This document shows, in pieces, positions 1 to 64,000 of a stretch of DNA of 64,000 nucleotides. Where the stretch lies: positions 1,010-65,009 of the forward strand of contig JBAZKA010000004.1 in the NCBI GenBank assembly GCA_041651015.1. Reading direction: 5' to 3'. A model generated the notes under the pieces. The model was not told where the DNA came from and made no database searches. It was given only the letters and a program-made list of their open reading frames with translations. The position numbers and the translations under genes are program-made. Within the stretch, counting starts at the first letter, position 1. Each line of letters opens with the position of its first letter. The DNA comes from Patescibacteria group bacterium (GTDB lineage: Bacteria; Patescibacteriota; Patescibacteriia; Magasanikbacterales; GWA2-37-8).

Positions 1-2000
1 AAGCTCCATTTCCTATTGCAGTTGCGTAATTATGGCTCACCAGTGCAGCATATCCAACTGCAGTACCACCAGTGACGGTTCCGCTTATGTCGGACTCCGA
101 ACCAAGCATTGTATTGTAACTGCCCCCGCTTCCCTGCGCGCCGGCATTATAACCAATGGCAGTATTATTTGAATCTCCATCAAAATATCTCAAGGTATAA
201 ACTCCAATGCCAACATTATTACTACCGGTGACACTCGAGCCTAAAGCGATATAACCCACGCCAACATTATTATTTCCGGTTGTATTATAACGGACGGCAT
301 CGTTACCAACACCAACATTATAATCGCCGGTTGTATTGTCGTGCAACGCCTGATAACCTTGCGCTACGTTGCCAAATCCCGCCGTATTATCGTACAACGC
401 CTCATACCCTACGGCCGTGTTGGAGGATACAGTGTTGTTATAAAGGGATCCGTAGCCAATAGCCGTATTGGCTAAAGATGTGGTACTGATCCGTAACGCA
501 TTGACACCTAAGGCTGTATTATAAGAACCGGTAATATTTTGATATAAGGCAGTCAGGCCGATTGCCGTATTATTTCCGCCTGTCGTGTTGTTATATAATG
601 CATCATAAGCAAGAGCGGTATTATATGCACCCGTGGTATTATTATAAAGAGCCTGATAACCGATTGCCGAATTATACATGCCCGAGGTGTTATTAAATAA
701 CGCTTGATATCCCATAGCAGAATCATACATCCCCGTACCAATTGCTGTAGTACTACCCATCGCCTGATAGCCAAAAGCGGAGTTTCTATAACCAGTAGTA
801 TTTGAATACATCGCCTGATAACCTTGGGCTGTATTCATCACGCCCGTCGTATTACTATATAACGCCTCATAACCAACCGCGGTGTTGGAGGACGCGGTGT
901 TATAGCGAAGAGAATTATAACCTAAGGCGATATTGGCGTTTGAAGAAGTGGCATCATACAAAGAATAATAACCCAAAGCAACATTGCCGTTGCCGATCTG
1001 GTTGCCTTTCAACGCGCCACGACCAATACCGGTGTTGTATGAACCGAGGGTATTATCAAGCATTGCTCCGCGACCCATGGCGGTATTGTTACTACCACTG
1101 CTATTTACATACAAAGCGCCATAACCCACTGCGGTATTGTCATCACTGGAAGTGGCGGTAGCGAGAGCACCAACACCCACGGCAGTATTAAAGCTACCGG
1201 TTTGGTTTAAACTAATGGCGCCGGCGCCCAGGGCTGTGTTGTAATTACCGGTGGTATTGGCATAGAGGGCATTAATGCCATACGCTGAATTGTAACCGCC
1301 GGTTTGGTTTGCATAAAGGGATAGGTAGCCCATGGCAATGTTTCCCACACCCGTCGTATTACTATACAACGCTTGATAGCCTACCGCGGTATTGGAGGCG
1401 ACAATGTTGTTATAAAGCGCCTGGTATCCGATACCGACATTGGCATCACTGGTAGTGTTGGAATACAGAGAATAAGAACCAATGCCAACATTATAATTAC
1501 CCGTAATGTTATCATAGAGGGCGCTATCACCACTAGCGACATTGTAACTGCCGGTTGTATTATTTCTAAGGGGGGCACGACCAATGGCAACATTGCGATC
1601 GCCTGTGGTGTTATAGCGGAGAGAATGCCAACCGCTGGCAATGTTAAAATCGCCGGTGGTATTATCATGCAAAGCATAATAACCATTGGCGACATTATAA
1701 TTACTTGTATTGTTTGCTGTGGTACTGCCCATGGCCATATAACCATTGGCGATGTTGCCAGCACCGGTGGTATTGCTATATAAAGCCTGATAACCAGAGG
1801 CAACGTTGGCATATCCGGTGGTGTTGTTGTATAAAGCCAAAGAACCATTGGCGATGTTGCCATATCCGGTGGAGTTACTATATAGCGCCTGATAACCGGA
1901 GGCGGTGTTACTTGCACCGGTCATGGTCAAATTGCCGGCATTGCCAAAATAATAATTGTTTAAACTGGTGGACGCATAAGCCAAATTCACGCCGTTGTAT
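1..2000 (-). repeat. Degenerate 51-nt (17-codon) tandem coding repeats inside the giant gene
   Basis: Visible periodicity, e.g. 241-400 and 1380-1920. Encodes NTA(V/I)GYQALYSNTTGxY-type units. Confidence 0.6.
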
Positions 2001-5000
2001 TTGTAATAATTATCAGCGGTGACACTGATGCTGCCATCAACAACTAATTTTTCATTTGGTGTGGTGGTGCCGATGCCGACGTTGCCGGACACGGCAACAG
2101 CAAGGTAATCCGTACCACCAAAGCCACCACTATCAATTTTAAAAGCGTAATTATCATCGGCGTCTATACCGGTTGCGAATGATTGGCTCGCCGGCCTGTT
2201 GTAATAAAGAATCTCAGCATGACCACTCGCATTATCTTGCCGTAGATATACCATTGGCGCTCCATTGCTCGCATCGTTCTCATACACCCCGAAGTCGGTT
2301 TCCGTGGCGCCAGATGCTGAAGAAGTGCCAACATGGATACCATTCAAAAACGCGGATTTGCCTGATGACATAATTCTTGTCGGCGGAGAGTTGGGGTCAG
2401 AGGCGCTTGTACCAAGAGCGATGAAGCCAATATAATTTCCACTATTATTTAAATTGCCGATAAACGCGGTTTGCGTAGCACCGGCAAACAAAGAAATGCC
2501 GTTTATAGATGAAACCGAGGCTGAAACGTCAATCGCCAATCTGACTGAGGGAGTAGAAGTGCCAATCCCCAGCCGATTATTTGTATCATCCCAAAAGAAA
2601 TTGGAATTGTCTTGCGTTAATTTTCCACTGGATGATGCAAAGACCACTGAGCCGACGGTCAGGCCGCCCGTATCGGTTGCTAAAATTCCCAGCGACGAAG
2701 TGGATACCCAATTCGGCGCAGATGCGCCGTTTGATTGCAAAACGTATCCTAATGTACCGGCATTGCCATTAGTTCGTAATGCGCCGGACAAATTCATGTC
2801 GCCGGAAATTGATAACGGATATGATGGCGTGGTGGTATTGATACCAACATTGCCACCGAGAAGAGCGATGGTATTATTTTGAGAGATAGTTTTTGATGTG
2901 GAAGAAACATTTACACCAAAAGAATTATTACCATTGACGGTCAAATTTTGCCCGAACGCGGCGCTGTTGCTGCCGCCGGCAACAGTTAAATTACCAAATG
3001 CAACGCTATAAGTCCCGCTCGCGTATGTGCCATAACCAAAAGCCGCACTGGCTTCGCCGCTGGCTGTCACACCATTTCCAAAAACCGCGCCATATTGTCC
3101 ACTCACGATATTCCCCCAACCACCGCCGGCAAAACCGGCGGAAACATTAACAGTATTATAACCGCCGCCGGCGACAAAAGAGTAAAAGCCACTAGCTTTG
3201 TTTGCCCAACCAGCGGCAAAAGCATCGGTGCCGCTGTAAACTTCATTATTATAACCAAAAGCGGCCCCGCGGGTGCTGGACACAATATTCCCCTCGCCAA
3301 AAGCAACACCGTTCGTACCAGGAACGTTATTTTCATAGCCAAAAGCGCTGGAATAGTTTCCATTGACAGTATTATTTTCACCAAATATAACTGTGGCTCG
3401 ACCCGCGAGATTATTGCCGGCACCACCGACCACACTGGCAAAGGCGGTACTGGACACATTATTATTGGAACCAAAAACCGCGGAATAATCAGCGCCATAA
3501 CTTGTGGATGCGGCAACATCATTACCAGTACCAGAAACTAATGCACCGGTGGAATATACATTGTTAAGGACGCCAAAAACCGTATCGCCCCACCCGGACT
3601 CTGTATTCCCTTCGCCGGCGACAAAAGAATATGTGCCAAACACAAAGTTGTCGGCACCAAACGCCGCTGAATACTCGCCGATATTTGCATCATCCCAGTC
3701 GTCTCCGGTGACAGTCCCTGCTCTAAACGCCGATTTCTCGGGATACCACATCATCCTTGTGCCCGCGCCCTCAACTTGAAGCGCGTTGCCGTCGTCGAAT
3801 GTACCAGCGGCGACGATTGCGCCGGTTCCACCGACATAAAGTTGCGCTAAAGGATTTGTGCTATCAATACCAATTTCACCGTCGTCATCCATAAATAAAA
3901 TTCCCGTACCGGTGCTGTTAAAAATCCCAAAAGAATCATCACTGTTGATATTTAAATCAACGTAATTATTTGTATCATAGCCCATCCTCATAGCCTTGCC
4001 TGATTCATACAACGAAGTCGGGGTCATGATCGGCGAAGTCAACCAGTTATCACCGTTGTTGTCAGTATAAGCATTTGTGGCGACATCTTTGTAAACATTA
4101 TAACTAAAAGGGTTGGAGGTATCATATTTTAATACACGATAACCGGTCGCCCCGTCCACCGCATCCCATGTCCACTCAAGCCTGTAGAGGTTTGACGAAC
4201 CGTTGTCGGTCCAATTACTGGAAAGATTATCGTATGACGATGAGTAAACTCTGCCTGCTGTCGTGTCCTTGAAGGCATAAACGCGCAAGTTGTGCGAATA
4301 ACTATTCGCCGTATAATACTGCTTTGAGGCATACACCGCACTGACTTGCACATTTGATGGAGTACCGACAGTAATCAACGCACCAGCCCCGGTTACTACC
4401 TGAATTTTACCGGCCGGCGTGGTGGTGCCCACGCCGATTGAACCACCATTAAAAATTCCATTGCCGCTGATTCTAAATCCGGCCACTTGATCAGCGCTTG
4501 TTTGATTTTGAATATAATTATTTGAACCCGATGAAGAAGCAAAACCGAGTGACGAAGTGGATACCCATGCCGGCGCAGATGTTCCGTTTGACTGTAAAAT
4601 ATGTCCGGCTGTGCCGGCGTTGCCGTTGATCCGTAATGCGCCAGACAAATTCATGTCGCCGGATACGGTCAAAGGAAAACTGGGAGTGGTCGTGCCCACG
4701 CCAACATTGCCCCCAAGAAGAGCAATCGTGTTTGGTTGCGAAATTATTTGCGCAGTGGAAGATACATTGACGCCAAACGAACCTTCTCCGCTCACAGTTA
4801 AATATTGCCCGAAAGCCGTCGTATAATTACCAGATACTTCGTTGTATATACCGCCGCCCACAAATGAATAATAACCAGTTGAGGTGTTGTACATGCCACC
4901 TCCAATAAAACTGGAGATACCATCATTATAATTAGACTCGCCACCTCCGATAAAACCACTGATACCACTATTAGTATTGTTTTCACCGCCGCCGATAAAA

Positions 5001-7498
5001 GCATTGGTATTTTGTACCTGATTATATGAACCGCCAACTACGGCGGCATACCGGGCGCTTGATGTATTGTATCGGCCTCCACCGATAAAAGACGCGTCAT
5101 TTGTTGTTACATTGCGGAAACCACCGCCGATAAAACCATAATCATGACTGGAGGTGTTGTACATTCCGCCACCGACAAATGAATACAAACCCGAAGCGGT
5201 GTTATACACACCACCGATTACCGCAGAGAATTGAGCGGAGGCATTCGCATACGCACCTATAGCTACAGTGCCTGTCGCCGAGGCAGTACTACCGCCGACC
5301 ATCGCCACTGAATATGATCCGACATTCGCGTCATCCCATTCGTTCCCCATGGCGATTCCGGCTCTAAACGCCGCCTTACGTGGATACCAAATCATACGGG
5401 TGCCGGCACCGGATGATGACAAGGTCGCACCCGAACCAAAAGTTCCATGCGCGATAATACCGCCGTCGCCACCGATGGTAAGCTTGAATTCCGAAGTTGT
5501 TGTTCCGATAGTCGTGGTGCTCATCGTACCGATGCCTCCAATTCTAAATCCGGCCACTTGATCAGCGCTTGTTTGATTTTGAATATAATTATTTGAACCC
5601 GATGAAGAAGCAAAACCGAGTGACGAAGTGGATACCCATGCCGGCGCAGATGTTCCGTTTGACTGTAAAATATGTCCGGCTGTGCCGGCGTTGCCGTTGA
5701 TCCGTAATGCGCCAGACAAATTCATGTCGCCGGAAATTGATAACGGATATGATGGCGTGGTGGTATTGATGCCGACATTTCCGCCGAGAAAAGCAATGAC
5801 ATTATTTTGCGATAAAACCGCGGCAGTGGAAGAAGCATTTACACCGAAAGAATAGGCGCCTGAAACGGTAAGATTACGGCCAAAAGCAGTAGAAACCCAT
5901 CCGCTGGAGGTATTTGACCAACCGAAAACAGTCGAATACGTATCCCCTGCTACATTATGATTACCAAAAGCCGTAGCACCAATGCCACTGGCTATATTTT
6001 CCTGGCCAAAAACGGTAGCGCCTTGCTGACTTGCAATATTGTAACCACCAAAAGCAGATGAATAGAGACCGCTGGCAATATTTCGTGTTCCCAAGGCCGT
6101 AGCGTATTGACCGCTTGATGTATTGTAGTTACCAATAGCAGTAGCGCCTCGGGCATTGGCGATATTATCGCCGCCTAAGGCAGTCGCATAATAGCTGCTA
6201 GCAGTATTACCGTAGCCCATTGATATTGTATAGTCGCTACTAGCAATATTACCACTTCCGACCGCGAACGATCCTTCTCCGGATGCAGTATTATTTGCGC
6301 CCATGGCGATTGATCCCAAGCCGCTAGCCATGGTATTTAGGCCACTCGCAAAAGACCATCCACCAATATTCGCGTCATCCCATTGGTCAGCCCCCGATCC
6401 CATATCATAGGTGGTGCCAGCTCTGAAGGCACCTTTCCGTGGATACCAAATCATGCGCGTGCCCGTACCAGTGGTAGCAAGCACTTGGCCCTGCGGATCG
6501 AGCACCGGAGTACCCACACCACGCGCGATAATACCGCCGTCGCCACCGATGGTAAGCTTGAATTCCGAAGTCGTTGTTCCGATAGTCGTGGTACTCATCG
6601 TACCGATGCCTCCAATTCTAAAATTCGCGGCTTGATCTACTGAATTTTGATTTTGGATAAAATTGCCGGAAGTGGAAGTGACATACCCGGCATCGTTATT
6701 TAGCAGAGAAACGTTTTCTCCCTCAATCATCACATTGCTCGCGAGCGAAGTTGAAGCAATAGTCGTAGTCGCCATCCACGTGCCGCCGTTCAAATATGCA
6801 AATCCGGTCCAACCTGATGAATCAGCGCCCGTGCCGCCGCGCAAAGTGGAAATGAGCGAACCGTTCCAAGTACCGGAAGCGACATTGCCAAAATAAGAAT
6901 TGCCAAAGACGCTAAGAAACCCGGAAACAGTAGCGCCCGTGGAAGTGACATTATTGAAATTAAAATTTCCCGACGCATCAGAGACCGGAATATAAGTCGT
7001 GCTGGTGTTTGTGTTCGGTGCGACTCCCTCCAAATATTTTGAATTAAACGCGTATGGCGTAGCCGTCATTTTTTTTCTCGGTGTTAGCGTCTCGGCGCCG
7101 ATTCTCACTTCCAAATATACATCAGAATAATTTTTAAAAATATTTGCATCCAAAGCATTGGTGCCGGATTCGCCAAAATTAATTGTAAATAATCCTTGAA
7201 TCGGAGTGATACCAACATAGCTCGGGACGCCAACTGTACCGCTCGCTGAATAAAGAGCTGTACCGCCGGTTAAGGAATCATACAAAATAAAATACATCTG
7301 TTGGGTGGTGCTGGCCGACGAACCATTTACCAATAATTTTCCTTGATACGAAATCGTGGATGGTGCGCTGGCTGACTTGGCTTGAAAAGCCGGCGACAAC
7401 AAAATTAAAATAGCGACAAAAATAGTCGCCGATATACTTAAAAAATTCGGGAATTTGCTCCGATTTACTGAATTTTCTTTCGCCGACTCTGTGTTCAT
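1..7498 (-). CDS. Giant secreted/anchored repeat protein (tail-fibre / YadA-head-like beta-roll repeats); start codon inside window at 7498-7496, 3' end runs off the window (>=2499 aa)
   Basis: My translation of the minus strand from ATG at 7498 gives MNTESAKENSVNRSKFPNFLSISATIFVAILILLSPAFQAKSAS... with a hydrophobic N-terminal anchor. It is followed by 14-aa repeats (S/A)xA(F/L)GxxN(I/T)ASGxx typical of Hep_Hag/YadA-head-like beta-rolls. Region 1-2000 carries 17-aa (51-nt) repeats NxAxGxxALxxNTTGxx. The same frame was checked at 1798. Every listed minus-strand ORF in 1-7000 lies in a different frame, consistent with one uninterrupted ORF that is not listed because it is incomplete. Confidence 0.6.
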   Translation of the reverse strand, partial: MNTESAKENSVNRSKFPNFLSISATIFVAILILLSPAFQAKSASAPSTISYQGKLLVNGSSASTTQQMYFILYDSLTGGTALYSASGTVGVPSYVGITPIQGLFTINFGESGTNALDANIFKNYSDVYLEVRIGAETLTPRKKMTATPYAFNSKYLEGVAPNTNTSTTYIPVSDASGNFNFNNVTSTGATVSGFLSVFGNSYFGNVASGTWNGSLISTLRGGTGADSSGWTGFAYLNGGTWMATTTIASTSLASNVMIEGENVSLLNNDAGYVTSTSGNFIQNQNSVDQAANFRIGGIGTMSTTTIGTTTSEFKLTIGGDGGIIARGVGTPVLDPQGQVLATTGTGTRMIWYPRKGAFRAGTTYDMGSGADQWDDANIGGWSFASGLNTMASGLGSIAMGANNTASGEGSFAVGSGNIASSDYTISMGYGNTASSYYATALGGDNIANARGATAIGNYNTSSGQYATALGTRNIASGLYSSAFGGYNIASQQGATVFGQENIASGIGATAFGNHNVAGDTYSTVFGWSNTSSGWVSTAFGRNLTVSGAYSFGVNASSTAAVLSQNNVIAFLGGNVGINTTTPSYPLSISGDMNLSGALRINGNAGTAGHILQSNGTSAPAWVSTSSLGFASSSGSNNYIQNQTSADQVAGFRIGGIGTMSTTTIGTTTSEFKLTIGGDGGIIAHGTFGSGATLSSSGAGTRMIWYPRKAAFRAGIAMGNEWDDANVGSYSVAMVGGSTASATGTVAIGAYANASAQFSAVIGGVYNTASGLYSFVGGGMYNTSSHDYGFIGGGFRNVTTNDASFIGGGRYNTSSARYAAVVGGSYNQVQNTNAFIGGGENNTNSGISGFIGGGESNYNDGISSFIGGGMYNTSTGYYSFVGGGIYNEVSGNYTTAFGQYLTVSGEGSFGVNVSSTAQIISQPNTIALLGGNVGVGTTTPSFPLTVSGDMNLSGALRINGNAGTAGHILQSNGTSAPAWVSTSSLGFASSSGSNNYIQNQTSADQVAGFRISGNGIFNGGSIGVGTTTPAGKIQVVTGAGALITVGTPSNVQVSAVYASKQYYTANSYSHNLRVYAFKDTTAGRVYSSSYDNLSSNWTDNGSSNLYRLEWTWDAVDGATGYRVLKYDTSNPFSYNVYKDVATNAYTDNNGDNWLTSPIMTPTSLYESGKAMRMGYDTNNYVDLNINSDDSFGIFNSTGTGILFMDDDGEIGIDSTNPLAQLYVGGTGAIVAAGTFDDGNALQVEGAGTRMMWYPEKSAFRAGTVTGDDWDDANIGEYSAAFGADNFVFGTYSFVAGEGNTESGWGDTVFGVLNNVYSTGALVSGTGNDVAASTSYGADYSAVFGSNNNVSSTAFASVVGGAGNNLAGRATVIFGENNTVNGNYSSAFGYENNVPGTNGVAFGEGNIVSSTRGAAFGYNNEVYSGTDAFAAGWANKASGFYSFVAGGGYNTVNVSAGFAGGGWGNIVSGQYGAVFGNGVTASGEASAAFGYGTYASGTYSVAFGNLTVAGGSNSAAFGQNLTVNGNNSFGVNVSSTSKTISQNNTIALLGGNVGINTTTPSYPLSISGDMNLSGALRTNGNAGTLGYVLQSNGASAPNWVSTSSLGILATDTGGLTVGSVVFASSSGKLTQDNSNFFWDDTNNRLGIGTSTPSVRLAIDVSASVSSINGISLFAGATQTAFIGNLNNSGNYIGFIALGTSASDPNSPPTRIMSSGKSAFLNGIHVGTSSASGATETDFGVYENDASNGAPMVYLRQDNASGHAEILYYNRPASQSFATGIDADDNYAFKIDSGGFGGTDYLAVAVSGNVGIGTTTPNEKLVVDGSISVTADNYYKYNGVNLAYASTSLNNYYFGNAGNLTMTGASNTASGYQALYSNSTGYGNIANGSLALYNNTTGYANVASGYQALYSNTTGAGNIANGYMAMGSTTANNTSNYNVANGYYALHDNTTGDFNIASGWHSLRYNTTGDRNVAIGRAPLRNNTTGSYNVASGDSALYDNITGNYNVGIGSYSLYSNTTSDANVGIGYQALYNNIVASNTAVGYQALYSNTTGVGNIAMGYLSLYANQTGGYNSAYGINALYANTTGNYNTALGAGAISLNQTGSFNTAVGVGALATATSSDDNTAVGYGALYVNSSGSNNTAMGRGAMLDNTLGSYNTGIGRGALKGNQIGNGNVALGYYSLYDATSSNANIALGYNSLRYNTASSNTAVGYEALYSNTTGVMNTAQGYQAMYSNTTGYRNSAFGYQAMGSTTAIGTGMYDSAMGYQALFNNTSGMYNSAIGYQALYNNTTGAYNTALAYDALYNNTTGGNNTAIGLTALYQNITGSYNTALGVNALRISTTSLANTAIGYGSLYNNTVSSNTAVGYEALYDNTAGFGNVAQGYQALHDNTTGDYNVGVGNDAVRYNTTGNNNVGVGYIALGSSVTGSNNVGIGVYTLRYFDGDSNNTAIGYNAGAQGSGGSYNTMLGSESDISGTVTGGTAVGYAALVSHNYATAIGNGA
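4480..6640 (-). repeat. Two near-identical ~1071-bp tandem modules inside the giant gene (partial third copy near 2690-2880)
   Basis: Identical stretches at 4480-4680 vs 5550-5740 and ~5450 vs ~6530. Antisense ORFs 4557.. and 5628.. share 33 identical N-terminal residues. Module boundary encodes ...GGNVGI(N/G)TTTPS(Y/F)PL(S/T)(I/V)SGDMNLSGALRINGNAGTAGHILQSNGTSAPAWVSTSSLGF... Confidence 0.65.
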
Positions 7499-7583
7499 AA
7501 GTCGGTTAATTTCAAGACATCTATATTATAGCATTTTTTACGCCTCAAAAGAATGTTTTTTTGCGAAGTTATCCACAGAAATA

Positions 7584-7691
7584 GTTCATAAAGTTATAAA
7601 GTTTTTAAAGTTTGTAAAGTAAAAAATCTCCCGTTTCCACGGAAGACTTTTGTCTGCTTTATAACTTTATGAACTTTATAACTTTATGAAC
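7584..7691. repeat. AT-rich inverted repeat built from AACTTTATAA/TTATAAAGTT units, between the giant-gene start and the trxA stop
   Basis: Left arm gttcataaagttataaagtttttaaagtttgtaaagt (7584-7620). Right arm ctttataactttatgaactttataactttatgaac (7667-7691) is its reverse complement. Right arm overlaps the trxA stop codon. Confidence 0.55.
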
Positions 7692-8010
7692 TAAGACATC
7701 GGTCAATCATCTCCATTAATTTTTCCTTCTGCAATCCCCCGTTTAATGTATCAACCGGCGCGCCATTCTTAAAAACAATAAATGTCGGCACGCTCATCAC
7801 TTCCCACTTGCCCGCCACCTCCATATTTTCATCCACGTTTAATTTTCCAATTTTAATATTCTTGCCTTCATAATCCTTGGCCAGCTCATCCACAATCGGA
7901 CCCATCATCTGACACGGCCCGCACCACGGCGCCCAAAAATCCACCAAGACCGGCACGTCGGATTTCAAAACTTCGGCTTCAAAATTAGAATCAGTAAAAA
8001 CTTTTTCCAT
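7684..8010 (-). CDS. trxA: Thioredoxin
   Basis: 108 aa, WCGPC active-site motif, typical thioredoxin length and sequence. Confidence 0.9.
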   Translation of the reverse strand: MEKVFTDSNFEAEVLKSDVPVLVDFWAPWCGPCQMMGPIVDELAKDYEGKNIKIGKLNVDENMEVAGKWEVMSVPTFIVFKNGAPVDTLNGGLQKEKLMEMIDRCLSS

Positions 8011-8024
8011 AAGTAAATAATTAT

Positions 8025-8105
8025 GTACGAAATACGAAAGCTACGAAACTTACAAAAATGTTTTCATTACACGTTCGTATATTTCGCAGTTTTCGTATTT
8101 CGTAC
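8025..8105. repeat. Solo (empty) copy of the TACGAAA-heptamer inverted-repeat element (MITE-like)
   Basis: gtacgaaatacgaaagctacgaaa (8025-8048) and tttcgcagttttcgtatttcgtac (8082-8105) are near-perfect reverse complements with ~33 bp between them. The same arms flank the GxxExxY gene at 44932-45422. Confidence 0.5.
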
Positions 8106-8106
8106 A

Positions 8107-10125
8107 TTAACTTAAAACTAATTTTTTTTCTTTTTTCTCTTCTTTGTACGCTTCCAAAACATCGCCAACTTCCACATGCAACTTACCCTCATACTGCATA
8201 CCGCATTCGGTTCCTTCCGGCACTTCGTTCACATCCTGTTTGCTCATTTGTAATTTAAAAATTTTACCCGCACCAATTACCTCGCCGGCGCGTTTTACGC
8301 GAACCTTAGCGTCTTTTTGCAATTTTCCCTTTTCGGCCCGGCCGCCCAAAATCATTAAATTTTTCTCGGTGCGGAAAATCGCCATGACTTTAAAATTACC
8401 CAGCTCGGTGACAATCACTTCAGGATTCAAAAGTTTTTCCAATTCGTCTTTAACAAAATTTAATAAGTCGTAAATAATTTTGTATGGTTTAAAATTTACA
8501 CCGCGCGTCACAATCATTTCACTGGCGATGGAAGTCGGCGAAACGTTGAAGCCAAACAAAATTCCTTTGGTCGTTTCCGCGAGAGCCACATCATCCGGGC
8601 TGACATTACCCAAACCCTTGCCTACGACTTTGACCGACACTTCATCATTTTTTAATTTTTCCAGTGAGCCGATAATCGCTTCCAATGAACCGAGAGTATC
8701 GGCTTTCACCACCACATTCAAATATTTTTTCGGTTCATCGGGATTATCATTATTGGTTGAAGAAACCGGGCGTTGCTCAGCGCCGGATTGTTGCGTGCGT
8801 TTGGATTTCAGGTCAATTTGCGTTGCGCTGCCCGCTCCGCCCACGTCCAACACATCGCCGACTTGCGGAGCGACTTTGAAACCCAAAATTCTGATTGGTG
8901 AACTCGGTCCGGCTTCGGTCAAATTTTCTCCGCGATAATTTTTCATGGCCCGGACTTTGCCGTAAATTTCTCCGTTTACCACCAAGGCATCGTTTAATTT
9001 TAGAGTACCGGTCTGCACCAAAATCGTGGCCACCGGGCCTTCACCCTTGTCCACGTGCGCTTCAATCACCGTGCCCGCGGCCGCGCGATTAGGCTCGGCT
9101 TTGATGTCGGCTTCGTGCATATCAGCGAGCAAAAGCAAAGTATCCAATAGTTTATCAATATGTAAATTCTGTTTGGCGGAAATTTCCACCATTGGCACTT
9201 CTCCGCCCCATTCATCGGAAATAATTCCGTGCTGGGAAAGTTCGGTGCGCACACGCATGGCATCAGCGCCTTCTTTGTCAATTTTATTTATAGCCACGAT
9301 CACCGGCAATTTAGCCGCTTTGATAATATTGATCGCCTCCACGGTCTGCGGTTTCACGCCATCATCAGCTGCCACCACCAGGATGGCGATGTCCGCCACT
9401 TTGGCGCCTCGGCTGCGCATAACGGTAAAGGCCTCGTGGCCCGGAGTATCAATAAAAGTAATGGCGCGTTTTTCTTTGTTCTTCGGATCAGTCCAAATAG
9501 TTTGGTACGCGCCGATGTGCTGAGTAATACCACCGGCTTCGGTGTCAATAATATTTGCGTTTCTAACCGCATCCAATAATTTTGTCTTGCCATGGTCAAC
9601 GTGGCCCATGACTATGATGACCGGCGCGCGCATGGTGGTTTTTTCCGAAAGAATTTTTTCCAAATTTTGTGTGTGGGTTTGGTCTGTGTTTTGCGGAGCG
9701 GCTCCCTCGGCAATCGCCTCCACGGTAAAGCCCAAATCCTCGGCAATAATCGCGGCCGTGTCTCGATCCAGAAATTCATTCATGGAAACAAGAATGCCGT
9801 TTTTCATCAATTCCACAATTAATTTATTGAGCGGAACATTCAAAACATTGGATAAATCTTTGACCGTGATACGCCCGGGAATTTTAACCGTCGCCCCGCT
9901 CTGACGGCGAGCTTCTTTTTCCAGTTCTTTTTGTTTTTCCCGTTCCTTTTTTTCCCGATCTTCCAAGACGAATTTTATCCGGCGCCATTCGCGTTGAATT
10001 TGCTGAGCCACACGGTCATCAATCTTTACGGCGCGGGCGCCAAAATCAAAACCAAACTCGGGCAATATTTGCAGAAGTTTTTGCGGGTGGACTCGGAGCT
10101 GGCGGGCAAGGTCGGTGACGTTCAT
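8107..10125 (-). CDS. infB: Translation initiation factor IF-2
   Basis: 672 aa. GTP-binding domain (GHVDHGKT, DTPGH, NKID) and the IF-2 C-terminal beta-barrel. Confidence 0.95.
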   Translation of the reverse strand: MNVTDLARQLRVHPQKLLQILPEFGFDFGARAVKIDDRVAQQIQREWRRIKFVLEDREKKEREKQKELEKEARRQSGATVKIPGRITVKDLSNVLNVPLNKLIVELMKNGILVSMNEFLDRDTAAIIAEDLGFTVEAIAEGAAPQNTDQTHTQNLEKILSEKTTMRAPVIIVMGHVDHGKTKLLDAVRNANIIDTEAGGITQHIGAYQTIWTDPKNKEKRAITFIDTPGHEAFTVMRSRGAKVADIAILVVAADDGVKPQTVEAINIIKAAKLPVIVAINKIDKEGADAMRVRTELSQHGIISDEWGGEVPMVEISAKQNLHIDKLLDTLLLLADMHEADIKAEPNRAAAGTVIEAHVDKGEGPVATILVQTGTLKLNDALVVNGEIYGKVRAMKNYRGENLTEAGPSSPIRILGFKVAPQVGDVLDVGGAGSATQIDLKSKRTQQSGAEQRPVSSTNNDNPDEPKKYLNVVVKADTLGSLEAIIGSLEKLKNDEVSVKVVGKGLGNVSPDDVALAETTKGILFGFNVSPTSIASEMIVTRGVNFKPYKIIYDLLNFVKDELEKLLNPEVIVTELGNFKVMAIFRTEKNLMILGGRAEKGKLQKDAKVRVKRAGEVIGAGKIFKLQMSKQDVNEVPEGTECGMQYEGKLHVEVGDVLEAYKEEKKEKKLVLS

Positions 10126-10226
10126 TGGGTATTTTTACATAAATAATATCTGAAATTATAAGTGATTTTGCGAGAAAAGTCAAATATTGAATGAAATATA
10201 ACCCCCGGCTTAATTGTATTATCGTG

Positions 10227-10255
10227 TTGACAGCAAATTTCAGATGTTTTATAAT
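10227..10255 (+). promoter_or_regulatory. Sigma70-type promoter TTGACA-17-TATAAT
   Basis: TTGACA at 10227-10232, 17-nt spacer, TATAAT at 10250-10255. Followed by the palindromes ttgctatttttagcaa (10265-10280) and atttgcaaat (10281-10290). Confidence 0.55.
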
Positions 10256-10305
10256 GTGTGCAACTTGCTATTTTTAGCAAATTTGCAAATGAAAATCTTG
10301 AATTT

Positions 10306-10330
10306 CACGCCCCGGGCGTGTTTTGATTTT
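10306..10330 (+). terminator. Hairpin cacgccccgggcgtg plus U-run ~50 nt downstream of the promoter (attenuator or end of a small RNA)
   Basis: Perfectly palindromic GC stem followed by ttttgatttt. Confidence 0.4.
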
Positions 10331-10404
10331 AAAGCGTTCTTTCTTAATTAACGGACGAATATCAACAACCGCAACTTGGTTGCGTCAACTGAAGGAGCGA
10401 AGCT

Positions 10405-10728
10405 ATGCTGATGTATCTCGGTACTGTTCCGCACCGCGCCAGTTCTTCATCGCAGGTGTCGTCAATCCCTCCTGTGGCAAAAAAGAATATGGACACGACC
10501 GTAAGTATACGCCATGATGCCATGACAACTTACATGAAGGTCGGCGAAATCGCGCGCATTATGGGGCTCAACGAAGAAAACAGCGCGGTTCTGCTCAACC
10601 ACTACATTGCTGTGGACAGGGACGGATACGCCTTGCTCTTAGTCAGGATGAGTAAGAGCGTGTCTCCGATATTCGAGGCGGCGTACAATAATTTTATAAG
10701 CTATCTTAACGCTCAAATTCTCCGTTAA
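10405..10728 (+). CDS. Hypothetical small protein, possible HTH (YMKVGEIARIMGL)
   Basis: AAGGAG RBS 8 nt upstream of the ATG. Intrinsic terminator follows at 10741-10790. No confident family assignment. Confidence 0.4.
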   Translation: MLMYLGTVPHRASSSSQVSSIPPVAKKNMDTTVSIRHDAMTTYMKVGEIARIMGLNEENSAVLLNHYIAVDRDGYALLLVRMSKSVSPIFEAAYNNFISYLNAQILR

Positions 10729-10740
10729 AATGGGAGAGGT

Positions 10741-10790
10741 CACCCCGCCTCCTCTCCCCCAATTCCTCGAGAACCCATCCCGCCAAAACG
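10741..10790 (+). terminator. Rho-independent terminator-like hairpins
   Basis: gggagagg...cctctccc and cccgcc..ggggtgg stems followed by ttttatttttc. Confidence 0.4.
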
Positions 10791-10834
10791 GGGTGGTTTT
10801 ATTTTTCTTAGTTTATTGATATGATGTTAACACT

Positions 10835-11542
10835 ATGCCATTTCTTCTCGTGGACAAACCTGTTGGCTGGACCAGTTTTGATGTGGTCGGTTTTATCCGT
10901 AAAGAGGAACGCAAAAATATTTCCGCCCAAGGCGGACAGGCCTCGGGCCTGAAAGTCGGTCATGCCGGTACACTGGATCCATTTGCCACCGGTCTTTTGA
11001 TTGTGGCAGTCGGGCGCGAATCCACCAAGCGTTTGGATGAATTTAAAAAATTACCAAAAACATATATCGCCACTGTGCGGTTGGGGGCGACATCGGATAC
11101 AGATGATTGTACTGGCCAAATTTCCAATGTCAAATTTCCAATGTCAAATCAAGCTCAAAATCCAAATGACAAAATCCCCGACCAAGCGCAAATCAAAAAA
11201 ACTTTACAAACATTTATCGGCGAGCAAGAACAAGTCCCGCCCCGATACTCGGCCAAAAAAATTAACGGTCAAAAAATGTATTCAATGGCCCGGGCCGGAA
11301 AAGATTTTGTCCGCGAACCATCGGTTATCCACATTTATGATATAGAACTATTGGATTACACCTGGCCCGACCTAAAAATCAAAATTGATTGCGGGTGTGG
11401 CACCTACATTCGCTCGCTGGCCCGCGATTTGGGCGAGGCTTTGGGTGTGGGCGGATATTGCGCTGAACTGAGGAGGACGAGAATTGGTGATAACAAAATT
11501 GAGGACGCCATTGCGATTTCCGACCTAAAAATAGGCCGTTGA
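10835..11542 (+). CDS. truB: tRNA pseudouridine(55) synthase
   Basis: 235 aa. N-terminus MPFLLVDKPVGWTSFDVV and catalytic HAGTLDP motif. Confidence 0.9.
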   Translation: MPFLLVDKPVGWTSFDVVGFIRKEERKNISAQGGQASGLKVGHAGTLDPFATGLLIVAVGRESTKRLDEFKKLPKTYIATVRLGATSDTDDCTGQISNVKFPMSNQAQNPNDKIPDQAQIKKTLQTFIGEQEQVPPRYSAKKINGQKMYSMARAGKDFVREPSVIHIYDIELLDYTWPDLKIKIDCGCGTYIRSLARDLGEALGVGGYCAELRRTRIGDNKIEDAIAISDLKIGR

Positions 11543-11839
11543 CACCAGTCCATTTTTGTGTTATCCTACCTGCAACTTAATTAATCAGGACATTTGAGCA
11601 ATAACGAAACGAAGAAACTCCCCACCGGCTGAACACGACCTCGCGGAATATATAAAAGCCATTATGTTTGCGGAACTCTACGTAAAAACAATGCTTTCCA
11701 AAGCCACATTGACCGAAAAACTAATCGGTTAATTTTCGTAGTCAGGCAAACTTCTTCCACTCGTCATTCGCTCAAATGCCATTTTGAGAATTTTTTGTCC
11801 TGTTAAATACAGGCAATTAATCTCATTTAACAGGATAAA

Positions 11840-13367
11840 TATGAATACATTAATTTGGGCGGGTATTGCCATTATCGCCGCGGGGCTCGGCGTCACCGCC
11901 GGTTATTTTTGGCGCAAAAAAATGGCTACCTCCATGGCCAATTCCATGGAAGCCAAGGCGGAAAAAATCCTTGCCGAAGCCAAAACCAAATATCAAGAAT
12001 CCATCTTGGAAGCCAAAGAGAAAGCCGTGCAAATGATGGAAGAGACCAAGCGCGAGGAACGCAAAATGCGCCAGGACATGCAATCAGCGCAACAGCGTTT
12101 GGAAAAACGCGAAAGCATGTTTGACCAAAAACTTTTGGAATTCCAAGACAAGCAAACCAAGCTGCAAGAAAAGATAGACCACATCACCAATATCAAAACT
12201 GAAATTGAAAAATTGCGCGACCAAGAATTCCAAAAATTGCAAAGCGTGGCCGGTATGACGCGCGACGAGGCCAAAAATCTTCTGATGGAAAAAGTTGAAG
12301 AAGACAGTAAAACGGATTTAATGGGACGCATTATCAAATTGGAAAAAGAATCATCTGAAGCCTTTGAAGACAAAGCGCGCAATGTCATTGTCACCGCCAT
12401 TCAACGCTGTGCCTCGTCACACGCGGCCGAGACCACTTCCACGGCCGTCACTCTGCCGAGTGATGAAATGAAAGGACGCATTATCGGCAAAGAAGGCCGT
12501 AACATTAAGATGATAGAAAAACTCACCGGCTGTGAACTCATCATTGATGAAACTCCGGAAGTGATTACCGTATCCGGTTTCTCCCCCATTCGCCGTCAGG
12601 TGGCCAAACTCGCTTTGGAAAAATTAATGGAAGATGGACGCATCCAGCCGGCGCGCATTGAAGAATTTGTGGAAAAAGCCAAACAGGATTTGGCTTTGGA
12701 CATCAAAAAAGCCGGCGAAGAAGCGCTCTACAAAATGGGTATCACCGGTATTGACCCGAAATTAGTCGGCATTGTCGGACGCCTCAAATACCGCACTTCT
12801 TACGGCCAAAATATATTGAATCATTCCATGGAGGTTGGTTATCTCGCCGGCATTATTGCCTCGGAACTCGGTATTGACGCGGCCAAAGCCAAAAAATGCG
12901 GTTTCTTCCACGACATCGGTAAATCCGTTGACCAGGAAACTCAGGGCTCGCATCCGGAGATTGGCTATGCCATCATGAAAAAATTCAACATGGATGAGGA
13001 CTTGGCCCAAGCCTCGCTCACCCATCATATGGACAAGCCGTACAATATTTTTGCCACTGTGGTCAAAGCGGCTGATGCCATTTCCGGCGCCAGATTTGGC
13101 GCGCGCAAAGATTCTTACGAACAATTCGTCGCCCGCTTGGAAGAATTGGAAAAAGTGGCCGGTGATTTCCCGGGCATTGAAAAAGTTTACGCCATCCAGG
13201 CCGGACGTGAAGTGCGCGTCTTTGTGAAGCCGAATGAAATTGATGATTACGCCGCTTATCAGCTGGCCAAGGACATCGCCCGAAAAATTGAACAAGAATT
13301 ACAATATCCGGGTGAAATTAAAATCACCTTACTCCGCGAAACCAGAGTGATTGAATACGCCAAGTAA
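11840..13367 (+). CDS. rny: Ribonuclease Y
   Basis: N-terminal TM helix, coiled coil, KH domain (GRIIGKEGRNIK) and HD domain (FHDIGK). Start chosen at MNTLIWAG (ATG 11840) rather than the upstream alternative start in the ORF track. Confidence 0.9.
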
Positions 13368-13395
13368 GTTGAAAGTCAAAAAGTTGTAAAGTTCA

Positions 13396-13428
13396 AAAAG
13401 TCCCCGTAAATTCTACGAGGACTTTTTG
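13396..13428 (+). terminator. Intrinsic terminator after rny
   Basis: aaaagtcc-(16 nt loop)-ggacttttt. Confidence 0.5.
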
Positions 13429-13518
13429 ATTTATCATTTTAGCCTTGTGGACAAATCTTTGCTCAATACAGCAAAAAATGCTATTATAAATACGAGGTAA
13501 AAGTTTATATAGATATAT

Positions 13519-13558
13519 ACTTTATAAACTTTATAACTTTACAAACTTTATAAACTCG
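13519..13558. repeat. AACTTTAYAA repeat array upstream of hup
   Basis: tactttataaactttataactttacaaactttataaactcg. About 90% identical to 53023-53065 and related to 7584-7691. Confidence 0.55.
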
Positions 13559-13577
13559 TAAGAAAGGGGGTGACCCT

Positions 13578-13856
13578 ATGAATAAAGCAGAATTAGCTCA
13601 AGTTCTCTCTGAGAAATTGAACATCTCCAAAAAAGAAGCCGAAGACATGGTCAATACCACCGTTGATGTGATTATTGAAACTTTGACCAAAGGCGATGAA
13701 GTTGTTTTGACCGGTTTTGGCGCTTTCAGCGTCAAACAGCGCGCGGCTCGCGTTGGCGTCAATCCGCAAAATCCGACCGAGAAAATTCAAATCCCGGCGG
13801 TAAAAGTTCCGAAATTCAAGGCTGGCAAAGCATTGAAAGATGCACTCAAGAAGTAA
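13578..13856 (+). CDS. hup: DNA-binding protein HU
   Basis: 92 aa. MNKAELAQVLSEKLNISKKEAEDMV...GFGAFSVKQRAARVGVNPQNPTEKIQIPA is canonical HU. Confidence 0.9.
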   Translation: MNKAELAQVLSEKLNISKKEAEDMVNTTVDVIIETLTKGDEVVLTGFGAFSVKQRAARVGVNPQNPTEKIQIPAVKVPKFKAGKALKDALKK

Positions 13857-13872
13857 TTTTTTTCTAAAAAAT

Positions 13873-13903
13873 CCTTCCGCCATGGGCGGAGGGATTTTTG
13901 TTT
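13873..13903 (+). terminator. Intrinsic terminator after hup
   Basis: ccttccgcc-atgg-gcggaggg followed by atttttgtttt. Confidence 0.6.
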
Positions 13904-13977
13904 TCATGGTTTGCCCGGCAGAGCTCCGCGAGATTCTGCTGGGCACGCCCGGCAGAGGCCGAAGGCATTCTGCCGGG

Positions 13978-14006
13978 TTGACAAAACCTCATTTTTATGA
14001 TTTACT
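13978..14006 (+). promoter_or_regulatory. Putative promoter TTGACA-17-TTTACT for the 14041 gene, preceded by two tandem GC hairpins (13913-13977)
   Basis: TTGACA at 13978-13983 and TTTACT at 14001-14006. The hairpins share the arm cccggcaga. Confidence 0.4.
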
Positions 14007-14040
14007 TAAAGTCGTCAACCAAAACGAGGAGGAGAATAAA

Positions 14041-14394
14041 ATGGGAGAGGTAGTTCGCTTGAAAACACGTTATCTCATCTGGCCAGAAAACGCCGATACA
14101 ATGGAAAAAATCGCCGTTCATCTTATCGAAAGAGGACGGCCAATCACGGAGGACAGAATCACTTCCTACCGCGATTGGAAAGGAAACGAGCTCACCCTGA
14201 TTGAGATAGAAAAGCCGGATGCTTATTATTTCAAGGATATGAAGAGCGGTTGCTGGCTTAAATTCCGTCTATTCAAGCAGGACCCTGGAAGAACTATTCG
14301 GGAGATAACATTCTCATTTCCGAAAAAGTCGCCGCGGCGCGCGCGTCTCGGAATCAAACAGGTCGCCGCCAAGGGCACGACCGATCACGCATAG
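14041..14394 (+). CDS. Hypothetical protein (117 aa)
   Basis: GAGGAGGA RBS 6 nt upstream of ATG 14041. Terminator hairpin with GCAA tetraloop plus T-run at ~14428-14452. Local GC is higher than surroundings. Confidence 0.5.
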   Translation: MGEVVRLKTRYLIWPENADTMEKIAVHLIERGRPITEDRITSYRDWKGNELTLIEIEKPDAYYFKDMKSGCWLKFRLFKQDPGRTIREITFSFPKKSPRRARLGIKQVAAKGTTDHA

Positions 14395-14550
14395 CAGCAC
14401 CTTTCGCAACACACCACAACGGCGGTCGCAAGATCGTCGTTTTTTTATTTCCAATATTGACAAAAACGTGAAATAATGGTTAGGTTAATCGGGGGGAACG
14501 AACATTTAACAATTCAAAGCCAAGGGCTTTGCCGCACAGGAGGAAAAATC

Positions 14551-15057
14551 ATGGAAAGAATCGGCAGACTGCCACAAGTTGCCAGTTTACTGGGTATAAC
14601 AATCCCCGAAGAACTCTTGAAAGAAATAGAAAACGGGTTAACGCTCGCGGACATCATAGAGAACCCACGTCGGCCTTTACCGGACATGCTGGATATTGAT
14701 GACGTGATTTTACTCTGGGTATACCTGGAAAACCGCAGAGATGAGCTGAATAAGTACGTGCAACAATTTCTCGGCTCCATTCCCCCGGACAAACGTCCAC
14801 CCGAAAATGATTTTGAAGCGTGGAAACAATTCCGCGCCGACGCCTATGATGATTCGTTCGAGCAAAAAATCGCCATGATGCAACTGATACGAATCGCAAA
14901 GACATTTGGAAATTGGCTGTACATTATCAACTTTGCCAAGCACGAATGTGTAAAAATAATCTCGGCCATTGCTCTGCGAGACAAGGCTCAAGGAGAAATC
15001 CAGGAACAAATGGCTGGGCGAAAACTGGAAGAAGTCGGTATTGGTTCATTGCCATAG
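14551..15057 (+). CDS. Hypothetical protein (168 aa)
   Basis: AGGAGG RBS upstream of ATG 14551 (MERIGRLPQV...). No recognisable family. Confidence 0.5.
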   Translation: MERIGRLPQVASLLGITIPEELLKEIENGLTLADIIENPRRPLPDMLDIDDVILLWVYLENRRDELNKYVQQFLGSIPPDKRPPENDFEAWKQFRADAYDDSFEQKIAMMQLIRIAKTFGNWLYIINFAKHECVKIISAIALRDKAQGEIQEQMAGRKLEEVGIGSLP

Positions 15058-15116
15058 CGAAACAAGTCCGCCCTGCCTCGCGTCTAACAAACGCGGGGCA
15101 ATTTATATTTACCAAC

Positions 15117-15145
15117 TTGACAATTTATCAAAAATGGCGTACAAT
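15117..15145 (+). promoter_or_regulatory. Promoter TTGACA-17-TACAAT for tRNA-Glu
   Basis: TTGACA at 15117-15122, TACAAT at 15140-15145, about 26 nt upstream of the tRNA 5' end. Confidence 0.6.
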
Positions 15146-15171
15146 AGCCGACATAATTTGGTCGCAAACAT

Positions 15172-15243
15172 GGCCCCATCGTCTAGTGGTTAGGACACCT
15201 CGCTTTCAATGAGGTAACACGGGTCCGATTCCCGTTGGGGCTA
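15172..15243 (+). tRNA. tRNA-Glu (anticodon TTC)
   Basis: Manual fold: acceptor GGCCCCA/TGGGGCT, D-arm TCGTCTAGTGGTTAGGACA, anticodon stem CCTCG/TGAGG with loop CTTTCAA, T-arm CGGGTCCGATTCCCG. No encoded CCA. Confidence 0.85.
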
Positions 15244-15292
15244 CAAAATATCTCGGGCACTAATCTTCACTCTTAGGAGGGAGTAAAAACGG

Positions 15293-16105
15293 ATGGAAAA
15301 TAAATTTAATGTCGCCATTGTACAATTTGAAATTTCCCATCTCAATCCCGCAGAAAATCTTCGCCGCGCGGAAAGTTTTATTGCCGAGGCTGCGCAAAAA
15401 AACGCGCAGGTAATTGTATTTCCCGAGGACTTTATGACCGGATCAATTTTTGGCGATTTACGCCATCTGGATCGCGATCATAATTTTTTACAATATTTTC
15501 AAACTCTGGCGAGAAAATATCACATTGATATTATAAGCGGTTCGTGGATGGAAGAAACACCGAATGGGGCTTTTAGCACGACCAGCTACATTGATTATAA
15601 AGGAAATGTACTGGGCGAGTATCACAAAAACCATCTATATCTTTCGGAAAGAAATTTTCTTAAACCAGGAACCAACATCGCCGTTTTTGACACGCGATTC
15701 GGTCGCGCGGGACTTATAATTTGTTGGGATATTATGTATCCGGAAATATTCGCGCGTATGAACGAACTCGGCGTACAAATTGTCTATTGCGTAAGTTATT
15801 GGTACAAAGAAATAACTGGTGACGGCGCCGCGATCAATCCCAACGCCGAGGAGGCTCACATTGACGCGCTTTGCCTCGCTCGCGCGGTTGAAAATAATGT
15901 CGCCTTTATATATGCAAACGCCGCCGGCACAATGCATTTTTCCGATAACACTTCCGATTGCCTCATCGGCCATTCGCAAATAAATTTGCCGATTGCGGGC
16001 ACGATCGCCAAATTAGGCCACAACCAAGAAGGCATGTTGATGGCTTTAACCGACATCTCGGTGCTTAACACGGCGAGAGAGATTTATAAAATTCGCGAAT
16101 ATTAG
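15293..16105 (+). CDS. Carbon-nitrogen hydrolase (nitrilase superfamily)
   Basis: 270 aa. VAIVQFEI...VFPE (catalytic Glu), ...YHK..., ...ICWD (catalytic Cys) pattern. AGGAGG RBS present. Confidence 0.8.
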   Translation: MENKFNVAIVQFEISHLNPAENLRRAESFIAEAAQKNAQVIVFPEDFMTGSIFGDLRHLDRDHNFLQYFQTLARKYHIDIISGSWMEETPNGAFSTTSYIDYKGNVLGEYHKNHLYLSERNFLKPGTNIAVFDTRFGRAGLIICWDIMYPEIFARMNELGVQIVYCVSYWYKEITGDGAAINPNAEEAHIDALCLARAVENNVAFIYANAAGTMHFSDNTSDCLIGHSQINLPIAGTIAKLGHNQEGMLMALTDISVLNTAREIYKIREY

Positions 16106-16145
16106 AATGCTATACTTAATAAAATAAAGAATCATCGCATGTAGT

Positions 16146-17003
16146 ATGGAATATAAAAATATCAACATTATTAAAGAAACCAAAGATTTGTCAATATTCA
16201 TTGCGGAAGACAATGGAAATAAATTTTTTTATAAGAAACCACGGACGAAAGATGGCGAAATCAAAAACACACGTGAATTTAATAACCAAAAGTTTCTGCT
16301 AAAAATAACCCATGAAAAAAATGTTGGGTTTGAATTTTTAGAGCCAAAATTTGAAGACAAAACATTAATTTACCCGGACATAAACCAATTTGGTGTTTTT
16401 TTGGCTAAAAGCGAAGCACCAGCTGATAACCACACGCAATTCTCAACTTACTCGGAAGAAATGATAAAATTTATTAAATTTTGTCTGCAAATACCTTATT
16501 CTGGAATACCTGAAGCTATCAAAATTGACAGTCAAACAAGAAAGAACAATATTCTTAACAAATTTAACACGGATGGTGAATTGTTGGCATCAACAGGTTT
16601 AATTTCAAAAAAGGAAATAAATAATATAGAAAATATTATAGGGAACGGACTGAGAAAAATGGCGTTTCAACACCATGATTTAGTACCGTGGCATATGGCT
16701 CGTAAAACAGAAGATCAAAAACTTATTCTTATTGACTCCGGATGGAGCGGCTGGTCTCTTAAATACTATGATGTCGCCTATTATGTTTTACAAATGACGG
16801 GTTACGCGAGAAAAAAAGATGACGCTTTTGCGCTTCTGGAAAAAGTTAAAAATGAATTTAGGGATGACGCCGAATTACACAGTTCCCTCGCCGCCTCATT
16901 TGGATATCGTGGAATTAGATTAGCCGCCGAATTAGAAAGAATTGGAAAAATTGAAGAAGCCAAAGATGTGATTATTGTTTTGCTGTCACAAATAAATGAA
17001 TAA
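16146..17003 (+). CDS. Hypothetical protein with aminoglycoside/choline-kinase-like (APH fold) motifs; markedly AT-rich
   Basis: HHDLVPWHM...LILIDSGWSGW resembles the HGDxxxxN...IDxE catalytic and Mg-binding motifs of APH/ChoK-family kinases. GC about 33% versus ~43% in neighbours. Confidence 0.45.
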   Translation: MEYKNINIIKETKDLSIFIAEDNGNKFFYKKPRTKDGEIKNTREFNNQKFLLKITHEKNVGFEFLEPKFEDKTLIYPDINQFGVFLAKSEAPADNHTQFSTYSEEMIKFIKFCLQIPYSGIPEAIKIDSQTRKNNILNKFNTDGELLASTGLISKKEINNIENIIGNGLRKMAFQHHDLVPWHMARKTEDQKLILIDSGWSGWSLKYYDVAYYVLQMTGYARKKDDAFALLEKVKNEFRDDAELHSSLAASFGYRGIRLAAELERIGKIEEAKDVIIVLLSQINE

Positions 17004-17098
17004 ATTTTGTTGTCATTTAATTACCTGCATTGAAAAAATATATTTTGCATTATCCTCCGCAAACTGGTATAATATTTCGGATTATTATCCGAATAAAT

Positions 17099-17398
17099 AT
17101 GGGATACATATTCAATACTAATTCACAAAAAATCGCCAAGATAAACGATGACGGTGACGTGCATAGCATGAGCGATAGACATCTGGGAAAAGTGCATGGC
17201 GATGGCGCGATTTTTGATACTGATGGTCATCGGGTCGGGCATGTTGACTCAACCGGAAAAGTCTTTGACACCGAGCACCATATCGGCAGTGTGCATAGCG
17301 ACGGCGGAATCTTTGATACGGCCAACCACCATTTGGGCCGAGCCGAACCGCCACACATGGAATTCGGTGGCGCCGCGTTATTATTACTTATCAGATAA
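17099..17398 (+). CDS. Small His-rich repeat protein (about 4 x 16-17-aa HxxGxVxxDGxIFDTxx repeats)
   Basis: Start at MGYIF (ATG 17099) because the upstream alternative start lies inside a TTGCAT-17-TGgTATAAT promoter (17055-17083). Repeats HLGKVHGDGAIFDTDG / HRVGHVDSTGKVFDTEH / HIGSVHSDGGIFDTAN. Confidence 0.45.
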   Translation: MGYIFNTNSQKIAKINDDGDVHSMSDRHLGKVHGDGAIFDTDGHRVGHVDSTGKVFDTEHHIGSVHSDGGIFDTANHHLGRAEPPHMEFGGAALLLLIR

Positions 17399-17490
17399 CT
17401 CTTCCAATGACATAAATTCAACCATCAAATCCTACGGGATGACGGGATTTTAGCGTTAATATTTTTTAATCATAATTGCACAATAATAGT

Positions 17491-18456
17491 ATGATGGAAA
17501 AAATACGAACATCCGAATCAGTCTCTCCGATGCATCCGGATAAAATCTGCGACCGCATCAGCGACGCGATATTGGACGCTTGCTTACAGCAAGACAAAAA
17601 CAGCCGGGTGGCGGTGGAAAGCATGGGCGGACACGGAATTATCACCATCACCGGAGAAATCACATCCGATGCCAATGTAAATTTCAGAGAAATAGCAAAA
17701 AAAATTGTCGGGGATAAATACGGCATCCAAGTCAACATCGTCAAGCAAAGCAGGGAGATTTCACAAGGTGTGGATATCGGAGGCGCCGGCGACCAAGGAA
17801 TCATGGTCGGATACGCCTGCGATGAAACTCCCGCTCTAATGCCGCTTGAAGTAATGCTGGCAAGAAATCTGAACAAACATATTTATCAGAGCCACCCCTT
17901 TGACGGCAAAACTCAAATCACGTTGAATAACGGATTAATTGAAACCGTTATCGCGAGCTTCCAAAACGTCAGCGGTGAAAAATTAATAGAATTAATCAAC
18001 GCGTGGCTGAGCGATAAAAAGCTGGCGCAAAATTGTAAAATTTTTGCCAATCCGGCCGGCGATTGGAACATCGGCGGATTTGAAGCCGATACCGGCCTGA
18101 CCGGCAGGAAACTCGCGGTGGATAATTACGGCACGAGAATTCCGATTGGCGGCGGCGCCTTCTCGGGCAAAGATTACACCAAAGTTGACCGAAGCGCAGC
18201 CTATATGGCGAGAAAAATCGCGGTTGACTTGTTGAAACAAAATAACGCGAAAGAGGTTTTTGTGCATTTGGCTTATGCCATCGGCAAACCGGAACCGGTT
18301 ATGGCCGTGGCTATGATTGACGGCAGAGAAAATGAAATAACCGGATATGATTTGACGCCAAACGGCATAAGAAAATTCTTGAAGCTGGATGAACAGCCAT
18401 ACGAAGCGACCGCGCAATATGGCCACTTTGGCAATAACTTTATCTGGGATAACTAA
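17491..18456 (+). CDS. metK: S-adenosylmethionine synthetase (short form)
   Basis: ESVSPMHPDKICDRISDAILDA matches the MAT N-terminal signature ESVSEGHPDKI.DQISDA.LDA. GGGAFSGKD present. Start taken at ATG 17491 rather than the TTG of the track ORF. Confidence 0.9.
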   Translation: MMEKIRTSESVSPMHPDKICDRISDAILDACLQQDKNSRVAVESMGGHGIITITGEITSDANVNFREIAKKIVGDKYGIQVNIVKQSREISQGVDIGGAGDQGIMVGYACDETPALMPLEVMLARNLNKHIYQSHPFDGKTQITLNNGLIETVIASFQNVSGEKLIELINAWLSDKKLAQNCKIFANPAGDWNIGGFEADTGLTGRKLAVDNYGTRIPIGGGAFSGKDYTKVDRSAAYMARKIAVDLLKQNNAKEVFVHLAYAIGKPEPVMAVAMIDGRENEITGYDLTPNGIRKFLKLDEQPYEATAQYGHFGNNFIWDN

Positions 18457-18515
18457 TCACAGAAATAAAAACAGCTTCCGAGAGGAAGTTGTTTTTTATT
18501 TTATTCAAATTATAT

Positions 18516-19670
18516 TCACTTCTTTGAGTACACTTCGGCCACTTCTTGCGTAATATCATCCCAATTAAAATTCTTTTTAATAAAATTCAAACATTTTTCT
18601 CCGTGCCGTTTGACTGATTCGGGAAAATCCATCAAATAAACCATCATCTCATATAAATCATTTACGTTTTTGGATTGAAAAGCAAAGCCGGCATGATCAA
18701 TGCTTTCTAAATTTTCCGGAATATTGCTCACCAAGACGCATGTGCCATAACTCATCGCTTCCAAAATCGTAATAGACAAACCTTCAACTTCGGACGGATG
18801 GACATACAGATAAGCATTGGCGAAAAGTTGGGCCAAGGTCTCGCCCTGTTGAAAACCGACAAAGACGATATTGGGTGAACCGGCCGCCAATTTTTTCAAA
18901 TAATCCAAATAATCATCAGTGTAGCTCGGCGCCCCGACAATCGCCAATTTCAAAATTTTACCCCCGGGCCAATTCTTCGGGTCAGCGCCGTGGCGACTCT
19001 CCAACATTTTGTAAGCTTCAATCAAATAATGAATACCTTTGTGGCGGATGAGACGCGCCACGGTTAAAATATAATTGTCTTTACCAAGGCCAAATCGCCG
19101 GATCATATTATCGTGCGCTTCGGCTGTTTTACGCAAATCCGTGCCGTTCGGAATATAGATTGTTTCTTTGTTGTACATCTGCCGGCAATACTGCTGAATG
19201 GATTTGGATACAGCAATGGTCGCGTGCGGATAATGCAAGGCCGTCCACTCGCCATGCCCCAGATACCACCGCGCGAATGCGCCCCATTTTTTGTGAAACC
19301 GGTCAATGCTGTGAAAAGTGACGACCACGCGCGTCCGCGGACAAAACACTCTCGGAATCCAAGCCAGAGTTGACGGACCGACACCGTGAAAATGCATGAC
19401 ATCGTATTTTTGAAAAACCGCGTGGATGACGGAAAAGAAAACATGGGTGATGGTATCCAAATTTTTTGTCGGAATTGACGGTGTGTAAATTATCTTTACG
19501 TCTTTATAATTATTTATTTTATCCGGCATTAAATATTTACGCGAATACACAAACACTTCGTGGCCCATGGCCGCGAGCCGAGTGGAGAGTTCCTCCACAT
19601 GCCGTTCCACTCCCCCGCCTTTTCCCCCGATAAACGGCACGGTTTTTTGTCCCAACATGGCGATACGCAT
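18516..19670 (-). CDS. Glycosyltransferase family 1 (GT4-like)
   Basis: 384 aa. N-terminal GGxGG(V)ERH motif and C-terminal EGLSITILEAMSYGTCVLVSNI (E-x7-E region) typical of GT-B retaining glycosyltransferases. Confidence 0.85.
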   Translation of the reverse strand: MRIAMLGQKTVPFIGGKGGGVERHVEELSTRLAAMGHEVFVYSRKYLMPDKINNYKDVKIIYTPSIPTKNLDTITHVFFSVIHAVFQKYDVMHFHGVGPSTLAWIPRVFCPRTRVVVTFHSIDRFHKKWGAFARWYLGHGEWTALHYPHATIAVSKSIQQYCRQMYNKETIYIPNGTDLRKTAEAHDNMIRRFGLGKDNYILTVARLIRHKGIHYLIEAYKMLESRHGADPKNWPGGKILKLAIVGAPSYTDDYLDYLKKLAAGSPNIVFVGFQQGETLAQLFANAYLYVHPSEVEGLSITILEAMSYGTCVLVSNIPENLESIDHAGFAFQSKNVNDLYEMMVYLMDFPESVKRHGEKCLNFIKKNFNWDDITQEVAEVYSKK

Positions 19671-19810
19671 ATATATTTAGTATACCTGCTTTGCGGGTAA
19701 AGGGCAAAAACCGGCCATGCAATAAAATACCTCTCCCGTTTGTATTATAATCGGAAAGCTCGAGACTCCAAAATAGCAGAAATTTAATTCATTCTAACTA
19801 TATAATAAAC

Positions 19811-20383
19811 ATGAAGAAAAAATATATTGCTTTCGCCTTACTTCCGGTCTTCGCCATGGCCCTACTTGTGGGCGGACTGACCTACGCCTCAGCATCCACG
19901 GCCACGACCGATAGCCACAACCCGTTTAGCAAAATCGCCACCGCGATTGCCACAAAATTTAATTTAAGTTCAACTGATGTGCAGGCGGTTATTGACGAAA
20001 CAATGGAAGCCGAGCGCGCGAACATGGAAGCGAACAAGCCGGCCGAGGGAACGGAAAAAACCGATCGTTTGGCTCAAGCTGTCACTGATGGAAAATTAAC
20101 TCAAGCGCAAGCTGATTTGATTACCGCCAAACAAACGGAAATGAAAACCGCGATGGAGAGCAATAAAGACGCGATGAAAGCCATGACCGAAACAGAACGC
20201 AAAACGGCCATGGAAAAACAGCGAACAGAATTAAAACAATGGGCGACCGATAACAACATCCCCGAAGAATATATAATGTTCTTGGGCGGACACGGTGGTC
20301 CGGGCGGTCATGGCGGTCCAATGGGCGGTCAACCTCCGATGAATGGCGACAAAACAACCGATACCGCGACTGCTACTGAATAA
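19811..20383 (+). CDS. Secreted hypothetical protein with coiled-coil and Gly/Pro-rich tail
   Basis: Signal peptide MKKKYIAFALLPVFAMALLVGG, low-complexity GGHGGPGGHGGPMGG, terminator hairpin at ~20408-20440. Confidence 0.6.
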   Translation: MKKKYIAFALLPVFAMALLVGGLTYASASTATTDSHNPFSKIATAIATKFNLSSTDVQAVIDETMEAERANMEANKPAEGTEKTDRLAQAVTDGKLTQAQADLITAKQTEMKTAMESNKDAMKAMTETERKTAMEKQRTELKQWATDNNIPEEYIMFLGGHGGPGGHGGPMGGQPPMNGDKTTDTATATE

Positions 20384-20476
20384 TTGAACAAACAGACAAA
20401 ATATCTCCGACTAAACATCGGGGATTTTTGTTTTTTGCACACCCCTTGACCTGTTGATAACAAATCACCAATGGAT

Positions 20477-20505
20477 TTGCGTGTTTTCTGGGGCTGGTGT
20501 ATAAT
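20477..20505 (+). promoter_or_regulatory. Promoter TTGCGT-17-TATAAT for the second HU gene
   Basis: TTGCGT at 20477-20482 and TATAAT at 20500-20505. Confidence 0.5.
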
Positions 20506-20548
20506 ATACTCGCTAAAAACTTAGCATTTATTATTAATTCAATATCGT

Positions 20549-20830
20549 ATGGCAGGCATGACCAAGTCGGCCCTGATGTCCGCTCTCGCGGATAAGACAG
20601 GCCTCAGCAAGAAAGACGTCAACGGTTTCGTTGACACATTGGTGGAATTAGCTTACACCGAAGTCAAGAAAAACGGTGTATTCATTGTTCCGGGTATCGG
20701 CAAATTAGTTAAAATGAAACGAGCTGCTCGCCAGGGCCGCAATCCGGCTACCGGCGCGACCATCCAAATTCCGGCCAAGACCGTGGTGAAATTCCGCGTG
20801 GCCAAAGCCGCCAAAGAAGCGGTTCTGTAA
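20549..20830 (+). CDS. HU/IHF-family DNA-binding protein (second paralog)
   Basis: 93 aa. ...GFVDTLVELAYTEVKKNGVFIVPGIGKLVKMKRAARQGRNPATGATIQIPA matches the HU/IHF fold signature. Confidence 0.85.
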   Translation: MAGMTKSALMSALADKTGLSKKDVNGFVDTLVELAYTEVKKNGVFIVPGIGKLVKMKRAARQGRNPATGATIQIPAKTVVKFRVAKAAKEAVL

Positions 20831-20846
20831 TTACTACAAACAACAA

Positions 20847-20870
20847 GCCGTCCGTCAGGGCGGTTTTTTG
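20847..20870 (+). terminator. Intrinsic terminator
   Basis: gccgtccgtcagggcgg followed by ttttttgtttt. Confidence 0.6.
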
Positions 20871-20969
20871 TTTTGCCTGCCCGACCGAAGCAAAGCGAAG
20901 TCGGGTAACATTTTATCGCCAAAACTCATTATATTTGGTAGAATGAATGCATAAACATAATATGCAACT

Positions 20970-21503
20970 ATGACTCTTCAGGAAGAATTAAAACTGGCTG
21001 AACTCGCCAAAAAAGGAGACAAGCCGGCCGTTGGCGCGTTGTGGGACGCCATTACGCCCAAACTATTCGGTTACTTGGTAAATACGCTTCGCGACCGAGC
21101 TCTCGCCGAAGATATTTTACAAGAAACCTGGCTCAAGGCCATCTCGGCAATGGATAAATTTGAAAATCGCCAAGTCAGATTCAGCGCTTGGCTTTTCGCG
21201 ATCGCGCGCAATAATTGCCGTGAGCATTGGCGAACGCAAAATCGCATTGTATCCATGCCGGACGAAGAATTGGAAACAACGGCCGGTTCCGCGGACAATA
21301 TTTCGGCGCTTAATGATAATATGGATTTAGATAAAATTTTGGACAAATTATCCGATGATGATAAAGAAATGTTGCGTTTGAGATATCTCGCTGAAATGTC
21401 TTTTAACGAAATCGCCCATCTTTTGGAAATTTCTTCCATCGCGGCGCGAGTTCGCGTGCATCGCGCCACTCTCCGAGCGCGGGCTTTTACTCAAACTAAA
21501 TGA
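20970..21503 (+). CDS. ECF-type sigma-70 family RNA polymerase sigma factor
   Basis: Region 2 (ILQETWLKAISAMDKF..FSAWLFAIARNNCREHWR) and region 4 HTH (LRLRYLAEMSFNEIAHLLEISSIAARVRVHRA). Confidence 0.85.
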   Translation: MTLQEELKLAELAKKGDKPAVGALWDAITPKLFGYLVNTLRDRALAEDILQETWLKAISAMDKFENRQVRFSAWLFAIARNNCREHWRTQNRIVSMPDEELETTAGSADNISALNDNMDLDKILDKLSDDDKEMLRLRYLAEMSFNEIAHLLEISSIAARVRVHRATLRARAFTQTK

Positions 21504-21509
21504 TTTTTT

Positions 21510-22814
21510 ATGAATAATAATTTTTCTATTAAAAATCGGCTAGCCGATTGGGGCCAAAAATCCCAACAGTTGCCGGCTAACAATACAACTATGAAAGAAG
21601 AAATCATGGCGGCCGCGCGTCCGGCCGCGAGTGCTTCCAAACCAGCCAAACGATACCGCCCGTGGTTATACCGCGCCGGAGTTCTGGCCGTGTCCGCGGT
21701 CGCGATTGTTTTAGTGATTACGGGTCCGGATTTATTGGCTAAACGTACTTCGTTTGGCATATCTGTGGGGGGCAGTGGAAGCGTGGCTCAACGAGACTTT
21801 GCGGTTTCCACGAATATGGCGGACGTTGATTATTCATCTTCCGAACTTGAATCAGATGGGCCGATTTCAGTGGACAGTTTAAGCCTAAGTTATGGCGAAG
21901 CCACCGGTCTCGCGTCCGAACCCGGCGTGGTTCGCACCATTGCTTCTAAAATCACGGATGCGATTGGTGGAGACGAAAAAATTGCCAACCCGATATTATA
22001 CACATCAGCGCCGGCGCCCACCTTTGATGCTCGTGAACTTATGGAAACGCAATACGGCGCAACCATAAAAACACGCAACGTCAACAAAATCGCCACTCAA
22101 GCGCAAACCATTATCCGCGGCCAGGGTGGACGCATGAATAATTTATCCATCCAGGAAAAATACGCTTACATTTCGTTTTCTTTGCCTAAAGAAAAATTTG
22201 ACCAAATGATGGTTCAACTAAAAGATTTGGTACCGAAAAAGATGTACGAGGAAACTATCTCTGCCTACAATCGTCTGTCGGAAAAGCAAAGTATTGAAAC
22301 CAACACGGAAAATATAAAAACAGAACTGGTAAAATTGCAAACTGAAAAAGAAGAATTAACCGCCACGCATGAGACAAAATCAGCGGAAATCCAAAATCGC
22401 ATTGACGCCTTAACCGCTTCGTTAAATACGCAATACAGATTAAAGGCCGCGACCAGAGACCAAATCCAACTCTCCAAAATAAACGACGAAATTAATCGTT
22501 TGACCGCGGAGAAAAAATCCGCTGAAACAGAATTAAAGACTCTCAACACTAGATACGATATTGACTCGAAGCGCATTGAACGCAATATAGAGAGACAAAA
22601 TACCACTTTGGATAATTTGGATGTGCAAAATGAAAACCTGGACATGCAAGTGGAGACCGTTTCCGGCACAATCAACATTCAGCATGTCAGCATCTGGGAA
22701 ATAATTAAAATCTATGTACCGGTTAAGCCGGTAGCCGTTGGACTGATTGTGCTCGCGGCAGTCTATTTGTTATTTTTCAAAGGCCGCAATCGCAAGGTGG
22801 AAGTTCCGGTCTAA
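21510..22814 (+). CDS. Putative anti-sigma factor / DUF4349-like membrane protein with long coiled coil
   Basis: Immediately downstream of the ECF sigma. N-terminal TM (AGVLAVSAVAIVLVITG), extended coiled coil, C-terminal TM (VAVGLIVLAAVYLLFF). Confidence 0.5.
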   Translation: MNNNFSIKNRLADWGQKSQQLPANNTTMKEEIMAAARPAASASKPAKRYRPWLYRAGVLAVSAVAIVLVITGPDLLAKRTSFGISVGGSGSVAQRDFAVSTNMADVDYSSSELESDGPISVDSLSLSYGEATGLASEPGVVRTIASKITDAIGGDEKIANPILYTSAPAPTFDARELMETQYGATIKTRNVNKIATQAQTIIRGQGGRMNNLSIQEKYAYISFSLPKEKFDQMMVQLKDLVPKKMYEETISAYNRLSEKQSIETNTENIKTELVKLQTEKEELTATHETKSAEIQNRIDALTASLNTQYRLKAATRDQIQLSKINDEINRLTAEKKSAETELKTLNTRYDIDSKRIERNIERQNTTLDNLDVQNENLDMQVETVSGTINIQHVSIWEIIKIYVPVKPVAVGLIVLAAVYLLFFKGRNRKVEVPV

Positions 22815-22921
22815 TTGTCGTTGACAGAAAATACTTGACCGCATACAATACAATCAGGTCATTCAAAACTCGAAAAAACGGCAAACGCCGTTTTTTCATT
22901 TACAAAGGGAAGGGCGGACAA

Positions 22922-23179
22922 ATGGGAATTCTCGCAAGAATTGTGGAGGGGCTGTCCGAAGTCGTAAGAGAAATTCTGCACGACAAAGAAGAACGGCATT
23001 CATCTTCGCCGGGGATGAATGTTAACACGAGACTAGCCGACGCTGAAGCCAAAGAGCGCGCGCGAAGACGGCTGGAAAAAGCGCGGCTCACCATCGCTTA
23101 TTGCGACCGAGCAGCGTGTGAATCACAACCGACGGCGCCACCGTACGGCATGACGGACGAAGCCGTTAACGGCAAATAA
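22922..23179 (+). CDS. Hypothetical small protein
   Basis: ORF followed by a clear terminator (ccccgctaattagcgggg + cttgtcttttt, ~23240-23268). Start uncertain. Confidence 0.3.
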   Translation: MGILARIVEGLSEVVREILHDKEERHSSSPGMNVNTRLADAEAKERARRRLEKARLTIAYCDRAACESQPTAPPYGMTDEAVNGK

Positions 23180-23264
23180 CAAAGGAGGAATAGATGTATT
23201 ACATGCGTAAGCCCGTGCCCTTTGACCGCCCCGCTAATTAGCGGGGCTTGTCTTTTTGAATGGG

Positions 23265-23293
23265 TTGACAAAAACCATTTTTTAGCGTAAAAT
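23265..23293 (+). promoter_or_regulatory. Promoter TTGACA-17-TAAAAT for tRNA-Met/tsaD
   Basis: TTGACA at 23265-23270 and TAAAAT at 23288-23293. Confidence 0.6.
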
Positions 23294-23340
23294 GCCTTTG
23301 TTTTTATGACCCGCCTTCGCACAATGCTTCGGCGTGGTAT

Positions 23341-23417
23341 GACAGGGTAGCTCAGCTGGTTAGAGCACTGGATTCATAACCCGGAGGTCGAGGGTTCAAG
23401 CCCCTCCCCTGTCACCA
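23341..23417 (+). tRNA. tRNA-Met (anticodon CAT; elongator or tRNA-Ile2-type), CCA encoded
   Basis: Manual fold: acceptor GACAGGG/CCCTGTC, D-arm GCTCAGCTGGTTAGAGC, anticodon loop TTCATAA, T-arm GAGGGTTCAAGCCCCTC, 3' ACCA. Not initiator-like (1-72 is G-C, no three GC pairs in anticodon stem). Confidence 0.85.
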
Positions 23418-23419
23418 AT

Positions 23420-24466
23420 ATGAAAATTCTCGGAATTGAAAGTTCATGTGATGATACATCAGCCGCTTTGCTTGAATGCTCCAAAAGCGGCTGTTTTGTC
23501 TTGCGCGAATCCACCGCTTCGCAAATCGCCATCCATAAAAAATACGGCGGTGTGGTGCCGGAAATTGCCGGGCGCATGCACGCGGAAAAAATCATCCCTT
23601 TGATTGAACACGTTCTGGACGGACAAAAACCGGATGCGATTACTGCCGCCTCTGGCCCCGGGCTTATCACCGGTCTAATTGTCGGCGTAGAAGCGGCGCG
23701 AACTCTGTCGGCCGCCTGGAAAATTCCCGTTATTCGTGTTAACCATATGGCCGGACATGTTCATTCTGTGGAAATCGGAAAAAAGAAAATTGAATATCCT
23801 GCATTGGCTTTGATTGTCTCAGGCGGCCATACGGAAATAATCAAAATATCCGGTGAAGGAAAATACAAAATGCTCGGTGCCACGCGCGATGACGCGGCCG
23901 GCGAATGTTTTGACAAAGCGGCAAAAATGCTCGGCCTCCCCTATCCGGGCGGACCGCAAATTTCCAAACTCGCGCTGAAAGGAAAAACCAATGCCATAAA
24001 ATTTCCCCGGCCGATGTTGGATAGTACTAACTTTGATTTTAGTTTTGCCGGATTAAAAACTTCTGCCTTGTATTATTTACGTGATAATCCACTTGTCATT
24101 CCGAGCGAATCCGCCGACAGGCGGAGAAGTCGAGGAATCCCTTCGGCGACAATCAACGACTTCTGCGCTTCATTCGAACAAGCCATTGTGGATACACTGG
24201 TCGGTAAAATGACCCGCGCCATAAAAAAATTCCAACCAAAAACCGTTATCCTTTGCGGTGGTGTTTCAGCCAACAAAAAACTGCGCGAGACACTGCAAGA
24301 CGCAGTCGCGCAATTTCCCAAAATAAAATACATGATACCAGAGGGACACTATTGCATGGACAATGCCGCCATGATCGCCCGCGCGGGCTTTGAACTGACG
24401 AAAAACAAAAAATATACTGATTGGAAAAAACTCAAAGCTGACCCGAATTGGGAATTAGGCAGATAA
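23420..24466 (+). CDS. tsaD: tRNA N6-adenosine threonylcarbamoyltransferase (Kae1/TsaD family)
   Basis: MKILGIESSCDDTSAALLE..., HMAGHV, GGVSANKKLR motifs. ATG begins 2 nt after the tRNA 3' end. Confidence 0.9.
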   Translation: MKILGIESSCDDTSAALLECSKSGCFVLRESTASQIAIHKKYGGVVPEIAGRMHAEKIIPLIEHVLDGQKPDAITAASGPGLITGLIVGVEAARTLSAAWKIPVIRVNHMAGHVHSVEIGKKKIEYPALALIVSGGHTEIIKISGEGKYKMLGATRDDAAGECFDKAAKMLGLPYPGGPQISKLALKGKTNAIKFPRPMLDSTNFDFSFAGLKTSALYYLRDNPLVIPSESADRRRSRGIPSATINDFCASFEQAIVDTLVGKMTRAIKKFQPKTVILCGGVSANKKLRETLQDAVAQFPKIKYMIPEGHYCMDNAAMIARAGFELTKNKKYTDWKKLKADPNWELGR

Positions 24467-24544
24467 TTATTTTTGGCACCCCTCACAAAACACCCGCCCG
24501 CCTCGGCTACGCCGAAGGCGTGTCGGGCGGGCCGTCCCCTCATT
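24467..24544. terminator. Bidirectional terminator between convergent tsaD and mutM
   Basis: cacccgcccgcctcggctacgccgaaggcgtgtcgggcgggcc forms a long GC-rich stem. Confidence 0.5.
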
Positions 24545-25354
24545 TCATTTCTGACATGTTTCGCAGTATACAGTACCCCTACCTCCCAACTTAACAAATT
24601 TCAAAACACTTCCGCATTGTTTGCATTTCAACCCCTCGCGCCCGTAAACTTTTAAATGCGGGACAAAACCACCTTTCTCACCATATAAATTTATATAATT
24701 TTCCGCCGAACTTCCGCCGTATTTTATCGCCTCGGTCATGACTTTTCGGACGCTGTCAAAAAGTTTTTTTATTTCAGTTGGCTTCAGACTTTTTGACTGT
24801 CGCGTCGGCAACACGCCCGCCATAAAACACGCCTCCTGCGCGTAAATATTTCCAATGCCGGCGATCAACTTTTGCTCAAGTAACAGCTGTTTAATTTTCA
24901 TATTCGGCCGTTTGGCCAGTGCTTCGGTAAACTTCATGACAGTAAAACTTTTTTCCAAAGGCTCCGGCCCGTATTGTTTATCCAAAAACTTTTTCAAATC
25001 ATCGGTTTTAATCAAATCCAGATAGCCAAACCGGCGTATATCATTGAACATTATTTTCAATTTCCCAAAACAAAAAACCACGCGAGTGTGTTGATGCGCT
25101 TCGCCATTATAAACATACTGCCCAGTCATTTTAAGATGAGTCAAAATAGACCAGCCATTATTCAAATTTATAATCAAAAGTTTGGCCCGCCGTTCCACAC
25201 TTATTATTTTTGCGCCAACCGTGTATTTCAAAAATTGCGCCTTCGGCGTTCTCAATGTTTTTTCCGCCAGCACCTCCACGCCGGTAATTTTCTTTCCGGC
25301 GACTTCTTTGTTCAGCTGGCGTTTTATTGTTTCCACTTCGGGTAATTCGGGCAT
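24545..25354 (-). CDS. mutM: Formamidopyrimidine-DNA glycosylase
   Basis: MPELPEVE N-terminus (catalytic Pro2/Glu3), H2TH region, C-terminal zinc finger CKQCG...CETC. Confidence 0.9.
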   Translation of the reverse strand: MPELPEVETIKRQLNKEVAGKKITGVEVLAEKTLRTPKAQFLKYTVGAKIISVERRAKLLIINLNNGWSILTHLKMTGQYVYNGEAHQHTRVVFCFGKLKIMFNDIRRFGYLDLIKTDDLKKFLDKQYGPEPLEKSFTVMKFTEALAKRPNMKIKQLLLEQKLIAGIGNIYAQEACFMAGVLPTRQSKSLKPTEIKKLFDSVRKVMTEAIKYGGSSAENYINLYGEKGGFVPHLKVYGREGLKCKQCGSVLKFVKLGGRGTVYCETCQK

Positions 25355-25356
25355 AA

Positions 25357-28300
25357 TTAGTATTTCAATTTACCCTTGCCTACCAAGGCCTCCAACTCAT
25401 TGGCGAGTTCGGCGGTCATTTGAATTTTATACGAAGTTTTAATCCGGTTCCCGCCGACAGATAAGTAAACCTGTTTTTCGCCCGGATATTTAGCAAAAAT
25501 ATTTTTTATGGCCTCGGCTTTTTCTTTTACTTCAACCGAGGAAAGCGAAACTAGCAAGCCTGACTCCGGATAATAATTCGGTTCCGGTTCGCGTACCGAG
25601 GTAACAGGGATTGTGCGCGCCGCGGCTTGAACACCCGAATTTAATTGCATCGCCAGCATGGGCGCGTTGTTTTCATTTACTTCATAAGCCTTTTCCACAA
25701 ATAATTTGTCATCGCCTTCATCCTCGGAAGTTTTACCCACCACGCAGACTGTGCTTCCCTCCACCCAAACGCTTTTAGTCGCTTCATAAGTGCGCGGGAA
25801 CACCAACAATTCCAATGACCCGCTCAAATCTTGAATCGTGACAAACATCATGGTGTCGCCCTTGCGAGTAATTTTTTTCTTGGCTGTATCAATCACCCCG
25901 CCGACCACCACCCACTGGCTGCGGCCTTTGGTGTTTAACTCATTGAGCGGCGTCAAGACATTATTCATGATTTTTTCAATCGGTGAAAATGGATGCGCCG
26001 TCACATACAATCCGAGCAATTCTTTTTCCCAAAGCATTTTTTCATCATCGGTCGCTGCCGCGCTGGTCGGATTAATTTTGACTTTTTGGTTGAGATCAAT
26101 AGCCGTGCCGGCAAACAAAGAATTTTGCTTGGTAGACGCGCTTTCAGAAACGCCTTTGGAAAAGGCCAATAAATTTTCCATGTTGGCGAGGAGGACGCCG
26201 CGATCATAACTGAACGAATCCATGGCCCCGCATTTGGCCAGCGACTCCAAAGATTTTTTATTTAAATCTCTGTCTTGAACCCGGCGCAGAAAATCCTCCA
26301 AATTTTTATATCGGCCATTTTGTTTTCGTTCATGATAAATTGCATCGGCAATATGCTCACCCAAATTTTTTACTCCTTGCAAACCAAAACGAATATGGGG
26401 TTCACTGCCGTCTTCCGGAGAAATCATGGCAAAATTTTTAAAACTTTCGTTCACATCCGGCGGTAAAACTTTAATGCCCATTTTCTCGCATTCATGAATT
26501 ACCGGCGGGACTTTATCAATGTCGCCGGACTCGGCGATCATGATCGCCGTCATGTATTGAATCGGATAATTGGCTTTGAGAAAGGCCGTTTGATACGCCA
26601 CCACCGCATAGCTCGCGGCGTGAGCTTTGTTGAAACCATAAGCGGCAAACGGTTCAATGCGTTCCCACAAAGTGGTAATTTTAGCTTCGGGCAATTTACC
26701 AAACTCGCGACAGCCCTTAAAAAATTTTTCTTTTTGTTTGGCCATTTCCTCGGGAATTTTTTTGCCCATGGCTTTGCGAAATTTATCCGCTTCTTCCCAG
26801 TTGTAACCGCCCAAATTTATAGCCGTGAGGAGCACGTCGTCCTGATAAACAATCAAGCCCAGCGACTGATCCAAATAATCTTTCATCCGCGGATCCAAAT
26901 ACTCAATCAACTCAGGGTGTTGACGGCGGTTAATGTATTCGGGGATCACTTCCATCGGACCCGGTCGGAACAACGCCACCATGGCCATGATATCAAAAAT
27001 AGAAGCCGGCTTAAGCTCTTTCAAATATCGGGTCATGCCCGAACCGGACAGTTGAAACACACCAATGGTATCGCCGCGCGAAAGCATGTCGTAAGTTTTT
27101 TTGTCATCCCAAGGCAATTTGGTAATATCAATTTTTTTACCCGTGGTCTTATGAATAATTTCCACCGCGTGTCCCAAAATGGATAAGTTGCGGATGCCGA
27201 GAAAATCCATTTTCAAAACGCCAGCCGCTTCCACTGAATGCATTTCATACTGCGTGACAATTCTTTCACCGCCGGTTTCTTTTTGGATAGGGGTAAATTC
27301 AGTCAAGGGCACGGGAGAAATGACCACGCCGGCCGCGTGCAGCGAAGTGTGGCGGGCGCAACCTTCAATCTTTTGCGCTAAATCCAAAAGTCGTTTCACT
27401 TGCGCGTTCTCATTGTACATTTTTTTCAAATCCGCTTCCTTTTCCATGGCCGTGGCGATCGTCACTTGGAAACCCTGCGCTCCGGACGGTACAAGCTTGG
27501 CCACTTGGTCGCAAAAAGAATATGAATAACCGAGAGCGCGGCCCACATCGCGCACCGCGCCTCGCGCTTGCATGGTACCGAAAGTAATAATTTGCGCCAC
27601 TTTATCCGCGCCATATTTTTGCGTCACATAAGCAATCATGTCGTCGCGGCGGTCGTCGGCAAAGTCCGCGTCAATATCCGGCGGGCTGGGACGGAATGGA
27701 TTTAAAAATCTTTCAAACGGTAATTTAAAATCCAATGGATTGACCGTGGTAATACCCATGGCATATGACACCAACGAACCGGCACCCGAACCTCTGGTCG
27801 TTTCCACAATGTCATGGGTGCGCGCGTAGTTCACATAATCGGATACGGCGATAAAATACGGCGAGTAACCTTTTTTGGCAATTACATCCAACTCATAGTC
27901 CGCTCGTTTCCTCTCCACCTCGGTCACTTCGCATAATTTCGGCAAGCGCTCATAAACCAAATCGCGCAAATGGTCGTCCGCGTTTTTACCTTCGGGTAAA
28001 TCAATATGCGGAAAATGCCATTTATTTAGTTCCAAAGTTAAATTAACTCGTTCGGCAATTTTCATCGTGTTCGCCAATGCCTCCGGACAATGCTTAAATC
28101 GTGCGGCGATATCTTCGCCTTTGGCCAAAGAAAAATCCGCGCCCACCATGGTTTGACGATTGGATTCCTCAATAGATACGCCGTCACGAATACAAGTCAA
28201 AATATCTTGCGCTTCATAATCATCAGGGTTGAGATAGTGGACATCACGCGTGACGATCACAGGAATTCCGGTCTCGCCGGAAATTTTTAACAATAAATTA

Positions 28301-28863
28301 TTTAAATCGGTCTGGCCTTCTAAAGCCGGAATATCCATCAGCTCCAAATAAAAATTGCCCGCGCCAAAAATTTCCTGATACTCCAAGGCCGCGGCTTTGG
28401 CTTTGTCGTAATTATTTTCCTTCATCAATATTCTGGAAATCTCCCCGGCCATACAAGCACTGCTCGCGATAATTCCTTCATGATACTGACGCAATAATTC
28501 TTTGTCCACGCGCGGTTTATAATAAAATCCTTCCAGATGCGCAAGCGAAGCCAGCTTCATTAAATTTTTATAACCCGTGTAATTTTCCGCGAGTAAAATT
28601 AAATGATAATATTTATTGTCCGGGCCGTTTTTCTCAAATCTGGTGGTCGGCGCGAGGTATGCTTCCATGCCGATAATCGGTTTGATTTCGTTTTTGAGGC
28701 ATTGTTCATAAAACTCAATCGCGCCATACATGTTGCCGTGGTCGGTCAGGGCCAACGCAGTAAAGCCGCGCTTTTTGGCGGCCTTAACCAGCTCATCAAT
28801 TTTAGACAAGCCGTCAAGCAACGAATAATGGGAGTGCACGTGCAAGTGCGTGAAATTAGACAT
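25357..28863 (-). CDS. dnaE: DNA polymerase III alpha subunit
   Basis: 1168 aa. PHP domain (HLHVHSHYSLLDG), polymerase core, OB fold. Confidence 0.95.
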   Translation of the reverse strand: MSNFTHLHVHSHYSLLDGLSKIDELVKAAKKRGFTALALTDHGNMYGAIEFYEQCLKNEIKPIIGMEAYLAPTTRFEKNGPDNKYYHLILLAENYTGYKNLMKLASLAHLEGFYYKPRVDKELLRQYHEGIIASSACMAGEISRILMKENNYDKAKAAALEYQEIFGAGNFYLELMDIPALEGQTDLNNLLLKISGETGIPVIVTRDVHYLNPDDYEAQDILTCIRDGVSIEESNRQTMVGADFSLAKGEDIAARFKHCPEALANTMKIAERVNLTLELNKWHFPHIDLPEGKNADDHLRDLVYERLPKLCEVTEVERKRADYELDVIAKKGYSPYFIAVSDYVNYARTHDIVETTRGSGAGSLVSYAMGITTVNPLDFKLPFERFLNPFRPSPPDIDADFADDRRDDMIAYVTQKYGADKVAQIITFGTMQARGAVRDVGRALGYSYSFCDQVAKLVPSGAQGFQVTIATAMEKEADLKKMYNENAQVKRLLDLAQKIEGCARHTSLHAAGVVISPVPLTEFTPIQKETGGERIVTQYEMHSVEAAGVLKMDFLGIRNLSILGHAVEIIHKTTGKKIDITKLPWDDKKTYDMLSRGDTIGVFQLSGSGMTRYLKELKPASIFDIMAMVALFRPGPMEVIPEYINRRQHPELIEYLDPRMKDYLDQSLGLIVYQDDVLLTAINLGGYNWEEADKFRKAMGKKIPEEMAKQKEKFFKGCREFGKLPEAKITTLWERIEPFAAYGFNKAHAASYAVVAYQTAFLKANYPIQYMTAIMIAESGDIDKVPPVIHECEKMGIKVLPPDVNESFKNFAMISPEDGSEPHIRFGLQGVKNLGEHIADAIYHERKQNGRYKNLEDFLRRVQDRDLNKKSLESLAKCGAMDSFSYDRGVLLANMENLLAFSKGVSESASTKQNSLFAGTAIDLNQKVKINPTSAAATDDEKMLWEKELLGLYVTAHPFSPIEKIMNNVLTPLNELNTKGRSQWVVVGGVIDTAKKKITRKGDTMMFVTIQDLSGSLELLVFPRTYEATKSVWVEGSTVCVVGKTSEDEGDDKLFVEKAYEVNENNAPMLAMQLNSGVQAAARTIPVTSVREPEPNYYPESGLLVSLSSVEVKEKAEAIKNIFAKYPGEKQVYLSVGGNRIKTSYKIQMTAELANELEALVGKGKLKY

Positions 28864-29003
28864 GGTTCAGATAAAAACGCGCCCAAACAGGCGCCCCGCT
28901 CACGGTTCAATATTACCTTACTCAAAGAGTAAAATCAAGGGAATATATTCATTGATTTATCCCCACATATTTGATAAAATTAACCAATAATAACTCATAC
29001 AAT

Positions 29004-30485
29004 ATGAAAAAATATCTATTAGAAATAATCGTTTTCGTTTGCGGCGCGGTGGTGATGATACTGGAACTCGCGGGCTCCAGAGTGCTCGCGCCATACCTCG
29101 GCACGTCGCTCATCGTCTGGTCCAGTTTGATTGGCCTGATTCTCGGCGCTTTAAGTTTCGGTTATTGGTGGGGTGGGAAAGTCGCGGACATTAATCCAAA
29201 CTGGAAAACATTTTCTGGAATAATTTTTTTGGCCGCTGTTCTTATTGGCATAACGGCGATTTTAAAAGAACCAATTTTGCTTTTGTTTGACGAGATAATT
29301 AATAACATAAAAATAAACTCCGTTCTTTCCACTACCATTCTATTTGTACCGGCGAGTATTATGCTCGGCATGATTTCGCCTTATGCCGTGCGCCTAAAAA
29401 TCAACGACGTACAAAACTCGGGTAAAACCGTGGGTAATTTATATGCAATATCCACTTTGGGCAGTATTTTCGGCACATTTCTCGCGGGATTTTATTTGCT
29501 GGCAACTGTTGGCGCGACCATGATATTATACATTCTTGCCATCACTCTAATTTTTATTTCCATAATTTCATTTTTCAAATCAGATTTAAAAATCAAAGCC
29601 GCCACTATCATCATTCTGATTTGTTTCGGTTCGTTCACCACGGCCATGAATATATTGGCGGCACAAAACGGGACGATTGACACTGACTCAAGTTATCAAC
29701 ACATAAAAATTTTTGACGGAGTAGACGCATCTTCAGGCCGGACCGCGCGCTACTTAAAAACCGAAAATGTCGGTACGCAATCCGGAATGTTTTTGGACAG
29801 CGATGATTTGGTTTTTGGCTACACCAAATTTTATGATTTATACAGATATTTAAAACCAGATGCCAAAAACGCGCTAATGATCGGGGGCGCGGCCTACACA
29901 TATCCCAGATATTTTTTACGCAATACAACCGGGACGACTATGACTGTGGTGGAAATTGACCCAAAAATCACCGAATTGGCCAAAAAATATTTTGGTTTAA
30001 CCGATGACCCGCGAATGAAAATTGTTCATGAAGACGGCCGGGTATTTCTGAACGGCAACACGGAAAAATTTGATATAATTTTCGGCGACGCGTTCAAATC
30101 ACTCACTCCCCCATACCAACTTGCCACCCGAGAAGCCGTAGAAAAAATTTATGAAAATCTAAACGATGACGGAGTCGCGCTCATCAACATAATTTCCGCA
30201 ATAAACGGAGATAAAGGAAAATTTTTGCGCGCTGAATACGCCACCTACCAATCTGTATTCCCCGAGGTGCAAATATTTCCGGTGAGGGAGCCGAATAACG
30301 GCGAAATCGTGCAAAACATCATGCTTGTCGCCTTAAAAAACAAACGCGCCACCTGGAATGGTGGCGACGCTCAAATGCAAATTTTGTTGGATAACCGATG
30401 GACAAAATCTATTGATAACGACTTGCCGATCCTCACTGATGATTTCGCGCCGGTGGACCAATATATGCTCAAGCAGGTTTTCTAA
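29004..30485 (+). CDS. Fused multi-TM / spermidine synthase-like (SpeE-fold methyltransferase) membrane protein
   Basis: Multiple N-terminal TM helices followed by GGAAYTYPRYF...VVEIDPKITELAKKYFGL...DIIFGDAF (spermine/spermidine synthase family signature). Start at MKKYLLEII (ATG 29004). Confidence 0.7.
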   Translation: MKKYLLEIIVFVCGAVVMILELAGSRVLAPYLGTSLIVWSSLIGLILGALSFGYWWGGKVADINPNWKTFSGIIFLAAVLIGITAILKEPILLLFDEIINNIKINSVLSTTILFVPASIMLGMISPYAVRLKINDVQNSGKTVGNLYAISTLGSIFGTFLAGFYLLATVGATMILYILAITLIFISIISFFKSDLKIKAATIIILICFGSFTTAMNILAAQNGTIDTDSSYQHIKIFDGVDASSGRTARYLKTENVGTQSGMFLDSDDLVFGYTKFYDLYRYLKPDAKNALMIGGAAYTYPRYFLRNTTGTTMTVVEIDPKITELAKKYFGLTDDPRMKIVHEDGRVFLNGNTEKFDIIFGDAFKSLTPPYQLATREAVEKIYENLNDDGVALINIISAINGDKGKFLRAEYATYQSVFPEVQIFPVREPNNGEIVQNIMLVALKNKRATWNGGDAQMQILLDNRWTKSIDNDLPILTDDFAPVDQYMLKQVF

Positions 30486-31410
30486 ACTTTCTCCGCAATA
30501 AACATAGTATCCGTCCAACTAAAATAACACAAAACGCGATGATAGCAACGCGCATCCACACATCTAAATTTTTATACCAAACAACTTGGCCGGCCGGTTC
30601 AACACTTTCTATCCGCTCATTACCCGCTTTATCCACGGCCTTAATCAAAATATGGCTCTCTAAATTTTGGTCAGATAATACTAGCGGGCTGCCCACTTCG
30701 CGCCACTTGGCAAATGTTAAACCAATCCGGCTCTTGGCCGATTTTTTTTCATAGCGGTCAATTCCCGAATTCTTGTCTTGAGCCGTAAAAGACAAGAACC
30801 ATCGGTTATCAAAAATTTCAGGCGAACGGTCAATGATCGGAGTAAATGATTCCGGTGGGTCCACGTCCTCCCAAAAATTAACTTCTTGTCCGATGAGTTT
30901 CGGTTGTATACCCACGCCTTCGTTGACAATGAATTCCCACTCAGTTGAACTCACTTCCGTCGGCGTGCCCAAACCATCATTTTTTAAAATTAATAAATCA
31001 GAAAAAATTATTTTACCCGCGCCCGAGGCAACGGCTCTAAATTTAATATCAAATAACTTTCCCTTGGTTCCATAAAACCCGCCGGGCGTTACTCCAGAAA
31101 AAAATATGCCGAAATAATCCGGCGCCGGTTTTCTTACCCACAAATTAATAACCGAACCGCCGTCGCTGATGTCAATTAACTCCAGCGACTTGGGAAAGAA
31201 AACTTTACCCTCAAACGCATTCAAAACTTCTTCGTCGGTATTTAAATACACCGAGACAAATAGCTCATCATCAACCGAAACAGTCGGCGTTTGTGATTCA
31301 AAATATAACTGCGCGCAACGCGCCTCCGGCGTATTAAACGCGAAAATATAAGCGACAACAATCGCCGCGAAAATAAATCTCAAATAAATATTAAAAATTT
31401 TATGCGCCAT
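30469..31410 (-). CDS. Membrane-anchored cohesin-domain protein (scaffoldin-like)
   Basis: N-terminal signal, ~140-aa region LYFESQTPTVSVDDELFVSVYLNTDEEVLNAFEGKVFFPKSLELIDISDGG...GKLFDIKFRAVASGAGKIIFSD that parallels type-I cohesin beta-sandwich signatures, C-terminal TM (VAIIAFCVILVGRILCLL) plus basic tail. Confidence 0.5.
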   Translation of the reverse strand: MAHKIFNIYLRFIFAAIVVAYIFAFNTPEARCAQLYFESQTPTVSVDDELFVSVYLNTDEEVLNAFEGKVFFPKSLELIDISDGGSVINLWVRKPAPDYFGIFFSGVTPGGFYGTKGKLFDIKFRAVASGAGKIIFSDLLILKNDGLGTPTEVSSTEWEFIVNEGVGIQPKLIGQEVNFWEDVDPPESFTPIIDRSPEIFDNRWFLSFTAQDKNSGIDRYEKKSAKSRIGLTFAKWREVGSPLVLSDQNLESHILIKAVDKAGNERIESVEPAGQVVWYKNLDVWMRVAIIAFCVILVGRILCLLRRKFRKPA

Positions 31411-31420
31411 GTAAATTTTA

Positions 31421-32500
31421 TCAGCCGGTCCAATAATAGGCCATTATACTAAAATCCGTTAAATTTATTTTATCATCGGCGTTAAGCTGTTCCGCTTCTT
31501 TTAATATAAAAGTGTTGCTCAATGTTCTTTTGTACCAATAGGCGGCGATGGAAAAATCCACCAAATTCACACGGCAATCGCCATTCAAATCACCCTTAAG
31601 AATTTTACCATCGCACAACTGTTTAGCCACCACGGTTGACGAGCCGATCTTAAAATTAACGATTTTACTAAACGGGCTAACCTGAGTTTTATAAAACGAT
31701 TGGGCTTTCGCAAAATAATCACCCAGTATTAGATCGGTCGTATCCAAAGTATAGGCATACGCGCCGGCCGCGTTGGTCTTGACCTTTACAGAAATTATTT
31801 CTGTGGAACTCACGATAAGGTTTACATCAACCCCGGGCAAGGAGTGGCCGGAAAAATTTATACTTTCCCCCTTTTTCACTTCGCTTTTGTCGGCCCAGAT
31901 GGTCGGAGCAATATATATTCCACTCACGGTAGTCACCACGCCTTCTGTCACATTTAAAGTAATGGTTTGCATGGCGGAACGGAAATCACCGCCATCAACC
32001 GAATACACCCCGAAGACATAGTTGCCCCCGGTTATTTTTAGAACGCTGGCGGAAAAATTTCCGGCGGCATCAGCCATTGTAGTAGTGGCAATTTGTCCAT
32101 CGCGCAAAATTACTACTTGCCCGAATGGATAGGCAATACCCATAAAATTTACTTGGGTGGCGACCGGCACAGTGACAACTCCACCTCCCCCACCACCCCC
32201 GCCACCATGATGCGGGGCGATATATTCACACAACGAGGCATCATAATCACAAGCAATGGTGCAGGATACCGTGCCACTGGTATAACCGAGCGACGCGCAA
32301 CTGCCACCGCCCATATCGGCGCCGTCGCATTGTTCCGGGCCTTCGGCCACGCCATCACCGCAAACAGAAATTTCCACATTAGCATTCACATAAGAATTTG
32401 TGGCAGCGGAAGCTTTTTGGATAATAACAAAACCGCCGACGATCAGTGTGAGCGTCAGCGGCGCGAAAAACAATAAAGTTGAACGCAGTTTCGAATCCAT
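31421..32500 (-). CDS. Secreted Cys-rich-repeat / Ig-like protein with C-terminal dockerin
   Basis: Signal peptide. CGDGVAEGPEQCDGADMGGGSC...C (myxo-type cysteine-rich repeat pattern). Poly-Gly linker. C-terminal GDLNGDCRVNLVDFSIAAYWY ... LNADDKINLTDFSIMAYYW, i.e. two dockerin Ca-binding repeats. Confidence 0.55.
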   Translation of the reverse strand: MDSKLRSTLLFFAPLTLTLIVGGFVIIQKASAATNSYVNANVEISVCGDGVAEGPEQCDGADMGGGSCASLGYTSGTVSCTIACDYDASLCEYIAPHHGGGGGGGGGVVTVPVATQVNFMGIAYPFGQVVILRDGQIATTTMADAAGNFSASVLKITGGNYVFGVYSVDGGDFRSAMQTITLNVTEGVVTTVSGIYIAPTIWADKSEVKKGESINFSGHSLPGVDVNLIVSSTEIISVKVKTNAAGAYAYTLDTTDLILGDYFAKAQSFYKTQVSPFSKIVNFKIGSSTVVAKQLCDGKILKGDLNGDCRVNLVDFSIAAYWYKRTLSNTFILKEAEQLNADDKINLTDFSIMAYYWTG

Positions 32501-32512
32501 TTTTCAATGAAA

Positions 32513-33124
32513 TTATTCCTCTTTTTTCTTTACGCTAATACCGATATTAAACGAAAAGAATTTACGTATAAGCAGTACCACAATGACAAACGCAATCGCT
32601 CCGAGCAAAACCAAACTCCACGGATAATACAATTTGTAAAGCGAGGTCAAGCGATAATAAACTCCCACAAAAAAATTCGCCGGCGCGACGCTAAAATACA
32701 ATTTGGTCGCGGCCGCCACACCAACAGAGGTCTCTCCGGCCACTGATGCTTTCTTGGCCGGGTGTCCTTCAAGATACGCAAAATATTCGCCCGGCTCAGC
32801 GCCTTTTAATGGCAAAGTCAGTCTAACTTGCACTAATTGCGCTTTGCCCGGTTCCAGATAAAATGTTGATGGCTGGAAACTTAACCATTCGCGAGGCGGC
32901 ATTTTTTGCGGTTGAGTGGTGTTGTATTCCACTGAGACACCATACTCTGAGGCTTCGTCGCCGGTATTGATCACGGCAAATGAAGGCAGGTCATAAATTA
33001 GACCGGCTTTCATAGCCTCAGGCACTTCAATCTTTCCCGTGCCCACCCCAACGCCGACGCTGGCCATGGCTGCTATCGGTAGCAATAATATTCCCCCCAC
33101 TATTGCGGCAATATATTTATTCAT
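32513..33124 (-). CDS. Surface protein: signal peptide + beta-sandwich-like domain + C-terminal TM anchor (CscA/DUF916-like architecture)
   Basis: MNKYIAAIVGGILLLPIAAMA signal. C-terminal LVLLGAIAFVIVVLLIRKFF TM with charged tail. Domain assignment by architecture only. Confidence 0.4.
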   Translation of the reverse strand: MNKYIAAIVGGILLLPIAAMASVGVGVGTGKIEVPEAMKAGLIYDLPSFAVINTGDEASEYGVSVEYNTTQPQKMPPREWLSFQPSTFYLEPGKAQLVQVRLTLPLKGAEPGEYFAYLEGHPAKKASVAGETSVGVAAATKLYFSVAPANFFVGVYYRLTSLYKLYYPWSLVLLGAIAFVIVVLLIRKFFSFNIGISVKKKEE

Positions 33125-33167
33125 AGAAGAAAATTCAGAAGTCGTAATAGCGGATTAATTTTTATTA

Positions 33168-33680
33168 TTAGTGAGCGGCGGCAGACACTGTGACCACCAT
33201 TGATTGTTGGGTATAATCTGCCACGGCAGTAGGAGTATTTATCAACAAGTCCATAGACTGCGTCGGAGTGGTCGTAGTCAAATCAGATTTCATATTGGTA
33301 TAAGTGCTGGAATTCATCGCCGTATAATTTGCGGCGCTGGTGCATGTCGTGGTGCAAAATTTATGCACATAAATACTGGAACCGGCCGTTGATGATAAAC
33401 CCCAGTTGCCGGGAGTGGTGGAAGAGCCTCTCACGGTTAAGTCCACTGATACGTTACCGTTGTTGGTGACAGTTTGCGTGTCAATGGTGGTGGTAGTGCT
33501 TTTAATCGTGTTGAGCGCCATCGTGCCGTAAGCCACAGTTCCATCCGTAACAGTTACGGAAATATTTTCCACTGTCACGGTCGCGGCCACATTACCGGTT
33601 GTGGCGGCCCAAACTACTGAGGCGGCCGAGACAGCCGCAAATCCCACAACGAATGCTACCAAGAGAAATGCCTTTTTCAT
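33168..33680 (-). CDS. Small secreted protein homologous to the C-terminus of the adjacent giant protein (WxL-like / TasA-like module)
   Basis: Signal MKKAFLLVAFVVGFAAVSAASVVWAATTGN. VTVTDGTVAYGT...TVTNNGNV...NWGL...YVHKFCTTTC...NYTAM aligns with giant-protein residues ~1440-1590. Confidence 0.55.
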   Translation of the reverse strand: MKKAFLLVAFVVGFAAVSAASVVWAATTGNVAATVTVENISVTVTDGTVAYGTMALNTIKSTTTTIDTQTVTNNGNVSVDLTVRGSSTTPGNWGLSSTAGSSIYVHKFCTTTCTSAANYTAMNSSTYTNMKSDLTTTTPTQSMDLLINTPTAVADYTQQSMVVTVSAAAH

Positions 33681-33889
33681 ATTATTAAAAGATTATTAAT
33701 AATTTATAGTAGTGTTTACAACACTATTTATTTTTGCTTGATAAAAAATTTATTTTCTCCCCTCTAACTACAATTCGCTCCAGTATATTATACACCAATT
33801 TTACGTTTCTAAATACGGCCAGTTATCCACAGGGCTTCGCTACGCTACCTGCCTGCCGGTAGGCAAGCGCCCCGCAAACGCAACTTCGT

Positions 33890-36800
33890 CTATGATTGGG
33901 TCGCGAGCAATGTCACATCCACATCCTGCTCACCATAACAAGTGGAAGCTGAGGGAGCGGTGAGACGTAATTGAAATTGGGTGGTACCATCCGCGGCCAC
34001 ATTGGTATCAATATTTTGGTAGGTGGTAGTCATGGCCGTATAGTTGGTCGGCGGGGACGAACAATCTAAATCCGTGTCATTACAAAACCGATGTACGTAT
34101 TGGTCTGCGCCGTTTGAAGTCGCGAGCGTCCACGTGCATCCCCCGCCCGAACCATCTTGCCCTTTGATGGCAAAATCTTCGGTCACATTACCGTTATTGG
34201 TGATTGTTTGCAAATCGCCAAGGTCAATCGTGCTCACACTGGAATTTTCCGCAATGGTTCCATAGCTCACAACTCCGTCGGAAACAGTGACAGACACAAC
34301 CGGCGTAACGGAATTTACTTCATCGTAATCTTTATCAATCGTAGTTGTGATAGCGTTAAGCGAGGTGGTGCAATAACCCCATTGCCAAAAAGTAAAGGTG
34401 GTTGAGGCACCAGCCGGCAAATCATCCCAACGCCGAACGAAATATATATCATCAGCTTCATTTGTTGATTTAACCGCCACTTGAAGCGGCCATTCAATGG
34501 TGGAACTGACCGGGGAGTGTTGAAAATAATAACCGTAAGTCGCCGGATCATCCTGGTCAAAAATCACACCCATGGCCGCCCAGATACCGGTATCGTAAGT
34601 TGTAAACCATTTTTTGGTTAACGATGACATGGTGATTTGACGTTCTACCGTGCTGCTCGTCGTTTCACCGGCCACCCAACCCTTATCATTAGTATTACGA
34701 TCAGTACCAAGCCATTGCTCGCGACCCCAAACTAACGGATAATCATAAGCTGTGGAACTGGCATTGGTAAAAGTGTAAACATTTTTTAAATAACGTTTAC
34801 TGGCATAAAATGTTTGGTATCGGTATGCGTCAATGCCGGTAGCCAGTTGTTGCGCCCAACCATTGGCTGCGCCATCCGAATGCACCAAAGTGGTGATGGA
34901 ATTATCGTCCTCGCTGACAATGTAATTCGCCCATTCATCTTGTTTCCATTTAATATCGCCGGCATAATATCCGGAACTATCTATCCTTACTGTATCATTC
35001 ACAACGACAGCCGTGCGTTCCATACAATCCAAGTTCACGTCATTGTCACTGCTATTGCGGCAAGACATCTCCACCTGTTCGCCCGCGCCTTCATAGCCGC
35101 CGCCAAACATTGGTGTGTTGATAAACTGATTGGCAAATACTAAGCCATTATAAAATAAACGCTCACCGATATTATATGTATATAAACGATCATAACGCGT
35201 GGCAAACAAATCAGTGTCCGAAGTAAAAGAAAAAGCCACTGTTTTATAAGTCGTACCCATGGAATTATCTTGGATATATAACGTATGATGGCCGCTATCC
35301 CACCACCAACAATCCGTAGTGGAAGCAGCGGTCCCTTCTGAAAGAGCCGTGCCGGCCAAGGACACCGATGTGATATTAATATCACTCGTCGTCGGATGGA
35401 ACGGAAAAGCAATCGCGACATTGGAATAGGTAGCCGCGGCATTGACGGAAAAATCCGCCACTTCGTAATTCCAATGGTCAACGCTCCAAGTGGGATTAAA
35501 CTCGGCGCCATTGCCCATGGCCGCGGTGCTGATGGCATTCCATCGCCGTGTAATATATGTGGTAAAATTTGCCGTGGTCGTTGAATAATCAATTGATGAA
35601 AAATTTGAACTGCTGGATAATTGCAAAGTGGTTCGAAACGTGCCGGTATTTGGATCGGCACAGCCATTGCAAAAATTTGAACCCGGGTAAATTACCCCTT
35701 CATAACGTCCGTCAATGGCATCCCATGTCAAATTTGTGTAAAGATTATCCCCCACGGAATTGGTGGTACTGGCTCGCGCATAAGGATAATCAAGATAACT
35801 CAAGCCATTCAAAGTCATATTGACGGGAATGGCGCCGCTCCAACCATCAGAAGTCTTGCCAATGGAACCGGAAATAGTGGGAAGAGCAAACACGGTGGAA
35901 CCGGAAATTGCGACTGTGCTGGAAGGTCCGGTGGTACCACTGCTCACCGTCACGCCGGTACTGGGATCGGAAATTTGGATTTCCAATGTTTCTCCCAAAG
36001 TAGCACCCGAAGCAACATCCAACACTGTATAAACACACATCGCCGAAGTGGTGCTGATACCGACCGAACCGGAAAATGTTGAAGTGCCATTGGCGGCGCT
36101 AAACCCATCGGTATCAGTGGAGCCAAATTGAGTTTCCGTACCGCCATAACTTTCCGAAGCGCAATCATACGGTGTGGTAGCGTCTAAATCGTAATAAAGT
36201 TTAATGTTATCCAAATCAGTTTGCGCATCCACGGTGCCATTTTCAAAAATACTAATACCGGTGACATTGCGCGAGCCGGCGTTTTCAATAATGGAAAAAT
36301 ATCCGCCGACATAATTATCAGTGGAAGGAATGGTCATGCCCGTGGCTTGACTGCCTCCGGTACCGACAGTGACAGAACTGACCAGAGCGGTGGAACCGGT
36401 AATGGCCACTGCGGACGACGGCCCGACCGCGCCGCTGCTGATCGTCACGGCCGTGCTGGGATTGGTAATTTGAATTTCAATTGTTTGCCCTTCGCCCGCG
36501 CCCGAGCCCACATCCACAACCGCATAAACGCACATGGCTTGGGCCGAGGTCACGGCCACGGTTCCGGAAAATGTTGATGTCCCGTTGCTAGCGCTAAAAC
36601 CATCAGTATCAGTGGAGCCATATTGAGTCTCGGTGCCATTATAACTAACAGATGCGCAATCATAAGGCGTCACTGTATCTAATTCATAATATAATTTGAT
36701 ATTATCTAAATTATTTTGCGCGTCCACGGTGCCGATTTCATTTATGGATATACCGGTGACATTGCGAGAAGTGGCATCGCCGACAATGTAGAAAGCGCCG

Positions 36801-38668
36801 CCGACATAATTATTGGTTGATGAAACGACCATGGTCGCGGTTTGATTGCCAGTGGTTCCAACCGTCACGTTGTTTGAAGAAGCATTATAAGTCGCGTAAA
36901 TGGAATATTTCAAAGCGCCTAGTGTCGGCGAGGTAAACGAGGACGGCCAGGTGCCGTATGTTTGCGTCTTTGACAGACTCTGATTTGTGGCGCCAGTAGT
37001 ATAATAAAAATAATTTTGGCTGTCATTATCATTTTTTAACAACCAATAGGTGGAACTGCTGATAGTCGGCGAGGTTGATAATTTATAGGCATACCAAGCT
37101 TTTGTGGTGCCGACAGCGGTAGACGCCGAATTCGCCACCAAATTATAGCTGGAATTATAGATACCATAACCCGCATAGTAGCCGGAATCCGGATACATAT
37201 AGGCGGTGGTTGTGACGACTGTAGCGCCGGCCGCGCCCGAGCCGGAATCAAATTTTGAACCGACCATTCTTCCATTTATTGACGAAGTATAACTCGTCCC
37301 GGCCGTGGTGTTGCCAAAGGTCGGGTCAACGATTACCGGATAAACCGCCTCATCCAAAAAATATTGCGGCACGGTGATGGTCATTTTTCCGCTAACCTCG
37401 TCAATATTTAATTCGCACCAAGTATATCGTCCGCTCGCGTCAAATGCCTGCGGACGATAAATTGAAAACGCCATGCCGGTGCCATAATTTTTGCCACCCA
37501 TGGCTGAGTAATCTCCTTGCAAACCGCCCTTATAATAAACCGCGTAAGACCCAACCACGTTTATCGGACGATGATATTCATGGCATTCGGTCGGACTGCA
37601 ACTTGGGTCGCTCATTTCCACATTCAAAGGCGGCTGATAGAAAAACTCTAAATTTTCCGTAGCAATATCAAATTCAAAAACATTAGTGCTCGGTTTTGTC
37701 TTTAAAGCAAATTCAAATTCATAACCATCAACATTTTCACTCATCCCGTCGGAATATTTTTCATTCGGGATAGTGACAGTTTTATCATAAAAAATATATT
37801 GACGATGCGATGTTTCATATTTGATAACTTTCTCTTCGCCCAATTCATCTCTGTCAATAAACAATGCTTTCTCGGTGGACACACTTGAATCAGACAATGG
37901 TTCGTTCAGGATAGTGGAAAAATTTGCGAAAATTGCTTCTTCACCCTGAGAGTATTGAGTAATAGATACGACATCTTCACTCGGAGTATTAGTCGGGGTA
38001 TCAACGACAGTTGTGTCGGTTAAAACAGTTTCTTCGCTCAAAACCGTATCCGCCGTAGTAGTAGTGATACCGGAGTCACCAGTGACTGTGTCATCACCGG
38101 TTTCCGGCGTCAAAATAATACCTGAGGATGTCGCGACCTCCGCCTCCACCTTTACACCCAACACTTCGGCCGGCGCTTTTGTCTCTACCAAGGTATTGCC
38201 TGATATTTCCCCCTCAAACTTCGGAATTATTTTCATACTCGCTTCCCCATCCCAGCGTTCAATGGTTATTGCCGGAGAAAACGAATCGCCTTCGGGCGCG
38301 CCGATCTTGTAGGCCACACCGTCAATTTCTTTGGCCGGCAAAACAAAGGCTGATCCTTCCTGGCGATATTTGTCACGCAATGGCGAGGCGGCTAATTTAC
38401 GAGACAAAGAGATTGAATCCATAGCGCTTTCATCCGGAGCAAACAAACTGGCTGTCACAATTCCGACCAAGGAATTATCCTGATACCAAGGTATGTTTGA
38501 TGCAGCCGAACGCGTATCGCTCCACACCGGCCAGCCGTATACAAAAACAGCGATGAATACGCCCAAACAGGCGAAAATAATCGCTTTTTCAAAAAATAAT
38601 TTATTTTTTAGATACGTCAAAAAATTTCGCCGCATAAAAGAACTAAATCCATTTTTATTTTTTCTCAA
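33890..38668 (-). CDS. Giant membrane-anchored surface protein (1592 aa) with internal tandem ~160-aa repeats and a C-terminal WxL-like/TasA-like module
   Basis: N-terminal TM (AIIFACLGVFIAVFVYGW). Ser/Thr/Gly-rich beta-rich sequence. C-terminal ...VSVTVSDGVVSYGTIAENS...TITNNGNV...CTWTLATSNG...YVHRFCNDTDLDC...NYTAM. Start overlaps the stop of the upstream gene (translational coupling). Confidence 0.6.
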   Translation of the reverse strand: MRKNKNGFSSFMRRNFLTYLKNKLFFEKAIIFACLGVFIAVFVYGWPVWSDTRSAASNIPWYQDNSLVGIVTASLFAPDESAMDSISLSRKLAASPLRDKYRQEGSAFVLPAKEIDGVAYKIGAPEGDSFSPAITIERWDGEASMKIIPKFEGEISGNTLVETKAPAEVLGVKVEAEVATSSGIILTPETGDDTVTGDSGITTTTADTVLSEETVLTDTTVVDTPTNTPSEDVVSITQYSQGEEAIFANFSTILNEPLSDSSVSTEKALFIDRDELGEEKVIKYETSHRQYIFYDKTVTIPNEKYSDGMSENVDGYEFEFALKTKPSTNVFEFDIATENLEFFYQPPLNVEMSDPSCSPTECHEYHRPINVVGSYAVYYKGGLQGDYSAMGGKNYGTGMAFSIYRPQAFDASGRYTWCELNIDEVSGKMTITVPQYFLDEAVYPVIVDPTFGNTTAGTSYTSSINGRMVGSKFDSGSGAAGATVVTTTAYMYPDSGYYAGYGIYNSSYNLVANSASTAVGTTKAWYAYKLSTSPTISSSTYWLLKNDNDSQNYFYYTTGATNQSLSKTQTYGTWPSSFTSPTLGALKYSIYATYNASSNNVTVGTTGNQTATMVVSSTNNYVGGAFYIVGDATSRNVTGISINEIGTVDAQNNLDNIKLYYELDTVTPYDCASVSYNGTETQYGSTDTDGFSASNGTSTFSGTVAVTSAQAMCVYAVVDVGSGAGEGQTIEIQITNPSTAVTISSGAVGPSSAVAITGSTALVSSVTVGTGGSQATGMTIPSTDNYVGGYFSIIENAGSRNVTGISIFENGTVDAQTDLDNIKLYYDLDATTPYDCASESYGGTETQFGSTDTDGFSAANGTSTFSGSVGISTTSAMCVYTVLDVASGATLGETLEIQISDPSTGVTVSSGTTGPSSTVAISGSTVFALPTISGSIGKTSDGWSGAIPVNMTLNGLSYLDYPYARASTTNSVGDNLYTNLTWDAIDGRYEGVIYPGSNFCNGCADPNTGTFRTTLQLSSSSNFSSIDYSTTTANFTTYITRRWNAISTAAMGNGAEFNPTWSVDHWNYEVADFSVNAAATYSNVAIAFPFHPTTSDINITSVSLAGTALSEGTAASTTDCWWWDSGHHTLYIQDNSMGTTYKTVAFSFTSDTDLFATRYDRLYTYNIGERLFYNGLVFANQFINTPMFGGGYEGAGEQVEMSCRNSSDNDVNLDCMERTAVVVNDTVRIDSSGYYAGDIKWKQDEWANYIVSEDDNSITTLVHSDGAANGWAQQLATGIDAYRYQTFYASKRYLKNVYTFTNASSTAYDYPLVWGREQWLGTDRNTNDKGWVAGETTSSTVERQITMSSLTKKWFTTYDTGIWAAMGVIFDQDDPATYGYYFQHSPVSSTIEWPLQVAVKSTNEADDIYFVRRWDDLPAGASTTFTFWQWGYCTTSLNAITTTIDKDYDEVNSVTPVVSVTVSDGVVSYGTIAENSSVSTIDLGDLQTITNNGNVTEDFAIKGQDGSGGGCTWTLATSNGADQYVHRFCNDTDLDCSSPPTNYTAMTTTYQNIDTNVAADGTTQFQLRLTAPSASTCYGEQDVDVTLLATQS
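35880..36860 (-). repeat. Two tandem ~480-490-bp coding repeats inside the giant surface gene
   Basis: Protein copies share ...NYVGG(A/Y)F(Y/S)I(V/I)...SRNVTGISI.ENGTVDAQ..LDNIKLYY.LD..TPYDCAS.SY.GTETQ.GSTDTDGFSA.NGTSTFSG... DNA at 35931-36045 vs 36421-36540 and at 36181-36330 vs 36665-36810 is clearly related. Confidence 0.6.
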
Positions 38669-39044
38669 TCTTCTTCGCCATTTTATAAATTTTGCCGGCT
38701 GTGGCCGAAACAGCTCTGTCCACCGCTTCTTTCGCTGATTCAGTATAATCCTCGGATTTATCCTCGGCCCAACTCTTTGCTTTTTTAATGGCCGCGTCTT
38801 TGACCGCCGTGCCCACTCCCTTGAACACCGAATTCATGGCAAAAGAAATCATCTCCACTTTTTCTTGGATAAAACCGATGGCGTCGGCCAAGGATTGCAG
38901 GCGGACGCGAAATTCTTCAATAATTTGGCTGGTATTTTTCAAAATTTTGCCCGCGTAATAAAACATCCAGCATAAAAAAACCGCCACCCAAATAATACAA
39001 AAAGAAATCACGATATACAAAATATCTTTTGATGATTCTATCAT
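38655..39044 (-). CDS. Small membrane protein with N-terminal TM and coiled-coil tail (DUF948-like), first gene of the surface operon
   Basis: LYIVISFCIIWVAVFLCWMFYYAG TM. Lys/Ala-rich helical tail. Stop overlaps the giant gene start. Confidence 0.45.
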   Translation of the reverse strand: MIESSKDILYIVISFCIIWVAVFLCWMFYYAGKILKNTSQIIEEFRVRLQSLADAIGFIQEKVEMISFAMNSVFKGVGTAVKDAAIKKAKSWAEDKSEDYTESAKEAVDRAVSATAGKIYKMAKKIEKK

Positions 39045-39121
39045 AGTTCCTCCGAGTTAATATATAAATTTTTCTACTTTTATATTATACCACGGCAAGA
39101 TGAAATTTGGAACAAGACAAC

Positions 39122-39424
39122 CTAAGCAGTTTCCTTTATCCTAATCTCGCGTCTTCCACTAATAAGACCGAGATTACCTTCTATGGAATTTTGTGAAATA
39201 ATTTCTGGCACTAAACCGTATCTCTGCCCGTTTGTAAGTTCAATGTCAACACTTTTTCCGTCAACATTGTGGAATGTTTTGCAAATACCCTCGCCATCTG
39301 TCAACGCTCTGTTGCCTGTACTTGTAATCACAACTGTCTTACCCTCAAATATTTGAGTCAAATGTTCGACCACCTCATCGGTGACCTTATTTTCTACTCC
39401 AACATCCATGTGACTTTCTTTCAT
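39122..39424 (-). CDS. Hypothetical 100-aa protein
   Basis: Clean ORF upstream of the surface operon promoter region. No family recognised. Confidence 0.4.
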   Translation of the reverse strand: MKESHMDVGVENKVTDEVVEHLTQIFEGKTVVITSTGNRALTDGEGICKTFHNVDGKSVDIELTNGQRYGLVPEIISQNSIEGNLGLISGRREIRIKETA

Positions 39425-39465
39425 ATAATTTGGACTAATAAATAATTAAAATTCAAAAATTTTAT

Positions 39466-41925
39466 TTATCCCCTAACTTCGGCACCCAAAACCTTGAGCG
39501 CCTTATTCACTTTTGCCATTACTTCGTCAATTTCCGAAGTATTCAACGTGCGCTCGGCGTGCGCGAGAGTCAGGCGATAAGCCAAACTTTTTTTGTCCGC
39601 GCTAATTTTTTCTCCCTCATAGACATCAAACAATTCCGCGTTCTTTATCAAAGCATCCGCGCCTTGAATGGCGGATATAATTTTTTCATGAGCGACGCTT
39701 TTGTCCGCCGTGAACGCAATGTCGCGCGTCACTTCCGGAAACAACGGCAACTTTTGATACGCAAGGGGTTCAGCCTCTTTTCTCGCCTCATCAAGCGCGT
39801 CAATATTTAATTCTAAAATCGCGGTCCGGACAGATAAATTAAAATTAGCGGACACGGACGGTTCAACTTCATAAATTGCGCCAACGACTTTGTCATCAAT
39901 TTTTATTTCGCCCGAACGAGTCGGATGCTGCCATGATTTTGTTTCGGATTTTTTAATTACAAAAGTTAAGCTCAATTCCTCGCAAATTCTTTCCAATACG
40001 GCCAGCGCCGAATTATACGGTTTATCGTTTTTCTTTTCTGCCGCCACAAACGTTAAATAATTTTCCTGCCGCGGCAACAACTCCGAACCATTCAAATTAG
40101 CTCTGACGCCGGCCAGTTCGGGGGTGAAAATTTTTCCAATTTCAAAAATTTTAATCGCGTCAAAATACTCAATATTCTTCACAACGTTTTCCAGTAAATT
40201 CGGCAAAAGAGAACGGCGCAAAAGCGGTTTTTCCTTAGAGAGCGGATTATCCAGCTCCAGATACTCGGCGCCGTCTCTCATTTTTTCTTTTTGTTCTCGG
40301 CTAACAAAAGAATAGTTGTAAATTTCCGAGGCGCGCATATCCCGCACCAAAACGTCACGGAGCAAATGTTCCAACGCGCGAATATTGTTTGTCGCAGGCG
40401 GGGCGATGGACATATCCGGCAAAGCCGATTTTAAATTTTCATAACCGTAAATTCTGGCCACTTCCTCCACCAAATCCTCAGCCATGCTCACATCTTTGGT
40501 AGCGCGCCAAGTCGGAATTTTGACCGACCATTTGTCGCCCTTGTCCGAGAGTTCAAAACCTAATTGAGCCAAAATTTTTACAATTTGTTTGGCTGGAATT
40601 TCTTCGCCTAATTTTTTGGCAAAAATGTTTTTTTCAATGCTGATCGGCCCGGTGGCAACGGTAAAGTGCTTTTCATCAACCAGCGCTTCAACTTTAGCGG
40701 AACGACAAGTTTCCCCTAATAATTCCACGGCTTTGTTCAACGCGTCATTACATAAGTTCGGGTCCAAACTTTTTTCAAAACGCGCCGATGAATCCGTGCG
40801 CAAGCTGTGGCGAATAGAGCTCTTACGGATGGATGAAGCATTAAAGGTCGCGGCCTCAAAAATTATTGTTTCGGTTTTATCGTTAATACCGCTATATTCC
40901 CCGCCCATGATACCGGCCAAAGCCAACGGTTTTTCGCTATCGGCAATAACCAAATCTTCTACTGATAATTCAATTTTATTTCCGTCAAGCAAAGTAAGAA
41001 ATTCACCCGGCTCGGCTTTTCTCACAATTATGCTTGTCAGTTGCTTATTGTTGACGGCCAATTGCTTTGCGTCAAATGCGTGCATGGGCTCGCCCAAATC
41101 CACCATCACGTAATTGGTGATATCCACGACATTATTTATCGGACGAATTCCAACCGCAGACAAACGTGCTTTCAGCCAATCCGGCGACTCGCCAATTTTT
41201 ATTCCGGATACAACCACGGCCATATAGCGCGGGCATAAATTTTTATCTTTTATTTCCACGGCCAAAGATACTGCGGATTTTTTGGCCGGCTTAATCGGTT
41301 TGGTCTTGTAATCCTTGATATTTTTGCCAAACAAAACCGCGACTTCGCGCGCAATTCCGTAATGACCCCACAAATCCGGACGATTACTGAGGGATTTATT
41401 ATCAATTTCCAAAATCGCGTCATCTAAATTCAAAATCTCGGCCAAGGGCTTGCCCACGGTCTCTTCCGCCACCACATCGGTCAAATCCACAATCTCGTGG
41501 TCGTCCTTGGGCGGAAACATTTCAGCGAGTCCAATTTCACTCGCCCCGCAAATCATACCAAATGACTCCACGTTTCTGATTTTGGCCGGCTCAAGCGTGA
41601 TTGGTTCGCCTTCGCCGTGCCATTTAACTTTGGCCCCGACTTTGGCCAAAGCCACCAGCATCCCCTCCCGCACATTGGAACCGCCGCAGACAATTTGTAA
41701 TCTTTCATTGCCGACACTCACTTGGCATAATTTTAATTTGTCCGCTTGCGGATGTTTCTCGGCCGACACAACCTTGCCCACCACCACATTGCCAAGCAGC
41801 GCGCCGGCATGTTCAATTCCCTCCACTTCCACCGTGGATAATTTTAATTTTTCCGCCACTTCTTCGGCGCTGACCGAATCCGGCAAATTCACATATTGTT
41901 TGAGCCAATTGAAGGAAATGTTCAT
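39466..41925 (-). CDS. pheT: Phenylalanine--tRNA ligase beta subunit
   Basis: 819 aa. tRNA-binding N-domain, B3/B4, B5, class II-like core, FDX-ACB C-terminal domain. Adjacent to pheS. Confidence 0.95.
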   Translation of the reverse strand: MNISFNWLKQYVNLPDSVSAEEVAEKLKLSTVEVEGIEHAGALLGNVVVGKVVSAEKHPQADKLKLCQVSVGNERLQIVCGGSNVREGMLVALAKVGAKVKWHGEGEPITLEPAKIRNVESFGMICGASEIGLAEMFPPKDDHEIVDLTDVVAEETVGKPLAEILNLDDAILEIDNKSLSNRPDLWGHYGIAREVAVLFGKNIKDYKTKPIKPAKKSAVSLAVEIKDKNLCPRYMAVVVSGIKIGESPDWLKARLSAVGIRPINNVVDITNYVMVDLGEPMHAFDAKQLAVNNKQLTSIIVRKAEPGEFLTLLDGNKIELSVEDLVIADSEKPLALAGIMGGEYSGINDKTETIIFEAATFNASSIRKSSIRHSLRTDSSARFEKSLDPNLCNDALNKAVELLGETCRSAKVEALVDEKHFTVATGPISIEKNIFAKKLGEEIPAKQIVKILAQLGFELSDKGDKWSVKIPTWRATKDVSMAEDLVEEVARIYGYENLKSALPDMSIAPPATNNIRALEHLLRDVLVRDMRASEIYNYSFVSREQKEKMRDGAEYLELDNPLSKEKPLLRRSLLPNLLENVVKNIEYFDAIKIFEIGKIFTPELAGVRANLNGSELLPRQENYLTFVAAEKKNDKPYNSALAVLERICEELSLTFVIKKSETKSWQHPTRSGEIKIDDKVVGAIYEVEPSVSANFNLSVRTAILELNIDALDEARKEAEPLAYQKLPLFPEVTRDIAFTADKSVAHEKIISAIQGADALIKNAELFDVYEGEKISADKKSLAYRLTLAHAERTLNTSEIDEVMAKVNKALKVLGAEVRG

Positions 41926-41926
41926 A

Positions 41927-42958
41927 TTAAAATTGTTTTATGAAGCGTAAATCTCCGCTCTCCATCAAACGCACATCATCAATGCTGTATTTCATCATGG
42001 CCAATCGGGACAAACCAAAACCAAAGGCAAATCCTTGGTAAACTTTCGGGTCAATTCCGCCCTCTTTCAAAACATTGGGGTGAATCATGCCAGCGCCAAA
42101 AATTTCCATCCAACCGGTATGCTTGCACACCCGGCAACCCGAGCCGGCGCAAAGCGAACAAGTCACCTCGCCGTTCACGCCCGGCTCCACGAACGGATAA
42201 AATTTCGGACGCAAACGAACTTCTGTGTTGGGGCCAAACAAATGTCTGGCCACTGTTTCCAACACGCCTTTCATATGCGCCAAGGTCAAATTTTTATCCA
42301 CGGCAAAACCCTCCAGCTGATAAAACGTGTGTTCATGCCGAGCATCCGTGGATTCGTTGCGAAAACATTTACCCGGCACAATCACGCGCAGAGGGGCGCC
42401 GTGTTCGCGCATGGCTCGGACCTGGACAGCTGAAGTTTGCGTGCGCATCACCCAGGCCGGATGATCTTTTACATAAAAAGTATCTTGGGTATCGCGCGCC
42501 GGATGGTCGGCTGGAATATTTATGGAAGTAAAATTAAAATAATCACTTTCCAACTCCGGGCCATCGGCAATTATAAATCCCATTTTAGAAAACAACTCTT
42601 CAATTGACCTCTGCACAATCGTGTTCGGATGAAAATGTCCGCGTTCATTTTTGGGCAGGGCGGGCGCGGACAAATCAATTGCTTCCGCAGCAAACATTTT
42701 TTCCGCGTCTTTGGCGCCAAGCACGGAGCGCTTTTCAGCGACAGCTTGTTCCAGCGCGATTTTCACTTCATTGGCCAAAGCGCCGATTGTCTTTTTTTCT
42801 TCCAACGGCAAATCTTTCAAGCCTTTCATTAGTTCGGTCAGCTCGCCAGCCTTGCGTCCGAGAATTTTATTTTCAATTTCCTCCAAATCCGCTAAACCAG
42901 CCGCGCCGGCAATGGTCGAAAGGGTGGTTTTTTTTAATTGAGTAAGTTTTTCTTGCAT
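41927..42958 (-). CDS. pheS: Phenylalanine--tRNA ligase alpha subunit
   Basis: 343 aa. Class II motifs (FRNESTDARHEHTFYQLEG; GFAFGFGLSRLAMM). Confidence 0.95.
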   Translation of the reverse strand: MQEKLTQLKKTTLSTIAGAAGLADLEEIENKILGRKAGELTELMKGLKDLPLEEKKTIGALANEVKIALEQAVAEKRSVLGAKDAEKMFAAEAIDLSAPALPKNERGHFHPNTIVQRSIEELFSKMGFIIADGPELESDYFNFTSINIPADHPARDTQDTFYVKDHPAWVMRTQTSAVQVRAMREHGAPLRVIVPGKCFRNESTDARHEHTFYQLEGFAVDKNLTLAHMKGVLETVARHLFGPNTEVRLRPKFYPFVEPGVNGEVTCSLCAGSGCRVCKHTGWMEIFGAGMIHPNVLKEGGIDPKVYQGFAFGFGLSRLAMMKYSIDDVRLMESGDLRFIKQF

Positions 42959-42984
42959 AAATTAAATTATTAACTTTGTAAGGG

Positions 42985-43085
42985 ATCTCCCTCCCCTTTT
43001 AGGGGAGGGGCAAGGGGTGGGGTTAAAAATCATCGCTTAACCCGATACCCCCACCTCTATCCTCCCCCTAATAGGGGGAGGAGGA
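42985..43085. other. GC-rich palindromes and a G-quadruplex-type motif in the rseP-pheS intergenic region
   Basis: ctccctcccctttt/aggggaggg palindrome (42987-43010). GGGGAGGGGCAAGGGGTGGGG at 43002-43022 (four G4 runs, loops 1/3/1). Second palindrome cctccccctaatagggggagg (43059-43085). Confidence 0.45.
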
Positions 43086-43093
43086 CGCCAAAC

Positions 43094-44275
43094 CTAAAAT
43101 ATTTTCTTAAAAAATTCAACAAATACGCCCCTGAATGTTCCGAGGTCGCGTACTGTCACCACCACCACGAGTATCATCAGTAATATAAAGCCGATCGCAT
43201 GCGCTCGTTGTTCGTATTTGGCAAAATTAATTCTTTTAAATTTATTGAGCACCAAAAACAATAACCGCCCACCGTCCAGAGCCGGCAAAGGTAAGATATT
43301 TATTACCGCCAAATTCAAAGATAAAATCGCGGTGAATTGCATCAAATAAATAAAACCCATCTCGGCCACTTGGCCGGTCATCACCGCAATGCCAATCGGG
43401 CCGGAAACCGCATCGCCCGCGCCCTTGCCGGCAAAAAGTCCGGCGATGAGCAAAGCAAAGGCGACAAAAATTTCTTTAATATAAACAAAAGTGTCAATAA
43501 ATCCGCGCCAAAGCGCTTGGTACCACACATATCTGATTGTGCCAATTTCGGCAATGCTCACGCCAATTCCGCCTTTGCCCGTATCCTCGTAAATAATCGG
43601 GGTAATTTTTTTCTCCAAAGTTTCATCACCGCGTTTAATGACAAACGTAATGGCTTCGGTTTTATGCGCATCAACATAATCTTGCATTTCGGATAAACGC
43701 GGCTCAACCAAATTTCCCACCTGCAAAATTTTATCATCACTTTTAATTCCGGCGAGCTCGGCCGGTTTACCGGCCAGCACGCCCATGATGGTAATGGAAC
43801 GATCAGTTACTTTGCTCACATCTTCCACACCATCCACCATGGTTGGCAATCCCACCATATAACTCGCGGATAATAAAACTCCGGCCAAAACAATGTTCAT
43901 GGTGACACCGGCTACAATCATAACCGCTTTTTTCCAGGTCTTGGCCATAATAAACGAATCCGGGTCAGTACTGTCTTTCTCTTCGCCTTTTACCCGCACA
44001 AATCCGCCAATCGGAATCCAGTTGATAGAATAAATCGTCCCACAACGCCAGCCATCCGGAGTTAATTCTTCGGTATTTTCCACATTGCCCCAAATTACGC
44101 GCCATTTTTTTTCATTACCGCGTACCAACCGTTGGATACCCACGGCGCGCGGCGGAAAACCAAAGCCAAATTCATAAACCCGCATCCCGCTTTTACGCGC
44201 GGCAATAAAATGCCCGAACTCATGAGAGAGGACAAGGACGCCGAGAACTAAGATGAAAATAATAATTGTTGTCAT
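43094..44275 (-). CDS. rseP: Site-2 protease (M50 family, RseP-like) with PDZ domain
   Basis: HEFGH zinc motif in the first TM region, PDZ segment, C-terminal LDGG motif. Confidence 0.85.
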   Translation of the reverse strand: MTTIIIFILVLGVLVLSHEFGHFIAARKSGMRVYEFGFGFPPRAVGIQRLVRGNEKKWRVIWGNVENTEELTPDGWRCGTIYSINWIPIGGFVRVKGEEKDSTDPDSFIMAKTWKKAVMIVAGVTMNIVLAGVLLSASYMVGLPTMVDGVEDVSKVTDRSITIMGVLAGKPAELAGIKSDDKILQVGNLVEPRLSEMQDYVDAHKTEAITFVIKRGDETLEKKITPIIYEDTGKGGIGVSIAEIGTIRYVWYQALWRGFIDTFVYIKEIFVAFALLIAGLFAGKGAGDAVSGPIGIAVMTGQVAEMGFIYLMQFTAILSLNLAVINILPLPALDGGRLLFLVLNKFKRINFAKYEQRAHAIGFILLMILVVVVTVRDLGTFRGVFVEFFKKIF

Positions 44276-44358
44276 AAATATGCTTTACATTCCTCTCCAA
44301 ACGAGTATAATAAATAAACAGCGGTTAAACTTAATTAACCTCTAAATTAATACAAAGT

Positions 44359-44925
44359 ATGACTGTAGTTTATATCATCATTGGTGTTTTGGCAATAGTC
44401 GCCATTTGGTTGATTGCCACGTATAATGGCTTAATTAAAAGCAAAAATCAGGTGGATGAAGCCTTTTCAGATATTGACGTTCAATTGAAACGCCGTTATG
44501 ACTTAATTCCCAATTTGGTGGAAACAGTCAAGGGCTATATGACCCACGAGCAAGGCACTTTGGTCAAATTGACCGAAGCCCGCGCCTCGGCCATGCAGGT
44601 CCACGATAATAAAAACGCCACCCTGGCCGAACGCGAGGCCGCAGAAAATACTTTATCCGGAACTTTGAAATCTTTATTTGCGGTGACGGAAAATTATCCA
44701 GACCTCAAAGCCAGCCAAAATTTCTTGCAATTGCAGGATGAAATTTCCGACACGGAAAATAAAATTCAGGCTTCACGCCGATTTTACAATGGTAATGTTC
44801 GCGATTTCAACACCAAAATTCAGGTCTTCCCCACCAACATGATTGCCAACTCGCTCAAATTTGTGAAATACGATTTCTTTCAGGCGGCCGACGGCGAAAA
44901 GCAAAACGTGCAGGTGAAATTCTAA
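44359..44925 (+). CDS. lemA: LemA family protein
   Basis: N-terminal TM then NGLIKSKNQVDEAFSDIDVQLKRRYDLIPNLV, the LemA signature. Confidence 0.85.
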   Translation: MTVVYIIIGVLAIVAIWLIATYNGLIKSKNQVDEAFSDIDVQLKRRYDLIPNLVETVKGYMTHEQGTLVKLTEARASAMQVHDNKNATLAEREAAENTLSGTLKSLFAVTENYPDLKASQNFLQLQDEISDTENKIQASRRFYNGNVRDFNTKIQVFPTNMIANSLKFVKYDFFQAADGEKQNVQVKF

Positions 44926-44931
44926 TATAAT

Positions 44932-45422
44932 GTACGAAATACGAAAGCTACGAAAAGTACGAAAAAATAAATTCAAATTATGGAGGGGCAACATCAATTA
45001 AGACGCATGGATTTATTATATCCGGACTTATCTTATATAATTAACGGAATTTTATTTAGTGTCTATAGACAACTTGGCGGCGGTCACAAAGAATCATATT
45101 ACCAAAAAGCCGTCGCTACTGCTTTACGGGACAAGGGCATTAAATTTGTTGAACAATACTATGTTCCGCTTAAATATAACAATCAGATCGTTGGAAAATA
45201 TTACTTGGACTTTTTGATTGAAGATAAAATAGTATTGGAATTAAAACGAGGAAAATATCTCGTGGCAAAAGTAATTGATCAAACAAATCAATATTTAAAA
45301 ACTCTTAATCTCCAACTCGCAATTATCGCCTGTTTTACCTACACAGGAGTTACTCCAAAAAGAATAATAAATATAAATAATCATTAACTTTCGTAATTTT
45401 CGTAGCTTTCGTATTTCGCACA
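44932..45422. mobile_element. Inverted-repeat-bounded cassette carrying a GxxExxY nuclease-like gene, filling the lemA-htpX intergenic space
   Basis: Left arm gtacgaaatacgaaagctacgaaaagtacgaaa (44932-44964). Right arm tttcgtaattttcgtagctttcgtatttcgcac (45390-45422) is its near-perfect reverse complement. Same arms occur empty at 8025-8105. Confidence 0.45.
44980..45387 (+). CDS. GxxExxY family protein (PD-(D/E)XK nuclease superfamily)
   Basis: QLGGGHKESYYQKAVATAL contains the family-defining G-x-x-E-x-x-Y motif. About 130 aa, typical size. Later ...YLDFLIEDKIVLELKRGK fits a PD-(D/E)XK core (D...E.K). Confidence 0.6.
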   Translation: MEGQHQLRRMDLLYPDLSYIINGILFSVYRQLGGGHKESYYQKAVATALRDKGIKFVEQYYVPLKYNNQIVGKYYLDFLIEDKIVLELKRGKYLVAKVIDQTNQYLKTLNLQLAIIACFTYTGVTPKRIININNH

Positions 45423-45428
45423 TAAAAT

Positions 45429-46328
45429 ATGTACTCTGAAATTTCCTCCAACAAAAGAAAATCAGTTTTGCTCGCGTGTATTTTTATCGCCATCATTATT
45501 TTCCTCGGCTGGATTTTTGACTATATTTATGGCGGGGGGCAAAGCTATAGCGGTATGATTTTTGCGATTCTTATCGCCCTTGTCATGACCATGATCTCAT
45601 ATTTTTCCGGAGACAAAATCGCTCTGGCCACGACCGGCGCCAAAGAAATTCAGCACGACGATAATAAATATTTATTTCACCTGGTGGAGAATCTTTGTAT
45701 CACCGCCGGCACGCCCATGCCGAAAATTTATGTAATTAATGACCCGGCCATAAACGCTTTTGCCACGGGGCGCGACCCCAAACACGCGTCCATCGCCGTA
45801 ACCGCGGGTGCTCTGCAAAAATTAACCAACGAAGAACTGGAAGGCGTAATTGCCCACGAATTATCCCATGTCAAAAATTATGACATCCGTTTTATGATGC
45901 TGGTCGCGGTTATGGTCGGGGCCATTTCCATTTTCGCCGACATCATGCTCCGCTCGGGCGGAATTTTCCGCGGCGGACGTGACAATGACCGCGAAGGCGG
46001 GTCGTCGCTTTTCGCGATTCTCATGATTGTCGGGATTATCCTCGCAATTTTGTCGCCAGTAATCGCTGAATTGATCAAACTGGCCATTTCGCGCAAACGC
46101 GAATATCTGGCCGATGCGTCGGGCGCTCTGCTCACCCGCTATCCCGAAGGGCTGGCCAGTGCTTTGCAAAAAATCGGCGATGAGAATCAGCCGATGAAAA
46201 AATCTTCTTCAGCCACGGCGCATTTATTTATTGCCAGCCCGTTTAGCGGAAAAAAATTAAAGAGTATATTTTCCACCCATCCACCCATTGAAGATAGGAT
46301 AAATAAATTACGGATGATGGGGAATTAA
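45429..46328 (+). CDS. htpX: Zinc metalloprotease HtpX (M48)
   Basis: HELSHVKNYD HExxH motif, multiple TM helices, C-terminal FSTHPPIEDRI. Confidence 0.9.
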   Translation: MYSEISSNKRKSVLLACIFIAIIIFLGWIFDYIYGGGQSYSGMIFAILIALVMTMISYFSGDKIALATTGAKEIQHDDNKYLFHLVENLCITAGTPMPKIYVINDPAINAFATGRDPKHASIAVTAGALQKLTNEELEGVIAHELSHVKNYDIRFMMLVAVMVGAISIFADIMLRSGGIFRGGRDNDREGGSSLFAILMIVGIILAILSPVIAELIKLAISRKREYLADASGALLTRYPEGLASALQKIGDENQPMKKSSSATAHLFIASPFSGKKLKSIFSTHPPIEDRINKLRMMGN

Positions 46329-46404
46329 AAAATGTAAAAAAAATTGGCGAAGTCCGCAGATGGAACTCGCCTTTTATGTTTGCGGGTTTAAGAAAGAACT
46401 CGGA

Positions 46405-46608
46405 TTATAGTCTTCTCACCGCGTGGAGAATATCGTCATCCCACGTGTCCACTGGGTCATCATCGCTGTCGCGATAGATGTCCTCGGACACATTCGGAAT
46501 CGCGTCGAACAGGTTATGTTCGGCCGCCCGCGTCAAGTGGCCTCTCCACCCCAGATCATTCATCGGCCTTACTTTTGCGCGCGCGTCATTCGCAGATTTT
46601 TCTCCCAT
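46405..46608 (-). CDS. Small hypothetical protein (67 aa, acidic C-terminus) in a GC-rich islet
   Basis: Strong SD GAGGAGGGG 5 nt upstream of the ATG on the minus strand. Local GC about 55%. Confidence 0.4.
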   Translation of the reverse strand: MGEKSANDARAKVRPMNDLGWRGHLTRAAEHNLFDAIPNVSEDIYRDSDDDPVDTWDDDILHAVRRL

Positions 46609-46632
46609 CTCACCCCTCCTCTTAACGCGGAA

Positions 46633-46866
46633 TCATTTTTCCGCGGTTGTTGAACCGCAGAGCATCATGGAAACGATCTTCTCTGCGCTGGGAATCCCCA
46701 ACAGATTACTTGCAATCCGCATTATTTCAGCGAGAGAAGCCCTTGCTGACGATGTGTCCGGAACAACGCTCCGCACCGGCAGTAAAACCGGTTGTCTCAA
46801 AACGATCCGGCCATGGGCGCCCCGATATTTACCGTGACCAGAAGACAAGTTTTGTCTTTTTCCCAT
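46633..46866 (-). CDS. Small hypothetical protein (77 aa) in a GC-rich islet
   Basis: Strong SD GAGGAGGG upstream of the second Met (MGKRQNLSSGHGKYRG...). Putative promoter TTGACA-17-TAAATT on the minus strand at 46933-46905. Confidence 0.4.
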   Translation of the reverse strand: MGKRQNLSSGHGKYRGAHGRIVLRQPVLLPVRSVVPDTSSARASLAEIMRIASNLLGIPSAEKIVSMMLCGSTTAEK

Positions 46867-47032
46867 TTGCGTCCCTCCTCTTTTTTGTTTTGCAAACAAG
46901 AGTCAATTTATCACATTTTAGTATAGCTGTCAATCCAGTAGAATGCCTACGGCCTCTACTGGACAAACAAAAACACCCGCCAATGAGGCGAGTGCCCAAA
47001 ACATTCCCAATCTAAGTTTGTTTATTATCTAA

Positions 47033-47527
47033 TCATTTTTCTTCATCGGAACCGACAACCAAGATCTTTCCGTTAACACGGATAATGACTGATTCGCGCA
47101 AAAAAATATTTAAATCTGTTGGCACGAGACCCCTTTTTTCAATTCCCGCATCAGTAATTGATACTTTCCAAATCGGAATAGTCGGTTTCCATTTATCCGG
47201 ATCAATTTCTTCCGGGGCTAAATTATAATTATCGCCATCTCTCCGAATAAATATGCGCTGTCCGCTTCTGGATGATACAGTGATATTTCTCGGCATTTCT
47301 ACCGGCCAATCTTTCATGTCCGGCGGATTCTTTATATGCCGACCGGGCTCCACCAATTCATCGCCTCCGGCGATTTTTTTATAATTCCGCTCTGCTTTTG
47401 CCCACAAATTTTCCAAAGTCGTCAAAATCATGCGCGCCTCGCGTTCGCGGGATTCTCCCGCTTCCCTATCATTCAATTTTGCCAACTCCTCCGGTGACAG
47501 TGGCGGAATTGATTCTTTTTCGGACAT
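47033..47527 (-). CDS. Hypothetical protein (164 aa)
   Basis: Clean ORF, 6-nt gap to the upstream ORF, so a two-gene operon. No family recognised. Confidence 0.5.
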   Translation of the reverse strand: MSEKESIPPLSPEELAKLNDREAGESREREARMILTTLENLWAKAERNYKKIAGGDELVEPGRHIKNPPDMKDWPVEMPRNITVSSRSGQRIFIRRDGDNYNLAPEEIDPDKWKPTIPIWKVSITDAGIEKRGLVPTDLNIFLRESVIIRVNGKILVVGSDEEK

Positions 47528-47533
47528 ATAAAA

Positions 47534-47878
47534 TTATTTTTTCTTCGGGCGGATTCGTCCGCGCACTACCGCGCCGAATAATTTATCAAATACCCGGACT
47601 TTGCGCACGGTATTGCGTTCGTTTTTAAGATACACCTCGCCTTCAAAACGGTCAATTTTGGTCACAATGTATTCAAAAGCGCGCATGTCCTCGCCGAGTT
47701 TGGCTTTATAAACATTTTTTAATTTAATCCCAGCGGTTTTTATCCGGTCGGCTATCTTTTGCTTCATCTCGTTCGCGACATCAACTAAGCCGTCTGCCAC
47801 TTTGCCAAAGGCGTCAGCCCGGCGTTTCTGCCAAGCACTGTCTTTGTTGCCTATTTTTCTGTGTTGTTTGATGGACAT
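47534..47878 (-). CDS. Hypothetical basic protein (114 aa)
   Basis: Clean ORF, Lys/Arg-rich. No family recognised. Confidence 0.5.
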   Translation of the reverse strand: MSIKQHRKIGNKDSAWQKRRADAFGKVADGLVDVANEMKQKIADRIKTAGIKLKNVYKAKLGEDMRAFEYIVTKIDRFEGEVYLKNERNTVRKVRVFDKLFGAVVRGRIRPKKK

Positions 47879-47909
47879 AATCTTATTACTTAGTAATTAA
47901 CAAAAATTT

Positions 47910-48356
47910 TTAACAATTTGGCGGTTGATGACCAAATTTATTGCGATATATTTTAATATCGGTCGCGCTCGGCAAGGTCAGTTGATAATTTTCCACTTCA
48001 CACAATTCAATCCATTTTATTCCCGTACATTTTTCCGGTTCCATTATCTTCGGCTCGCCGAATTTATGCCGCGCGATAAAAGTGGGCGAAACCCAATGTT
48101 GTTTTTCTTCGGGCAAAATATGATCAATCACCTCCAGTAATTCTAAAATTTCAATTTCCATGTCAAACTCCTCTCTAATCTCTCTCATAATAGCGTCAAC
48201 GCATTTTTCTCCATGTTCAACCGAACCGCCGGGAAAATCCCACTTGCCGGCCTCGTTCCTGGCTTTGGGCCCGCGTTGAGCAATAAACACTTGTCCGCGG
48301 TCATTAAAAATAATTGCGCCCGTACCCACGCCGATATAATCAATTCCTTTTTGCAT
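47910..48356 (-). CDS. NUDIX hydrolase
   Basis: Nudix box GGSVEHGEKCVDAIMREIREEFDMEI (GX5EX7REUXEEXGU). Confidence 0.8.
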   Translation of the reverse strand: MQKGIDYIGVGTGAIIFNDRGQVFIAQRGPKARNEAGKWDFPGGSVEHGEKCVDAIMREIREEFDMEIEILELLEVIDHILPEEKQHWVSPTFIARHKFGEPKIMEPEKCTGIKWIELCEVENYQLTLPSATDIKIYRNKFGHQPPNC

Positions 48357-48358
48357 AA

Positions 48359-49717
48359 TTATTCTCTAATAATACTACTCACTTCATCGGTTTTTTCTTT
48401 CATCACTGCTTCGCTCCGCGCTTCCAAATTCAAACGCACCAAAGACTCGGTATTGGAACCACGCACGTTAAACCAAAAATCCGGATAGGTAAAAGTCAAA
48501 CCGTCTAAATCATTTATTTCGGCATCGGAAAATTTTTCTTTGAGCCGGGTAAAAACTTTTTCCTTGTCCGCGCCTTTAAAATTTATTTCACCAGAATGAA
48601 AATATTTTTTGAGCGGTCGCGCGTAATCGGCGAGAGATAAATTCGTCTCGGATAATTCCAAAAGTAATTTCATTATAACAACCATCGGCGCTTCATAAAC
48701 TCCGTGCGGAAATTTCACGAAAAAATGTCCGGATGATTCACCTCCAAACACCGCGCTGGTTTCAATCATTTGTTTTTTAATGAGTGAATGTCCCACACGC
48801 GTCACGCTCGGGATTCCGCCGTTCTCGCGAATCATATCCTCGGTGATTTTACCCGGCCGGATGTCATAGCAAACGGTCGCTCCGGGATTGTCGCGCAAAA
48901 ATATTTTGGCCATAATCCCGCGCAAAATCGCGGGTTCCAACATGCTTCCCTCGTTGTCAATAAAAAATATCCGGTCGCCGTCGCCATCAGTAGCAATGCC
49001 CAAATCCGCACCCTCGGCCAACACGCGCTTTTTCAAATCCGCTGTATTTTCCTCTTGAAACGGGTCGGCCTGATGCGCCGGAAAAGTTCCATCCAAGGCA
49101 AAATTCATTTTGATGAGTTCCACTTGGGGCAAGTCCGCGAATAATTTTTCCAAATAATCCGCGCCCATGGCATTGGCCGTGTCCACCACAATTTTGAATT
49201 TCTTTATTTTGGATAAATCAATCCCCTGTTCTTCGTATTTCACTTGTTCATCCGTAATTCCATCGTATTTCTTTATTATTCCTTTTTCGGCCGGTTCAAC
49301 TGCTGTAAAATTCTCCACTTCTGATTGCAATTCTTCCATGCCACAGCCTGCGCCAAACGGCACGGCGCTCTCGCGCGTGATTTTGATACCATTGTATTCT
49401 TTGGGATTGTGCGAGGCCGAGATAATCATCCCGCCATCGGCTTTAAGTTCGCAAACCGCGAAATAAAAAGTCGGTGTGGAAGCTAGGCCGATATCAATCA
49501 CGTCCGCGCCTTGGTCAATCAACCCGCGGATCAAGGCTTCGCTCAAACCTGGCGATGACAAACGCATGTCGCGTCCGGCCACGATTATTATTTTTTCTTT
49601 TTGCAATTCTTTTTGGCGCATTTGGGCAAAAGCGCGCGCGGTTTTGTAGGCAATATCCTCGGTCAATTCCGTGCCATAAATTCCGCGGATATCATAGGCT
49701 TTAAAAATGTTGGACAT
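48359..49717 (-). CDS. Phosphoglucomutase/phosphomannomutase family protein
   Basis: Active-site loop SASHNPKEYNGIK, metal-binding DGDGDR, sugar-binding GGESSGH. Start placed at MSNIFKAYDIRG (ATG 49717) instead of the longer TM-like extension in the ORF track. Confidence 0.85.
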   Translation of the reverse strand: MSNIFKAYDIRGIYGTELTEDIAYKTARAFAQMRQKELQKEKIIIVAGRDMRLSSPGLSEALIRGLIDQGADVIDIGLASTPTFYFAVCELKADGGMIISASHNPKEYNGIKITRESAVPFGAGCGMEELQSEVENFTAVEPAEKGIIKKYDGITDEQVKYEEQGIDLSKIKKFKIVVDTANAMGADYLEKLFADLPQVELIKMNFALDGTFPAHQADPFQEENTADLKKRVLAEGADLGIATDGDGDRIFFIDNEGSMLEPAILRGIMAKIFLRDNPGATVCYDIRPGKITEDMIRENGGIPSVTRVGHSLIKKQMIETSAVFGGESSGHFFVKFPHGVYEAPMVVIMKLLLELSETNLSLADYARPLKKYFHSGEINFKGADKEKVFTRLKEKFSDAEINDLDGLTFTYPDFWFNVRGSNTESLVRLNLEARSEAVMKEKTDEVSSIIRE

Positions 49718-49796
49718 AACGTGTTTTTTCTTTACATTAAGGTAATTTTTTGCTATAAATACTATAGCAAATATAAATTGAAATAGCAAAAAAATT

Positions 49797-52301
49797 ATGA
49801 ATATCCTTGACCGATTCTCCACCCACCTCAAAGAAATCATCGCCCGCGCTATGCAAATCGCGGCTGAACTCAAAAATCCGGAAGTTGAACCGCTTCATTT
49901 GTTGTTCGCCATGATGAATGAAAAAGGCTCGCTTGCGTCCGAAGTGCTCGGCCGTTTCAAACTGGATTTGAAAATTTTGGAACAAATGCTTTTGGCGATC
50001 TCGCCGGAGTCAGATGTTCAGAAATTATCCGGAAGAAAAAATATTGATCAGATTCAAATGCCGCCCCTCTCATCCCTGGCCAAATTGTGTTTGGAAAAAG
50101 CCATGATTGCGGCGCAAAAGAATACCCACAGCCACCTCGGCTCCGAGCATTTGCTCTTTGCTCTCCTGGATTTAGACGACCAGAAATTAAACGAATATTT
50201 TAAAGTGGCCAATGTAAAAGTTGACGCCTTGCGCAAAGAAGTGGAAGGATTATTTGCTTCATCAGCTCAATTCCCCGACCTGGCCGAAGTGTCCGAAGCC
50301 ATGGAAGATATTCAAGATAATTTTCTCCCGCCTCAGATGAGCCTGCCGCGCAAACACCGCGGAAAAAATGAAGAATCGGCTTTAGATTATTTTAGTATAA
50401 ATTTGACCGACCCGAAAAACCAAAAAAATATTGATCCGGTCATCGGACGGGAAGTTGAAATTGAACGCCTGATTCAAATTTTATCCCGCCGAACAAAAAA
50501 TAATCCTATTCTGCTCGGCGACCCGGGCGTAGGCAAAACCGCCATCGTGGAAGGATTGGCCAAAAAAATTCTGGAAGGAAAAGTGCCGGATGAATTACGC
50601 CGAAAAAAAATATTTTCCGCTGATTTGGGTTTGCTCGTCGCCGGTACGATTTACCGTGGCGAATTTGAAGCCCGCCTCAAAGAATTAATTGATGATGCGA
50701 GCAAAGACCCGGACGTAATTTTATTTATTGATGAGATTCATAACATTGTCGGCGCCGGTTCGTCCCAAGGTTCCATGGACGCGGCCAACTTGCTCAAGCC
50801 GGCTCTCGCCCGCGGGCAAATTCATTGTATCGGTTCCACCACGCCCGCGGAATTTAAAAAATTTATTGAAAGCGACGCTGCTTTGGAACGGCGGTTCATG
50901 CCGATTTTCGTACGCGAACCGTCAATTGACGAGGCCAAACAAATTTTACTCGGCCTGAAAAAGAATTACGAAGACTTTCACCGCGTGGACATCTCGGACG
51001 AAGCCGTGAACGCAGCCGTGGAATTATCCGCCCGATATATTTCGGGGAAATTTTTGCCGGACAAAGCGATTGATTTGTTGGATGAAACAGCCGCGGCCAA
51101 AAAATTATCCGTGGGCAATTCCCGAGAAGAAAATCAGCTCGCGGAAATGCGTGAAAAATTCCGCAGTATAAATTCCCAGAAAGAAAAAGCCGCGCTCGGC
51201 GACAATTTTGCCGAGGCCCTGAAATTGCGTGATGAATCAACCGCGCTTATTCGTGAAATTGGCAAATTGGAAAAAGTGTTGGAAAAACAAAAAAGTAAAC
51301 ACATCGCTCAAGTGGTTTTGGATGACGTGATCCGCCAAGTGGCGCGCGTCACAGGCCACCAGCCGGCCGAGCTGATTGCGGACAACCGCAAAAAATACGA
51401 CAATATTTTGCGTGAAATCAAAAAATCCGTGGTTGGACAAGATTCGGCCGTGGAATATTTGGTCGCGCATATCCGCCAAGCCGACCTCGGACTGTCCGAC
51501 CAAACACGGCCGTCCGCTTCTCTGCTTTTTGTCGGGCCGTCGGGCACAGGTAAAACCGAAACCGCCAAAACCTTAGCCAAAGTTTTATTCCCGGGACAAG
51601 ACGCGTTAATCCGTTTGGATATGTCCGAATTCGGTGAATCATATGGCGCGTCCAAATTACTCGGTTCACCGGCCGGTTATGTGGGCTACAAAGAAGCCAA
51701 TCAATTCACTGACCGGCTCAAACTCCACCCATATTCCGTTGTATTGTTTGATGAAATAGACAAGGCTCATCCGGATATCTTGAAACTTCTTTTACAGATG
51801 CTTGAGGAGGGAGAAATTACCGATGCCACGGGCAAGAAAATTTCCTTAAAACATGCTATAATAATATTAACCACTTCTTTTGGCGCGGACGAGCTGAAAA
51901 AGGGCAATTTTGGTTTCTCTACGGGAGCGTCAAGTACACAGGGTAGCGCTGAACGGATACGTGAAAAATTAAAAGAGCGCTTCTCCCCCGAACTGATCAA
52001 CCGGCTGGACCAAATTTGTTTATTTAATGAATTAACCCCGGAGAATCTGGCGCAAATCGCCGGGCTGGAAATCGCGGCTCTGAATGAACGCCTGAAAAAA
52101 TATCGCACGGCCGTGGCCGCAAGTGGAATAGTTTTACAAAAATTTATTACCTCATTGGAAATAAAATCCGCCAACGCGCGCGATATCAGGCGCAGAGTTC
52201 GCGCGGACATAGAAAAATTCTTGGCCGACATTATCGTGAAAGGCGCGCCAAAAAAATCCTATTCTCTGCAAATAAACAAAAACGAATTAAGCTTGAAATA
52301 A
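49797..52301 (+). CDS. clpC: ATP-dependent Clp protease ATP-binding subunit (ClpC/ClpB family AAA+ chaperone)
   Basis: Clp N-domain repeats. Two Walker A boxes (GDPGVGKTAIVEGLA; FVGPSGTGKTETAKTLA). 834 aa fits ClpC-like length. Confidence 0.9.
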   Translation: MNILDRFSTHLKEIIARAMQIAAELKNPEVEPLHLLFAMMNEKGSLASEVLGRFKLDLKILEQMLLAISPESDVQKLSGRKNIDQIQMPPLSSLAKLCLEKAMIAAQKNTHSHLGSEHLLFALLDLDDQKLNEYFKVANVKVDALRKEVEGLFASSAQFPDLAEVSEAMEDIQDNFLPPQMSLPRKHRGKNEESALDYFSINLTDPKNQKNIDPVIGREVEIERLIQILSRRTKNNPILLGDPGVGKTAIVEGLAKKILEGKVPDELRRKKIFSADLGLLVAGTIYRGEFEARLKELIDDASKDPDVILFIDEIHNIVGAGSSQGSMDAANLLKPALARGQIHCIGSTTPAEFKKFIESDAALERRFMPIFVREPSIDEAKQILLGLKKNYEDFHRVDISDEAVNAAVELSARYISGKFLPDKAIDLLDETAAAKKLSVGNSREENQLAEMREKFRSINSQKEKAALGDNFAEALKLRDESTALIREIGKLEKVLEKQKSKHIAQVVLDDVIRQVARVTGHQPAELIADNRKKYDNILREIKKSVVGQDSAVEYLVAHIRQADLGLSDQTRPSASLLFVGPSGTGKTETAKTLAKVLFPGQDALIRLDMSEFGESYGASKLLGSPAGYVGYKEANQFTDRLKLHPYSVVLFDEIDKAHPDILKLLLQMLEEGEITDATGKKISLKHAIIILTTSFGADELKKGNFGFSTGASSTQGSAERIREKLKERFSPELINRLDQICLFNELTPENLAQIAGLEIAALNERLKKYRTAVAASGIVLQKFITSLEIKSANARDIRRRVRADIEKFLADIIVKGAPKKSYSLQINKNELSLK

Positions 52302-52302
52302 T

Positions 52303-52977
52303 ATGGCGATTGACGAGGCGGACGAAAAACTTGAAAAAGAACGGACAGATGCCGCGCGCCTCGCCGAGGTACGCGCCGCCGACCGCCATCGCGCCGAGGT
52401 TGCCATGCAATCTCAAAACGAGGAGCGCAATCGCGCGCCATCCACCAATGAAGAATTTCCGGAACTGGTGAGGCAAACCGAATATGGCGGCATACAAAAT
52501 GAATCCATTGATGAAAATCAAGACGAGGACACGGAAGATGAAAATTCCGAAGAAGGACAACCGGGAACACAGCAAACATCACGCGACATTGCCAACGCGG
52601 CCGCCCAACAAGACCGCGTCAGCCGAATGTCAAACATACAATCCGGTTCCAGAAAACGAGAACAAGAAATTAAAAGAAGATCCGAGCGACGCGTCGTTGA
52701 AATGCAAAATGACACCAAAAAACAACAAAAAATCGCCGAGGCCGCGAATATTTCTTGCTTCAAACTCGCCGTCGGCTGCATCTTGTGGATCATTCCGTTC
52801 TTTGGTTGGGCCGTCAAGATAATTATACGCATTAGGGATACCAAGGCGCGAATTGACGCGGCCAAAGCCAAAATCAAAATCGCAAAACTGGAAGAGGATA
52901 TTAAAAAAGAAAAGAAAAAAATGCAAGACGACCTGAAAGAAATGCAACGACAAGCGGTGCAACAAATGCAAAAATAA
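52303..52977 (+). CDS. Hypothetical acidic/charged protein with one TM and a C-terminal coiled coil
   Basis: Starts 1 nt after the clpC stop. TM CFKLAVGCILWIIPFFGWAV. KARIDAAKAKIKIAKLEEDIKKEKKK coiled coil. Confidence 0.5.
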   Translation: MAIDEADEKLEKERTDAARLAEVRAADRHRAEVAMQSQNEERNRAPSTNEEFPELVRQTEYGGIQNESIDENQDEDTEDENSEEGQPGTQQTSRDIANAAAQQDRVSRMSNIQSGSRKREQEIKRRSERRVVEMQNDTKKQQKIAEAANISCFKLAVGCILWIIPFFGWAVKIIIRIRDTKARIDAAKAKIKIAKLEEDIKKEKKKMQDDLKEMQRQAVQQMQK

Positions 52978-53022
52978 ATAGAACTCAACCGCACGCTAAA
53001 ATATAAACAGGGAACAGTTGCC

Positions 53023-53065
53023 GAACTTTACAAACTTTATAACTTTACAAACTTTATAACTTGAT
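53023..53065. repeat. AACTTTAYAA repeat array abutting the start codon of the 53067 gene
   Basis: gaactttacaaactttataactttacaaactttataacttg. Paralogous to 13519-13558. Confidence 0.55.
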
Positions 53066-53066
53066 T

Positions 53067-54299
53067 ATGTCAGATAGAACAAAAAGAATTTTACTAATCG
53101 TTGCGCTTCTCACCGTCACCGCTCTGCTTGCTTTCGCACTTTATTATTTTTTCAAACAAGCCGGACCTCTCGCTGAAGTGACTCCGGGCGAACAAGGCGC
53201 CACCACGACCGGCGTCGGAGCCGGACTACCCTCGGCCGGCGGACGCGCCACCACGACCGGCGAAGGCGGCGGCGCCACCACTACTTTGCCAATTGCCGGA
53301 AATATCCCGAGTGCGTCACAAAGTTATTATCGCACGCAAGCAGTCACCAAAATCGCCAATGTTCAAACCACTTATAATTCAGCGGACAAATCCGGCGGCA
53401 TGCGTTATTACAATGCTAATGACGGAAAATTTTATCGCGTAAACGCGGATGGCACTATCACGGCCATGAGCGATACAGTATTCAATAATGTTTCCAATGT
53501 CACTTGGGCCGATGGCGCGGACAAGGCTGTGCTGGAATATCCGGACGGATCAAACATTGTTTATAATTTTGAGACGCAAAAACAAGTGACCCTGCCCAAA
53601 CACTGGGAAGATTTTTCATTTTCGCCCGACAGCACGCAGATTGCCGCCAAATCAGTGGGTTTATCCGAAGAAAATCGTTGGCTCGTCACGACTAATGATG
53701 ATGGCTCGGGCACACAGTTGTTGGAAGCGCTGGGAGAAAATCAAGACAAAGTGGTCGTAGATTGGTCGCCCAGCCGGCAGGCTGTGGCCTTTGCCTTTAC
53801 CGGCGATCCCTTGGGTACTTATCGCAAAGAGGTTTTACTTGTCGGCTTGAACGGAGAAAATTTCAAATCCCTGACGGTTGAAGGTATGGGCTTTACTTCA
53901 CAATGGTCGCCAACCGGCAAAAAATTATTATACAGCGTTTACAGCCCGCGCACGGATTTGAAGCCCGAACTCTGGATTACCAATTCTTATGGCAACGACA
54001 TTGGTTCCGGACGCACCAGTCTGGAAATAGAAACCTGGCCGAGCAAATGCACTTTTGCCGGAGACAGTACGGTTTATTGCGGCGTGCCACAGACCTTATC
54101 CCAAGGCGCGGGAATTTCCCCGGCCATTGCCGCCGGCACCACTGATGATTTATACAAAATTGATTTAACCACCGGATTAAAAACAAAAATCGCGACCGAT
54201 GGTACTTATTCCATCAGCACGATTTCTTACGACGAGACAAACAAACGTTTACTCTTTACCGACGCCAACCAAAGCGGCGTGTTTGAAGTAAGTTTATAA
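53067..54299 (+). CDS. Secreted beta-propeller (TolB/PD40-like) protein
   Basis: N-terminal TM/signal, Thr/Gly-rich linker, repeated Y/W-containing blades (..WADGADKAVLEYPDGSNIVYNF.., ..DWSPSRQAVAFAF.., ..QWSPTGKKLLYSVY..). Confidence 0.5.
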   Translation: MSDRTKRILLIVALLTVTALLAFALYYFFKQAGPLAEVTPGEQGATTTGVGAGLPSAGGRATTTGEGGGATTTLPIAGNIPSASQSYYRTQAVTKIANVQTTYNSADKSGGMRYYNANDGKFYRVNADGTITAMSDTVFNNVSNVTWADGADKAVLEYPDGSNIVYNFETQKQVTLPKHWEDFSFSPDSTQIAAKSVGLSEENRWLVTTNDDGSGTQLLEALGENQDKVVVDWSPSRQAVAFAFTGDPLGTYRKEVLLVGLNGENFKSLTVEGMGFTSQWSPTGKKLLYSVYSPRTDLKPELWITNSYGNDIGSGRTSLEIETWPSKCTFAGDSTVYCGVPQTLSQGAGISPAIAAGTTDDLYKIDLTTGLKTKIATDGTYSISTISYDETNKRLLFTDANQSGVFEVSL

Positions 54300-54303
54300 A
54301 ATT

Positions 54304-54975
54304 ATGAACGCCTCAGCTAAAAAATTTTTCCTTTTATTGGTTGTCGCTATCGTTGGCACGGTCATAATTTTAATTTACCAAATTATTAAGACAAACAAAA
54401 TTTCCGTCAATCACGCGGACAAGGATTTGATTGAAACCAATGCCGTGGATATTCCGATTGACCCACTGGACCCAATTATCGGCAACCGCGGCGCGAGTAT
54501 TACCATCACCGAATTTATTGATTATACCTCGGCCGATAGCCGTGATGTCCACAAAAAATTAGTCGCGGCTGTGGAGAAAAATCCCACCAAACTTCGTTTG
54601 CTTGTCAAAGATTTTCCAGCCACGGGTTTGTTTGCGGGCGATCATGCTCGCCCAAATCTGGCGGCCTATTGCGCCGAGAAACAATCCATGGATAAATTTC
54701 TCGCTTTTGTGCCGGAACTAATCAGCGCCAATAAAAAAACATTTACCGATGACGATTTGAAAACTATCGCGAACAAAATCGGTCTAAATGAAACCGCGTG
54801 GTCGGCCTGCTTGAATTCCACCGAGGCCGGCGCGCGCATTGATTCCTCGGTCTCGCTCGCGAAAACACTCGGATTAAAAAATGCCCCGCAAATCTATATC
54901 AACAACCGCTTGGTAAATTATTTGGATGAAATTGACTTAGATGATTTCCTCGCGGAGTTGGTGAAGGAATATTAA
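54304..54975 (+). CDS. DsbA-like thioredoxin-fold protein lacking the CxxC motif
   Basis: ITITEFIDYTSADS where DsbA proteins have ...EFxDYxCPxC. Downstream AAYCAEKQSMDKF and APQIYINNRLV match DsbA-family helical-insert and C-terminal regions. Confidence 0.55.
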   Translation: MNASAKKFFLLLVVAIVGTVIILIYQIIKTNKISVNHADKDLIETNAVDIPIDPLDPIIGNRGASITITEFIDYTSADSRDVHKKLVAAVEKNPTKLRLLVKDFPATGLFAGDHARPNLAAYCAEKQSMDKFLAFVPELISANKKTFTDDDLKTIANKIGLNETAWSACLNSTEAGARIDSSVSLAKTLGLKNAPQIYINNRLVNYLDEIDLDDFLAELVKEY

Positions 54976-54979
54976 GTTT

Positions 54980-56455
54980 ATGAAAAAACTTTTTACAATT
55001 ATTTTTCTCGGCGGGTTTTTGTTTTTGCCGATGACGGCATTTGCAAAAAGTTGTTGCGTTTGCAAAATGTATTCTGCCGGCGAATCTGTAAGCACGGCCA
55101 GCCGCGCGTTTAATACCATCACGGATGACACAGACGCCAAGTGCACGACAGGTAAAAAAGATGAGTTGAACGCGGGTGTCACCCTATCCTATTATACTTG
55201 TTCAATCGCGGAAAACGCTGGCTGTGAGGTAGAAGAAGCTACACCGGAGATGACCACCATCGCTGAAGAGCTCGGCTTAAAGGATGTCGTTCTTGGCATT
55301 AACATCCCGAGTTTGCATTTTAGCGCGCCACCCACTAAAGTTGACTCGGAAGGCAATCTGTATATTTCTTGGGCCGCCGAATACATCAAAGCAATTTACA
55401 ATTTTGCTCTGGTCGCCATCAGCATACTAGCTGTTGTCGTCTTAATTATTTCCGGCGCGCAAATTATCACTTCAGCCGGCGGTCCAGCTAAAGGCGCGGC
55501 TTACAAGCGCATCACCCAAGCCATCATCGGACTGTTCATTGCTTGGGGTTCTTATGTCGTGCTTTATACCATCAACCCGGATTTGATCGCTTTGAAATCG
55601 CTGAAAATTGCGTATGTACAAAAAATTGAAATTGAAGTTGTATCTGATGCAGACTATAAAACACTTACTGGAAAATCTCCCGGCGCACCAGCTGAATTAT
55701 TAAAAATGGCAGTTGAAGCTGGAAAAAAAATCGGGCTCACTGATGATTGCATGATGAAAACAATCGTCAGCAAAGAATCGGGAGGCAATGCGGGCGCTAT
55801 TGGCCATGACGAAAATTTTAATCGTACGACTCATATTGTCTGGGCGCGACGAAATTTTCTTTTGAGCGGAACCACATATAAAGGATCTTCGTTTACACCG
55901 GTAGCGACCGACAAAAGTAATTACAAAGCAACGATGAACGCAAGCGGTATAAAAAATGATGATTCGTTTAACGTAAATAATCCTCCTGATTATGGACTTG
56001 ACTGGCGTTTTTCTCACGGTATCGGCTTGGGACAAATGACTATCAATCCAAACAAAAGTATGGGGGGGTATAATTCATGTGAAACCACCAGAGCCGACGG
56101 CAAGACTGAACGAGGTATTAGCAAAGGCGGAGAGTGTATAGGCATATCAAAGCTTATGGAACCAGAAACTGCTGTTGAACAGTCGGCTAAATTATTTAAA
56201 AGCAATCTTGAATGTGCGGCCGGTCTTGGACTTTCCGGCGAGGAACAATTTAGAGGCGCTTTATTTGCTTATGCGGCGGGTTGCGGGGCATTAAAAAAAT
56301 TAGGCGGATCTTTGCACTCTACTCTACAAACACATAAGACGGTCACGCGCGCGATGACATATTATACAGCCTGCAAAGCGGATTCAAGTATCGGCCCCGA
56401 TAGCGCCCCGGAGCAATCACCCGTGGCTACCTCCGATGATGAAGAATCAAATTAA
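54980..56455 (+). CDS. Membrane protein with Cys-rich N-terminal region, two-TM VirB2/TrbC-like hairpin and C-terminal lytic transglycosylase (SLT) domain
   Basis: Signal peptide, CCVCK.. cysteines. Two hydrophobic helices separated by GGPAKGAAYKR. SLT catalytic region ...SKESGGNAGAIG... and ...GIGLGQMT... Confidence 0.55.
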   Translation: MKKLFTIIFLGGFLFLPMTAFAKSCCVCKMYSAGESVSTASRAFNTITDDTDAKCTTGKKDELNAGVTLSYYTCSIAENAGCEVEEATPEMTTIAEELGLKDVVLGINIPSLHFSAPPTKVDSEGNLYISWAAEYIKAIYNFALVAISILAVVVLIISGAQIITSAGGPAKGAAYKRITQAIIGLFIAWGSYVVLYTINPDLIALKSLKIAYVQKIEIEVVSDADYKTLTGKSPGAPAELLKMAVEAGKKIGLTDDCMMKTIVSKESGGNAGAIGHDENFNRTTHIVWARRNFLLSGTTYKGSSFTPVATDKSNYKATMNASGIKNDDSFNVNNPPDYGLDWRFSHGIGLGQMTINPNKSMGGYNSCETTRADGKTERGISKGGECIGISKLMEPETAVEQSAKLFKSNLECAAGLGLSGEEQFRGALFAYAAGCGALKKLGGSLHSTLQTHKTVTRAMTYYTACKADSSIGPDSAPEQSPVATSDDEESN

Positions 56456-56459
56456 TATC

Positions 56460-57821
56460 ATGTCTTCAAAACCTCAAACAATATTCTCTTGCAACAACTG
56501 CGGCGCCCAGTTCCAGAAATGGACCGGGCGTTGTTTGGAATGCGGAAAATGGGGCACGATAGATAAAGAAGCCAAAATCATTCGCGAGAAAAAATCTGAA
56601 ACAAATGAATACGCGCCGGCGAAATTATCCTCGCTCTCGGAAATAAAAAGTGAAAATGCCGCACGCGTGAAGACAAATATAAATGAACTGGACCGCGTGC
56701 TCGGCGGAGGACTGGTACCGGGCAGTATTATTTTACTCGGCGGAGAGCCCGGCATCGGCAAATCCACGCTCGCGCTTCAGCTCGCTTCCCTACTCCCGAG
56801 TTCGCTTTATCTCTCAGGCGAAGAATCAGCCGAACAAATTAAACTCCGCGCCGACCGTTTGAGCGTCAAAGCGCAAAATCTGAAAATCGGAAATGAATCA
56901 AACATTGAAACAATCATCAGCACGATTAAAAAAGAACGTCCGCAAATTACCATTGTGGATTCGGTTCAAACAATTTATTCCGATGAGTCCGTTGGCGAAG
57001 CCGGCAATCTGGCGCAAGTGCGCGCCTGTACCGTCAAACTTATGGAGCTGGCCAAGTCCGAGCATTTAACGATCGTGCTGATCGGGCAAGTGACCAAAGA
57101 AGGCACGGTGGCCGGACCAAAAACTTTGGAACATTTGGTGGACACTGTTCTATATTTAGAGGGTGATAGATTTCATCAATTCAGAATTTTGCGCGCAGCC
57201 AAAAATCGTTTTGGCTCCACTGATGAAGTCGGAGTTTTTTCCATGGAAGAAAACGGTTTGCAAGAAGTGAAAAATCCTTCGGCCGCGTTCCTGGGCGAAC
57301 GGGCGGAAAACGCACCGGGCAATGTGGTGGCGTGCCTGATGGAAGGCACCCGGCCGATTCTGTGCGAAGTACAAGCCTTGGTCAATAAAACCGCGTTTGG
57401 TTATCCGGTGCGCAAATCAAATGGCTTTGATTTGAATCGTCTGCACATGCTCGTGGCCGTCCTGGAGCGCCGGGCCGGATTAAATTTATCTCAATACGAT
57501 ATCCATTTAAATATTGTCGGCGGTCTCACGGCCGATGAGCCGGCGGCCGACCTCGCGGCCGCTCTGGCCATTGCCAGCGCTTACAAAGATAAATCCCTTG
57601 GATCGGACATGGCTGCCTTTGGCGAGATTGGCTTGTCCGGCGAAATTCGTCCGGTCTCTTTCACGGAAAAAAGAATCAAAGAATGCGAAGGCCTCGGGCT
57701 CAAACGCGCTCTGACCAATTTGGGAAAAAAGAATAATCAGAATGTCATCCCCGCGAAGGCGGGGATCCAGAAAATTAAAATCATTGATATAAAAAACATT
57801 TCAGAAATTATACGAATATAA
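56460..57821 (+). CDS. radA: DNA repair protein RadA/Sms
   Basis: Zinc finger CNNCGAQFQKWTGRCLECGKWG. Walker A GGEPGIGKST. KNRFG motif. Lon-like C-terminal domain. Confidence 0.9.
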   Translation: MSSKPQTIFSCNNCGAQFQKWTGRCLECGKWGTIDKEAKIIREKKSETNEYAPAKLSSLSEIKSENAARVKTNINELDRVLGGGLVPGSIILLGGEPGIGKSTLALQLASLLPSSLYLSGEESAEQIKLRADRLSVKAQNLKIGNESNIETIISTIKKERPQITIVDSVQTIYSDESVGEAGNLAQVRACTVKLMELAKSEHLTIVLIGQVTKEGTVAGPKTLEHLVDTVLYLEGDRFHQFRILRAAKNRFGSTDEVGVFSMEENGLQEVKNPSAAFLGERAENAPGNVVACLMEGTRPILCEVQALVNKTAFGYPVRKSNGFDLNRLHMLVAVLERRAGLNLSQYDIHLNIVGGLTADEPAADLAAALAIASAYKDKSLGSDMAAFGEIGLSGEIRPVSFTEKRIKECEGLGLKRALTNLGKKNNQNVIPAKAGIQKIKIIDIKNISEIIRI

Positions 57822-57825
57822 CACG

Positions 57826-57901
57826 ATGCAAATATACGAATGCATACGAATTATACAAATAATCGTCGCAATATTCGTTATATTCGCATGAATTCGTATA
57901 T
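57826..57901. repeat. Inverted arrays of TACGAAT heptamers (variant of the TACGAAA inverted-repeat element), empty
   Basis: atatacgaatgcatacgaattatac ... attcgttatattcgcatgaattcgtatat. The arms are imperfect reverse complements. Confidence 0.35.
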
Positions 57902-57922
57902 TAGTATCGCATATAAAAAAAC

Positions 57923-57968
57923 GCCGCCATCGGGAGTACCCTTTGGCGGACTTTTTGTTTTTTTTTGG
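57923..57968 (+). terminator. Intrinsic terminator after radA
   Basis: cgccgcca-(loop)-tggcgg followed by actttttgtttttttttgg. Confidence 0.6.
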
Positions 57969-57984
57969 AAATGAGGCGAGAATA

Positions 57985-58290
57985 TTAGGCGAGCACTTTT
58001 ACGCAGGGATGTTCCACGAGTTCACCGAAGAGCTTGCGGACATCTGCGAGTTTCTTGAACGTGATCACCCTACACTTGATTTGGCGATCGCGATCGTCCT
58101 TCCCGAATCGCCCGAAGATCTCCACGGAACGGCCGTTGAGCCGAGGCGCAGCCAAGCGCGCGTAGACGACCTGCGGACCAGATTGACCCTCCACGATCGC
58201 GGAAACCACCACGAAGTCCGCCCCTTCTTTTTTAAAATCATTGTCCGGACCCACGCGCAATTGATTCAATCCGTCCCATCTTGTTGACAT
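57985..58290 (-). CDS. Small hypothetical protein (101 aa) in a GC-rich islet
   Basis: Strong SD GAGGAGGG 6 nt upstream of ATG (MSTRWDGLNQ...). GC about 57%. The plus-strand alternative ORF has no RBS. Confidence 0.4.
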   Translation of the reverse strand: MSTRWDGLNQLRVGPDNDFKKEGADFVVVSAIVEGQSGPQVVYARLAAPRLNGRSVEIFGRFGKDDRDRQIKCRVITFKKLADVRKLFGELVEHPCVKVLA

Positions 58291-58498
58291 CTCCACCCTC
58301 CTCAAAAAATGTACTTGTGATGTTTTCACAGCCCCTCCGTGAAAACGAAAACGCTAAAATAATAGCACAAAATGAACCAAATGTCAAATATCCAATGCCA
58401 AATTACAAATAAAACCCAAAACCAAAAATCCAAATTTTGATATTTGATATTTAGGCTTGATTTGACATTGGAAATTGGAAATTTGACATTACTTACCC

Positions 58499-60694
58499 CT
58501 ATTCTAAATGCGCAACATCTTCCCAGTTAGTTAACTTGGCCAACAATGATGGATACATTTTAATGTTGGGAGCAATAGCCACAGCTGCGTCACGAGATTT
58601 CTTAATTATTTCCCCGTCAGTTAATTTGGCCAAACGAAAGCGCATCATCCCGCTCTGAGCCGCGCCAAACACCTCGCCCGGACCGCGCGTTTCCAGATCA
58701 CGCTCCGCCAGTTTAAAACCATCCAAATGTTTTTCAAAAAATTCCAAACGCTCTTTTACCTTTTCAGTCGGCGAATCCGTAAAGACAAAACAATAAGATT
58801 GATGCATTGACCGTCCGACCCGTCCGCGGAACTGATGCAATTGCGCCAGCCCGAATCTGTCCGCGCCTTCAATCATCATGACCGTGGCATTGGGGATATC
58901 AATGCCCACCTCAATCACCGACGTGGAAACTAAAATATCAGTCTGTTTATTTTGAAATCTATTCATCACTGCTTCTTTTTCCGCCGGCTTCATTTTGCCG
59001 TGCAAAAATTCCACTTTTAAATCCGGAAAAACTTTCTCGGATAATTTTTTATATTCACTCAAAACGCTTTTGCGCTCGTCATTCACTGAAACATTCCCCA
59101 GCGGATAATTTATTATTTCAATTTCATCTGAGGATTTTTTCTTTTTTTCTTGTTCTTCAATCAAGGGACAGACCACAAACACCTGCCTCCCCTGCTTAAC
59201 TTGGGCGCGAATAAAGTCATACGCCTTATCACGGTTTTTTGGTTCCACAAATCGCGTCATAATCGGTTTTCTATCGTTCGGCATTTCCGTGAGCCGGGAC
59301 ACATCCAAGTCGCCGAACAGCGCGAGCGCGAGCGAGCGCGGAATGGGCGTGGCTGTCATACTCAAATAATGCGCGTCAATTTTTTCAGTTTTATCTTTAA
59401 TGGCTTTTCTTTGGGCCACGCCAAAACGGTGCTGTTCGTCAACCACAATTAAACCGACATCGTTAAATTCAATTTTCTCGCCGAGCAACGCATGCGTGCC
59501 GATGATAATTTTTACTTCATCATTTTTAATCGCTTCTATAACTCGTTTTTTAGTAGTAGCGAGCGGAAGAAATTTACTCCTGACGGCCATTGACGAGCCG
59601 CCTTCAGGCGGGGCGAAGTCACGGTCGGAAGGGGTTAATTTTTCCGCGAGCGACAAAGAATATTGCGACCGGGTCAACAACGCCATTGTCAATTTATCGC
59701 CCAAAAATTTATTGATGGTGGCATAATGTTGCGCGGCCAATATCTCGGTTGGCGCCATGATTACGGTTTGTTTGCCCGCCAGCGCCGTGTTGTAGGCAAC
59801 AATAGCCGCCACAATGGTTTTTCCAGAACCGACATCGCCCGAAAGCAACCGGTTCATGGGCGCGGATTTTTGCGTGTCGCGCAAAATTTCCCAAGCCGAC
59901 ATCTTTTGCGAAGGCGTCAGTTTGAATGGCAAACCAGAGACAAATTCTTTGACTTCTTTTTCATGAAAAATAATTTCCGTTGAATTGGAATCAAGCCGGA
60001 CGCGCCGGCTGAGTTCGGCTTTGAGTTGAACCAAAAATAATTCATCAAATTTAAGACGTTCGGTGGATATTCTTAATTCATTAACATCATTTGGAAAATG
60101 AATCCCGCGAATGGCGTCGCTAAGCGTTGCGAGATCATAATCATCCAAAATATTTTCCGGCAACCACTCATCAATTTTGTCGGCCAAAGGTATCACTTGC
60201 TGAATCAAAAATCTGATTTGCTTTTGCGTTAATCCTTCGGTAAGCGGATAAATCGGCACCAAGCGCGCGGTGTGCGCCGTGGCGCGAGTAGTTTCTTTTT
60301 CATAAGTCGGACTGGAGAACTGCGGCCCAAGCATATCGGCTTTCACTTTGCCGGATAAAAAAACCACATCACCCGGTTGTAAAACTTTGGCGATAAACGG
60401 CTGATTAAACCAGGTGGCGCGCACCGATCCTGATTCATCGGAAAAAAGCGCTTCGGTAATATTCACACGCTTGCGGAAACTCCGTTTGCTCGCAATTAGT
60501 TCCAACTTGGCGCGTATTGTCACTGCTTCCCCGTCGTGTAAATCTTTAATCGGGACAATCCGGCTATAATCCTCATACCTAAATGGAAACCAAAACAATA
60601 AATCCTCGGCTGTTTTGATGCCGAGGCGATTCAGACGCTTGGACGCGGACGCGCCAACGCGAGTAAGCGATGATACAGATGTGGCCAAATTCAT
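58499..60694 (-). CDS. recG: ATP-dependent DNA helicase RecG
   Basis: 731 aa. Wedge domain, helicase motifs (GDVGSGKT, DEQHRFG), TRG motif region. Confidence 0.9.
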   Translation of the reverse strand: MNLATSVSSLTRVGASASKRLNRLGIKTAEDLLFWFPFRYEDYSRIVPIKDLHDGEAVTIRAKLELIASKRSFRKRVNITEALFSDESGSVRATWFNQPFIAKVLQPGDVVFLSGKVKADMLGPQFSSPTYEKETTRATAHTARLVPIYPLTEGLTQKQIRFLIQQVIPLADKIDEWLPENILDDYDLATLSDAIRGIHFPNDVNELRISTERLKFDELFLVQLKAELSRRVRLDSNSTEIIFHEKEVKEFVSGLPFKLTPSQKMSAWEILRDTQKSAPMNRLLSGDVGSGKTIVAAIVAYNTALAGKQTVIMAPTEILAAQHYATINKFLGDKLTMALLTRSQYSLSLAEKLTPSDRDFAPPEGGSSMAVRSKFLPLATTKKRVIEAIKNDEVKIIIGTHALLGEKIEFNDVGLIVVDEQHRFGVAQRKAIKDKTEKIDAHYLSMTATPIPRSLALALFGDLDVSRLTEMPNDRKPIMTRFVEPKNRDKAYDFIRAQVKQGRQVFVVCPLIEEQEKKKKSSDEIEIINYPLGNVSVNDERKSVLSEYKKLSEKVFPDLKVEFLHGKMKPAEKEAVMNRFQNKQTDILVSTSVIEVGIDIPNATVMMIEGADRFGLAQLHQFRGRVGRSMHQSYCFVFTDSPTEKVKERLEFFEKHLDGFKLAERDLETRGPGEVFGAAQSGMMRFRLAKLTDGEIIKKSRDAAVAIAPNIKMYPSLLAKLTNWEDVAHLE

Positions 60695-60703
60695 ATCCTA
60701 TAA

Positions 60704-60731
60704 ATTATACCACATCAAAATCATTTGCAAA
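60704..60731 (-). promoter_or_regulatory. Putative recG promoter (TTTGCA-16-TATAAT on the minus strand) immediately after a terminator hairpin (60725-60762)
   Basis: Reverse complement reads tttgcaaatgattttgatgtggtataat. Upstream gcccg...cgggc + T-run terminates the preceding gene. Confidence 0.45.
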
Positions 60732-60774
60732 TAAAAAAGCCCGCGCGCGCAAGAAGCGCGAAACGGGCCAAACA

Positions 60775-61254
60775 TCACTCCAAACAACCGAGAAGGGTTA
60801 CACGGATTTTTTTCGCCTCTTGATCAAACAAGGCGACGGCGCCATCCGCTAACTTCCACGGTTCGTAACCATAGTCATGCCATTTATTCAAAAAGGTAGC
60901 GTGAATCTGCCGGCAAACATGGTTAAACAAACTCATCGGCACCACAACGAACGAGGCATAAGCATCAGATCTCGCCACGGTATCGCAAATATCATAAACT
61001 ATATCTCCGAAACCCACATATTTTTGGTACCGATACTGCGGACAATTTTTCACCAATTCCCAGCCAAATTTTTCACACCGATCACCTGCCGGAACCAATA
61101 CACTTACGTTTTGCGGATTGCATAAAATCGGATAGATGCCTCTTTTCAATTCAACGATAAGCTGAGATTCATCATGGGAAAAATCATCATTTTTCAATGA
61201 GTCTGGAGGCGTAACAAGCTCGTGCGTAATTACAATAATTTTTCCTGGGCGCAT
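60775..61254 (-). CDS. Hypothetical protein (159 aa)
   Basis: AAGGAGG RBS upstream of MRPGKIIVITHE. Promoter TTGACA-17-TATATT on the minus strand embedded in the tRNA-Arg terminator hairpin (61306-61338). Confidence 0.5.
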   Translation of the reverse strand: MRPGKIIVITHELVTPPDSLKNDDFSHDESQLIVELKRGIYPILCNPQNVSVLVPAGDRCEKFGWELVKNCPQYRYQKYVGFGDIVYDICDTVARSDAYASFVVVPMSLFNHVCRQIHATFLNKWHDYGYEPWKLADGAVALFDQEAKKIRVTLLGCLE

Positions 61255-61339
61255 TATCGCCTCCTTTCTTTGGTTGTCAAAGTGATGAGTCAATATAACA
61301 TAAAACCGCCCTTTTGTCAAGAATAGGCGGTTTTTATTG

Positions 61340-61411
61340 TGCCCCTGAGAGGAATTGAACCTCTACTTCCAGCTTCGGAGGCTAGCGTTCTATCCGTTAA
61401 ACTACAGGGAC
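61340..61411 (-). tRNA. tRNA-Arg (anticodon CCG)
   Basis: Reverse complement folds: acceptor GTCCCTG/CAGGGGC, D-arm GTTTAACGGATAGAAC, anticodon stem CTAGC/GCTGG with loop CTCCGAA, T-arm AGAGGTTCAATTCCTCT. No encoded CCA. Confidence 0.85.
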
Positions 61412-61497
61412 TAAAGTAATATCCGCCCCGACGCAAGGTCGGGGCTCCGACTTCGCCTTCGGCGAACGTCGGAGTTAAACTATGAGGACCAAACCCG

Positions 61498-62505
61498 TCA
61501 TAACAATCGTCGTAACGCGCGCAACAACTTATACAGCTTATACTTTCTCGGTGAAATAATCAAATCAAATGTGCCGGGCTGTTCGCGATACTCACCGCCG
61601 AATCCTTGTTTGAACCGGCTCACGCCTGCGTATTGGTGTTTGGCATTATATTCATATTCTTCACCACTCGCTTTTTCCACTTTCGGCGCTACCCCGAAAA
61701 AATCATAAAAGCGATAACCCGAACGCTGGCCGGTTTTGATTCCTTCCCATTGAATCAAATATGGCGCCATAAGCGAACGATAATTATAATCAGACGCGCC
61801 AAATAAATATGTAAATGTATCGCCAAATCCGGTAAACACGGCCGAAGCAATCGGCGTCGCTTGATAATACACTGTGAGCTGGCGGGACATCGGCGAAAAA
61901 ATAATTTCATGATAATGCCGGTCAACATGTAAACGAAATTTATCACGCTTGGCGGTTTCGCGCATGAGTCGCATAAATAAATCAGCGTCCTTGTCGTCTT
62001 TTACCACCAGACCTTTACGCTCGGCCAAATGAATATTATAGCGTGTCTTGGGATGCATTTTGTTGAGTAGATCCTCGGGCGTTTGCCGTAAATCCAAAAC
62101 AAACGTGGCGCGGGGATTAATATCAACAGAATGAAGAATACTGAATTTGGTATGTGGATCATTAATTGTATTGGCCGGCTCAAACCTTAAAAAAATACAT
62201 TTTTTTATTTTCAAGTACTCTGCAATTAATCGGTATGCTTCATTCAACATTCTACATTCTACATTCTTTTTAAACACCGGCCCGCGCGCGCAAAACGCGT
62301 ACCGCCAACCAAACGGTAATCTATGGTATTCAACCAAAGCCTCGGCCACGGGAGTCTCGTTGTCCAATATCGCCAGACGCTCAATTTCCTTGCCTTCGCG
62401 CGACAAGATTTCTTCCCATTCGTAAGATTGATTAAACGGCGCATCTTCGGCGTCTTCTTTGAGCCAGCTATTGACCATGTCAAATTGTGATTCAATTTTT
62501 ATCAT
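61498..62505 (-). CDS. FemAB-family peptidoglycan-bridge aminoacyl-tRNA-dependent transferase
   Basis: 335 aa. KTRYNIHLAERKG closely matches the FemABX signature KTRYNIR.A.KKG. Confidence 0.8.
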   Translation of the reverse strand: MIKIESQFDMVNSWLKEDAEDAPFNQSYEWEEILSREGKEIERLAILDNETPVAEALVEYHRLPFGWRYAFCARGPVFKKNVECRMLNEAYRLIAEYLKIKKCIFLRFEPANTINDPHTKFSILHSVDINPRATFVLDLRQTPEDLLNKMHPKTRYNIHLAERKGLVVKDDKDADLFMRLMRETAKRDKFRLHVDRHYHEIIFSPMSRQLTVYYQATPIASAVFTGFGDTFTYLFGASDYNYRSLMAPYLIQWEGIKTGQRSGYRFYDFFGVAPKVEKASGEEYEYNAKHQYAGVSRFKQGFGGEYREQPGTFDLIISPRKYKLYKLLRALRRLL

Positions 62506-62509
62506 AACA

Positions 62510-63469
62510 TTATAATATTTCCTTTAATTTCCGACCCAATTTAATGGCGCAAAGCCCGCCGTCATCGCGTTCAAAATCAAATTTTTCCACCCGCATGCCT
62601 AGTATATTATCATAATCACGCTCATACACAAACCAGCCACGCGATTCATAATATTTTTTTCGTTCTTCGGTTAACTCCGCGTCATTGGATAAAACCATAT
62701 CCAAGGGACGCGGTAAATACAATTGAATAGAGGAAATAAACTCGCTTAATTTCTCGGGGCCGGTTTCGCCGTTATTTTCTAATTTGTCGCCGGCAATATA
62801 AATAATTTTTGCTTTTGATTCGGCAATCGCTTCACTCATCCCATCCGGAAGCAATGACGCCACCACACTGGTATAAAAGCTACCAGGCCCAAGCAAAATA
62901 TAATCAGCGGACATGATCGCACGGCGAGCTTCTTCGTAAATTCGGCCAGACGGTTCCAGCCAAACTTTTTTGATTTTCAAATTTCTATCATATTTCGGGC
63001 GGTCTAAATTGGCTTCGCCTTTGATAATCTGCCCGTCAATTAATTCGGCCGTCAATTGGGTCGTCTCCAAAGTGGCGGGATAAACCCGGCCGACCGCTTC
63101 TACCGCTTGCCCCAACGCCTTGAGCGCGGCCATAAAATCACCGGTATAATGTTCGCTCAAAATCAAAAATAAATTTCCAAGGTTATGCCCGTCCAGTTGA
63201 TCAGTATCAGTAAAACGATTTTTATAAAATATTTGTTTCAATGTTGGATAATCGTATTTGGATAAAGCCAAAGTGGCGCGCATAATGTCGCCGGTCGGCA
63301 AACCGCGAAATTCTTCGCGTAAACGCCCGGACGACCCGCCTGAATCGCTCATGGCGATGATGCCGGTAATATCAAACAAATCAACGTTTTGTTTTAGCGC
63401 GACAAGCGAGACAGCCGACCCATTGCCGCCACCGAGTACCACAACACGCATTGATTTAGACTGAGACAT
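62510..63469 (-). CDS. yvcK: YvcK / CofD-like (UPF0052) gluconeogenesis factor family protein
   Basis: MRVVVLGGGNGSAVSLVALK ... LPTGDIMRATLAL matches the YvcK/CofD N-terminal signatures. Confidence 0.8.
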   Translation of the reverse strand: MSQSKSMRVVVLGGGNGSAVSLVALKQNVDLFDITGIIAMSDSGGSSGRLREEFRGLPTGDIMRATLALSKYDYPTLKQIFYKNRFTDTDQLDGHNLGNLFLILSEHYTGDFMAALKALGQAVEAVGRVYPATLETTQLTAELIDGQIIKGEANLDRPKYDRNLKIKKVWLEPSGRIYEEARRAIMSADYILLGPGSFYTSVVASLLPDGMSEAIAESKAKIIYIAGDKLENNGETGPEKLSEFISSIQLYLPRPLDMVLSNDAELTEERKKYYESRGWFVYERDYDNILGMRVEKFDFERDDGGLCAIKLGRKLKEIL

Positions 63470-63471
63470 AC

Positions 63472-64000
63472 TTATTCAACAGTAACACTTTTCGCTAAAT
63501 TCCTCGGACGGTCAACGTCGCGCCCCAAAGCCACGGCTGTGTGATACGCAAATAATTGCAAAGGAACCGTATTCACCAGCGGTTCAAGTAATTCCATGGT
63601 TGGTGGAACATAAATCACATCATCGGCAAGATTTTTCACTTCGGCATCACCCTCGGTGGCAAGCAAAATAATCGGAGCATGGCGCGCTTTCACTTCCTCA
63701 ATATTGCTTCTCATTTTTTCGTAAAGCTGGTTTTTCGTCATAATGGCAAAAACCGGAAACTCGGGCGAGAGTAAAGCAATCGGTCCATGTTTCATTTCCC
63801 CGCCCGGATAGGCCTCGCTGTGAACATAGCTCACTTCTTTTAATTTGAGCGAGCCCTCCAGGGCCACGGGATAATTCACACCGCGCCCGAGGAAAAAATA
63901 ATTTTTATACTTTAAATATTTTTCCGCGATTATCTTTATCTGTTCTGATTGATTTAATACCATCATCATCTTGTCTGGAATTTCCAACAAAGCGGTAATC
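63472..64000 (-). CDS. glmS: Glutamine--fructose-6-phosphate aminotransferase, C-terminal SIS domain (5' part beyond window end)
   Basis: Canonical GlmS C-terminus ...HTAVALGRDVDRPRNLAKSVTVE. The 172-aa ORF in the track starts at an internal Met. The reading frame is open to the window edge. Confidence 0.85.
   Translation of the reverse strand, partial: ITALLEIPDKMMMVLNQSEQIKIIAEKYLKYKNYFFLGRGVNYPVALEGSLKLKEVSYVHSEAYPGGEMKHGPIALLSPEFPVFAIMTKNQLYEKMRSNIEEVKARHAPIILLATEGDAEVKNLADDVIYVPPTMELLEPLVNTVPLQLFAYHTAVALGRDVDRPRNLAKSVTVE

What the first reader, a model, noticed from the sequence alone, without database searches (positions are those of the whole stretch)
1..7498. Giant (>2499 aa, truncated by window) secreted protein made of YadA-head-like 14-aa and 17-aa beta-roll repeats with recombinogenic ~1.07-kb near-identical tandem modules
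The minus strand from ATG 7498 is open for the whole 7.5 kb. All annotated ORFs in the region lie in other frames and are antisense or off-frame artefacts of the repeats. The sequence has an N-terminal anchor and then (S/A)xAxGxxNxASGxx 14-mers and NxAxGxxALxxNTTGxx 17-mers typical of trimeric beta-helical fibres such as phage tail fibres and trimeric autotransporter heads. Segments of 150-200 bp are repeated almost identically at 1071-bp spacing (4480/5550/6620, partial at ~2700). Unequal recombination between them would give length or antigenic variation of a surface fibre. The gene may be an adhesin, or a prophage or tail-like structure component.
Basis: seen in the sequence. Interest (0 to 1): 0.7.

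Follow-up and report, generated by a model that had tools for sequence, protein, structure and literature searches.

The report
Giant modular surface fibre gene of a Patescibacterium
This is a real, very long gene for a secreted fibre protein of an ultra-small (Magasanikbacteria, candidate phyla radiation) bacterium, built from adhesin-head-like and phage-tail-fibre-like repeat blocks; it belongs to a large, catalogued but unstudied family and is probably used to stick to other cells or surfaces.

Summary
The minus strand from ATG 7498 is open for all 2499 codons to the window edge. It contains 14-, 15- and 17-residue repeats. It also has in-frame 1071/1074-nt module spacing, with a 194-nt exact repeat at 4470/5541. 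Whole modules are not near-identical (about 57% nt). Only the 0.15-0.3 kb junctions are, and they carry a sharp gene-conversion signature.

The protein has a signal peptide, a lineage-specific N-terminal Ig-like domain and three YadA/UspA1-like head modules joined by conserved connectors. It also has two unassigned domains and at least 34 copies of a 17-residue shaft repeat shared with phage tail fibres.

The context is housekeeping genes, in an order conserved in two Magasanikbacteria genomes, so this is not a prophage. The complete syntenic orthologue (3310 aa) has no autotransporter anchor. It ends with a Peptidase_S74 auto-chaperone domain plus a tail of about 480 aa.

Best reading: a Sec-exported fibre, probably trimeric, folded in the phage manner and used as an adhesin. 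Module order and number differ between orthologues. It is a new member of a known but uncharacterised kind and is of moderate interest.

The parts
1..7498 (-). Giant ORF, 2499 codons, 3' end cut by the window edge
   Evidence: No stop codon. Homologues have E=0 to 1e-100. The syntenic orthologue P0002 is 3310 aa.
7525..7533 (-). Extended -10 promoter-like TGCTATAAT, 27 nt upstream of the ATG (consensus match only)
   Evidence: Read from the sequence. The scanner found no full -35/-10 pair on this strand.
7367..7498 (-). Signal peptide, aa 1-44: basic n-region, the only hydrophobic segment (aa ~15-43), then AKSAS
   Evidence: Kyte-Doolittle scan finds one hydrophobic segment only. All 26 family N-termini share the pattern, with an AxA-like site before PPSIITYQGKLL.
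6689..7363 (-). Lineage-specific N-terminal region, aa 46-270; its core (aa 48-147, nt 7058-7357) is an Ig-like beta-sandwich
5606..6679 (-). Head module M1, aa 274-631: N-cap, 14-residue YadA-like repeats, C-cap and connector
   Evidence: Pfam YadA_head best stretch is aa 391-416. PDB matches BpaC, Hep_Hag and 9gh4 cover aa 374-568. Period 14.
4469..5605 (-). Head module M2, aa 632-1010: N-cap, 15-residue GGG-type repeats like the UspA1 head, C-cap and connector
   Evidence: PDB 3pr7 (UspA1), E 7.7e-19, aa 758-910. Period 15. Offset from M1 is 357/358 aa.
3974..4468 (-). Unassigned domain, aa 1011-1175, with an FN3-like 'WTWDAVDGATGYRV' motif seen by eye
   Evidence: No Pfam hit at E<=1. Only 3 of 120 homologues share it.
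2624..3973 (-). Head module M3, aa 1176-1625: longer 14-residue repeat core
   Evidence: Self-similarity to M1 and M2. Period 14. Weak LbR_Ice_bind beta-roll match, below the cutoff.
2114..2623 (-). Unassigned domain, aa 1626-1795
   Evidence: No Pfam hit. Shared by 5 of 120 homologues.
1..2113 (-). Cap plus array of at least 34 copies of the 17-residue repeat NxAxGxxALxxNTTGxx, aa 1796-2499, running off the window
   Evidence: Period 17; 34 motif hits in register. PHROG virion-structural and tail-spike families, E 2e-108 to 2e-74. tblastn gives 36-45% identity to tail fibre proteins of pelagiphages, roseophages, cyanophages and SPO1-like phages. The AF2 solenoid model (pLDDT 72) matches predicted viral fibre proteins.
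4470..4663 (-). 194-nt exact repeat, copy in the M2 connector (aa 946-1010)
5541..5734 (-). 194-nt exact repeat, copy in the M1 connector (aa 589-653); 1071 nt (357 codons) from its partner
5449..5497 (-). 49-nt exact repeat (M2 N-cap); its partner is at 6523-6571 (M1 N-cap), spacing 1074
   Evidence: extended to 146 nt at 88%
2787..2842 (-). 56-nt exact repeat (M3 connector); its partner is at 5715-5770 (M1 connector), spacing 2928

Best explanation
The gene encodes a chromosomal, Sec-exported, modular cell-surface fibre of a Magasanikbacteria (Patescibacteria/CPR) bacterium.

Shown:
- A signal peptide is followed by an Ig-like N-terminal domain specific to this lineage's giant proteins.
- Three YadA/UspA1-type beta-roll head modules follow, separated by conserved connectors.
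- Two unassigned domains and a long shaft of 17-residue repeats of the type found in phage tail fibres follow.
- The head cores are old, diverged duplicates. The connectors have been homogenised recently by gene conversion.
- Orthologues and paralogues carry the same module types in different numbers and orders.

Inferred from the complete syntenic orthologue:
- The missing C-terminus carries a Peptidase_S74 intramolecular-chaperone domain and a tail of about 480 aa. The chain would then fold as a homotrimer from the C-terminus, in the manner of phage fibres, and may cleave itself at the conserved Ser.
- There is no outer-membrane beta-barrel anchor, so it is not an autotransporter.

Inferred from analogy:
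- The fibre serves in adhesion to a partner or host cell, or to a surface.
- Homologous recombination between the identical in-frame connector tracts can delete, duplicate or swap whole head modules, changing fibre length and binding surfaces.
For: - Open frame of 2499 codons.
- Homologues at E=0 are giant Magasanikbacteria proteins.
- The rny-truB-infB-trx-giant gene order is conserved in L001 and L004, with IF-2 80% and RNase Y 90% identical.
- YadA_head Pfam match and matches to solved TAA heads.
- 17-mers match phage tail fibre and tail spike families, phage genome records and predicted viral structures.
- The N-terminal domain family is nearly always N-terminal and preceded by a signal peptide.
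- There is a single hydrophobic segment, no LPxTG motif and no Cys in 2499 aa.
- Orthologue P0002 has Peptidase_S74 at 27.9 bits when scanned alone (cutoff 22), starting at SSRAIK, and no YadA_anchor.
- The same S74 plus ~480-aa cassette occurs in P0010, P0011 and P0019.
- Conversion tract: 64 of 65 identical codons against a 34% background.
- Module maps differ between orthologues.
- Exact repeats also occur within and between the paralogous genes in L001.
Against: - The C-terminus of this copy is outside the window, so the S74 domain and the tail are inferred, not seen.
- Trimer formation was not modelled. The monomer model of the 17-mer region has only moderate confidence (pLDDT 72) and no significant match among solved structures.
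- No means of attachment to the cell is evident: no LPxTG, no second transmembrane segment, and the signal peptide is probably cleaved. The protein could therefore be released.
- No expression, localisation or population data are available.
- The identical tracts might have been homogenised by read-based polishing of a metagenome assembly.
Confidence: 0.72

Rival explanations
1. It is a phage or prophage tail fibre, or part of a tailocin-like particle, that happens to lie in the chromosome.
For: The 17-residue shaft repeats match PHROG tail-spike and virion families and annotated phage tail fibres. Many homologues are named 'tail fiber domain-containing protein' and carry Peptidase_S74.
Against: The visible flank holds thioredoxin, IF-2, TruB, RNase Y and MetK, and that order is conserved in two other genomes. 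In those genomes the downstream genes are an Lcl_C-domain protein and a second giant paralogue, not phage genes. The protein has a Sec signal peptide, which virion proteins normally lack. GC content is even across the boundary.
Confidence: 0.04
2. It is a monomeric beta-solenoid coat or matrix protein (S-layer-like, ice- or mineral-binding, or biofilm matrix), not a trimeric adhesin fibre.
For: AF2 models the 17-mer region as a single-chain solenoid. There is a weak match to an ice-binding beta-roll. No cell anchor is evident.
Against: YadA-type heads in solved structures are obligate trimers (established knowledge of TAAs; sequence matches). The orthologue and about 40% of homologues carry the S74 trimer-folding chaperone. 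The ice-binding match is below the Pfam cutoff.
Confidence: 0.12
3. It is a delivery fibre for a C-terminal cargo: the ~480-aa tail after the S74 cleavage site is released as an effector or enzyme, and the fibre is mainly its carrier.
For: In orthologues the S74 domain is internal, followed by a conserved tail of ~480 aa. The central third of the tail also occurs in stand-alone ~420-500-aa proteins and at the C-termini of S8 peptidases.
Against: The tail has no Pfam or PDB sequence match and no recognisable catalytic motif. It is not visible in this window. A few relatives carry the Peptidase_G2 auto-chaperone domain, which would make the tail a second folding aid rather than a cargo.
Confidence: 0.07
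4. It is an assembly artefact or pseudogene: the repeats were mis-joined or homogenised, and the true locus differs.
For: Half of the related genes in public MAGs are cut by contig ends, so this gene type does break assemblies. One syntenic orthologue is split by a frameshift in a GGGG run.
Against: A 7.5-kb frame with no stop is not expected of a chimera or a decayed gene. All repeat spacings are in frame. The architecture is collinear with module types seen in independent genomes.
Confidence: 0.05

Closest known systems
Trimeric autotransporter adhesins (type Vc secretion): YadA, UspA1, BpaC, CbpF heads
   Same: 14-15-residue left-handed beta-roll head repeats. There are direct sequence matches to the solved heads (3pr7 at E 7.7e-19; also 7o23, 9u93, 3s6l) and to Pfam PF05658. 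The beads-on-a-string modular layout is also shared.
   Different: No YadA_anchor barrel in the visible 2499 aa or in the complete syntenic orthologue. The composition argues against a coiled-coil stalk (E 1.5%, K 1.1%). The host is a Patescibacterium, a group generally held to lack an outer membrane (general knowledge). Polarity is probably reversed, with the folding nucleus at the C-terminus.
Phage tail fibres and spikes with a C-terminal intramolecular chaperone (Peptidase_S74: K1F endosialidase, T5 L-shaped fibre; pelagiphage HTVC111P and cyanophage P-SSM2 fibres)
   Same: The 17-residue NxAxGxxALxxNTTGxx shaft repeats are 36-45% identical to annotated phage tail fibres and match PHROG tail-spike families. 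The orthologue carries S74 with the Ser...Lys motif.
   Different: It is encoded among housekeeping genes, has a Sec signal peptide and is 3-10 times longer. It contains TAA-like heads. In orthologues S74 is followed by a further ~480 aa.
P0002 (NTW66_00575, 3310 aa) and P0001 of Candidatus Magasanikbacteria MAG GCA_026396515.1, and the wider 'tail fiber domain-containing protein' family in MAGs
   Same: Same locus (rny-truB-infB-trx-giant), same N-terminal domain (63-67% identical) and same module types and connectors.
   Different: Module number and order differ. P0002 starts with a 17-mer array and has about 6 heads. This copy has 3 heads and then one long 17-mer array.
Giant surface proteins of the CPR predator Vampirococcus lugosii (PMC8080830) and adhesins needed for epibiotic growth of Saccharibacteria (PMC10633639)
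   Same: Very large secreted or membrane proteins in reduced CPR genomes, proposed or shown to mediate host attachment.
   Different: Those carry WD40, PKD, DUF11, integrin and fibronectin domains, not YadA-like heads or phage shaft repeats. No homology was tested.

Membership tests
Trimeric autotransporter adhesin (type Vc) | YadA-like head repeats (PF05658 / left-handed beta-roll) | tested here: met
   PF05658: 31.3 bits against a cutoff of 25, 4 stretches. Solved TAA heads match at E 7.7e-19 to 2e-6.
Trimeric autotransporter adhesin (type Vc) | C-terminal 12-stranded beta-barrel membrane anchor (YadA_anchor, PF03895) | tested here: not met
   No hit in the visible 2499 aa or in the complete syntenic orthologue P0002. 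The C-terminus of this copy lies outside the window, so absence here is by orthology.
Trimeric autotransporter adhesin (type Vc) | Coiled-coil stalk segments | not tested
   No coiled-coil predictor was run. The composition (59% G/S/A/N/T, low E/K/L) and the two AF2 segments show no long helices apart from the signal peptide.
Trimeric autotransporter adhesin (type Vc) | Host with an outer membrane and BAM machinery | not testable with these tools
   Placement in Magasanikbacteria/Patescibacteria comes from synteny and 80-90% identical housekeeping proteins. Lack of an outer membrane in this group is general knowledge, not tested.
Phage tail fibre/spike with intramolecular chaperone | Shaft repeats homologous to phage fibre proteins | tested here: met
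   phrog_23837 E 2.3e-108 and phrog_4636 (tail spike) E 1.9e-74. 90 phage records match by tblastn. BFVD fold matches, E 1e-11.
Phage tail fibre/spike with intramolecular chaperone | C-terminal Peptidase_S74 domain with the catalytic Ser/Lys | tested here: inconclusive
   Not visible here because the gene is cut by the window. It is present in the syntenic orthologue: 27.9 bits against a cutoff of 22, with the profile starting at SSRAIK. It is also present in P0010, P0011 and P0019.
Phage tail fibre/spike with intramolecular chaperone | Encoded in a phage or prophage genome | tested here: not met
   Housekeeping neighbours and conserved synteny.
Magasanikbacteria/Patescibacteria giant proteins with the PPSIITYQGKLL N-terminal domain | Signal peptide followed by the conserved N-terminal domain at the very N-terminus of a protein over 1000 aa | tested here: met
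   Alignment A1 has invariant P46, Y51, Q52, G53, K54 and others. 27 of 120 homologues carry the domain. 113 genomic loci were found. 289 cluster representatives match at E<=1e-30, nearly all at residues 1-250.
Diversity-generating retroelement target (template/variable repeat pair) | Repeat pair differing mainly at adenines of one copy | tested here: not met
   The core tract is 100% identical, and the mismatch spectrum in the flanks shows no A bias.

The most novel reading that the evidence does not exclude
Magasanikbacteria and related Patescibacteria may have a lineage-specific class of cell-surface fibres that borrow the assembly logic of phage tail fibres: a C-terminal S74 auto-chaperone, followed by a conserved and possibly released ~480-aa tail. 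Identical connector tracts would act as recombination handles to shuffle YadA-like head cassettes. Such fibres would be a fast-evolving determinant of which host or partner cells these episymbionts can attach to.
Probability: 0.15. Interest if true: 0.65.

Novelty: new member of a known kind. Interest (0 to 1): 0.36.

Why it matters
How ultra-small Patescibacteria recognise and hold on to partner cells is largely unknown outside Saccharibacteria. This gene spans at least 7.5 kb. Its relatives come in adjacent pairs totalling more than 20 kb (L001), a notable share of the roughly 1-Mb genomes typical of this group (genome size from general knowledge, not measured here). That investment suggests an important surface function.

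The family combines adhesin heads known from Gram-negative autotransporters with phage-fibre shafts and a phage-type folding domain, in an organism expected to lack an outer membrane. It is therefore a clear example of module exchange between phage and cellular adhesins.

There is also a practical point. Half of the related genes in public MAGs are truncated at contig ends, so this family is systematically under-represented and mis-annotated.

Tried and rejected
- Finding the source genome, to read past position 1. An exact 50-mer search of genome contigs and metagenome contigs gave no match, and the window's thioredoxin is not on record. The C-terminus therefore had to be inferred from the orthologue.
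- DGR template/variable-repeat hypothesis for the identical tracts. Rejected, because the mismatch spectrum has no adenine bias.
- Prophage reading. Rejected on context and synteny.
- Fold of the 17-mer region against solved structures. No match at E<=0.001. The monomer model is probably not the native trimeric state.
- Pfam scans of the two unassigned domains (aa 1011-1175 and 1626-1795) and of the orthologue's C-terminal tail. Nothing significant. PDB sequence searches of the tail and of the S74 region found nothing significant.
- NCBIfam. No family matched the window protein.
- Literature. Searches found no paper on this family in Patescibacteria, only general precedents.
- Other copies in the window. 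No paralogue of any module lies elsewhere in the 64 kb.

Full report
**1. The observation**

Translating window 7498->1 on the minus strand gives 2499 codons with no stop. An in-frame TAA lies ten codons upstream of ATG 7498, and no alternative start codon lies between them. All other ORFs of at least 80 aa in 1-7498 are 178 aa or shorter, and they are antisense or off-frame.

Residue autocorrelation gives these repeat periods:
- 14 aa for aa 385-545;
- 15 aa for aa 735-905;
- 14 aa for aa 1290-1570;
- 17 aa for aa 1801-2499.

The longest exact nucleotide repeats are as follows:
- 194 nt at 4470/5541, spacing 1071;
- 49 nt at 5449/6523, spacing 1074;
- 56 nt at 2787/5715, spacing 2928.

All spacings are multiples of three.

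One correction is needed. The 1.07-kb modules as wholes are only about 57% identical in DNA, and their repeat cores are about 40-50% identical in protein. Only 0.15-0.3 kb at each module junction is near-identical.

**2. Anatomy**

Self-comparison, family scans and solved-structure matches give this order:

| Residues | Feature |
|---|---|
| 1-44 | Signal peptide |
| 46-270 | Conserved N-terminal region |
| 274-631 | Head module M1, 14-mers |
| 632-1010 | Head module M2, 15-mer GGG type; UspA1 head 3pr7, E 7.7e-19 |
| 1011-1175 | Unassigned domain |
| 1176-1625 | Head module M3, 14-mers |
| 1626-1795 | Unassigned domain |
| 1796-2499 | Cap plus at least 34 copies of a 17-residue repeat, running off the window |

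Further properties:
- The only hydrophobic segment is aa ~15-43.
- There is no LPxTG motif and no cysteine.
- G, S, A, N and T make up 59% of residues.

In 26 family members the hydrophobic segment is followed by an AxA-like site. That site lies immediately before an invariant P-x-I-I-T-Y-Q-G-K-L motif. This fits a cleaved Sec signal peptide better than a permanent anchor.

**3. Structure predictions**

- The 17-mer region models as a solenoid with one short strand per repeat (pLDDT 72, pTM 0.71).
- That solenoid has no significant match among solved structures.
- It does match predicted viral fibre proteins, several of which carry an intramolecular chaperone domain (E down to 1e-11, TM 0.5-0.68).
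- A monomer model is probably not the native state.

**4. Context and organism**

Neighbouring genes include thioredoxin, IF-2, TruB, RNase Y, SAM synthetase, DnaE, PheT, ClpB and RecG, together with three tRNA genes. No phage gene is visible.

The closest homologues are giant proteins of Candidatus Magasanikbacteria. In MAG GCA_026396515.1 the 3310-aa protein P0002 sits in the same rny-truB-infB-trx-giant order. There IF-2 is 80% and RNase Y 90% identical to the window's proteins. A second genome (L004) shares the order.

The organism is therefore a Magasanikbacteria relative in the Patescibacteria group. The gene is a conserved chromosomal locus, not a prophage.

**5. The family**

- The N-terminal domain has no Pfam model.
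- It heads 27 of the 120 best homologues.
- It was found in 113 loci of species-representative genomes. The informatively titled ones are nearly all Magasanikbacteria or Patescibacteria. About half carry an uninformative 'uncultured Gammaproteobacteria' placeholder title that I could not verify.
- In a library of 1.84 billion proteins, 289 cluster representatives match at E<=1e-30. Nearly all match at residues 1-250 of proteins up to about 3700 aa.
- Half of the ORFs that carry it in genome loci are cut by contig ends. These genes routinely break assemblies.
- Module maps show the same building blocks (head N-cap, repeats, C-cap/connector, 17-mer cap, 17-mer array) in different numbers and orders in this protein, P0002, P0001, P0010, P0011 and others.

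**6. The missing C-terminus, inferred**

- P0002 has a Peptidase_S74 domain at aa 2723-2782. It scores 21.7 bits in the whole-protein scan and 27.9 bits when the region is scanned alone, against a cutoff of 22.
- The profile starts at SSRAIK. That places a Ser and a Lys five residues apart, as in the S74 consensus. This was read by eye and not confirmed against a solved structure.
- The S74 region plus a conserved tail of about 480 aa recurs in P0010, P0011 and P0019.
- The tail has no Pfam or PDB sequence match.
- Its relatives are mostly Patescibacteria fragments. Its central third also occurs in ~420-500-aa proteins and at the C-termini of S8 peptidases. A few relatives carry the Peptidase_G2 auto-chaperone domain.
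- P0002 has no YadA_anchor.

**7. Recombination**

M1 and M2 were aligned at an offset of 357 codons.
- Residues 589-653 and 946-1010 are identical, and 64 of the 65 use the identical codon.
- In the flanking aligned residues only 13 of 38 identical amino acids share a codon (34%). The chance of such a run is about 5e-31.
- Identity falls to random within 30 nt on one side and decays gradually on the other.

This is the signature of a recent gene-conversion or recombination tract inside old duplicates. Purifying selection alone would not produce it.

The mismatch spectrum has no adenine bias, so a DGR is excluded. The genes in L001 also hold exact repeats of up to 74 nt, both within one gene and between the two paralogues.

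Crossing-over between the 194-nt tracts would remove or add exactly 357 codons. Variation on population timescales is plausible but not shown. Repeat homogenisation by read-based polishing cannot be excluded.

**8. Mechanism**

Shown: a secreted, modular, repeat-built protein. It carries TAA-type heads and phage-type shaft repeats. It is chromosomal, lineage-conserved and evolves by module reshuffling.

Inferred:
- homotrimeric folding nucleated by a C-terminal S74 chaperone, with possible self-cleavage;
- a role in adhesion to partner cells or surfaces. Giant surface proteins and adhesins have been linked to host attachment in other CPR bacteria (PMC8080830; PMC10633639).

Unknown: how, or whether, the mature protein stays attached to the cell.

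**9. Comparison and verdict**

- It works like a trimeric adhesin fibre but is not a trimeric autotransporter. No anchor barrel is present in the visible part or in the complete orthologue.
- It shares shaft repeats, and by orthology the folding domain, with phage tail fibres, but it is not phage-encoded.
- It is a new member of a populous family. Annotation pipelines already name that family 'tail fiber domain-containing protein', yet no paper describing it in Patescibacteria was found.
- Interest is moderate.

Noticed in passing
window 7582-7693; also 13527-13546 and 53033-53052: The intergenic region between thioredoxin and the giant gene holds a 31-nt inverted repeat (94% complementary, arms 50 nt apart) around the trx terminator hairpin. 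It also holds a 17-nt tandem duplication, CTTTATAACTTTATGAA, repeated twice. The 20-mer GTTCATAAAGTTATAAAGTT recurs with at most 2 mismatches at two other sites (13527 and 53033), which I did not map against gene boundaries. There are 6 matches in all against 0.02 expected. It looks like a small dispersed REP-like element.
   Followed up: partly
window 33890-38668 (-): A second large ORF (1592 aa) has an N-terminal hydrophobic segment, no Pfam match and an internal duplication of about 150 aa ('...SRNVTGISI.E.GTVDAQ..LDNIKLYY.LD...'). It is unrelated to the giant fibre gene.
   Followed up: partly
L004 9944-18270 (MFD04716.bin.1.125): The syntenic orthologue is split into 260-aa and 2542-aa ORFs by a frameshift at a GGGG run inside the N-terminal domain. 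This may be a long-read homopolymer error, or a real frameshift or phase switch.
   Followed up: partly
L001 20203-21891 and L004 18557-20134: In both syntenic genomes the giant gene is followed by a gene of 525-562 aa. The L001 copy has an Lcl C-terminal domain (PF07603, E 7e-16); the L004 copy was not scanned. In L001 a second giant paralogue (more than 4094 aa) follows; L004 has a further N-terminal-domain match at its locus end. The same arrangement may lie just beyond window position 1.
   Followed up: partly
P0002 aa 2830-3310; P0010, P0011 and P0019 C-termini: A conserved tail of about 480 aa follows the S74 domain and ends in a Pro-rich PPAETP-type repeat. It has no Pfam or PDB sequence match. 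Its central third is shared with many ~420-500-aa proteins and with S8 peptidase C-termini, and a few relatives carry the Peptidase_G2 auto-chaperone domain.
   Followed up: partly
window 13840-14394 (+) and 14476-15057 (+): Two adjacent ORFs of 184 and 193 aa lie between RNase Y and tRNA-Glu and have no Pfam match.
   Followed up: no
locus list: Many loci that encode the Magasanikbacteria-type N-terminal domain come from TPA assemblies titled 'uncultured Gammaproteobacteria bacterium'. This looks like a placeholder or a mislabel rather than true taxonomy. It was not verified.
   Followed up: no

Follow-up and report, generated by a model that had tools for sequence, protein, structure and literature searches.

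A dispersed palindromic element between infB and trxA in a Patescibacteria genome and its link to a GxxExxY gene of the PD-(D/E)XK family

The infB-trxA palindrome and the GxxExxY cassette

The sequence analyzed, termed the window, is a 64,000 nt stretch of contig JBAZKA010000004.1 from a Patescibacteria group bacterium. The genes infB and trxA are separated by 96 nt (positions 8011–8106) and a near-palindrome of 85 nt fills most of this gap. Its last base (8107) is shared with the infB stop codon, and its other end is 12 nt from the trxA ATG. A second locus in the window, between lemA and an M48/HtpX-type peptidase gene, has related arms that enclose a GxxExxY gene. The features of the two loci are as follows.

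7684–8010 (-), trxA (PF00085, 3.8e-33; TIGR01068, 6.5e-35)
8023–8107 (no strand assigned), gene-less palindromic element, 85 nt
8023–8061 (+), left arm: ATG, TACGAAA (8026–8032), TACGAAA (8033–8039), GC, TACGAAA (8042–8048), CT and a degenerate TACAAAA (8051–8057)
8069–8107 (-), right arm, read on the minus strand: ATG, TACGAAA, TACGAAA, AC, TGCGAAA, TA, TACGAAC; base 8107 is also the first base of the infB stop codon complement
8107–10125 (-), infB (TIGR00487, 1.2e-177)
44359–44925 (+), lemA (PF04011, 8.4e-60)
44930–45423 (+), full-length element of 494 nt: arm, GxxExxY gene, arm
44930–44965 (+), left arm of the full copy, with four TACGAAA units at 44933, 44940, 44949 and 44958
44980–45387 (+), GxxExxY/PDDEXK_3 gene, 135 aa
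45388–45423 (-), right arm of the full copy: TTTCGTA at 45389, 45398 and 45407, TTTCGCA at 45414, then CAT
45429–46328 (+), M48/HtpX-type peptidase gene (PF01435, 3.8e-32)

The palindrome reads ATGTACGAAATACGAAAGCTACGAAACTTACAAAAATGT, a loop of TTTCATT, and ACACGTTCGTATATTTCGCAGTTTTCGTATTTCGTACAT. A search for inverted repeats gives arms of 39 nt that are 82% complementary with a 7 nt loop, and the outer 20 bp are perfectly paired. A preliminary description had given arms of ~24 nt with about 33 bp between them; the arms are longer than this, and the 33 bp are mostly paired. The element folds at -21.8 kcal/mol as single-stranded DNA (z -6.4) and at -44.2 kcal/mol as RNA of the infB-sense strand (z -8.3). 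It contains no ORF.

The inverted repeat of the second locus (44925–44964 and 45389–45428) consists of arms of 40 nt that are 90% complementary and 424 nt apart. The first 26 nt of the infB-trxA palindrome (8023–8048) are identical to positions 44930–44955 in the left arm of this cassette. The 14-mer TACGAAATACGAAA, with up to 2 mismatches allowed, occurs only at these four arms in 64 kb (4 hits against 1.0 expected), and the heptamer count elsewhere in the window is at expectation. A 26/26 match cannot be chance or A/T-rich low complexity. The preliminary description of the palindrome as a cargo-less copy of the element that flanks the GxxExxY gene is therefore supported.

Insertion at the infB-trxA junction and dispersal of the family

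Orthologous infB-trxA junctions were obtained from other assemblies by means of InfB relatives. Loci from public sequences are numbered here with the prefix L. The gaps, with InfB identity to the window, are as follows.

L155 (98%): the contig ends 19 nt past the stop codon, in yet another sequence
L150/L151 (97%): 6 nt (TAA TTTTTT ATG), empty
L152 (94%): 162 nt (3517–3678), a G+C-rich palindrome (GTCATTGCGAGGAGCG...)
L156 (94%): the same palindrome (3517–3554) as in L153; the contig ends inside it
L153 (93%): 94 nt (3520–3613), a different palindrome (GTCATCCCCGAC...GGGAATGACA)
L154 (80%): 38 nt, no element

The window palindrome is thus a lineage-specific insertion into a spacer that was once about 6 nt long. 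This spacer is a hot spot that several unrelated palindrome families have colonised independently. Two other palindromic families occupy the infB-trxA and lemA-htpX spacers in close relatives, one reading TGTCATTGCGAGGAGCG...CGCAATGACA and the other GTCATCCCCGAC...GGGAATGACA, and similar sequences follow solo TACGAAA arms in L018, L071 and L073. Several MITE-like families appear to compete for the same tiny spacers.

A scan of species-representative genomes with the exact 23-mer gave 15 loci having the same architecture. These are in Magasanikbacteria/Patescibacteria MAGs and in MAGs titled 'uncultured Gammaproteobacteria bacterium' (L001, L003–L005, L007, L008, L012–L014; binchicken/co-assembly TPA records). 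In L008 and L012 the latter also have the rseP-lemA-GxxExxY-htpX gene order, with LemA 74–80% identical to that of the window, and the taxonomic label looks wrong. A 17-mer scan of metagenomes also returned about 64 termini without further repeats, including a conserved coding sequence (CAGATGTACGAAATACGAAATGTTCGA...), and these were filtered out as chance hits. The resulting catalogue holds 32 hairpins (30 unique), about 30 solo arms, five gene-bearing copies of 490–560 nt and a few intermediates; with further loci, at least 10 gene-bearing copies were found. Almost all copies are in Magasanikbacteria/Patescibacteria. The 17-mer gave 11 loci in viral contigs, but eight share one near-identical coding context, three are isolated 17-mers with no further repeat, and none has the arm architecture. 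A protein-pattern scan with alignment A1 found no relative.

Each arm is an array of usually four (T)ACGAAA heptamers ending in ATGTAC. In the 30 unique gene-less copies, 48 of 60 arms have four CGAA cores spaced 7, 9 and 8–9 nt apart, and the element length is 70–98 nt (median 84). Of 22 hairpins with both neighboring genes called, 21 lie between co-directional genes, usually 2–12 nt from each ORF. Flanks are 75–80% A+T with a weak AATT preference (12 of 94). No direct repeat representing a target-site duplication flanks any of the 32 hairpins; the terminal AT...AT is part of the inverted repeat. Solo arms have no partner within 6 kb and abut ordinary housekeeping genes. Their outer (ATGTAC) end faces the 3' end of an upstream gene in 20 of 27 cases, often 0–4 nt after its stop codon (e.g., L007 4919, L050 2574, L073 3018, L076 311), a bias that is unexplained. 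In L021 (~240), L026 (1471–1600 and 3772–3860), L062 (~120) and L133 (3850–3960), solo arms are directly followed, and in L026 also preceded, by arrays of a different short unit (GTGATAG/GTGATAA/GTGACAA). In L026 this unit has an inverted partner (GTCACCTGTCACTTAT), and it may represent another heptamer-array family.

Recent activity is visible on contig Ga0172379_10000368 and its ENA twin (L065/L146), where three near-identical 78 nt hairpins fill three consecutive intergenic gaps of a PrgI/TraC/VirB4-like operon. At least 4 hairpins are present on one 14-kb stretch (L065). A GxxExxY gene lies between the three hairpins, preceded by a whole hairpin and followed by a single arm. The same T4SS-like operon has a gene for a 23S_rRNA_IVP (PF05635) four-helix bundle (L146 6170–6417), another small gene type often regarded as selfish.

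Association of the arms with the GxxExxY gene

The ORF at 44980–45387 scores above the curated cut-offs of PF13366 PDDEXK_3 (9.4e-26; 90.9 bits against 22) and TIGR04256 GxxExxY (1.4e-24; 86.7 bits against 35). A homologue search returned more than 230 orthologues with 55–84% identity, nearly all from Magasanikbacteria/Patescibacteria. Residues D77, E87, K89, Q101 and Y105 are invariant in 118 of them, and the D77-E87-x-K89 core is intact. The AlphaFold2 model is confident (pLDDT 90.9) and predicts a minimal PD-(D/E)XK core with no close solved relative. The best matches are Cas4 SSO0001, lambda-exonuclease-like proteins, MGME1 and Hjc (TM 0.4–0.57), as well as the tRNA-splicing endonuclease.

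All ten gene-bearing copies of this clade that were examined are bracketed by heptamer arrays, and the unit changes together with the nuclease lineage. It is TACGAAA in the window, L008, L012, L074, L132 and L146; TACGAAT in L148, which has a 36 nt perfect inverted repeat, and in L157; TACGAAC/TACGAAA in L159; and TACAAAA in L158. A paralogue of only 42% identity (L133) also has a TACGAAT array upstream, and a gene-less hairpin of the TACGAAT type is present in L017. The inner halves of the two arms of one element are no more alike than arms of different elements (3328 of 5000 permutations reach the observed score), i.e., there is no compensatory pairing beyond the shared motif. Selection therefore acts on the repeated unit and not on exact pairing, which fits a protein-binding array better than a structural RNA or DNA stem.

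The cassette lies between lemA and the M48 peptidase gene in the window, L008, L012, L157 and L159, which could be taken as a vertically inherited master copy. Two results weaken this reading. The closest relatives (LemA 97% identical; L165–L167) have no cassette at this position, and their 129 nt gap (2133–2261 in L165) is filled by the GTCATTGCGAGGAGCG-type palindrome. The host genes of L157 and L159 are 71–73% identical, yet their GxxExxY proteins are only 56% identical and carry different units. The slot is therefore recurrently occupied, with turnover, and other copies lie in unrelated contexts. In L012 (3264–3960) the right arm is tandemly duplicated, and a HicB-like (UPF0150) plus HicA toxin-antitoxin pair is inserted after a truncated htpX 5' end, followed by a second copy of the arm end and the htpX start. 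The M48 peptidase gene starts with ATGTAC, the same hexamer as the element terminus (window 45424–45434; L008 4590–4605; L157 1962–1976), and in L008 the junction reads GTACAT|ATGTAC, a perfect 12 nt palindrome. This may hint at a preferred target half-site, or it may be coincidence.

A tblastn search against plasmids found four distant GxxExxY genes. In Gemmatirosa kalamazoonensis (Gemmatimonadota; strain listed as KBS708 in the plasmid record) the gene (PF13366, 2.9e-34) is followed 78 nt downstream by a hairpin whose arms are three units of NNCGCGGAT, an unrelated sequence of the CGCGGAT type (L163 817–889). This dispersed hairpin, with 3–4 units per arm (L163 817–889; L164 1201–1273), has 7 and 10 places on the two megaplasmids (NZ_CP007129.1 and NZ_CP007130.1), and one place that was inspected is gene-less and lies between convergent host genes. 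At roughly one copy per 125 kb, the probability of a chance copy within 100 nt of the gene is estimated at about 0.002. The Treponema gene has a 16 nt flanking inverted repeat, the Fusobacteria gene has direct repeats, and the Persicobacter gene has only loosely repeated flanks. The paralogue in L118 has no flanking repeat. The association is therefore frequent but not universal across PF13366.

Possible mobilisation by GxxExxY and comparison with known systems

These properties suggest that the infB-trxA palindrome is a non-autonomous, REPIN/MITE-like member of a family of small mobile elements, the full-length form of which carries the GxxExxY gene. That it is a mobile derivative of the GxxExxY cassette is highly likely. 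That GxxExxY is the mobilising enzyme is inferred and remains tentative, and the explanation as a whole, as a compromise between the two, is considered probable. GxxExxY protomers may bind the heptamer arrays on both arms, and the conserved D-ExK active site may cut at or near the ATGTAC termini, perhaps on an extruded hairpin or cruciform. Gene-less copies would thereby be mobilised in trans, with host repair or ligation completing insertion into AT-rich spacers without a target-site duplication. However, no transposition chemistry is known for a stand-alone 135-aa PD-(D/E)XK protein, which can cut but not join DNA, and no target-site duplication or defined target was found.

It is possible, although less likely, that another host or element enzyme moves the hairpins and that GxxExxY is a selfish passenger, e.g., a homing-type nuclease gene that lodges between the arms or in hairpin loops. 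In L009 (2621–3169), TACGAAA arms enclose a 136-aa DUF559/Vsr-like endonuclease gene (PF04480, 2.8e-34) in place of GxxExxY, and this gene carries its own G+C-rich inverted repeat (CCTCCCCTGTTAGGGGAGGGCAGGGTGGGG / CCCCACCCTGCCCTCCCCTAATAGGGGAGG). A gene between the arms can therefore be a secondary insertion, and the L009 locus represents a nested selfish nuclease cassette. On the other hand, the heptamer variant tracks the GxxExxY lineage on both arms, no other candidate gene was found between or beside the arms, and the pairing of gene and heptamer hairpin appears with an unrelated sequence in Gemmatimonadota.

A role for the host at the RNA level, as an infB terminator or attenuator, an RNase III processing site or a 3'-end stabiliser as E. 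coli REP sequences can be, is unlikely, although the infB-sense stem is very stable and the hairpins lie mostly between co-directional genes. The preliminary description had suggested a terminator or an effect on trxA transcription, but this has no support. No terminator-like site is present in 7600–8500; there is no G+C-rich stem with a T-run, the stem base is A/U-rich and the tail reads AAUUAUUUACUU. A close relative has a 6 nt gap and does without the hairpin, so infB and trxA are evidently co-transcribed, and unrelated palindromes occupy the gap in other relatives. The sense strand folds better in 14 copies and the antisense strand in 14 (Wilcoxon p 0.78), arm-to-arm compensation is absent, and Rfam gives only plant miRNA-precursor models at 19–35 bits against gathering scores of 72–211. 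An incidental effect on the mRNA, such as that of a long dsRNA stem, cannot be excluded without RNA data, but any effect on infB/trxA expression would be a by-product. Arrays of 3–5 short direct repeats are also typical of protein-binding sites, but an operator-like site for a regulator of the enclosed gene is very unlikely. Copies lie next to unrelated housekeeping genes (infB/trxA and, identified by eye from translations, ORFs that read like ribosomal protein L2, UvrA, TrmD and aminoacyl-tRNA synthetases), in either orientation, and are present or absent among close relatives. A regulon would not behave this way.

Functionally the family looks most like REP/REPIN elements and their RAYT (TnpA-REP) genes in Proteobacteria, and in form like a MITE. 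As in REP/RAYT systems, gene-less hairpins are dispersed in intergenic spacers, often inside operons, one gene is flanked by inverted copies of the repeat, the repeat is specific to the protein lineage, there is no target-site duplication, and some copies persist at one chromosomal slot (rseP-lemA-[gene]-htpX in five genomes). However, the only Pfam hit of the enclosed ORF is PF13366 and not an HUH/Y1 enzyme of the IS200/IS605 type, the arms are arrays of four heptamers and not one imperfect palindrome with a conserved GTAG head, and occupancy of the slot turns over. Bacterial MITEs (e.g., Correia/NEMIS, RUP, ERIC-type elements) share the small size, terminal inverted repeats, many copies, a longer relative with the same ends, insertion polymorphism and an intergenic, co-transcribed location, but here there is no target-site duplication and the only gene of the longer relative is that of a PD-(D/E)XK nuclease with no shown transposase activity. 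Transposon ends with multiple binding sites (Tn7 TnsB sites, Mu L1-L3/R1-R3) and foldback elements also have arrays of short direct repeats in inverted orientation at the two ends, which is the reason to read the heptamers as protein-binding units. There is no homology to these, the units are only 7 nt with 7–9 nt spacing, and the whole element is 85 nt. Free-standing homing-endonuclease-like genes (DUF559/Vsr-like genes, PD-(D/E)XK I-Ssp6803I) are likewise small selfish nuclease genes wedged into intergenic spacers, but homing targets one cognate site and leaves no dispersed gene-less palindromes, while the copies here lie at many unrelated sites.

No prior description of GxxExxY function or of these heptamer-array palindromes was found in the literature searched, which did not cover subscription journals, and a 2012 survey of PD-(D/E)XK proteins lists PF13366 as 'Unknown' (PMC3424549). 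For annotation, these hairpins should be flagged as repeats and not as terminators or small RNAs. A tentative further possibility is that GxxExxY proteins, a large family with no known function, are the enzymes of a second REP/RAYT-like system, mechanistically distinct from the known one, in which a minimal PD-(D/E)XK nuclease recognises lineage-specific heptamer arrays and spreads gene-less hairpins through compact genomes. It would operate in at least two phyla, Patescibacteria with TACGAAA-type units and Gemmatimonadota with CGCGGAT units. If the link is causal, it gives a first functional lead for this widespread protein family and would add a nuclease-based counterpart to the HUH-based REP/RAYT system. 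It would also explain part of the intergenic repeat content of streamlined Patescibacteria genomes, where even 6 nt operon spacers are colonised by several competing palindrome families.

Follow-up and report, generated by a model that had tools for sequence, protein, structure and literature searches.

How Patescibacteria (CPR) attach to their partners is poorly understood; most of their lineages have yet to be cultured, and the surface proteins carry the label 'hypothetical'. The question raised by the locus described here is what a run of six adjacent genes within a 64,000-nt stretch of patescibacterial DNA (the window) makes at the cell surface. The first-pass annotation had read them as one six-gene cell-surface operon and proposed a role in attachment.

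Layout of the locus and limits of the cassette

The list of open reading frames of the window confirms all six genes and their coordinates, all on the minus strand. These are g1 (38655-39044), encoding a small membrane protein of 129 aa with a hydrophobic segment at aa 4-35; g2 (33890-38668), encoding a large protein of 1592 aa from a TTG start, with an alternative ATG 11 codons downstream, which is where the gene call of the near-identical contig L004 begins; g3 (33168-33680), encoding 170 aa that consist of a signal peptide and a single module; g4 (32513-33124), encoding 203 aa with a signal peptide, one predicted PapD-like Ig domain and a C-terminal transmembrane (TM) helix; g5 (31421-32500), encoding a Cys-rich protein of 359 aa with a C-terminal dockerin; and g6 (30469-31410), encoding a membrane protein of 313 aa with a predicted divergent cohesin. 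The NCBI entries WC457_03850 and WC457_03860 are identical in protein sequence to g6 and g4, respectively. The topologies first suggested also fit the hydrophobic segments: each of the six proteins has a signal or anchor at its N-terminus, and g4 (aa 164-198) and g6 (aa 280-309) have a C-terminal TM helix as well.

The surface operon is indeed conserved as a unit, but it comprises five genes (g2-g6, 30469-38668) rather than six. By phmmer, g1 is found only in contig L004 and in none of 80 related loci. It is a lineage-specific gene that adjoins the cassette without being part of it, and possibly shares a transcript with it. Its description as DUF948-like was rejected, as neither Pfam nor NCBIfam supports it and no other family matches significantly.

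Two further details of the operon had to be revised. The gaps between genes are not all below 45 nt, since 209 nt (33681-33889, minus strand) separate g2 from g3, and the promoter is not evidently single, since a perfect TATAAT occurs both upstream of g1 and inside this gap. The former (39089-39084) belongs to a promoter-like extended -10 element, TGgTATAAT (39084-39092, minus strand), which is a consensus match only. The latter (33792-33787) follows a GC-rich hairpin just past the g2 stop codon, and a consensus scan offers a second reading of the same gap, TAGAAA-18-TATACT at 33811-33782. That scan, covering promoters and terminators, gave 24 promoter-like sites against 19.8 +/- 4.5 in shuffled sequence, which is no excess; the predicted RNA fold of the gap is no more stable than that of shuffles (z -0.1), and the gap has no Rfam match. 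The gap between the large and the small gene is the longest across 49 related loci, with a median of 88 nt versus 4-30 nt for the other gaps. The 209-nt gap may hold an internal promoter that raises g3 expression, and the longest gap together with a promoter-like site before g3 is what would be expected if g3 were a shaft subunit made in excess.

Conservation across Patescibacteria

The synteny of this cassette in relatives, proposed at the outset as a check, turned out to be very strong. The same gene order and strand recur in Daviesbacteria and in 80 species-level Patescibacteria genomes, these being the loci collected with a g4 profile. The conserved order is a large module protein, a module-only protein of ~170 aa, an Ig and TM protein of ~200 aa, a Cys-rich protein bearing a dockerin and a membrane protein bearing a predicted cohesin. 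In 72 of 76 loci the gene immediately upstream of g4 is the small g3, and the large protein lies upstream in 43 of 57; downstream of g4, g5 is found in 65 of 70 loci and g6 in 56 of 62, while g5 and g6 are adjacent or co-conserved in ~90% of loci. Where there is enough flanking sequence, the complete set is present in 34 of 48 loci, so that about one quarter of such loci are without one component by the criteria applied here. Intergenic gaps in the cassette run from -4 to ~50 nt across deeply divergent lineages. Two architectural subtypes can be distinguished, and the 80 loci contain no further conserved large gene except a second g6-like protein. Genes g2-g6 represent one copy of a five-gene set that is conserved throughout Patescibacteria.

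The families involved are large. A pattern scan for g4 found relatives in 150 species-level genomes, and clustering gave 534 g4 clusters at 90% identity and 1762 clusters of module proteins at 50% identity. With the exception of the dockerin tail, all five families are unrecognised by Pfam and NCBIfam, and in a profile search of 1.84 billion representatives the best 150 matches listed were all members of the family, with no link to a named one. The view that no described family has such a layout holds for the searchable literature, in which we found none; most subscription journals lie beyond that scope.

The module shared by g2 and g3

The small protein g3 had been taken for a paralogue of the end of g2, and the alignments agree. 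Residues 46-167 of g3 match residues 1464-1589 of g2 with 40% identity (BLASTP E 1e-21), and the g3-family profile matches g2 at E 1.4e-46. The module of g2, predicted to be pilin-like, occupies aa ~1458-1592 (nt 33893-34297, minus strand). Its position is nearly fixed: of 62 large proteins, 61 have 0-3 residues between the end of the module and the C-terminus. The proteins at this place in related loci range from 301 to 1592 aa. Ahead of the module come, in g2, a signal or anchor near the N-terminus (aa 23-50) and a long, lineage-variable passenger region with almost no homologues in other loci. The protein has no sequence match in Pfam, NCBIfam or PDB. Within it, a tandem duplication (nt 35888-36868, minus strand) pairs aa 601-765 with aa 766-927 at 68% identity (BLASTP E 3e-78).

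What separates the small from the large proteins is a short N-terminal extension. In mature g3 it spans aa 27-41 (nt 33558-33602, minus strand) and reads TGNVAATVTVENISV, with the family consensus TATVTATVTVQNI. In 74 small subunits the near-invariant segment TATVTATVTVQN comes directly after the signal peptide, whereas it is missing from 56 large proteins, whose module begins VV-S-V-S-V-S-D-G; the profile match begins at position ~36 in the large proteins rather than at ~3. No other segment of the family is as conserved as the extension (V31 0.93, A33 0.99, T34 0.97, V35 0.99 and T36 0.95). The extension alternates small hydrophobic residues with Thr, is a coil in the monomer model, and is proposed here as a donor strand.

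The AF2 model of the g3 module (pLDDT 91.9) was compared with 350,542 PDB chains by Foldseek, and donor-strand fibre subunits make up most of the top ~30 matches. The list is headed by CS20 (E 2.2e-3, prob 1.00), PapE (0.99), the CsuE pilin domain (0.97) and FimA (0.94), with FimG, CfaB, CsuA/B, PapA, CupB6, CanX and TLP-1 lower down. Judged from this model, chaperone-usher pilins are the best match in fold for the module, with structural scores that are modest overall. At the level of sequence the likeness does not appear: hhalign of the g3 family against the type 1 pilins FimA/I/F/G gave nothing, the g3 profile has no PDB sequence match, and 62 members of the family show no consistent Pfam match, which places them outside the fimbrial protein families.

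Ig-like folds are very common. Together with the modest scores and the two subtypes of the cassette, this could mean that there is no fibre and no single machine, and that a common Ig-like C-terminal domain merely recurs in independent, co-regulated envelope proteins. We consider this very unlikely, as it does not account for the strict gene order and tight spacing over deeply divergent Patescibacteria, the module being fixed at the extreme C-terminus, the near-invariant strand specific to the small protein, or the pairing of a dockerin gene with a cohesin gene, adjacent in ~90% of loci.

We propose instead that g3 is the major subunit, or shaft, of a fibre and that g2 is its tip adhesin. The FimH and PapG adhesins have the same kind of layout, with a variable N-terminal part ahead of a pilin domain at the C-terminus.

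The module also has one invariant W-x-L (W93, L95), with no second Trp motif, and it was a WxL/Csc-like surface complex to which the cassette was first likened. According to that reading the shared module would bind the wall or envelope non-covalently in a non-filamentous complex; g2 would show host-binding domains, g3 would be a filler or regulator, g4 would be the counterpart of WxLIP, stabilising the module at the surface by strand insertion, and g5 and g6 would be a second displayed pair. The analogy holds for the architecture. WxL clusters combine three kinds of protein, a small one limited to the domain, a large one that ends in the same domain and an Ig-fold partner with a C-terminal TM helix (PMC9772566, PMC10599100), and small and large proteins that share a C-terminal domain are what we find here (61 of 62 large proteins). 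In both systems the large proteins carry variable binding domains. The analogy does not extend to the families themselves. The WxL HMM has no match in g2 or g3 at E<=1, and none is listed at E<=0.1 for the 62 family members; DUF916 and DUF3324 are likewise absent from 50 members of the g4 family at E<=0.1. Two Trp-x-Leu motifs on neighbouring strands define the WxL family (PMC9772566), in contrast to the single conserved Trp of the module, and the WxLIP of Firmicutes (DUF916-DUF3324-TMH) has two Ig domains where g4 has one. The cassette further differs in having no LPXTG protein, in its extra dockerin-cohesin pair and in belonging to another phylum. A WxL-like complex also leaves unexplained why the N-terminal strand is present in the small but not the large proteins, and why the top of the Foldseek list is made up largely of pilins; the PDB fold matches of the g3 model included no solved structure of a WxL domain. 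In its favour, Patescibacteria, like the bacteria that bear WxL proteins, are not known to have an outer membrane. Folds and remote homology favour chaperone-usher-type pilins and a PapD-like chaperone, and we regard a WxL-like complex as unlikely, though as the likeliest of the alternatives.

An Ig protein with a predicted membrane tether and remote homology to PapD

The g4 protein consists of a PapD-like Ig domain (aa ~25-146) followed by its TM helix. When the g4 family was aligned by hhalign with a set of 11 chaperone-usher chaperones, the match reached Prob 79% and E 1.6e-5, pairing g4 residues 48-151 with FimC residues 55-156, as far as the strand with the KLYYRP motif at its end; against FimC alone it was not significant (Prob 0.3%). 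Sub-threshold PapD_N matches occur in 20 of 50 family members, the best of them spanning profile positions 20-124 of 126, and the g4 profile has no PDB sequence match. These comparisons point to g4 as distantly homologous to the N-terminal domain of PapD. It is not a two-domain chaperone of the PapD_N plus PapD_C kind, having one Ig domain, a TM helix and no PapD_C match among the families listed. We propose that g4 acts as a membrane-tethered chaperone. Of the three cassette families searched, that of g4 has the largest number of homologues and typically the highest identity, which, along with its PapD_N homology, is more in keeping with an assembly factor than with a passive anchor.

This bears on another possibility, that of a fibre like TasA or the archaeal threads, which would self-assemble without a chaperone, with g4 as an anchor or nucleator analogous to TapA or AbpB and with g5 and g6 unrelated to it. 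TasA/TapA/SipW fibres and the archaeal filaments of the TasA superfamily (bundling pili, cannulae and threads) are donor-strand-complemented through an N-terminal strand and are made by cells without an outer membrane (PMC9245690, PMC12518558), and PF12389 homologues have been reported in Patescibacteria generally. However, Peptidase_M73/TasA (PF12389) is matched by none of the 62 g3-family members, chaperone-usher pilins outrank TasA-like subunits in the Foldseek search, and the cassette has a PapD_N-like protein but no dedicated signal peptidase; signal-peptidase families have no match in the six proteins and none in the synteny map, which covered the cassette families only. The many homologues of g4 and the co-conservation of g5 with g6 also fit such a fibre poorly, and we find it quite improbable.

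The dockerin protein and the putative cohesin protein

The first-pass annotation had paired g5 and g6 as a dockerin and a cohesin protein. The two assignments are supported at the level of the families, while the window's own proteins fall short of them. From its N-terminus, g5 comprises a signal peptide, a short conserved strand, a Cys-rich DUF4215-like domain (aa ~40-92, nt 32225-32383, minus strand), a Gly8 linker, two Ig-like domains and the C-terminal dockerin (aa 302-354, nt 31439-31597, minus strand). The window's g5 matches Dockerin_1 below threshold (19.3 bits against a cut-off of 22.9, E 1.3e-3, profile positions 1-53 of 57), and both Ca-binding repeats are visible in its sequence, DLNGDCRVNLVD and LNADDKINLTD. 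Among 65 orthologues, 41 match Dockerin_1 (best 6.2e-11), 26 match Big_6 and 6 match DUF4215.

The predicted cohesin of g6 is divergent and follows the N-terminal signal or anchor (aa ~30-160, nt 30931-31323, minus strand); an Ig-like domain (aa 207-265, nt 30616-30792) and the C-terminal TM helix (nt 30484-30573) complete the protein on the same strand. Pfam Cohesin (PF00963) is matched in 8 of 44 family members (best 1.7e-5) but not in the window's g6. Likewise, the single g6 sequence has no match in PDB, whereas the family profile matches four cohesin modules and nothing else, over its first ~55 residues (best 5aoz, E 0.0086). Several homologues carry the name 'cohesin domain-containing protein' at NCBI. 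There is also a match to an OmpL47-type barrel domain (E 3.8e-4).

A second link ties g5 to g3. The N-termini of both share the motif [VI]xAT[VIA]x[VIL], found in 50 of 82 small g3 proteins, 35 of 74 g5 proteins and 7 of 1178 other reading frames, counts whose statistics are inflated because the motif was defined post hoc, after both families had been viewed. The window's own g5 has A-N in place of A-T. We propose on these sequence features that g5 is an adaptor at the base of the fibre and that g6 is its membrane anchor.

A proposed pilus and its relation to known systems

What the analysis shows is the gene order and its co-conservation, the paralogy of g2 and g3, the fold similarities, the remote PapD_N homology, the family-level dockerin and cohesin assignments and the distribution of the N-terminal strand. 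The cassette most likely builds a surface fibre, or pilus, that is assembled through donor-strand complementation and needs no outer-membrane usher, a conclusion that we hold with confidence and doubt in about equal measure. We infer that strands are exchanged, in what order the subunits stand, that g4 is a chaperone, that g5 and g6 interact and serve as the anchor, and that the fibre attaches the cell to a host or partner. All five proteins would be exported by Sec, and g4, a single PapD-N-like Ig domain on a C-terminal membrane helix, would hold the freshly exported pilin-like modules. Having the C-terminal module without the N-terminal extension, g2 could only accept a strand and would therefore sit at the distal tip, displaying its passenger region as an adhesin. 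Subunits of g3 would then join one by one, each inserting its TATVTATVTVQN strand into the preceding module. With a similar N-terminal strand and no pilin fold, g5 would cap the last g3, and its dockerin would plug into the membrane-anchored cohesin of g6, fixing the fibre to the cell.

The nearest relatives of such a fibre would be the chaperone-usher pili of Gram-negative bacteria (type 1/Fim, P/Pap, CFA/I-CS and archaic Csu). On this model the two share a pilin-like subunit fold, a polymerising subunit with a short, conserved N-terminal extension of alternating small hydrophobic residues, an adhesin made of a variable N-terminal part and a C-terminal pilin domain without the extension, and an Ig-fold partner, here remotely homologous to PapD_N, all within a single operon. 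The extension is present on the small subunits and absent from the putative tip protein, just as in chaperone-usher pili the donor strand belongs to the polymerising subunits and not to the tip adhesin. In contrast to these pili, the cassette has no usher (usher families have no match among the six window proteins) and its bearers are not known to have an outer membrane, its chaperone-like protein is single-domain and TM-tethered instead of two-domain and soluble in the periplasm, its subunits have no detectable sequence similarity to Fimbrial families, and the dockerin-cohesin pair belongs to the Patescibacteria cassette. Sortase-type pili were also considered and rejected, since no LPXTG sorting signal follows the module with which g2 and g3 end, and the cassette has no sortase.

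A likely surface fibre with a variable tip adhesin is a strong candidate for the means by which Patescibacteria attach to their partners, and the pilus offers a more specific mechanism than the attachment role first suggested. If the model is true, donor-strand-complemented, PapD-assisted pili extend to bacteria without an outer membrane. The hypervariable tip protein would then be a concrete candidate, open to testing, for what determines the specificity for a host or partner, and functions would be assigned to thousands of so far unannotated proteins. More tentatively, and with rather more doubt than confidence, we suggest a phylum-wide, usher-independent relative of the chaperone-usher systems, in which a tethered single-domain PapD-like chaperone would polymerise pilin-like subunits by donor-strand exchange beneath a hypervariable tip adhesin, and a strand-donating dockerin adaptor on a membrane cohesin would end the fibre and fix it to the cell. 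Such a fibre would be a candidate for the filaments that tie episymbiotic Patescibacteria to their hosts. No account of this layout for assembly and anchoring turned up in the searchable literature.

The proposed anchor can also be compared with cellulosomal and non-cellulosomal cohesin-dockerin pairs, which it resembles in the duplicated Ca-binding segment of g5 and, at family level, in the predicted divergent cohesin of g6. It differs from them in that no enzymes are attached in the cassette, the pair sits in a pilus-like gene set, and g6 is anchored by its own TM helix, not by SLH domains or a sortase. If the model is true, this would be a new cohesin-dockerin role as a fibre anchor and, on the more tentative phylum-wide reading, the first structural role as a pilus anchor. 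In Southlakia epibionticum an essential 'dockerin' protein, SEML1_0315 (PMC10633639), was considered and set aside, as its gene stands alone among unrelated neighbours and does not correspond to the cassette. Short variants of g5, such as a Daviesbacteria protein, seem to retain only one dockerin repeat.

Organization of the gene cluster

Six head-to-tail open reading frames (ORFs) are present on the minus strand, as described in the first-pass annotation: g1 (38655-39044, 129 aa), the large protein g2 (33890-38668, 1592 aa), the small protein g3 (33168-33680, 170 aa), the Ig protein g4 (32513-33124, 203 aa), the Cys-rich protein g5 (31421-32500, 359 aa) and the membrane protein g6 (30469-31410, 313 aa). 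All six proteins have an N-terminal hydrophobic segment, with an additional C-terminal one in g4 and g6; identical copies of g6 and g4 are deposited, from a 255-kb contig of a Patescibacteria group bacterium MAG, as WC457_03850 and WC457_03860, both annotated as hypothetical. Upstream of the operon are pheT and pheS, and downstream are a convergent gene for a spermidine-synthase-like membrane protein (28971-30485, plus strand, 504 aa), which shares 17 nt (30469-30485) with the 3' end of g6, and then dnaE. The orthologue of the 504-aa protein in the near-identical contig L004 matches Pfam Spermine_synth. An ORF of 100 aa without a hydrophobic segment lies between pheT and g1 (39122-39424, minus).

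The gaps within the operon had all been described as short, but that between g2 and g3 is 209 nt long, unlike the others. Within it lie a GC-rich hairpin and an exact TATAAT match (33792-33787). Nor does the sequence fit a single promoter as first proposed, since a further TATAAT, preceded by TGg, is found upstream of g1 (39089-39084). Both sites are consensus matches only, and promoter-like sites in the whole scan were no more numerous than in shuffled sequence. The GC-rich stem-loop, directly 3' of the g2 stop codon (33840-33885, minus) and with no U-run after it, might limit read-through into g3 or make the g2 message more stable; the fold of the 209-nt gap is overall no more stable than that of shuffled sequence.

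Searches of Pfam and NCBIfam recognised almost nothing in g1-g6, so the window alone gives no verdict on the domain labels assigned at first. WxL, DUF916, DUF3324, Peptidase_M73 and DUF948 had no match in any of the six window proteins in these two databases, and the description of g1 as DUF948-like was accordingly dropped.

Conservation of a five-gene cassette

The same five genes in identical order are found at the Daviesbacteria locus of a g3 homologue, where they encode a large protein of 365 aa with 63% identity to g2 at the C-terminus, a g3 of 173 aa, a g4 of 245 aa (52% identical), a Cys-rich protein of 216 aa with a dockerin-like tail and a g6-like protein of 338 aa. A scan with the g4 profile, using one genome per species, found 150 genomes and returned 80 loci, which span Parcubacteria, Microgenomates, WWE3, WS6/Dojkabacteria and many other Patescibacteria lineages. 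ORFs were called in all loci and searched with the g3, g4 and g6 family profiles and with the two ends of g5, and synteny was counted in those loci with sufficient flanking DNA. A small g3 lies immediately upstream of g4 in 72 of 76 loci, g5 immediately downstream of g4 in 65 of 70, and g6 after g5 in 56 of 62; a large module-bearing protein is encoded upstream on the same strand in 43 of 57, and all five genes are present in 34 of 48. Median gaps across the loci are 4-30 nt at every junction but that of the large gene with the small one, where the median is 88 nt. The proposed operon is therefore conserved in the order of g2-g6, but g1 has no counterpart in any of these 80 loci, so that the unit consists of five genes rather than six. 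We conclude that g2-g6 encode one conserved Patescibacteria cell-surface assembly, a conclusion much more secure than the pilus mechanism discussed below.

Two subtypes of the cassette can be distinguished. A long g5 (at least 300 aa, with Ig domains) is accompanied by a second g6-like protein of about 450-600 aa in 20 of 25 loci (such as L010, L020 and L046), and a short g5 (180-260 aa) occurs without this protein in 24 of 25 (such as L023, L027 and L044), an association with a Fisher p of 4e-8, uncorrected for phylogeny. The dockerin appears to be reduced in the short g5. The window has a long g5, but the second g6-like gene is absent from it. Several cassette-bearing records (L009, L018, L023, L026, L076 and others) are titled Gammaproteobacteria, Bdellovibrionales, Pseudomonadales or Bathyarchaeia, and are probably mislabelled or mis-binned contigs.

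The shared module and a candidate adhesin

The small protein was correctly recognised from the start as a paralogue of the C-terminus of the giant one, residues 46-167 of g3 aligning with residues 1464-1589 of g2 at 40% identity (E 1e-21). There are 66 close homologues of g3, of 160-190 aa, none with a Pfam domain. The family of the shared module comprises 1762 clusters at 50% identity (profile search, E<=1e-3), and among the matches listed every one is either about 170 aa long or larger, with the module at its C-terminal end. The AF2 model of g3 (pLDDT 91.9) consists of a signal helix, a coil at residues 20-41 and a beta sandwich. When this model was compared by Foldseek with 350,542 PDB chains, donor-strand fibre subunits made up most of the first thirty matches. 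The CS20 major subunit heads the list (E 2.2e-3, probability 1.00), ahead of PapE (0.99), the CsuE tip adhesin through its pilin domain (0.97) and FimA (0.94). All of these are modest scores, and no Foldseek match reaches E<=1e-3.

When module proteins (74 small, 56 large) are aligned to the family profile, conservation in the small ones peaks in the segment right after the signal peptide, which has the consensus T-A-T-V-T-A-T-V-T-V-Q-N-I (conservation 0.93 at V31, 0.99 at A33, 0.97 at T34, 0.99 at V35 and 0.95 at T36). Its pattern alternates as in an amphipathic beta strand, and it is a coil in the g3 monomer model. The large proteins do not have this segment; their module starts at VV-S-V-S-V-S-D-G, joined straight to unrelated upstream sequence, and the profile match begins at about position 36, versus about 3 in the small proteins. 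The module ends within 3 residues of the C-terminus in 61 of 62 large proteins.

The passenger region of g2 has no recognisable domains in Pfam, NCBIfam or PDB sequence searches and almost no homologues in other loci, and the length of this region varies between about 130 and 1450 residues from genome to genome. In g2 it contains a 165-aa unit duplicated in tandem (35888-36868, aa 601-927; 68% identical), and the large protein of locus L032 has one copy of this unit too. These features are consistent with the passenger region being an adhesin. In type 1 and P pili (FimA/FimH, PapA/PapG), the subunit carries an N-terminal extension, and the adhesin joins a variable N-terminal part to a subunit domain at the C-terminus that lacks the extension. 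The cassette shows the same arrangement, with a conserved N-terminal extension in g3, and a variable N-terminus and extension-less C-terminal module in g2.

g4 as a probable PapD-like protein

Among the three families searched (g3, g4 and g6), g4 ranks first in number of homologues and in typical identity, with 534 homologues at 50-60% identity, some of which carry the JGI label 'P pilus assembly chaperone PapD'. In its model (pLDDT 80), a single Ig sandwich precedes helices, among them the transmembrane (TM) segment. Weak PapD_N matches were found in 20 of 50 family members, the best of them covering profile positions 20-124 of 126 with residues 48-147. Profile-profile comparison of the g4 family with 11 chaperones (FimC, MrkB, PefD, Caf1M, DraB, FaeE, FedD, CssC and three unnamed) gave a probability of 79% and E 1.6e-5 over 96 columns. 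The alignment runs from a VxN strand to a strand ending KLYYRP in FimC and KLYFSVAP in g4; this last strand we take to be the chaperone donor strand, which bears an invariant Lys. Mature g4 begins after the signal peptide with a nearly invariant (K/R)-I-G-V-G-V-G-T-G-K-I (aa 22-33 in the window protein). This segment falls opposite the FimC strand GVALGATRVIY, presumably the one that holds the invariant Arg8, in an alignment that is non-significant.

Dockerin, probable cohesin and the strand in g5

The dockerin assigned to g5 at first reading is accepted, since 41 of 65 orthologues match Dockerin_1 (best E 6.2e-11); Big_6 is matched by 26 of 65 and the Cys-rich DUF4215 by 6 of 65, and in the family alignment the N-terminal domain has six nearly invariant cysteines. 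In the window protein, residues 302-354 give a nearly full-length but sub-threshold Dockerin_1 match (19.3 bits versus a cut-off of 22.9), and both Ca-binding repeats are readable, DLNGDCRVNLVD and LNADDKINLTD. The cohesin assigned to g6 fared less clearly. The window g6 itself has no Pfam Cohesin match, but 8 of 44 family members do (best E 1.7e-5), and the family profile searched against the whole PDB matched four cohesin modules only (best E 0.0086); NCBI names several homologues 'cohesin domain-containing protein'. Thus g6 probably carries a remote cohesin. From the constant adjacency of the two genes only, we infer that the g5 dockerin binds the g6 cohesin. The essential dockerin protein of a cultured Saccharibacterium was considered as a counterpart and rejected as an unrelated stand-alone gene.

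The g5 orthologues also have a conserved strand, (V/I)-N-A-T-(V/I)-K-I-S-(V/I), located a few residues past the signal peptide and right before the first cysteine, which is similar to the N-terminal extension of g3. Within the first 80 residues, the motif [VI]xAT[VIA]x[VIL] occurs in 50 of 82 small g3 proteins and 35 of 74 g5 proteins, versus 1 of 61 large proteins, 1 of 87 g4, 0 of 95 g6 and 7 of 1178 other ORFs of at least 100 aa in the 84 loci, a contrast that is inflated because the motif was defined after both families had been seen, but is nonetheless large. The window g5 has A-N where the motif has A-T. In view of this similarity to the g3 extension, g5 may fit into the site which that extension takes, and no other step of the model is as speculative as this. 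The g5 strand would then cap the proximal end of the fibre and its C-terminal dockerin would bind the membrane-anchored cohesin g6, which would explain why a dockerin-cohesin pair accompanies pilin-like genes.

Relation to known systems

In the WxL/Csc clusters that Firmicutes carry, a small protein is encoded together with a large one that has the same domain at its C-terminus and with an Ig partner bearing a TM helix (PMC9772566, PMC10599100), and the cassette has the same triad. However, its module has one W-x-L rather than two, g4 has one Ig domain rather than two, and HMM matches are absent, so that the WxL/DUF916 label is not supported. TasA-type and archaeal donor-strand fibres share with the cassette the principle and some similarity of fold, but the cassette has neither a PF12389 match nor a dedicated signal peptidase. 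The best structural and remote-homology matches are to chaperone-usher pili, from which the cassette differs in having no usher and no second chaperone domain, and in subunits that fall outside the fimbrial sequence families. By analogy, the cassette appears to work most like a chaperone-assisted donor-strand pilus, being a member of none of these families; a description of it was not found in the searchable literature.

Of the mechanisms considered for the cassette, an usher-independent donor-strand pilus has the best support; in it, g2 would be the tip adhesin, g3 would polymerise by donor strand without an usher, g4 would act as a membrane-tethered PapD-like chaperone, and dockerin and cohesin would form the anchor. 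We infer every interaction step in this scheme, and consider its chances of being right or wrong to be evenly balanced. The first-pass annotation stands in most of its observations, including the six ORFs and the paralogy, but not in counting g1 as a member, in the sizes it gave for the gaps or in its single promoter, and its interpretation was right in outline except for the unsupported WxL/DUF916 label.

The window also encodes a second giant surface protein, in an ORF of more than 2508 aa (2-7525, minus) that runs off the left window end and begins with a signal peptide followed by many NTAxGYxALxxNTTG-type repeats.

Follow-up and report, generated by a model that had tools for sequence, protein, structure and literature searches.

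The window (i.e., the whole 64,000-nucleotide [nt] stretch of DNA that we analyzed) carries on its minus strand, from 38635 to 30469, the core of a five-gene operon, flanked by pheST, dnaE, a spermidine synthase gene, and other housekeeping genes. The first gene (33893..38635, minus strand) encodes a giant protein, L, which NCBI calls as a hypothetical protein of 1581 aa with its ATG at 38635 (MFA5128108.1); an alternative TTG start at 38668 gives 1592 aa. It is followed, on the same strand, by genes for a small 170-aa protein, S (33168..33680), and for three further proteins, namely p203 (C; 32513..33124), p359 (D; 31421..32500), and p313 (H; 30469..31410). The ORFs for S and L agree with those of an earlier sequence-only reading of this DNA (33168-33680 for 170 aa and 33890-38668 for 1592 aa from the TTG, both on the minus strand), and the five peptide pairs quoted there all occur in the translations.

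L begins with a signal peptide or anchor, continues as a variable body rich in Ser and Thr, and ends in a C-terminal module (33893..34306, minus strand; about aa 1455-1592) that is pilin-like, putatively acceptor-only, and without a conserved N-terminal strand. Two tandem 162-aa repeats lie in the giant (35888..36868, minus strand; aa 601-762 and 766-927 in the 1592-aa numbering) and are 69% identical to each other (BLASTP, E=2.5e-64). The sequence-only reading had proposed that the small protein duplicates the C-terminal module of the giant, and our alignments confirmed this for roughly the last 130 residues. More specifically, residues 46-167 of S align with residues 1464-1589 of L at 51 of 128 identical positions (40%) with 59% positives (BLASTP with composition-based adjustment, E=1e-21). 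Because the remaining local matches of S to the Ser/Thr-rich giant had E values above 4 in the same comparison, composition does not explain the similarity; a low-complexity artifact is ruled out by the composition-adjusted E value together with positions conserved across the family.

Searches with the module yielded a family of 1756 clusters at 50% identity with E≤1e-3 (954 with E≤1e-10), in which the invariant or near-invariant residues include W93-T-L95, N73, N76, and P150, the Trp of the W93-T-L95 motif being present in 99-100% of members and the Leu in 96-97%. Small-type and large-type modules are not reciprocally monophyletic. We considered an ancient clean split between the two types and rejected it, as nearest neighbors are mixed and the S and L modules of the same locus are closer (50% alike) than cross-locus pairs (43%), a pattern that suggests co-evolution. 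Members of the L family are variable, range in length from 228 to 3010 aa, and carry the module at their extreme C-terminus, where it ends at most 4 residues from the last residue in 62 of 62 large homologues. The N-terminal part of the giant is not kept between loci (3 ORFs from 3 of the 81 searched sources, one of them the giant of the window itself). Neither Pfam, NCBIfam, nor PDB sequence searches returned a match for the giant, and its N-terminal ~1,440 residues matched no family or structure.

S is built of a signal peptide (aa 1-25), a donor-like strand (aa 26-40, ATTGNVAATVTVENI), and an Ig-like core (aa 41-170), and we propose it as the major pilin. Its putative donor strand (33561..33605, minus strand) was assigned from conservation and from its unpaired state in the monomer model. 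Members of the S family are ~170-aa proteins in which the module is preceded by a highly conserved strand, V.ATVT.QN, immediately after the signal peptide; in the window copy it reads VAATVTVEN and adjoins the signal-peptide cleavage site. Few segments of the family are as well conserved as this strand, which reaches levels like those of the core, with V31, T34, and T36 invariant, and which is missing from the large proteins: upstream of the module, conservation amounts to 2.4-4.0 bits per position in S versus 0.5-1.4 in L. Consistently, the motif [VI].A[TS][VI].[VIL] was found within the first 70 aa of 54 of 81 S and 35 of 65 D proteins, in none of 62 L and 59 H proteins, and in 16 of 3149 other ORFs.

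The AlphaFold monomer model of S (pLDDT 92) leaves the N-terminal strand outside every sheet. Its best Foldseek matches are chaperone-usher pilins, and it shows moderate fold similarity to the subunits of TasA and archaeal donor-strand filaments. At the sequence level, S displayed no similarity to Fim or Pap pilins (hhalign of the S family against FimA alone gave no alignment), and PDB sequence searches with the small protein and its family profile returned nothing significant.

The proposed membrane-anchored chaperone, C, carries a signal peptide, a PapD-like Ig domain (aa 28-146), an amphipathic helix, and a C-terminal membrane helix (aa 169-189). With hhalign, the C family aligned to domain 1 of chaperone-usher chaperones over the full length of that domain (81.4%, E=1.2e-5), including the A1 and G1 strands, when the chaperones were represented by a diverse 19-member alignment that took in plasmid-borne ones. 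K31 is placed opposite FimC R8, and 'IGVAAAAKLYF..P' opposite the G1 strand 'LQLAI.SRIKLFYRP', with the register near the second key lysine off by two residues. Against FimC alone, the alignment of the C family was insignificant (0.4% probability), and PDB sequence searches with p203 and its family profile gave no significant match.

D, the proposed donor-only terminator or adaptor, contains a signal peptide, a donor-like strand (aa 33-46, ATNSYVNANVEISV), a Cys-rich domain, a poly-Gly linker, Ig-like domains, and a C-terminal dockerin (aa 302-354). H, which we propose as the membrane anchor binding the dockerin of D, has a signal peptide, a cohesin-like domain (about aa 33-150), and a C-terminal membrane helix (aa 280-309). 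Dockerin_1 (PF00404) matched 34 of 60 D family members (best E=6.4e-8), and Cohesin (PF00963) matched 30 of 52 H family members (best E=3.1e-9). The dockerin of p359 itself scores 19.3 bits, below the Pfam cut-off of 22.9 bits; p313 has no Cohesin match of its own at E≤0.01 and was placed through its family (jackhmmer). Judged by these profile matches, D and H are, at the family level, dockerin and cohesin families encoded together. The donor-like strand of D could be just the first strand of its Cys-rich domain.

The commonest gene order, L-S-C-D-H(-DH), is complete in 29 of 80 Patescibacteria loci, and most of the others are parts of it. Named record titles among these 80 loci point to Patescibacteria lineages, apart from some automatically labelled MAG titles that give other phyla, seemingly in error. 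In 62 loci, the sequence extends 3.5 kb or more downstream beyond S; of these, C was present in 60, D in 52, H in 47, and D together with H in 46, and H alone was present in none. Loci that lack D and H have after C an ORF of 76-96 aa, holding just a signal peptide and a donor-like strand. The operon, which had no prior annotation, was found from Microgenomates to Parcubacteria.

We consider it probable, on balance, that the operon encodes a chaperone-assisted donor-strand-exchange pilus that works without an usher, in which the giant would be the tip adhesin, S would form the shaft, D would terminate the fiber, and H would anchor it. All five proteins would be exported by Sec. C, as a one-domain relative of PapD/FimC on a membrane helix, would hold unassembled subunits through its G1-like strand, and each S subunit would insert its N-terminal strand into the core of the subunit added before it; we infer the polymerization of S from the sequence asymmetry only. 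As L has a core and no strand, it could accept a strand only, which would place it at the distal tip, with its long lineage-variable N-terminal part serving as the adhesin. D, with a donor strand and without an acceptor core, would end the fiber at its base, and its C-terminal dockerin would tie the fiber to the cell by binding the cohesin of H, a membrane protein. The sequence-only reading had likened the small and giant proteins to the major and minor subunits of a surface fiber or complex, which agrees with the conservation of the operon, the predicted pilin-like fold, and the asymmetry in the donor strand.

The closest known system to L-S-C-D-H is the Pam pilus of CPR bacteria (Ca. Mycosynbacter amalyticus), the only CPR pilus of the strand-swapping kind described so far, which comprises the pilins PamA/B/E, the tip PamT, the chaperones PamC/D, and the anchor PamR (Troman et al., June 2026, bioRxiv 10.64898/2026.03.03.709456). 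This structurally solved pilus works on the principle proposed here: its subunits are joined by donor-strand exchange, its PapD-like chaperones are anchored in the membrane, and its tip pilin has no donor strand (bioRxiv 10.64898/2026.03.03.709456). Both systems are CPR-restricted and have no usher. In Pam, as in the layout predicted here, the proteins are exported by Sec, the Ig-like acceptor domain is preceded by a highly conserved donated strand, the tip subunit has no such strand, the chaperones resemble PapD/FimC and are held by a C-terminal membrane helix, and a membrane-tethered terminator inserts an N-terminal strand. They differ in that S, the candidate for the shaft, consists of one ~145-aa domain whose strand lies right at the N-terminus, whereas Pam pilins are two-domain proteins of 39-55 kDa; the chaperone-like C has one Ig domain instead of two; the tip protein is variable and often giant, with several domains; and the terminator has a dockerin and a separate membrane cohesin, neither of which is named in the preprint (bioRxiv 10.64898/2026.03.03.709456). 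In addition, Pam lies in an ATP synthase gene neighborhood, whereas we found no ATP synthase genes among the scanned ORFs of the window. Most likely, L-S-C-D-H is a variant related in principle to Pam but built differently, a distinction from the Pam proteins that is drawn by description.

The predicted layout also has counterparts in the chaperone-usher pili of Gram-negative bacteria (Fim, Pap, and the archaic Csu/CupE), in which a donor strand immediately follows the signal peptide (e.g., ADVTITVNGKVV in FimG and ADSTITIRGYV in FimF) and the tip adhesin (FimH, PapG) is composed of a binding domain and a pilin domain without a donor strand; their chaperone domain 1 is a probable homologue of C, and they provide the best fold matches of S. 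In contrast, the present system has no outer membrane, and we found no usher-like gene in the conserved set L-S-C-D-H. C also lacks domain 2 and is membrane-anchored, S has no detectable sequence similarity to Fim/Pap pilins, and the anchor here is a cohesin-dockerin pair.

Another explanation is a non-polymeric surface complex like those of the WxL clusters of Firmicutes, which encode a small WxL protein, a large WxL protein, and a WxLIP with the layout DUF916-DUF3324-TM (PMC10599100). The module would then be an incomplete beta-sandwich, and the missing strand would come from C or, within a 1:1 or short complex, from the N-terminus of S; the giant would be displayed on the cell surface and no long fiber formed. 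By analogy, the WxL cluster is still a good architectural counterpart of L-S-C: it pairs a small domain-only protein with a large one that has the same domain at its C-terminus and variable N-terminal domains, its neighboring Ig-like protein with a C-terminal membrane helix is predicted to complete the sandwich by strand insertion, and one conserved W-T-L motif is shared. Membership of the WxL family (PF13731), as raised by the sequence-only reading, was not borne out; no window protein matched at E≤0.1, and none of 66 family members did even at E≤1. The module has one W-x-L motif (W93-T-L95) instead of two, the mature small protein lacking a second Trp, and C has one Ig domain and not DUF916 plus DUF3324. 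Moreover, S holds both a donor strand and an acceptor core, as a polymer requires, its best fold matches are pilins, and the donor-only protein (D or the short ORFs) and the cohesin-dockerin anchor, whose genes are additional to those of a WxL cluster, would stay unexplained; the phylum differs as well. We therefore regard a complex of this kind as improbable.

Less probable still is a chaperone-free matrix fiber like that of TasA or the archaeal threads, in which S would self-assemble extracellularly by donor-strand complementation and C, D, and H would be otherwise employed (e.g., in adhesion or matrix organization). The TasA/TapA/SipW fibers of Bacillus and archaeal filaments (ABP, threads, cannulae) resemble the proposed pilus as extracellular fibers of monoderms or archaea, with jelly-roll or Ig-like subunits and an N-terminal donor strand. 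The sequence-only reading had further suggested TasA/Peptidase_M73 membership and a SipW-cognate signal peptide for the small protein, and neither held up: Peptidase_M73 matched no window protein at E≤0.1 and none of 66 family members at E≤1, and no NCBIfam model, SipW-cognate signal-peptide models included, matched the small protein at E≤0.1. Nor was a signal peptidase such as SipW present among the conserved operon genes or the scanned window ORFs. TasA and archaeal filaments have no PapD-like chaperone, whereas the L-S-C-D-H operon encodes a candidate, C, that lies next to S in nearly all loci (60 of 62) and whose alignment to chaperone domain 1 takes in A1 and G1; D has the donor motif too, plus an anchoring dockerin. 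A common domain (CBM- or WxL-like) that binds cell wall or carbohydrate and anchors S and L separately to the envelope or a host glycan, with no S-L interaction, is very unlikely, as it leaves unexplained the strict asymmetry of the N-terminal strand between L and S, the strand motif common to D, and the conserved PapD-like partner in a tight operon, and the closeness of same-locus modules speaks against it.

The anchoring step of the favored pilus model has a parallel in the cellulosome, in which a secreted protein ending in a dockerin and a cell-bound protein carrying a cohesin are likewise encoded side by side. Here, however, there are no glycoside hydrolases, the dockerin protein starts with a pilin-type donor strand, and the cohesin protein sits on membrane helices instead of SLH domains or a sortase linkage.

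The ultra-small CPR bacteria (Patescibacteria) account for a large share of bacterial diversity, and the prevailing view is that most of them live on host cells to which they are attached. To our knowledge, almost nothing is established about their attachment machinery, and their surface proteins are annotated as hypothetical. If the pilus model is true, the operon would provide a testable attachment organelle with the variable tip protein as a candidate determinant of host range, a minimal usher-less form of chaperone-dependent strand exchange that bears on the origin of chaperone-usher pili, and a new use for cohesin-dockerin pairing; five hypothetical-protein families could also be annotated in thousands of metagenomic genomes. 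More tentatively, and with somewhat more doubt than conviction, we suggest that it may represent a second class of CPR pilus, more widespread and simpler than Pam, i.e., an usher-less donor-strand-exchange fiber with a one-domain pilin, a one-domain membrane-tethered PapD relative, hypervariable and sometimes giant adhesins setting host specificity, and cohesin-dockerin fastening as a pilus anchoring mode new to description. Should this hold, the chaperone would be related, as a monoderm-type form, to the Gram-negative chaperone-usher chaperones and to WxLIP, and might be their precursor.

Between the genes for L and S lies an intergenic gap of 209 nt (33681..33889, minus strand) containing a TATAAT-like box and a GC-rich stem without a U-tract. 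The gap itself is as the sequence-only reading described it, but the promoter and hairpin placed in it are at background level: promoter-like sites number 24 versus 19.8 ± 4.5 in shuffled sequences, and the RNA fold has z=-0.18. We thus rejected an internal promoter or terminator at this position. The suggestion of the sequence-only reading that S may be expressed at a higher level than L finds support in one observation, namely that across loci the gap from L to S is the longest in the operon, with a median of 75 nt versus 3-35 nt for the others.

The 170-aa small protein (S; 33168–33680) lies in a five-gene minus-strand operon, between the giant (L; 33890–38668) and the genes p203 (C; 32513–33124), p359 (D; 31421–32500), and p313 (H; 30469–31410). 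As a mechanical ORF, the giant comprises 1592 aa from a TTG at 38668, and thereby overlaps an upstream 129-aa ORF (38655–39044); the NCBI entry (MFA5128108.1) starts at ATG 38635 and comprises 1581 aa. Neither this 129-aa ORF nor a 100-aa ORF also upstream of the giant is conserved in related loci. Two tandem 162-aa repeats in the giant (aa 601–762 and 766–927; 35888–36868, minus strand) are 69% identical and have no family match.

As proposed in the sequence-only reading, S duplicates the C-terminal module of the giant: S residues 46–167 aligned with giant residues 1464–1589 at 40% identity and 59% positives (BLASTP with composition-based statistics, E = 1e-21), and the peptide pairs quoted in that reading are all present. 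Since the remaining local BLASTP matches of S to the Ser/Thr-rich giant all had E > 4, the similarity is a genuine domain duplication, and a composition effect is ruled out. At E ≤ 0.1, neither S nor the giant matched any Pfam or NCBIfam model, and 66 homologues scanned singly at E ≤ 1 gave no match to WxL (PF13731) or Peptidase_M73 (TasA-type). The defining mark of WxL proteins is a dual W-x-L motif; in the module family W-T-L is nearly invariant, as a single motif only. No SipW-type signal peptide was matched, and a signal peptidase is absent from the operon. Thus, the WxL-like and TasA/SipW-like names originally attached to these proteins fail.

S has 66 close homologues of 160–194 aa, and the few carrying a taxon name belong to CPR/Patescibacteria (Daviesbacteria, WWE3); all others come from metagenomes. 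An exhaustive profile search (E ≤ 1e-3) yielded 1756 module clusters at 50% identity, with a bimodal distribution: small proteins cover the entire profile, and large ones start at profile position ~28–40. Among the best 150 matches, the large proteins span 230–1581 aa, with the module ending at the C-terminus. A scan of species-representative genomes identified 80 loci, from Microgenomates (Levy-, Davies-, Roizman-, Woese-, Collier-, and Pacebacteria), Dojkabacteria, WWE3, and many Parcubacteria lineages. Many MAG records with this operon, although it is of CPR type, bear the titles Gammaproteobacteria, Pseudomonadales, Planctomycetota, or Clostridia (scan loci L004, L013, L019, L028, L033, L077, L078, and others); these are probably mislabelled automated bins. 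According to iterative HMM searches over all ORFs of the 80 loci, the commonest arrangement is L-S-C-D-H, complete in 29 loci and present in part in most others, and a sixth gene (DH) is a frequent addition in Parcubacteria. The Ca. Daviesbacteria cassette encodes a large (365 aa) and a small (173 aa) protein followed by three more of 245, 216, and 338 aa, every one homologous to the corresponding window protein. Where the sequence continued for ≥3.5 kb downstream of S (62 loci), C was found in 60, D in 52, H in 47, D and H together in 46, and H without D in none.

L and S are asymmetric outside the shared module. The module lies ≤4 residues from the C-terminus in all 62 large proteins, and their N-terminal parts (~90 to ~2,870 residues) are not conserved, that of the window giant being found in 3 of 81 sources searched, the window itself counted. 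Directly after its signal peptide, S carries a donor-like strand with the consensus AA.TA.V.ATVTVQN-ISV (window copy ATTGNVAATVTVENI, residues 26–40). This strand is among the family's most conserved segments, ranking with the best core positions (2.4–4.0 bits per position); in large proteins, the matching stretch ahead of the module reaches only 0.5–1.4 bits. Its alternate positions are small or hydrophobic (V-x-A-x-V-x-V), a pattern like that of the N-terminal extensions of FimG (ADVTITVNGKVV) and FimF. In the AlphaFold2 monomer model of S (pLDDT 92, pTM 0.74), the strand lies outside any sheet, and the first core strand begins right after it. The motif [VI].A[TS][VI].[VIL] was found near the N-terminus (first 70 residues) in 54/81 small and 35/65 D proteins and in 16/3149 other ORFs, and in none of the 62 large, 59 H, or 17 DH proteins. 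In some large proteins (L033 4147–5562; L011 6027–6713), the module is matched again, in part, close to the N-terminus; these could be subunits with two modules.

When S was compared with the PDB by Foldseek, 20 of the top 21 matches were pilins of chaperone-usher systems or other subunits of donor-strand fibres, among them the CS20 major subunit (prob 0.99), PapE with donor peptide (0.98), FimA rods, CsuA/B, FimG, CfaB, and cannulae, with modest E-values (≥7e-3) and TM scores of 0.3–0.5. Given this predominance of donor-strand subunits, the modelled fold of S is pilin-like, which is not decisive on fold alone.

In the model of p203 (pLDDT 81), an Ig domain of eight strands follows the signal peptide, and an amphipathic helix precedes the membrane helix at the C-terminus. 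Pfam PapD_N matched 13 of 75 C-family members (best E = 2e-4), and IMG labels some members 'P pilus assembly chaperone PapD'. Profile–profile comparison with 19 diverse chaperone-usher chaperones (FimC, MrkB, PefD, Caf1M, FaeE, a PapD homologue, and others) gave 81.4% probability (E = 1.2e-5) over 127 columns, i.e., all of chaperone domain 1. In this alignment, the conserved C segment IGVGVGTGK31I corresponds to the A1 strand GVALGATR8VIY, and sIGVAAAAK141LYF..P to the G1 strand LQLAI.SRIKLFYRP, the placement of the second basic residue being uncertain by two positions. Both segments are among the most conserved of p203 and also its least confidently modelled, as would be expected of strands ordered only upon partner binding.

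D likewise carries a strand of S type straight after its signal peptide (window copy ATNSYVNANVEISV; TVNATIKISV and VVSATVTLAI in other loci); next come a Cys-rich domain of the four-disulfide type and either a variable linker or Ig domains, and a dockerin forms the C-terminus. Dockerin_1 matched 34 of 60 D members (best E = 6.4e-8), with window p359 scoring 19.3 bits, below the 22.9 cut-off. The H family comprises membrane proteins that contain a cohesin domain (Cohesin matched 30 of 52, best E = 3.1e-9), and window p313 is assigned a cohesin via this family only. Window H, with a signal peptide and a C-terminal membrane helix, differs from Microgenomates H (L001 11484–12500, and others), where a CxxC...CxxC zinc-ribbon-like segment lies between N-terminal membrane segments. 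Loci without D and H contain a 76–96 aa ORF comprising a signal peptide, a donor-like strand, and a short tail (L021 10571–10810; L027 6279–6569; L035 11164–11394; L046 2511–2753; L076 11040–11330); these ORFs are neighbours of S and C, in four of the five loci immediately following C, and are possible minimal fibre caps. The sixth gene of Parcubacteria-type loci (~440–940 aa; e.g., L025 13546–15555, L026 12239–15052, L072 12996–14738) matches both dockerin-family and cohesin-family profiles, and its product could be a scaffoldin-like adaptor.

From the observed homologies, synteny, strand asymmetry, shared motif, and folds, we infer strand insertion, polymerisation, an assembly order, and dockerin–cohesin binding. 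L, acceptor-only and variable in its head region, would form the tip; S, donor plus acceptor, the shaft; D, donor-only with an anchoring module, the terminator; H, as membrane receptor of D, the anchor; and C, a membrane-tethered relative of pilus chaperones, would serve as chaperone. It is reasonably likely that the operon encodes a full set of parts for a donor-strand-exchange fibre, with no usher, an absence in keeping with an envelope that has no conventional outer membrane. A non-polymeric surface complex like those of WxL clusters, the main rival, has a real analogy at the level of architecture (PMC10599100), but leaves the donor-only proteins and the anchor pair unaccounted for and seems unlikely.

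The donor-strand-exchange model is supported by a principle already known from Pam pili, described in a June 2026 preprint that solved two filaments of the Saccharimonadia bacterium Ca. Mycosynbacter amalyticus (bioRxiv 10.64898/2026.03.03.709456). There, two-domain pilins are linked via donor-strand exchange, PamC/D are membrane-anchored PapD/FimC-like chaperones, PamT is a single-domain tip pilin without a donor strand, and the membrane-anchored terminator PamR inserts an N-terminal strand (bioRxiv 10.64898/2026.03.03.709456). Compared with these descriptions, the window operon differs in every component: (i) the putative pilin S has one domain (~145 aa) rather than two; (ii) the candidate chaperone C has one domain; (iii) the putative tips are variable or giant; and (iv) the candidate terminator bears a dockerin with a separate cohesin anchor. 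In further contrast to Pam, no ATP synthase genes were found in the window. The 'PamA' matches that the preprint obtained in Microgenomatia with a language model could correspond to the L family.

Outside the operon, a fused MFS/spermidine-synthase gene (28971–30485, plus strand) is convergent with it, sharing 17 nt with the 3' end of p313. A DsbA/thioredoxin-like gene (54304–54975, plus strand), which may be relevant because the pilin-like proteins have conserved cysteine pairs, lies amid four ORFs of 224–491 aa (52303–57821); the three other than 56436–57821 gave no Pfam match. The 209-nt L-to-S spacer, previously described as holding a promoter-like sequence and a weak hairpin, does contain a box resembling TATAAT and a stem that is GC-rich but has no U-tract; its promoter-like sites are at shuffle background, with a z-score of −0.18 for its folding. 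Across loci, the median L-to-S gap of 75 nt is the longest in the operon (35, 5, and 3 nt at the next junctions), and may leave room for separate regulation of the putative shaft gene.
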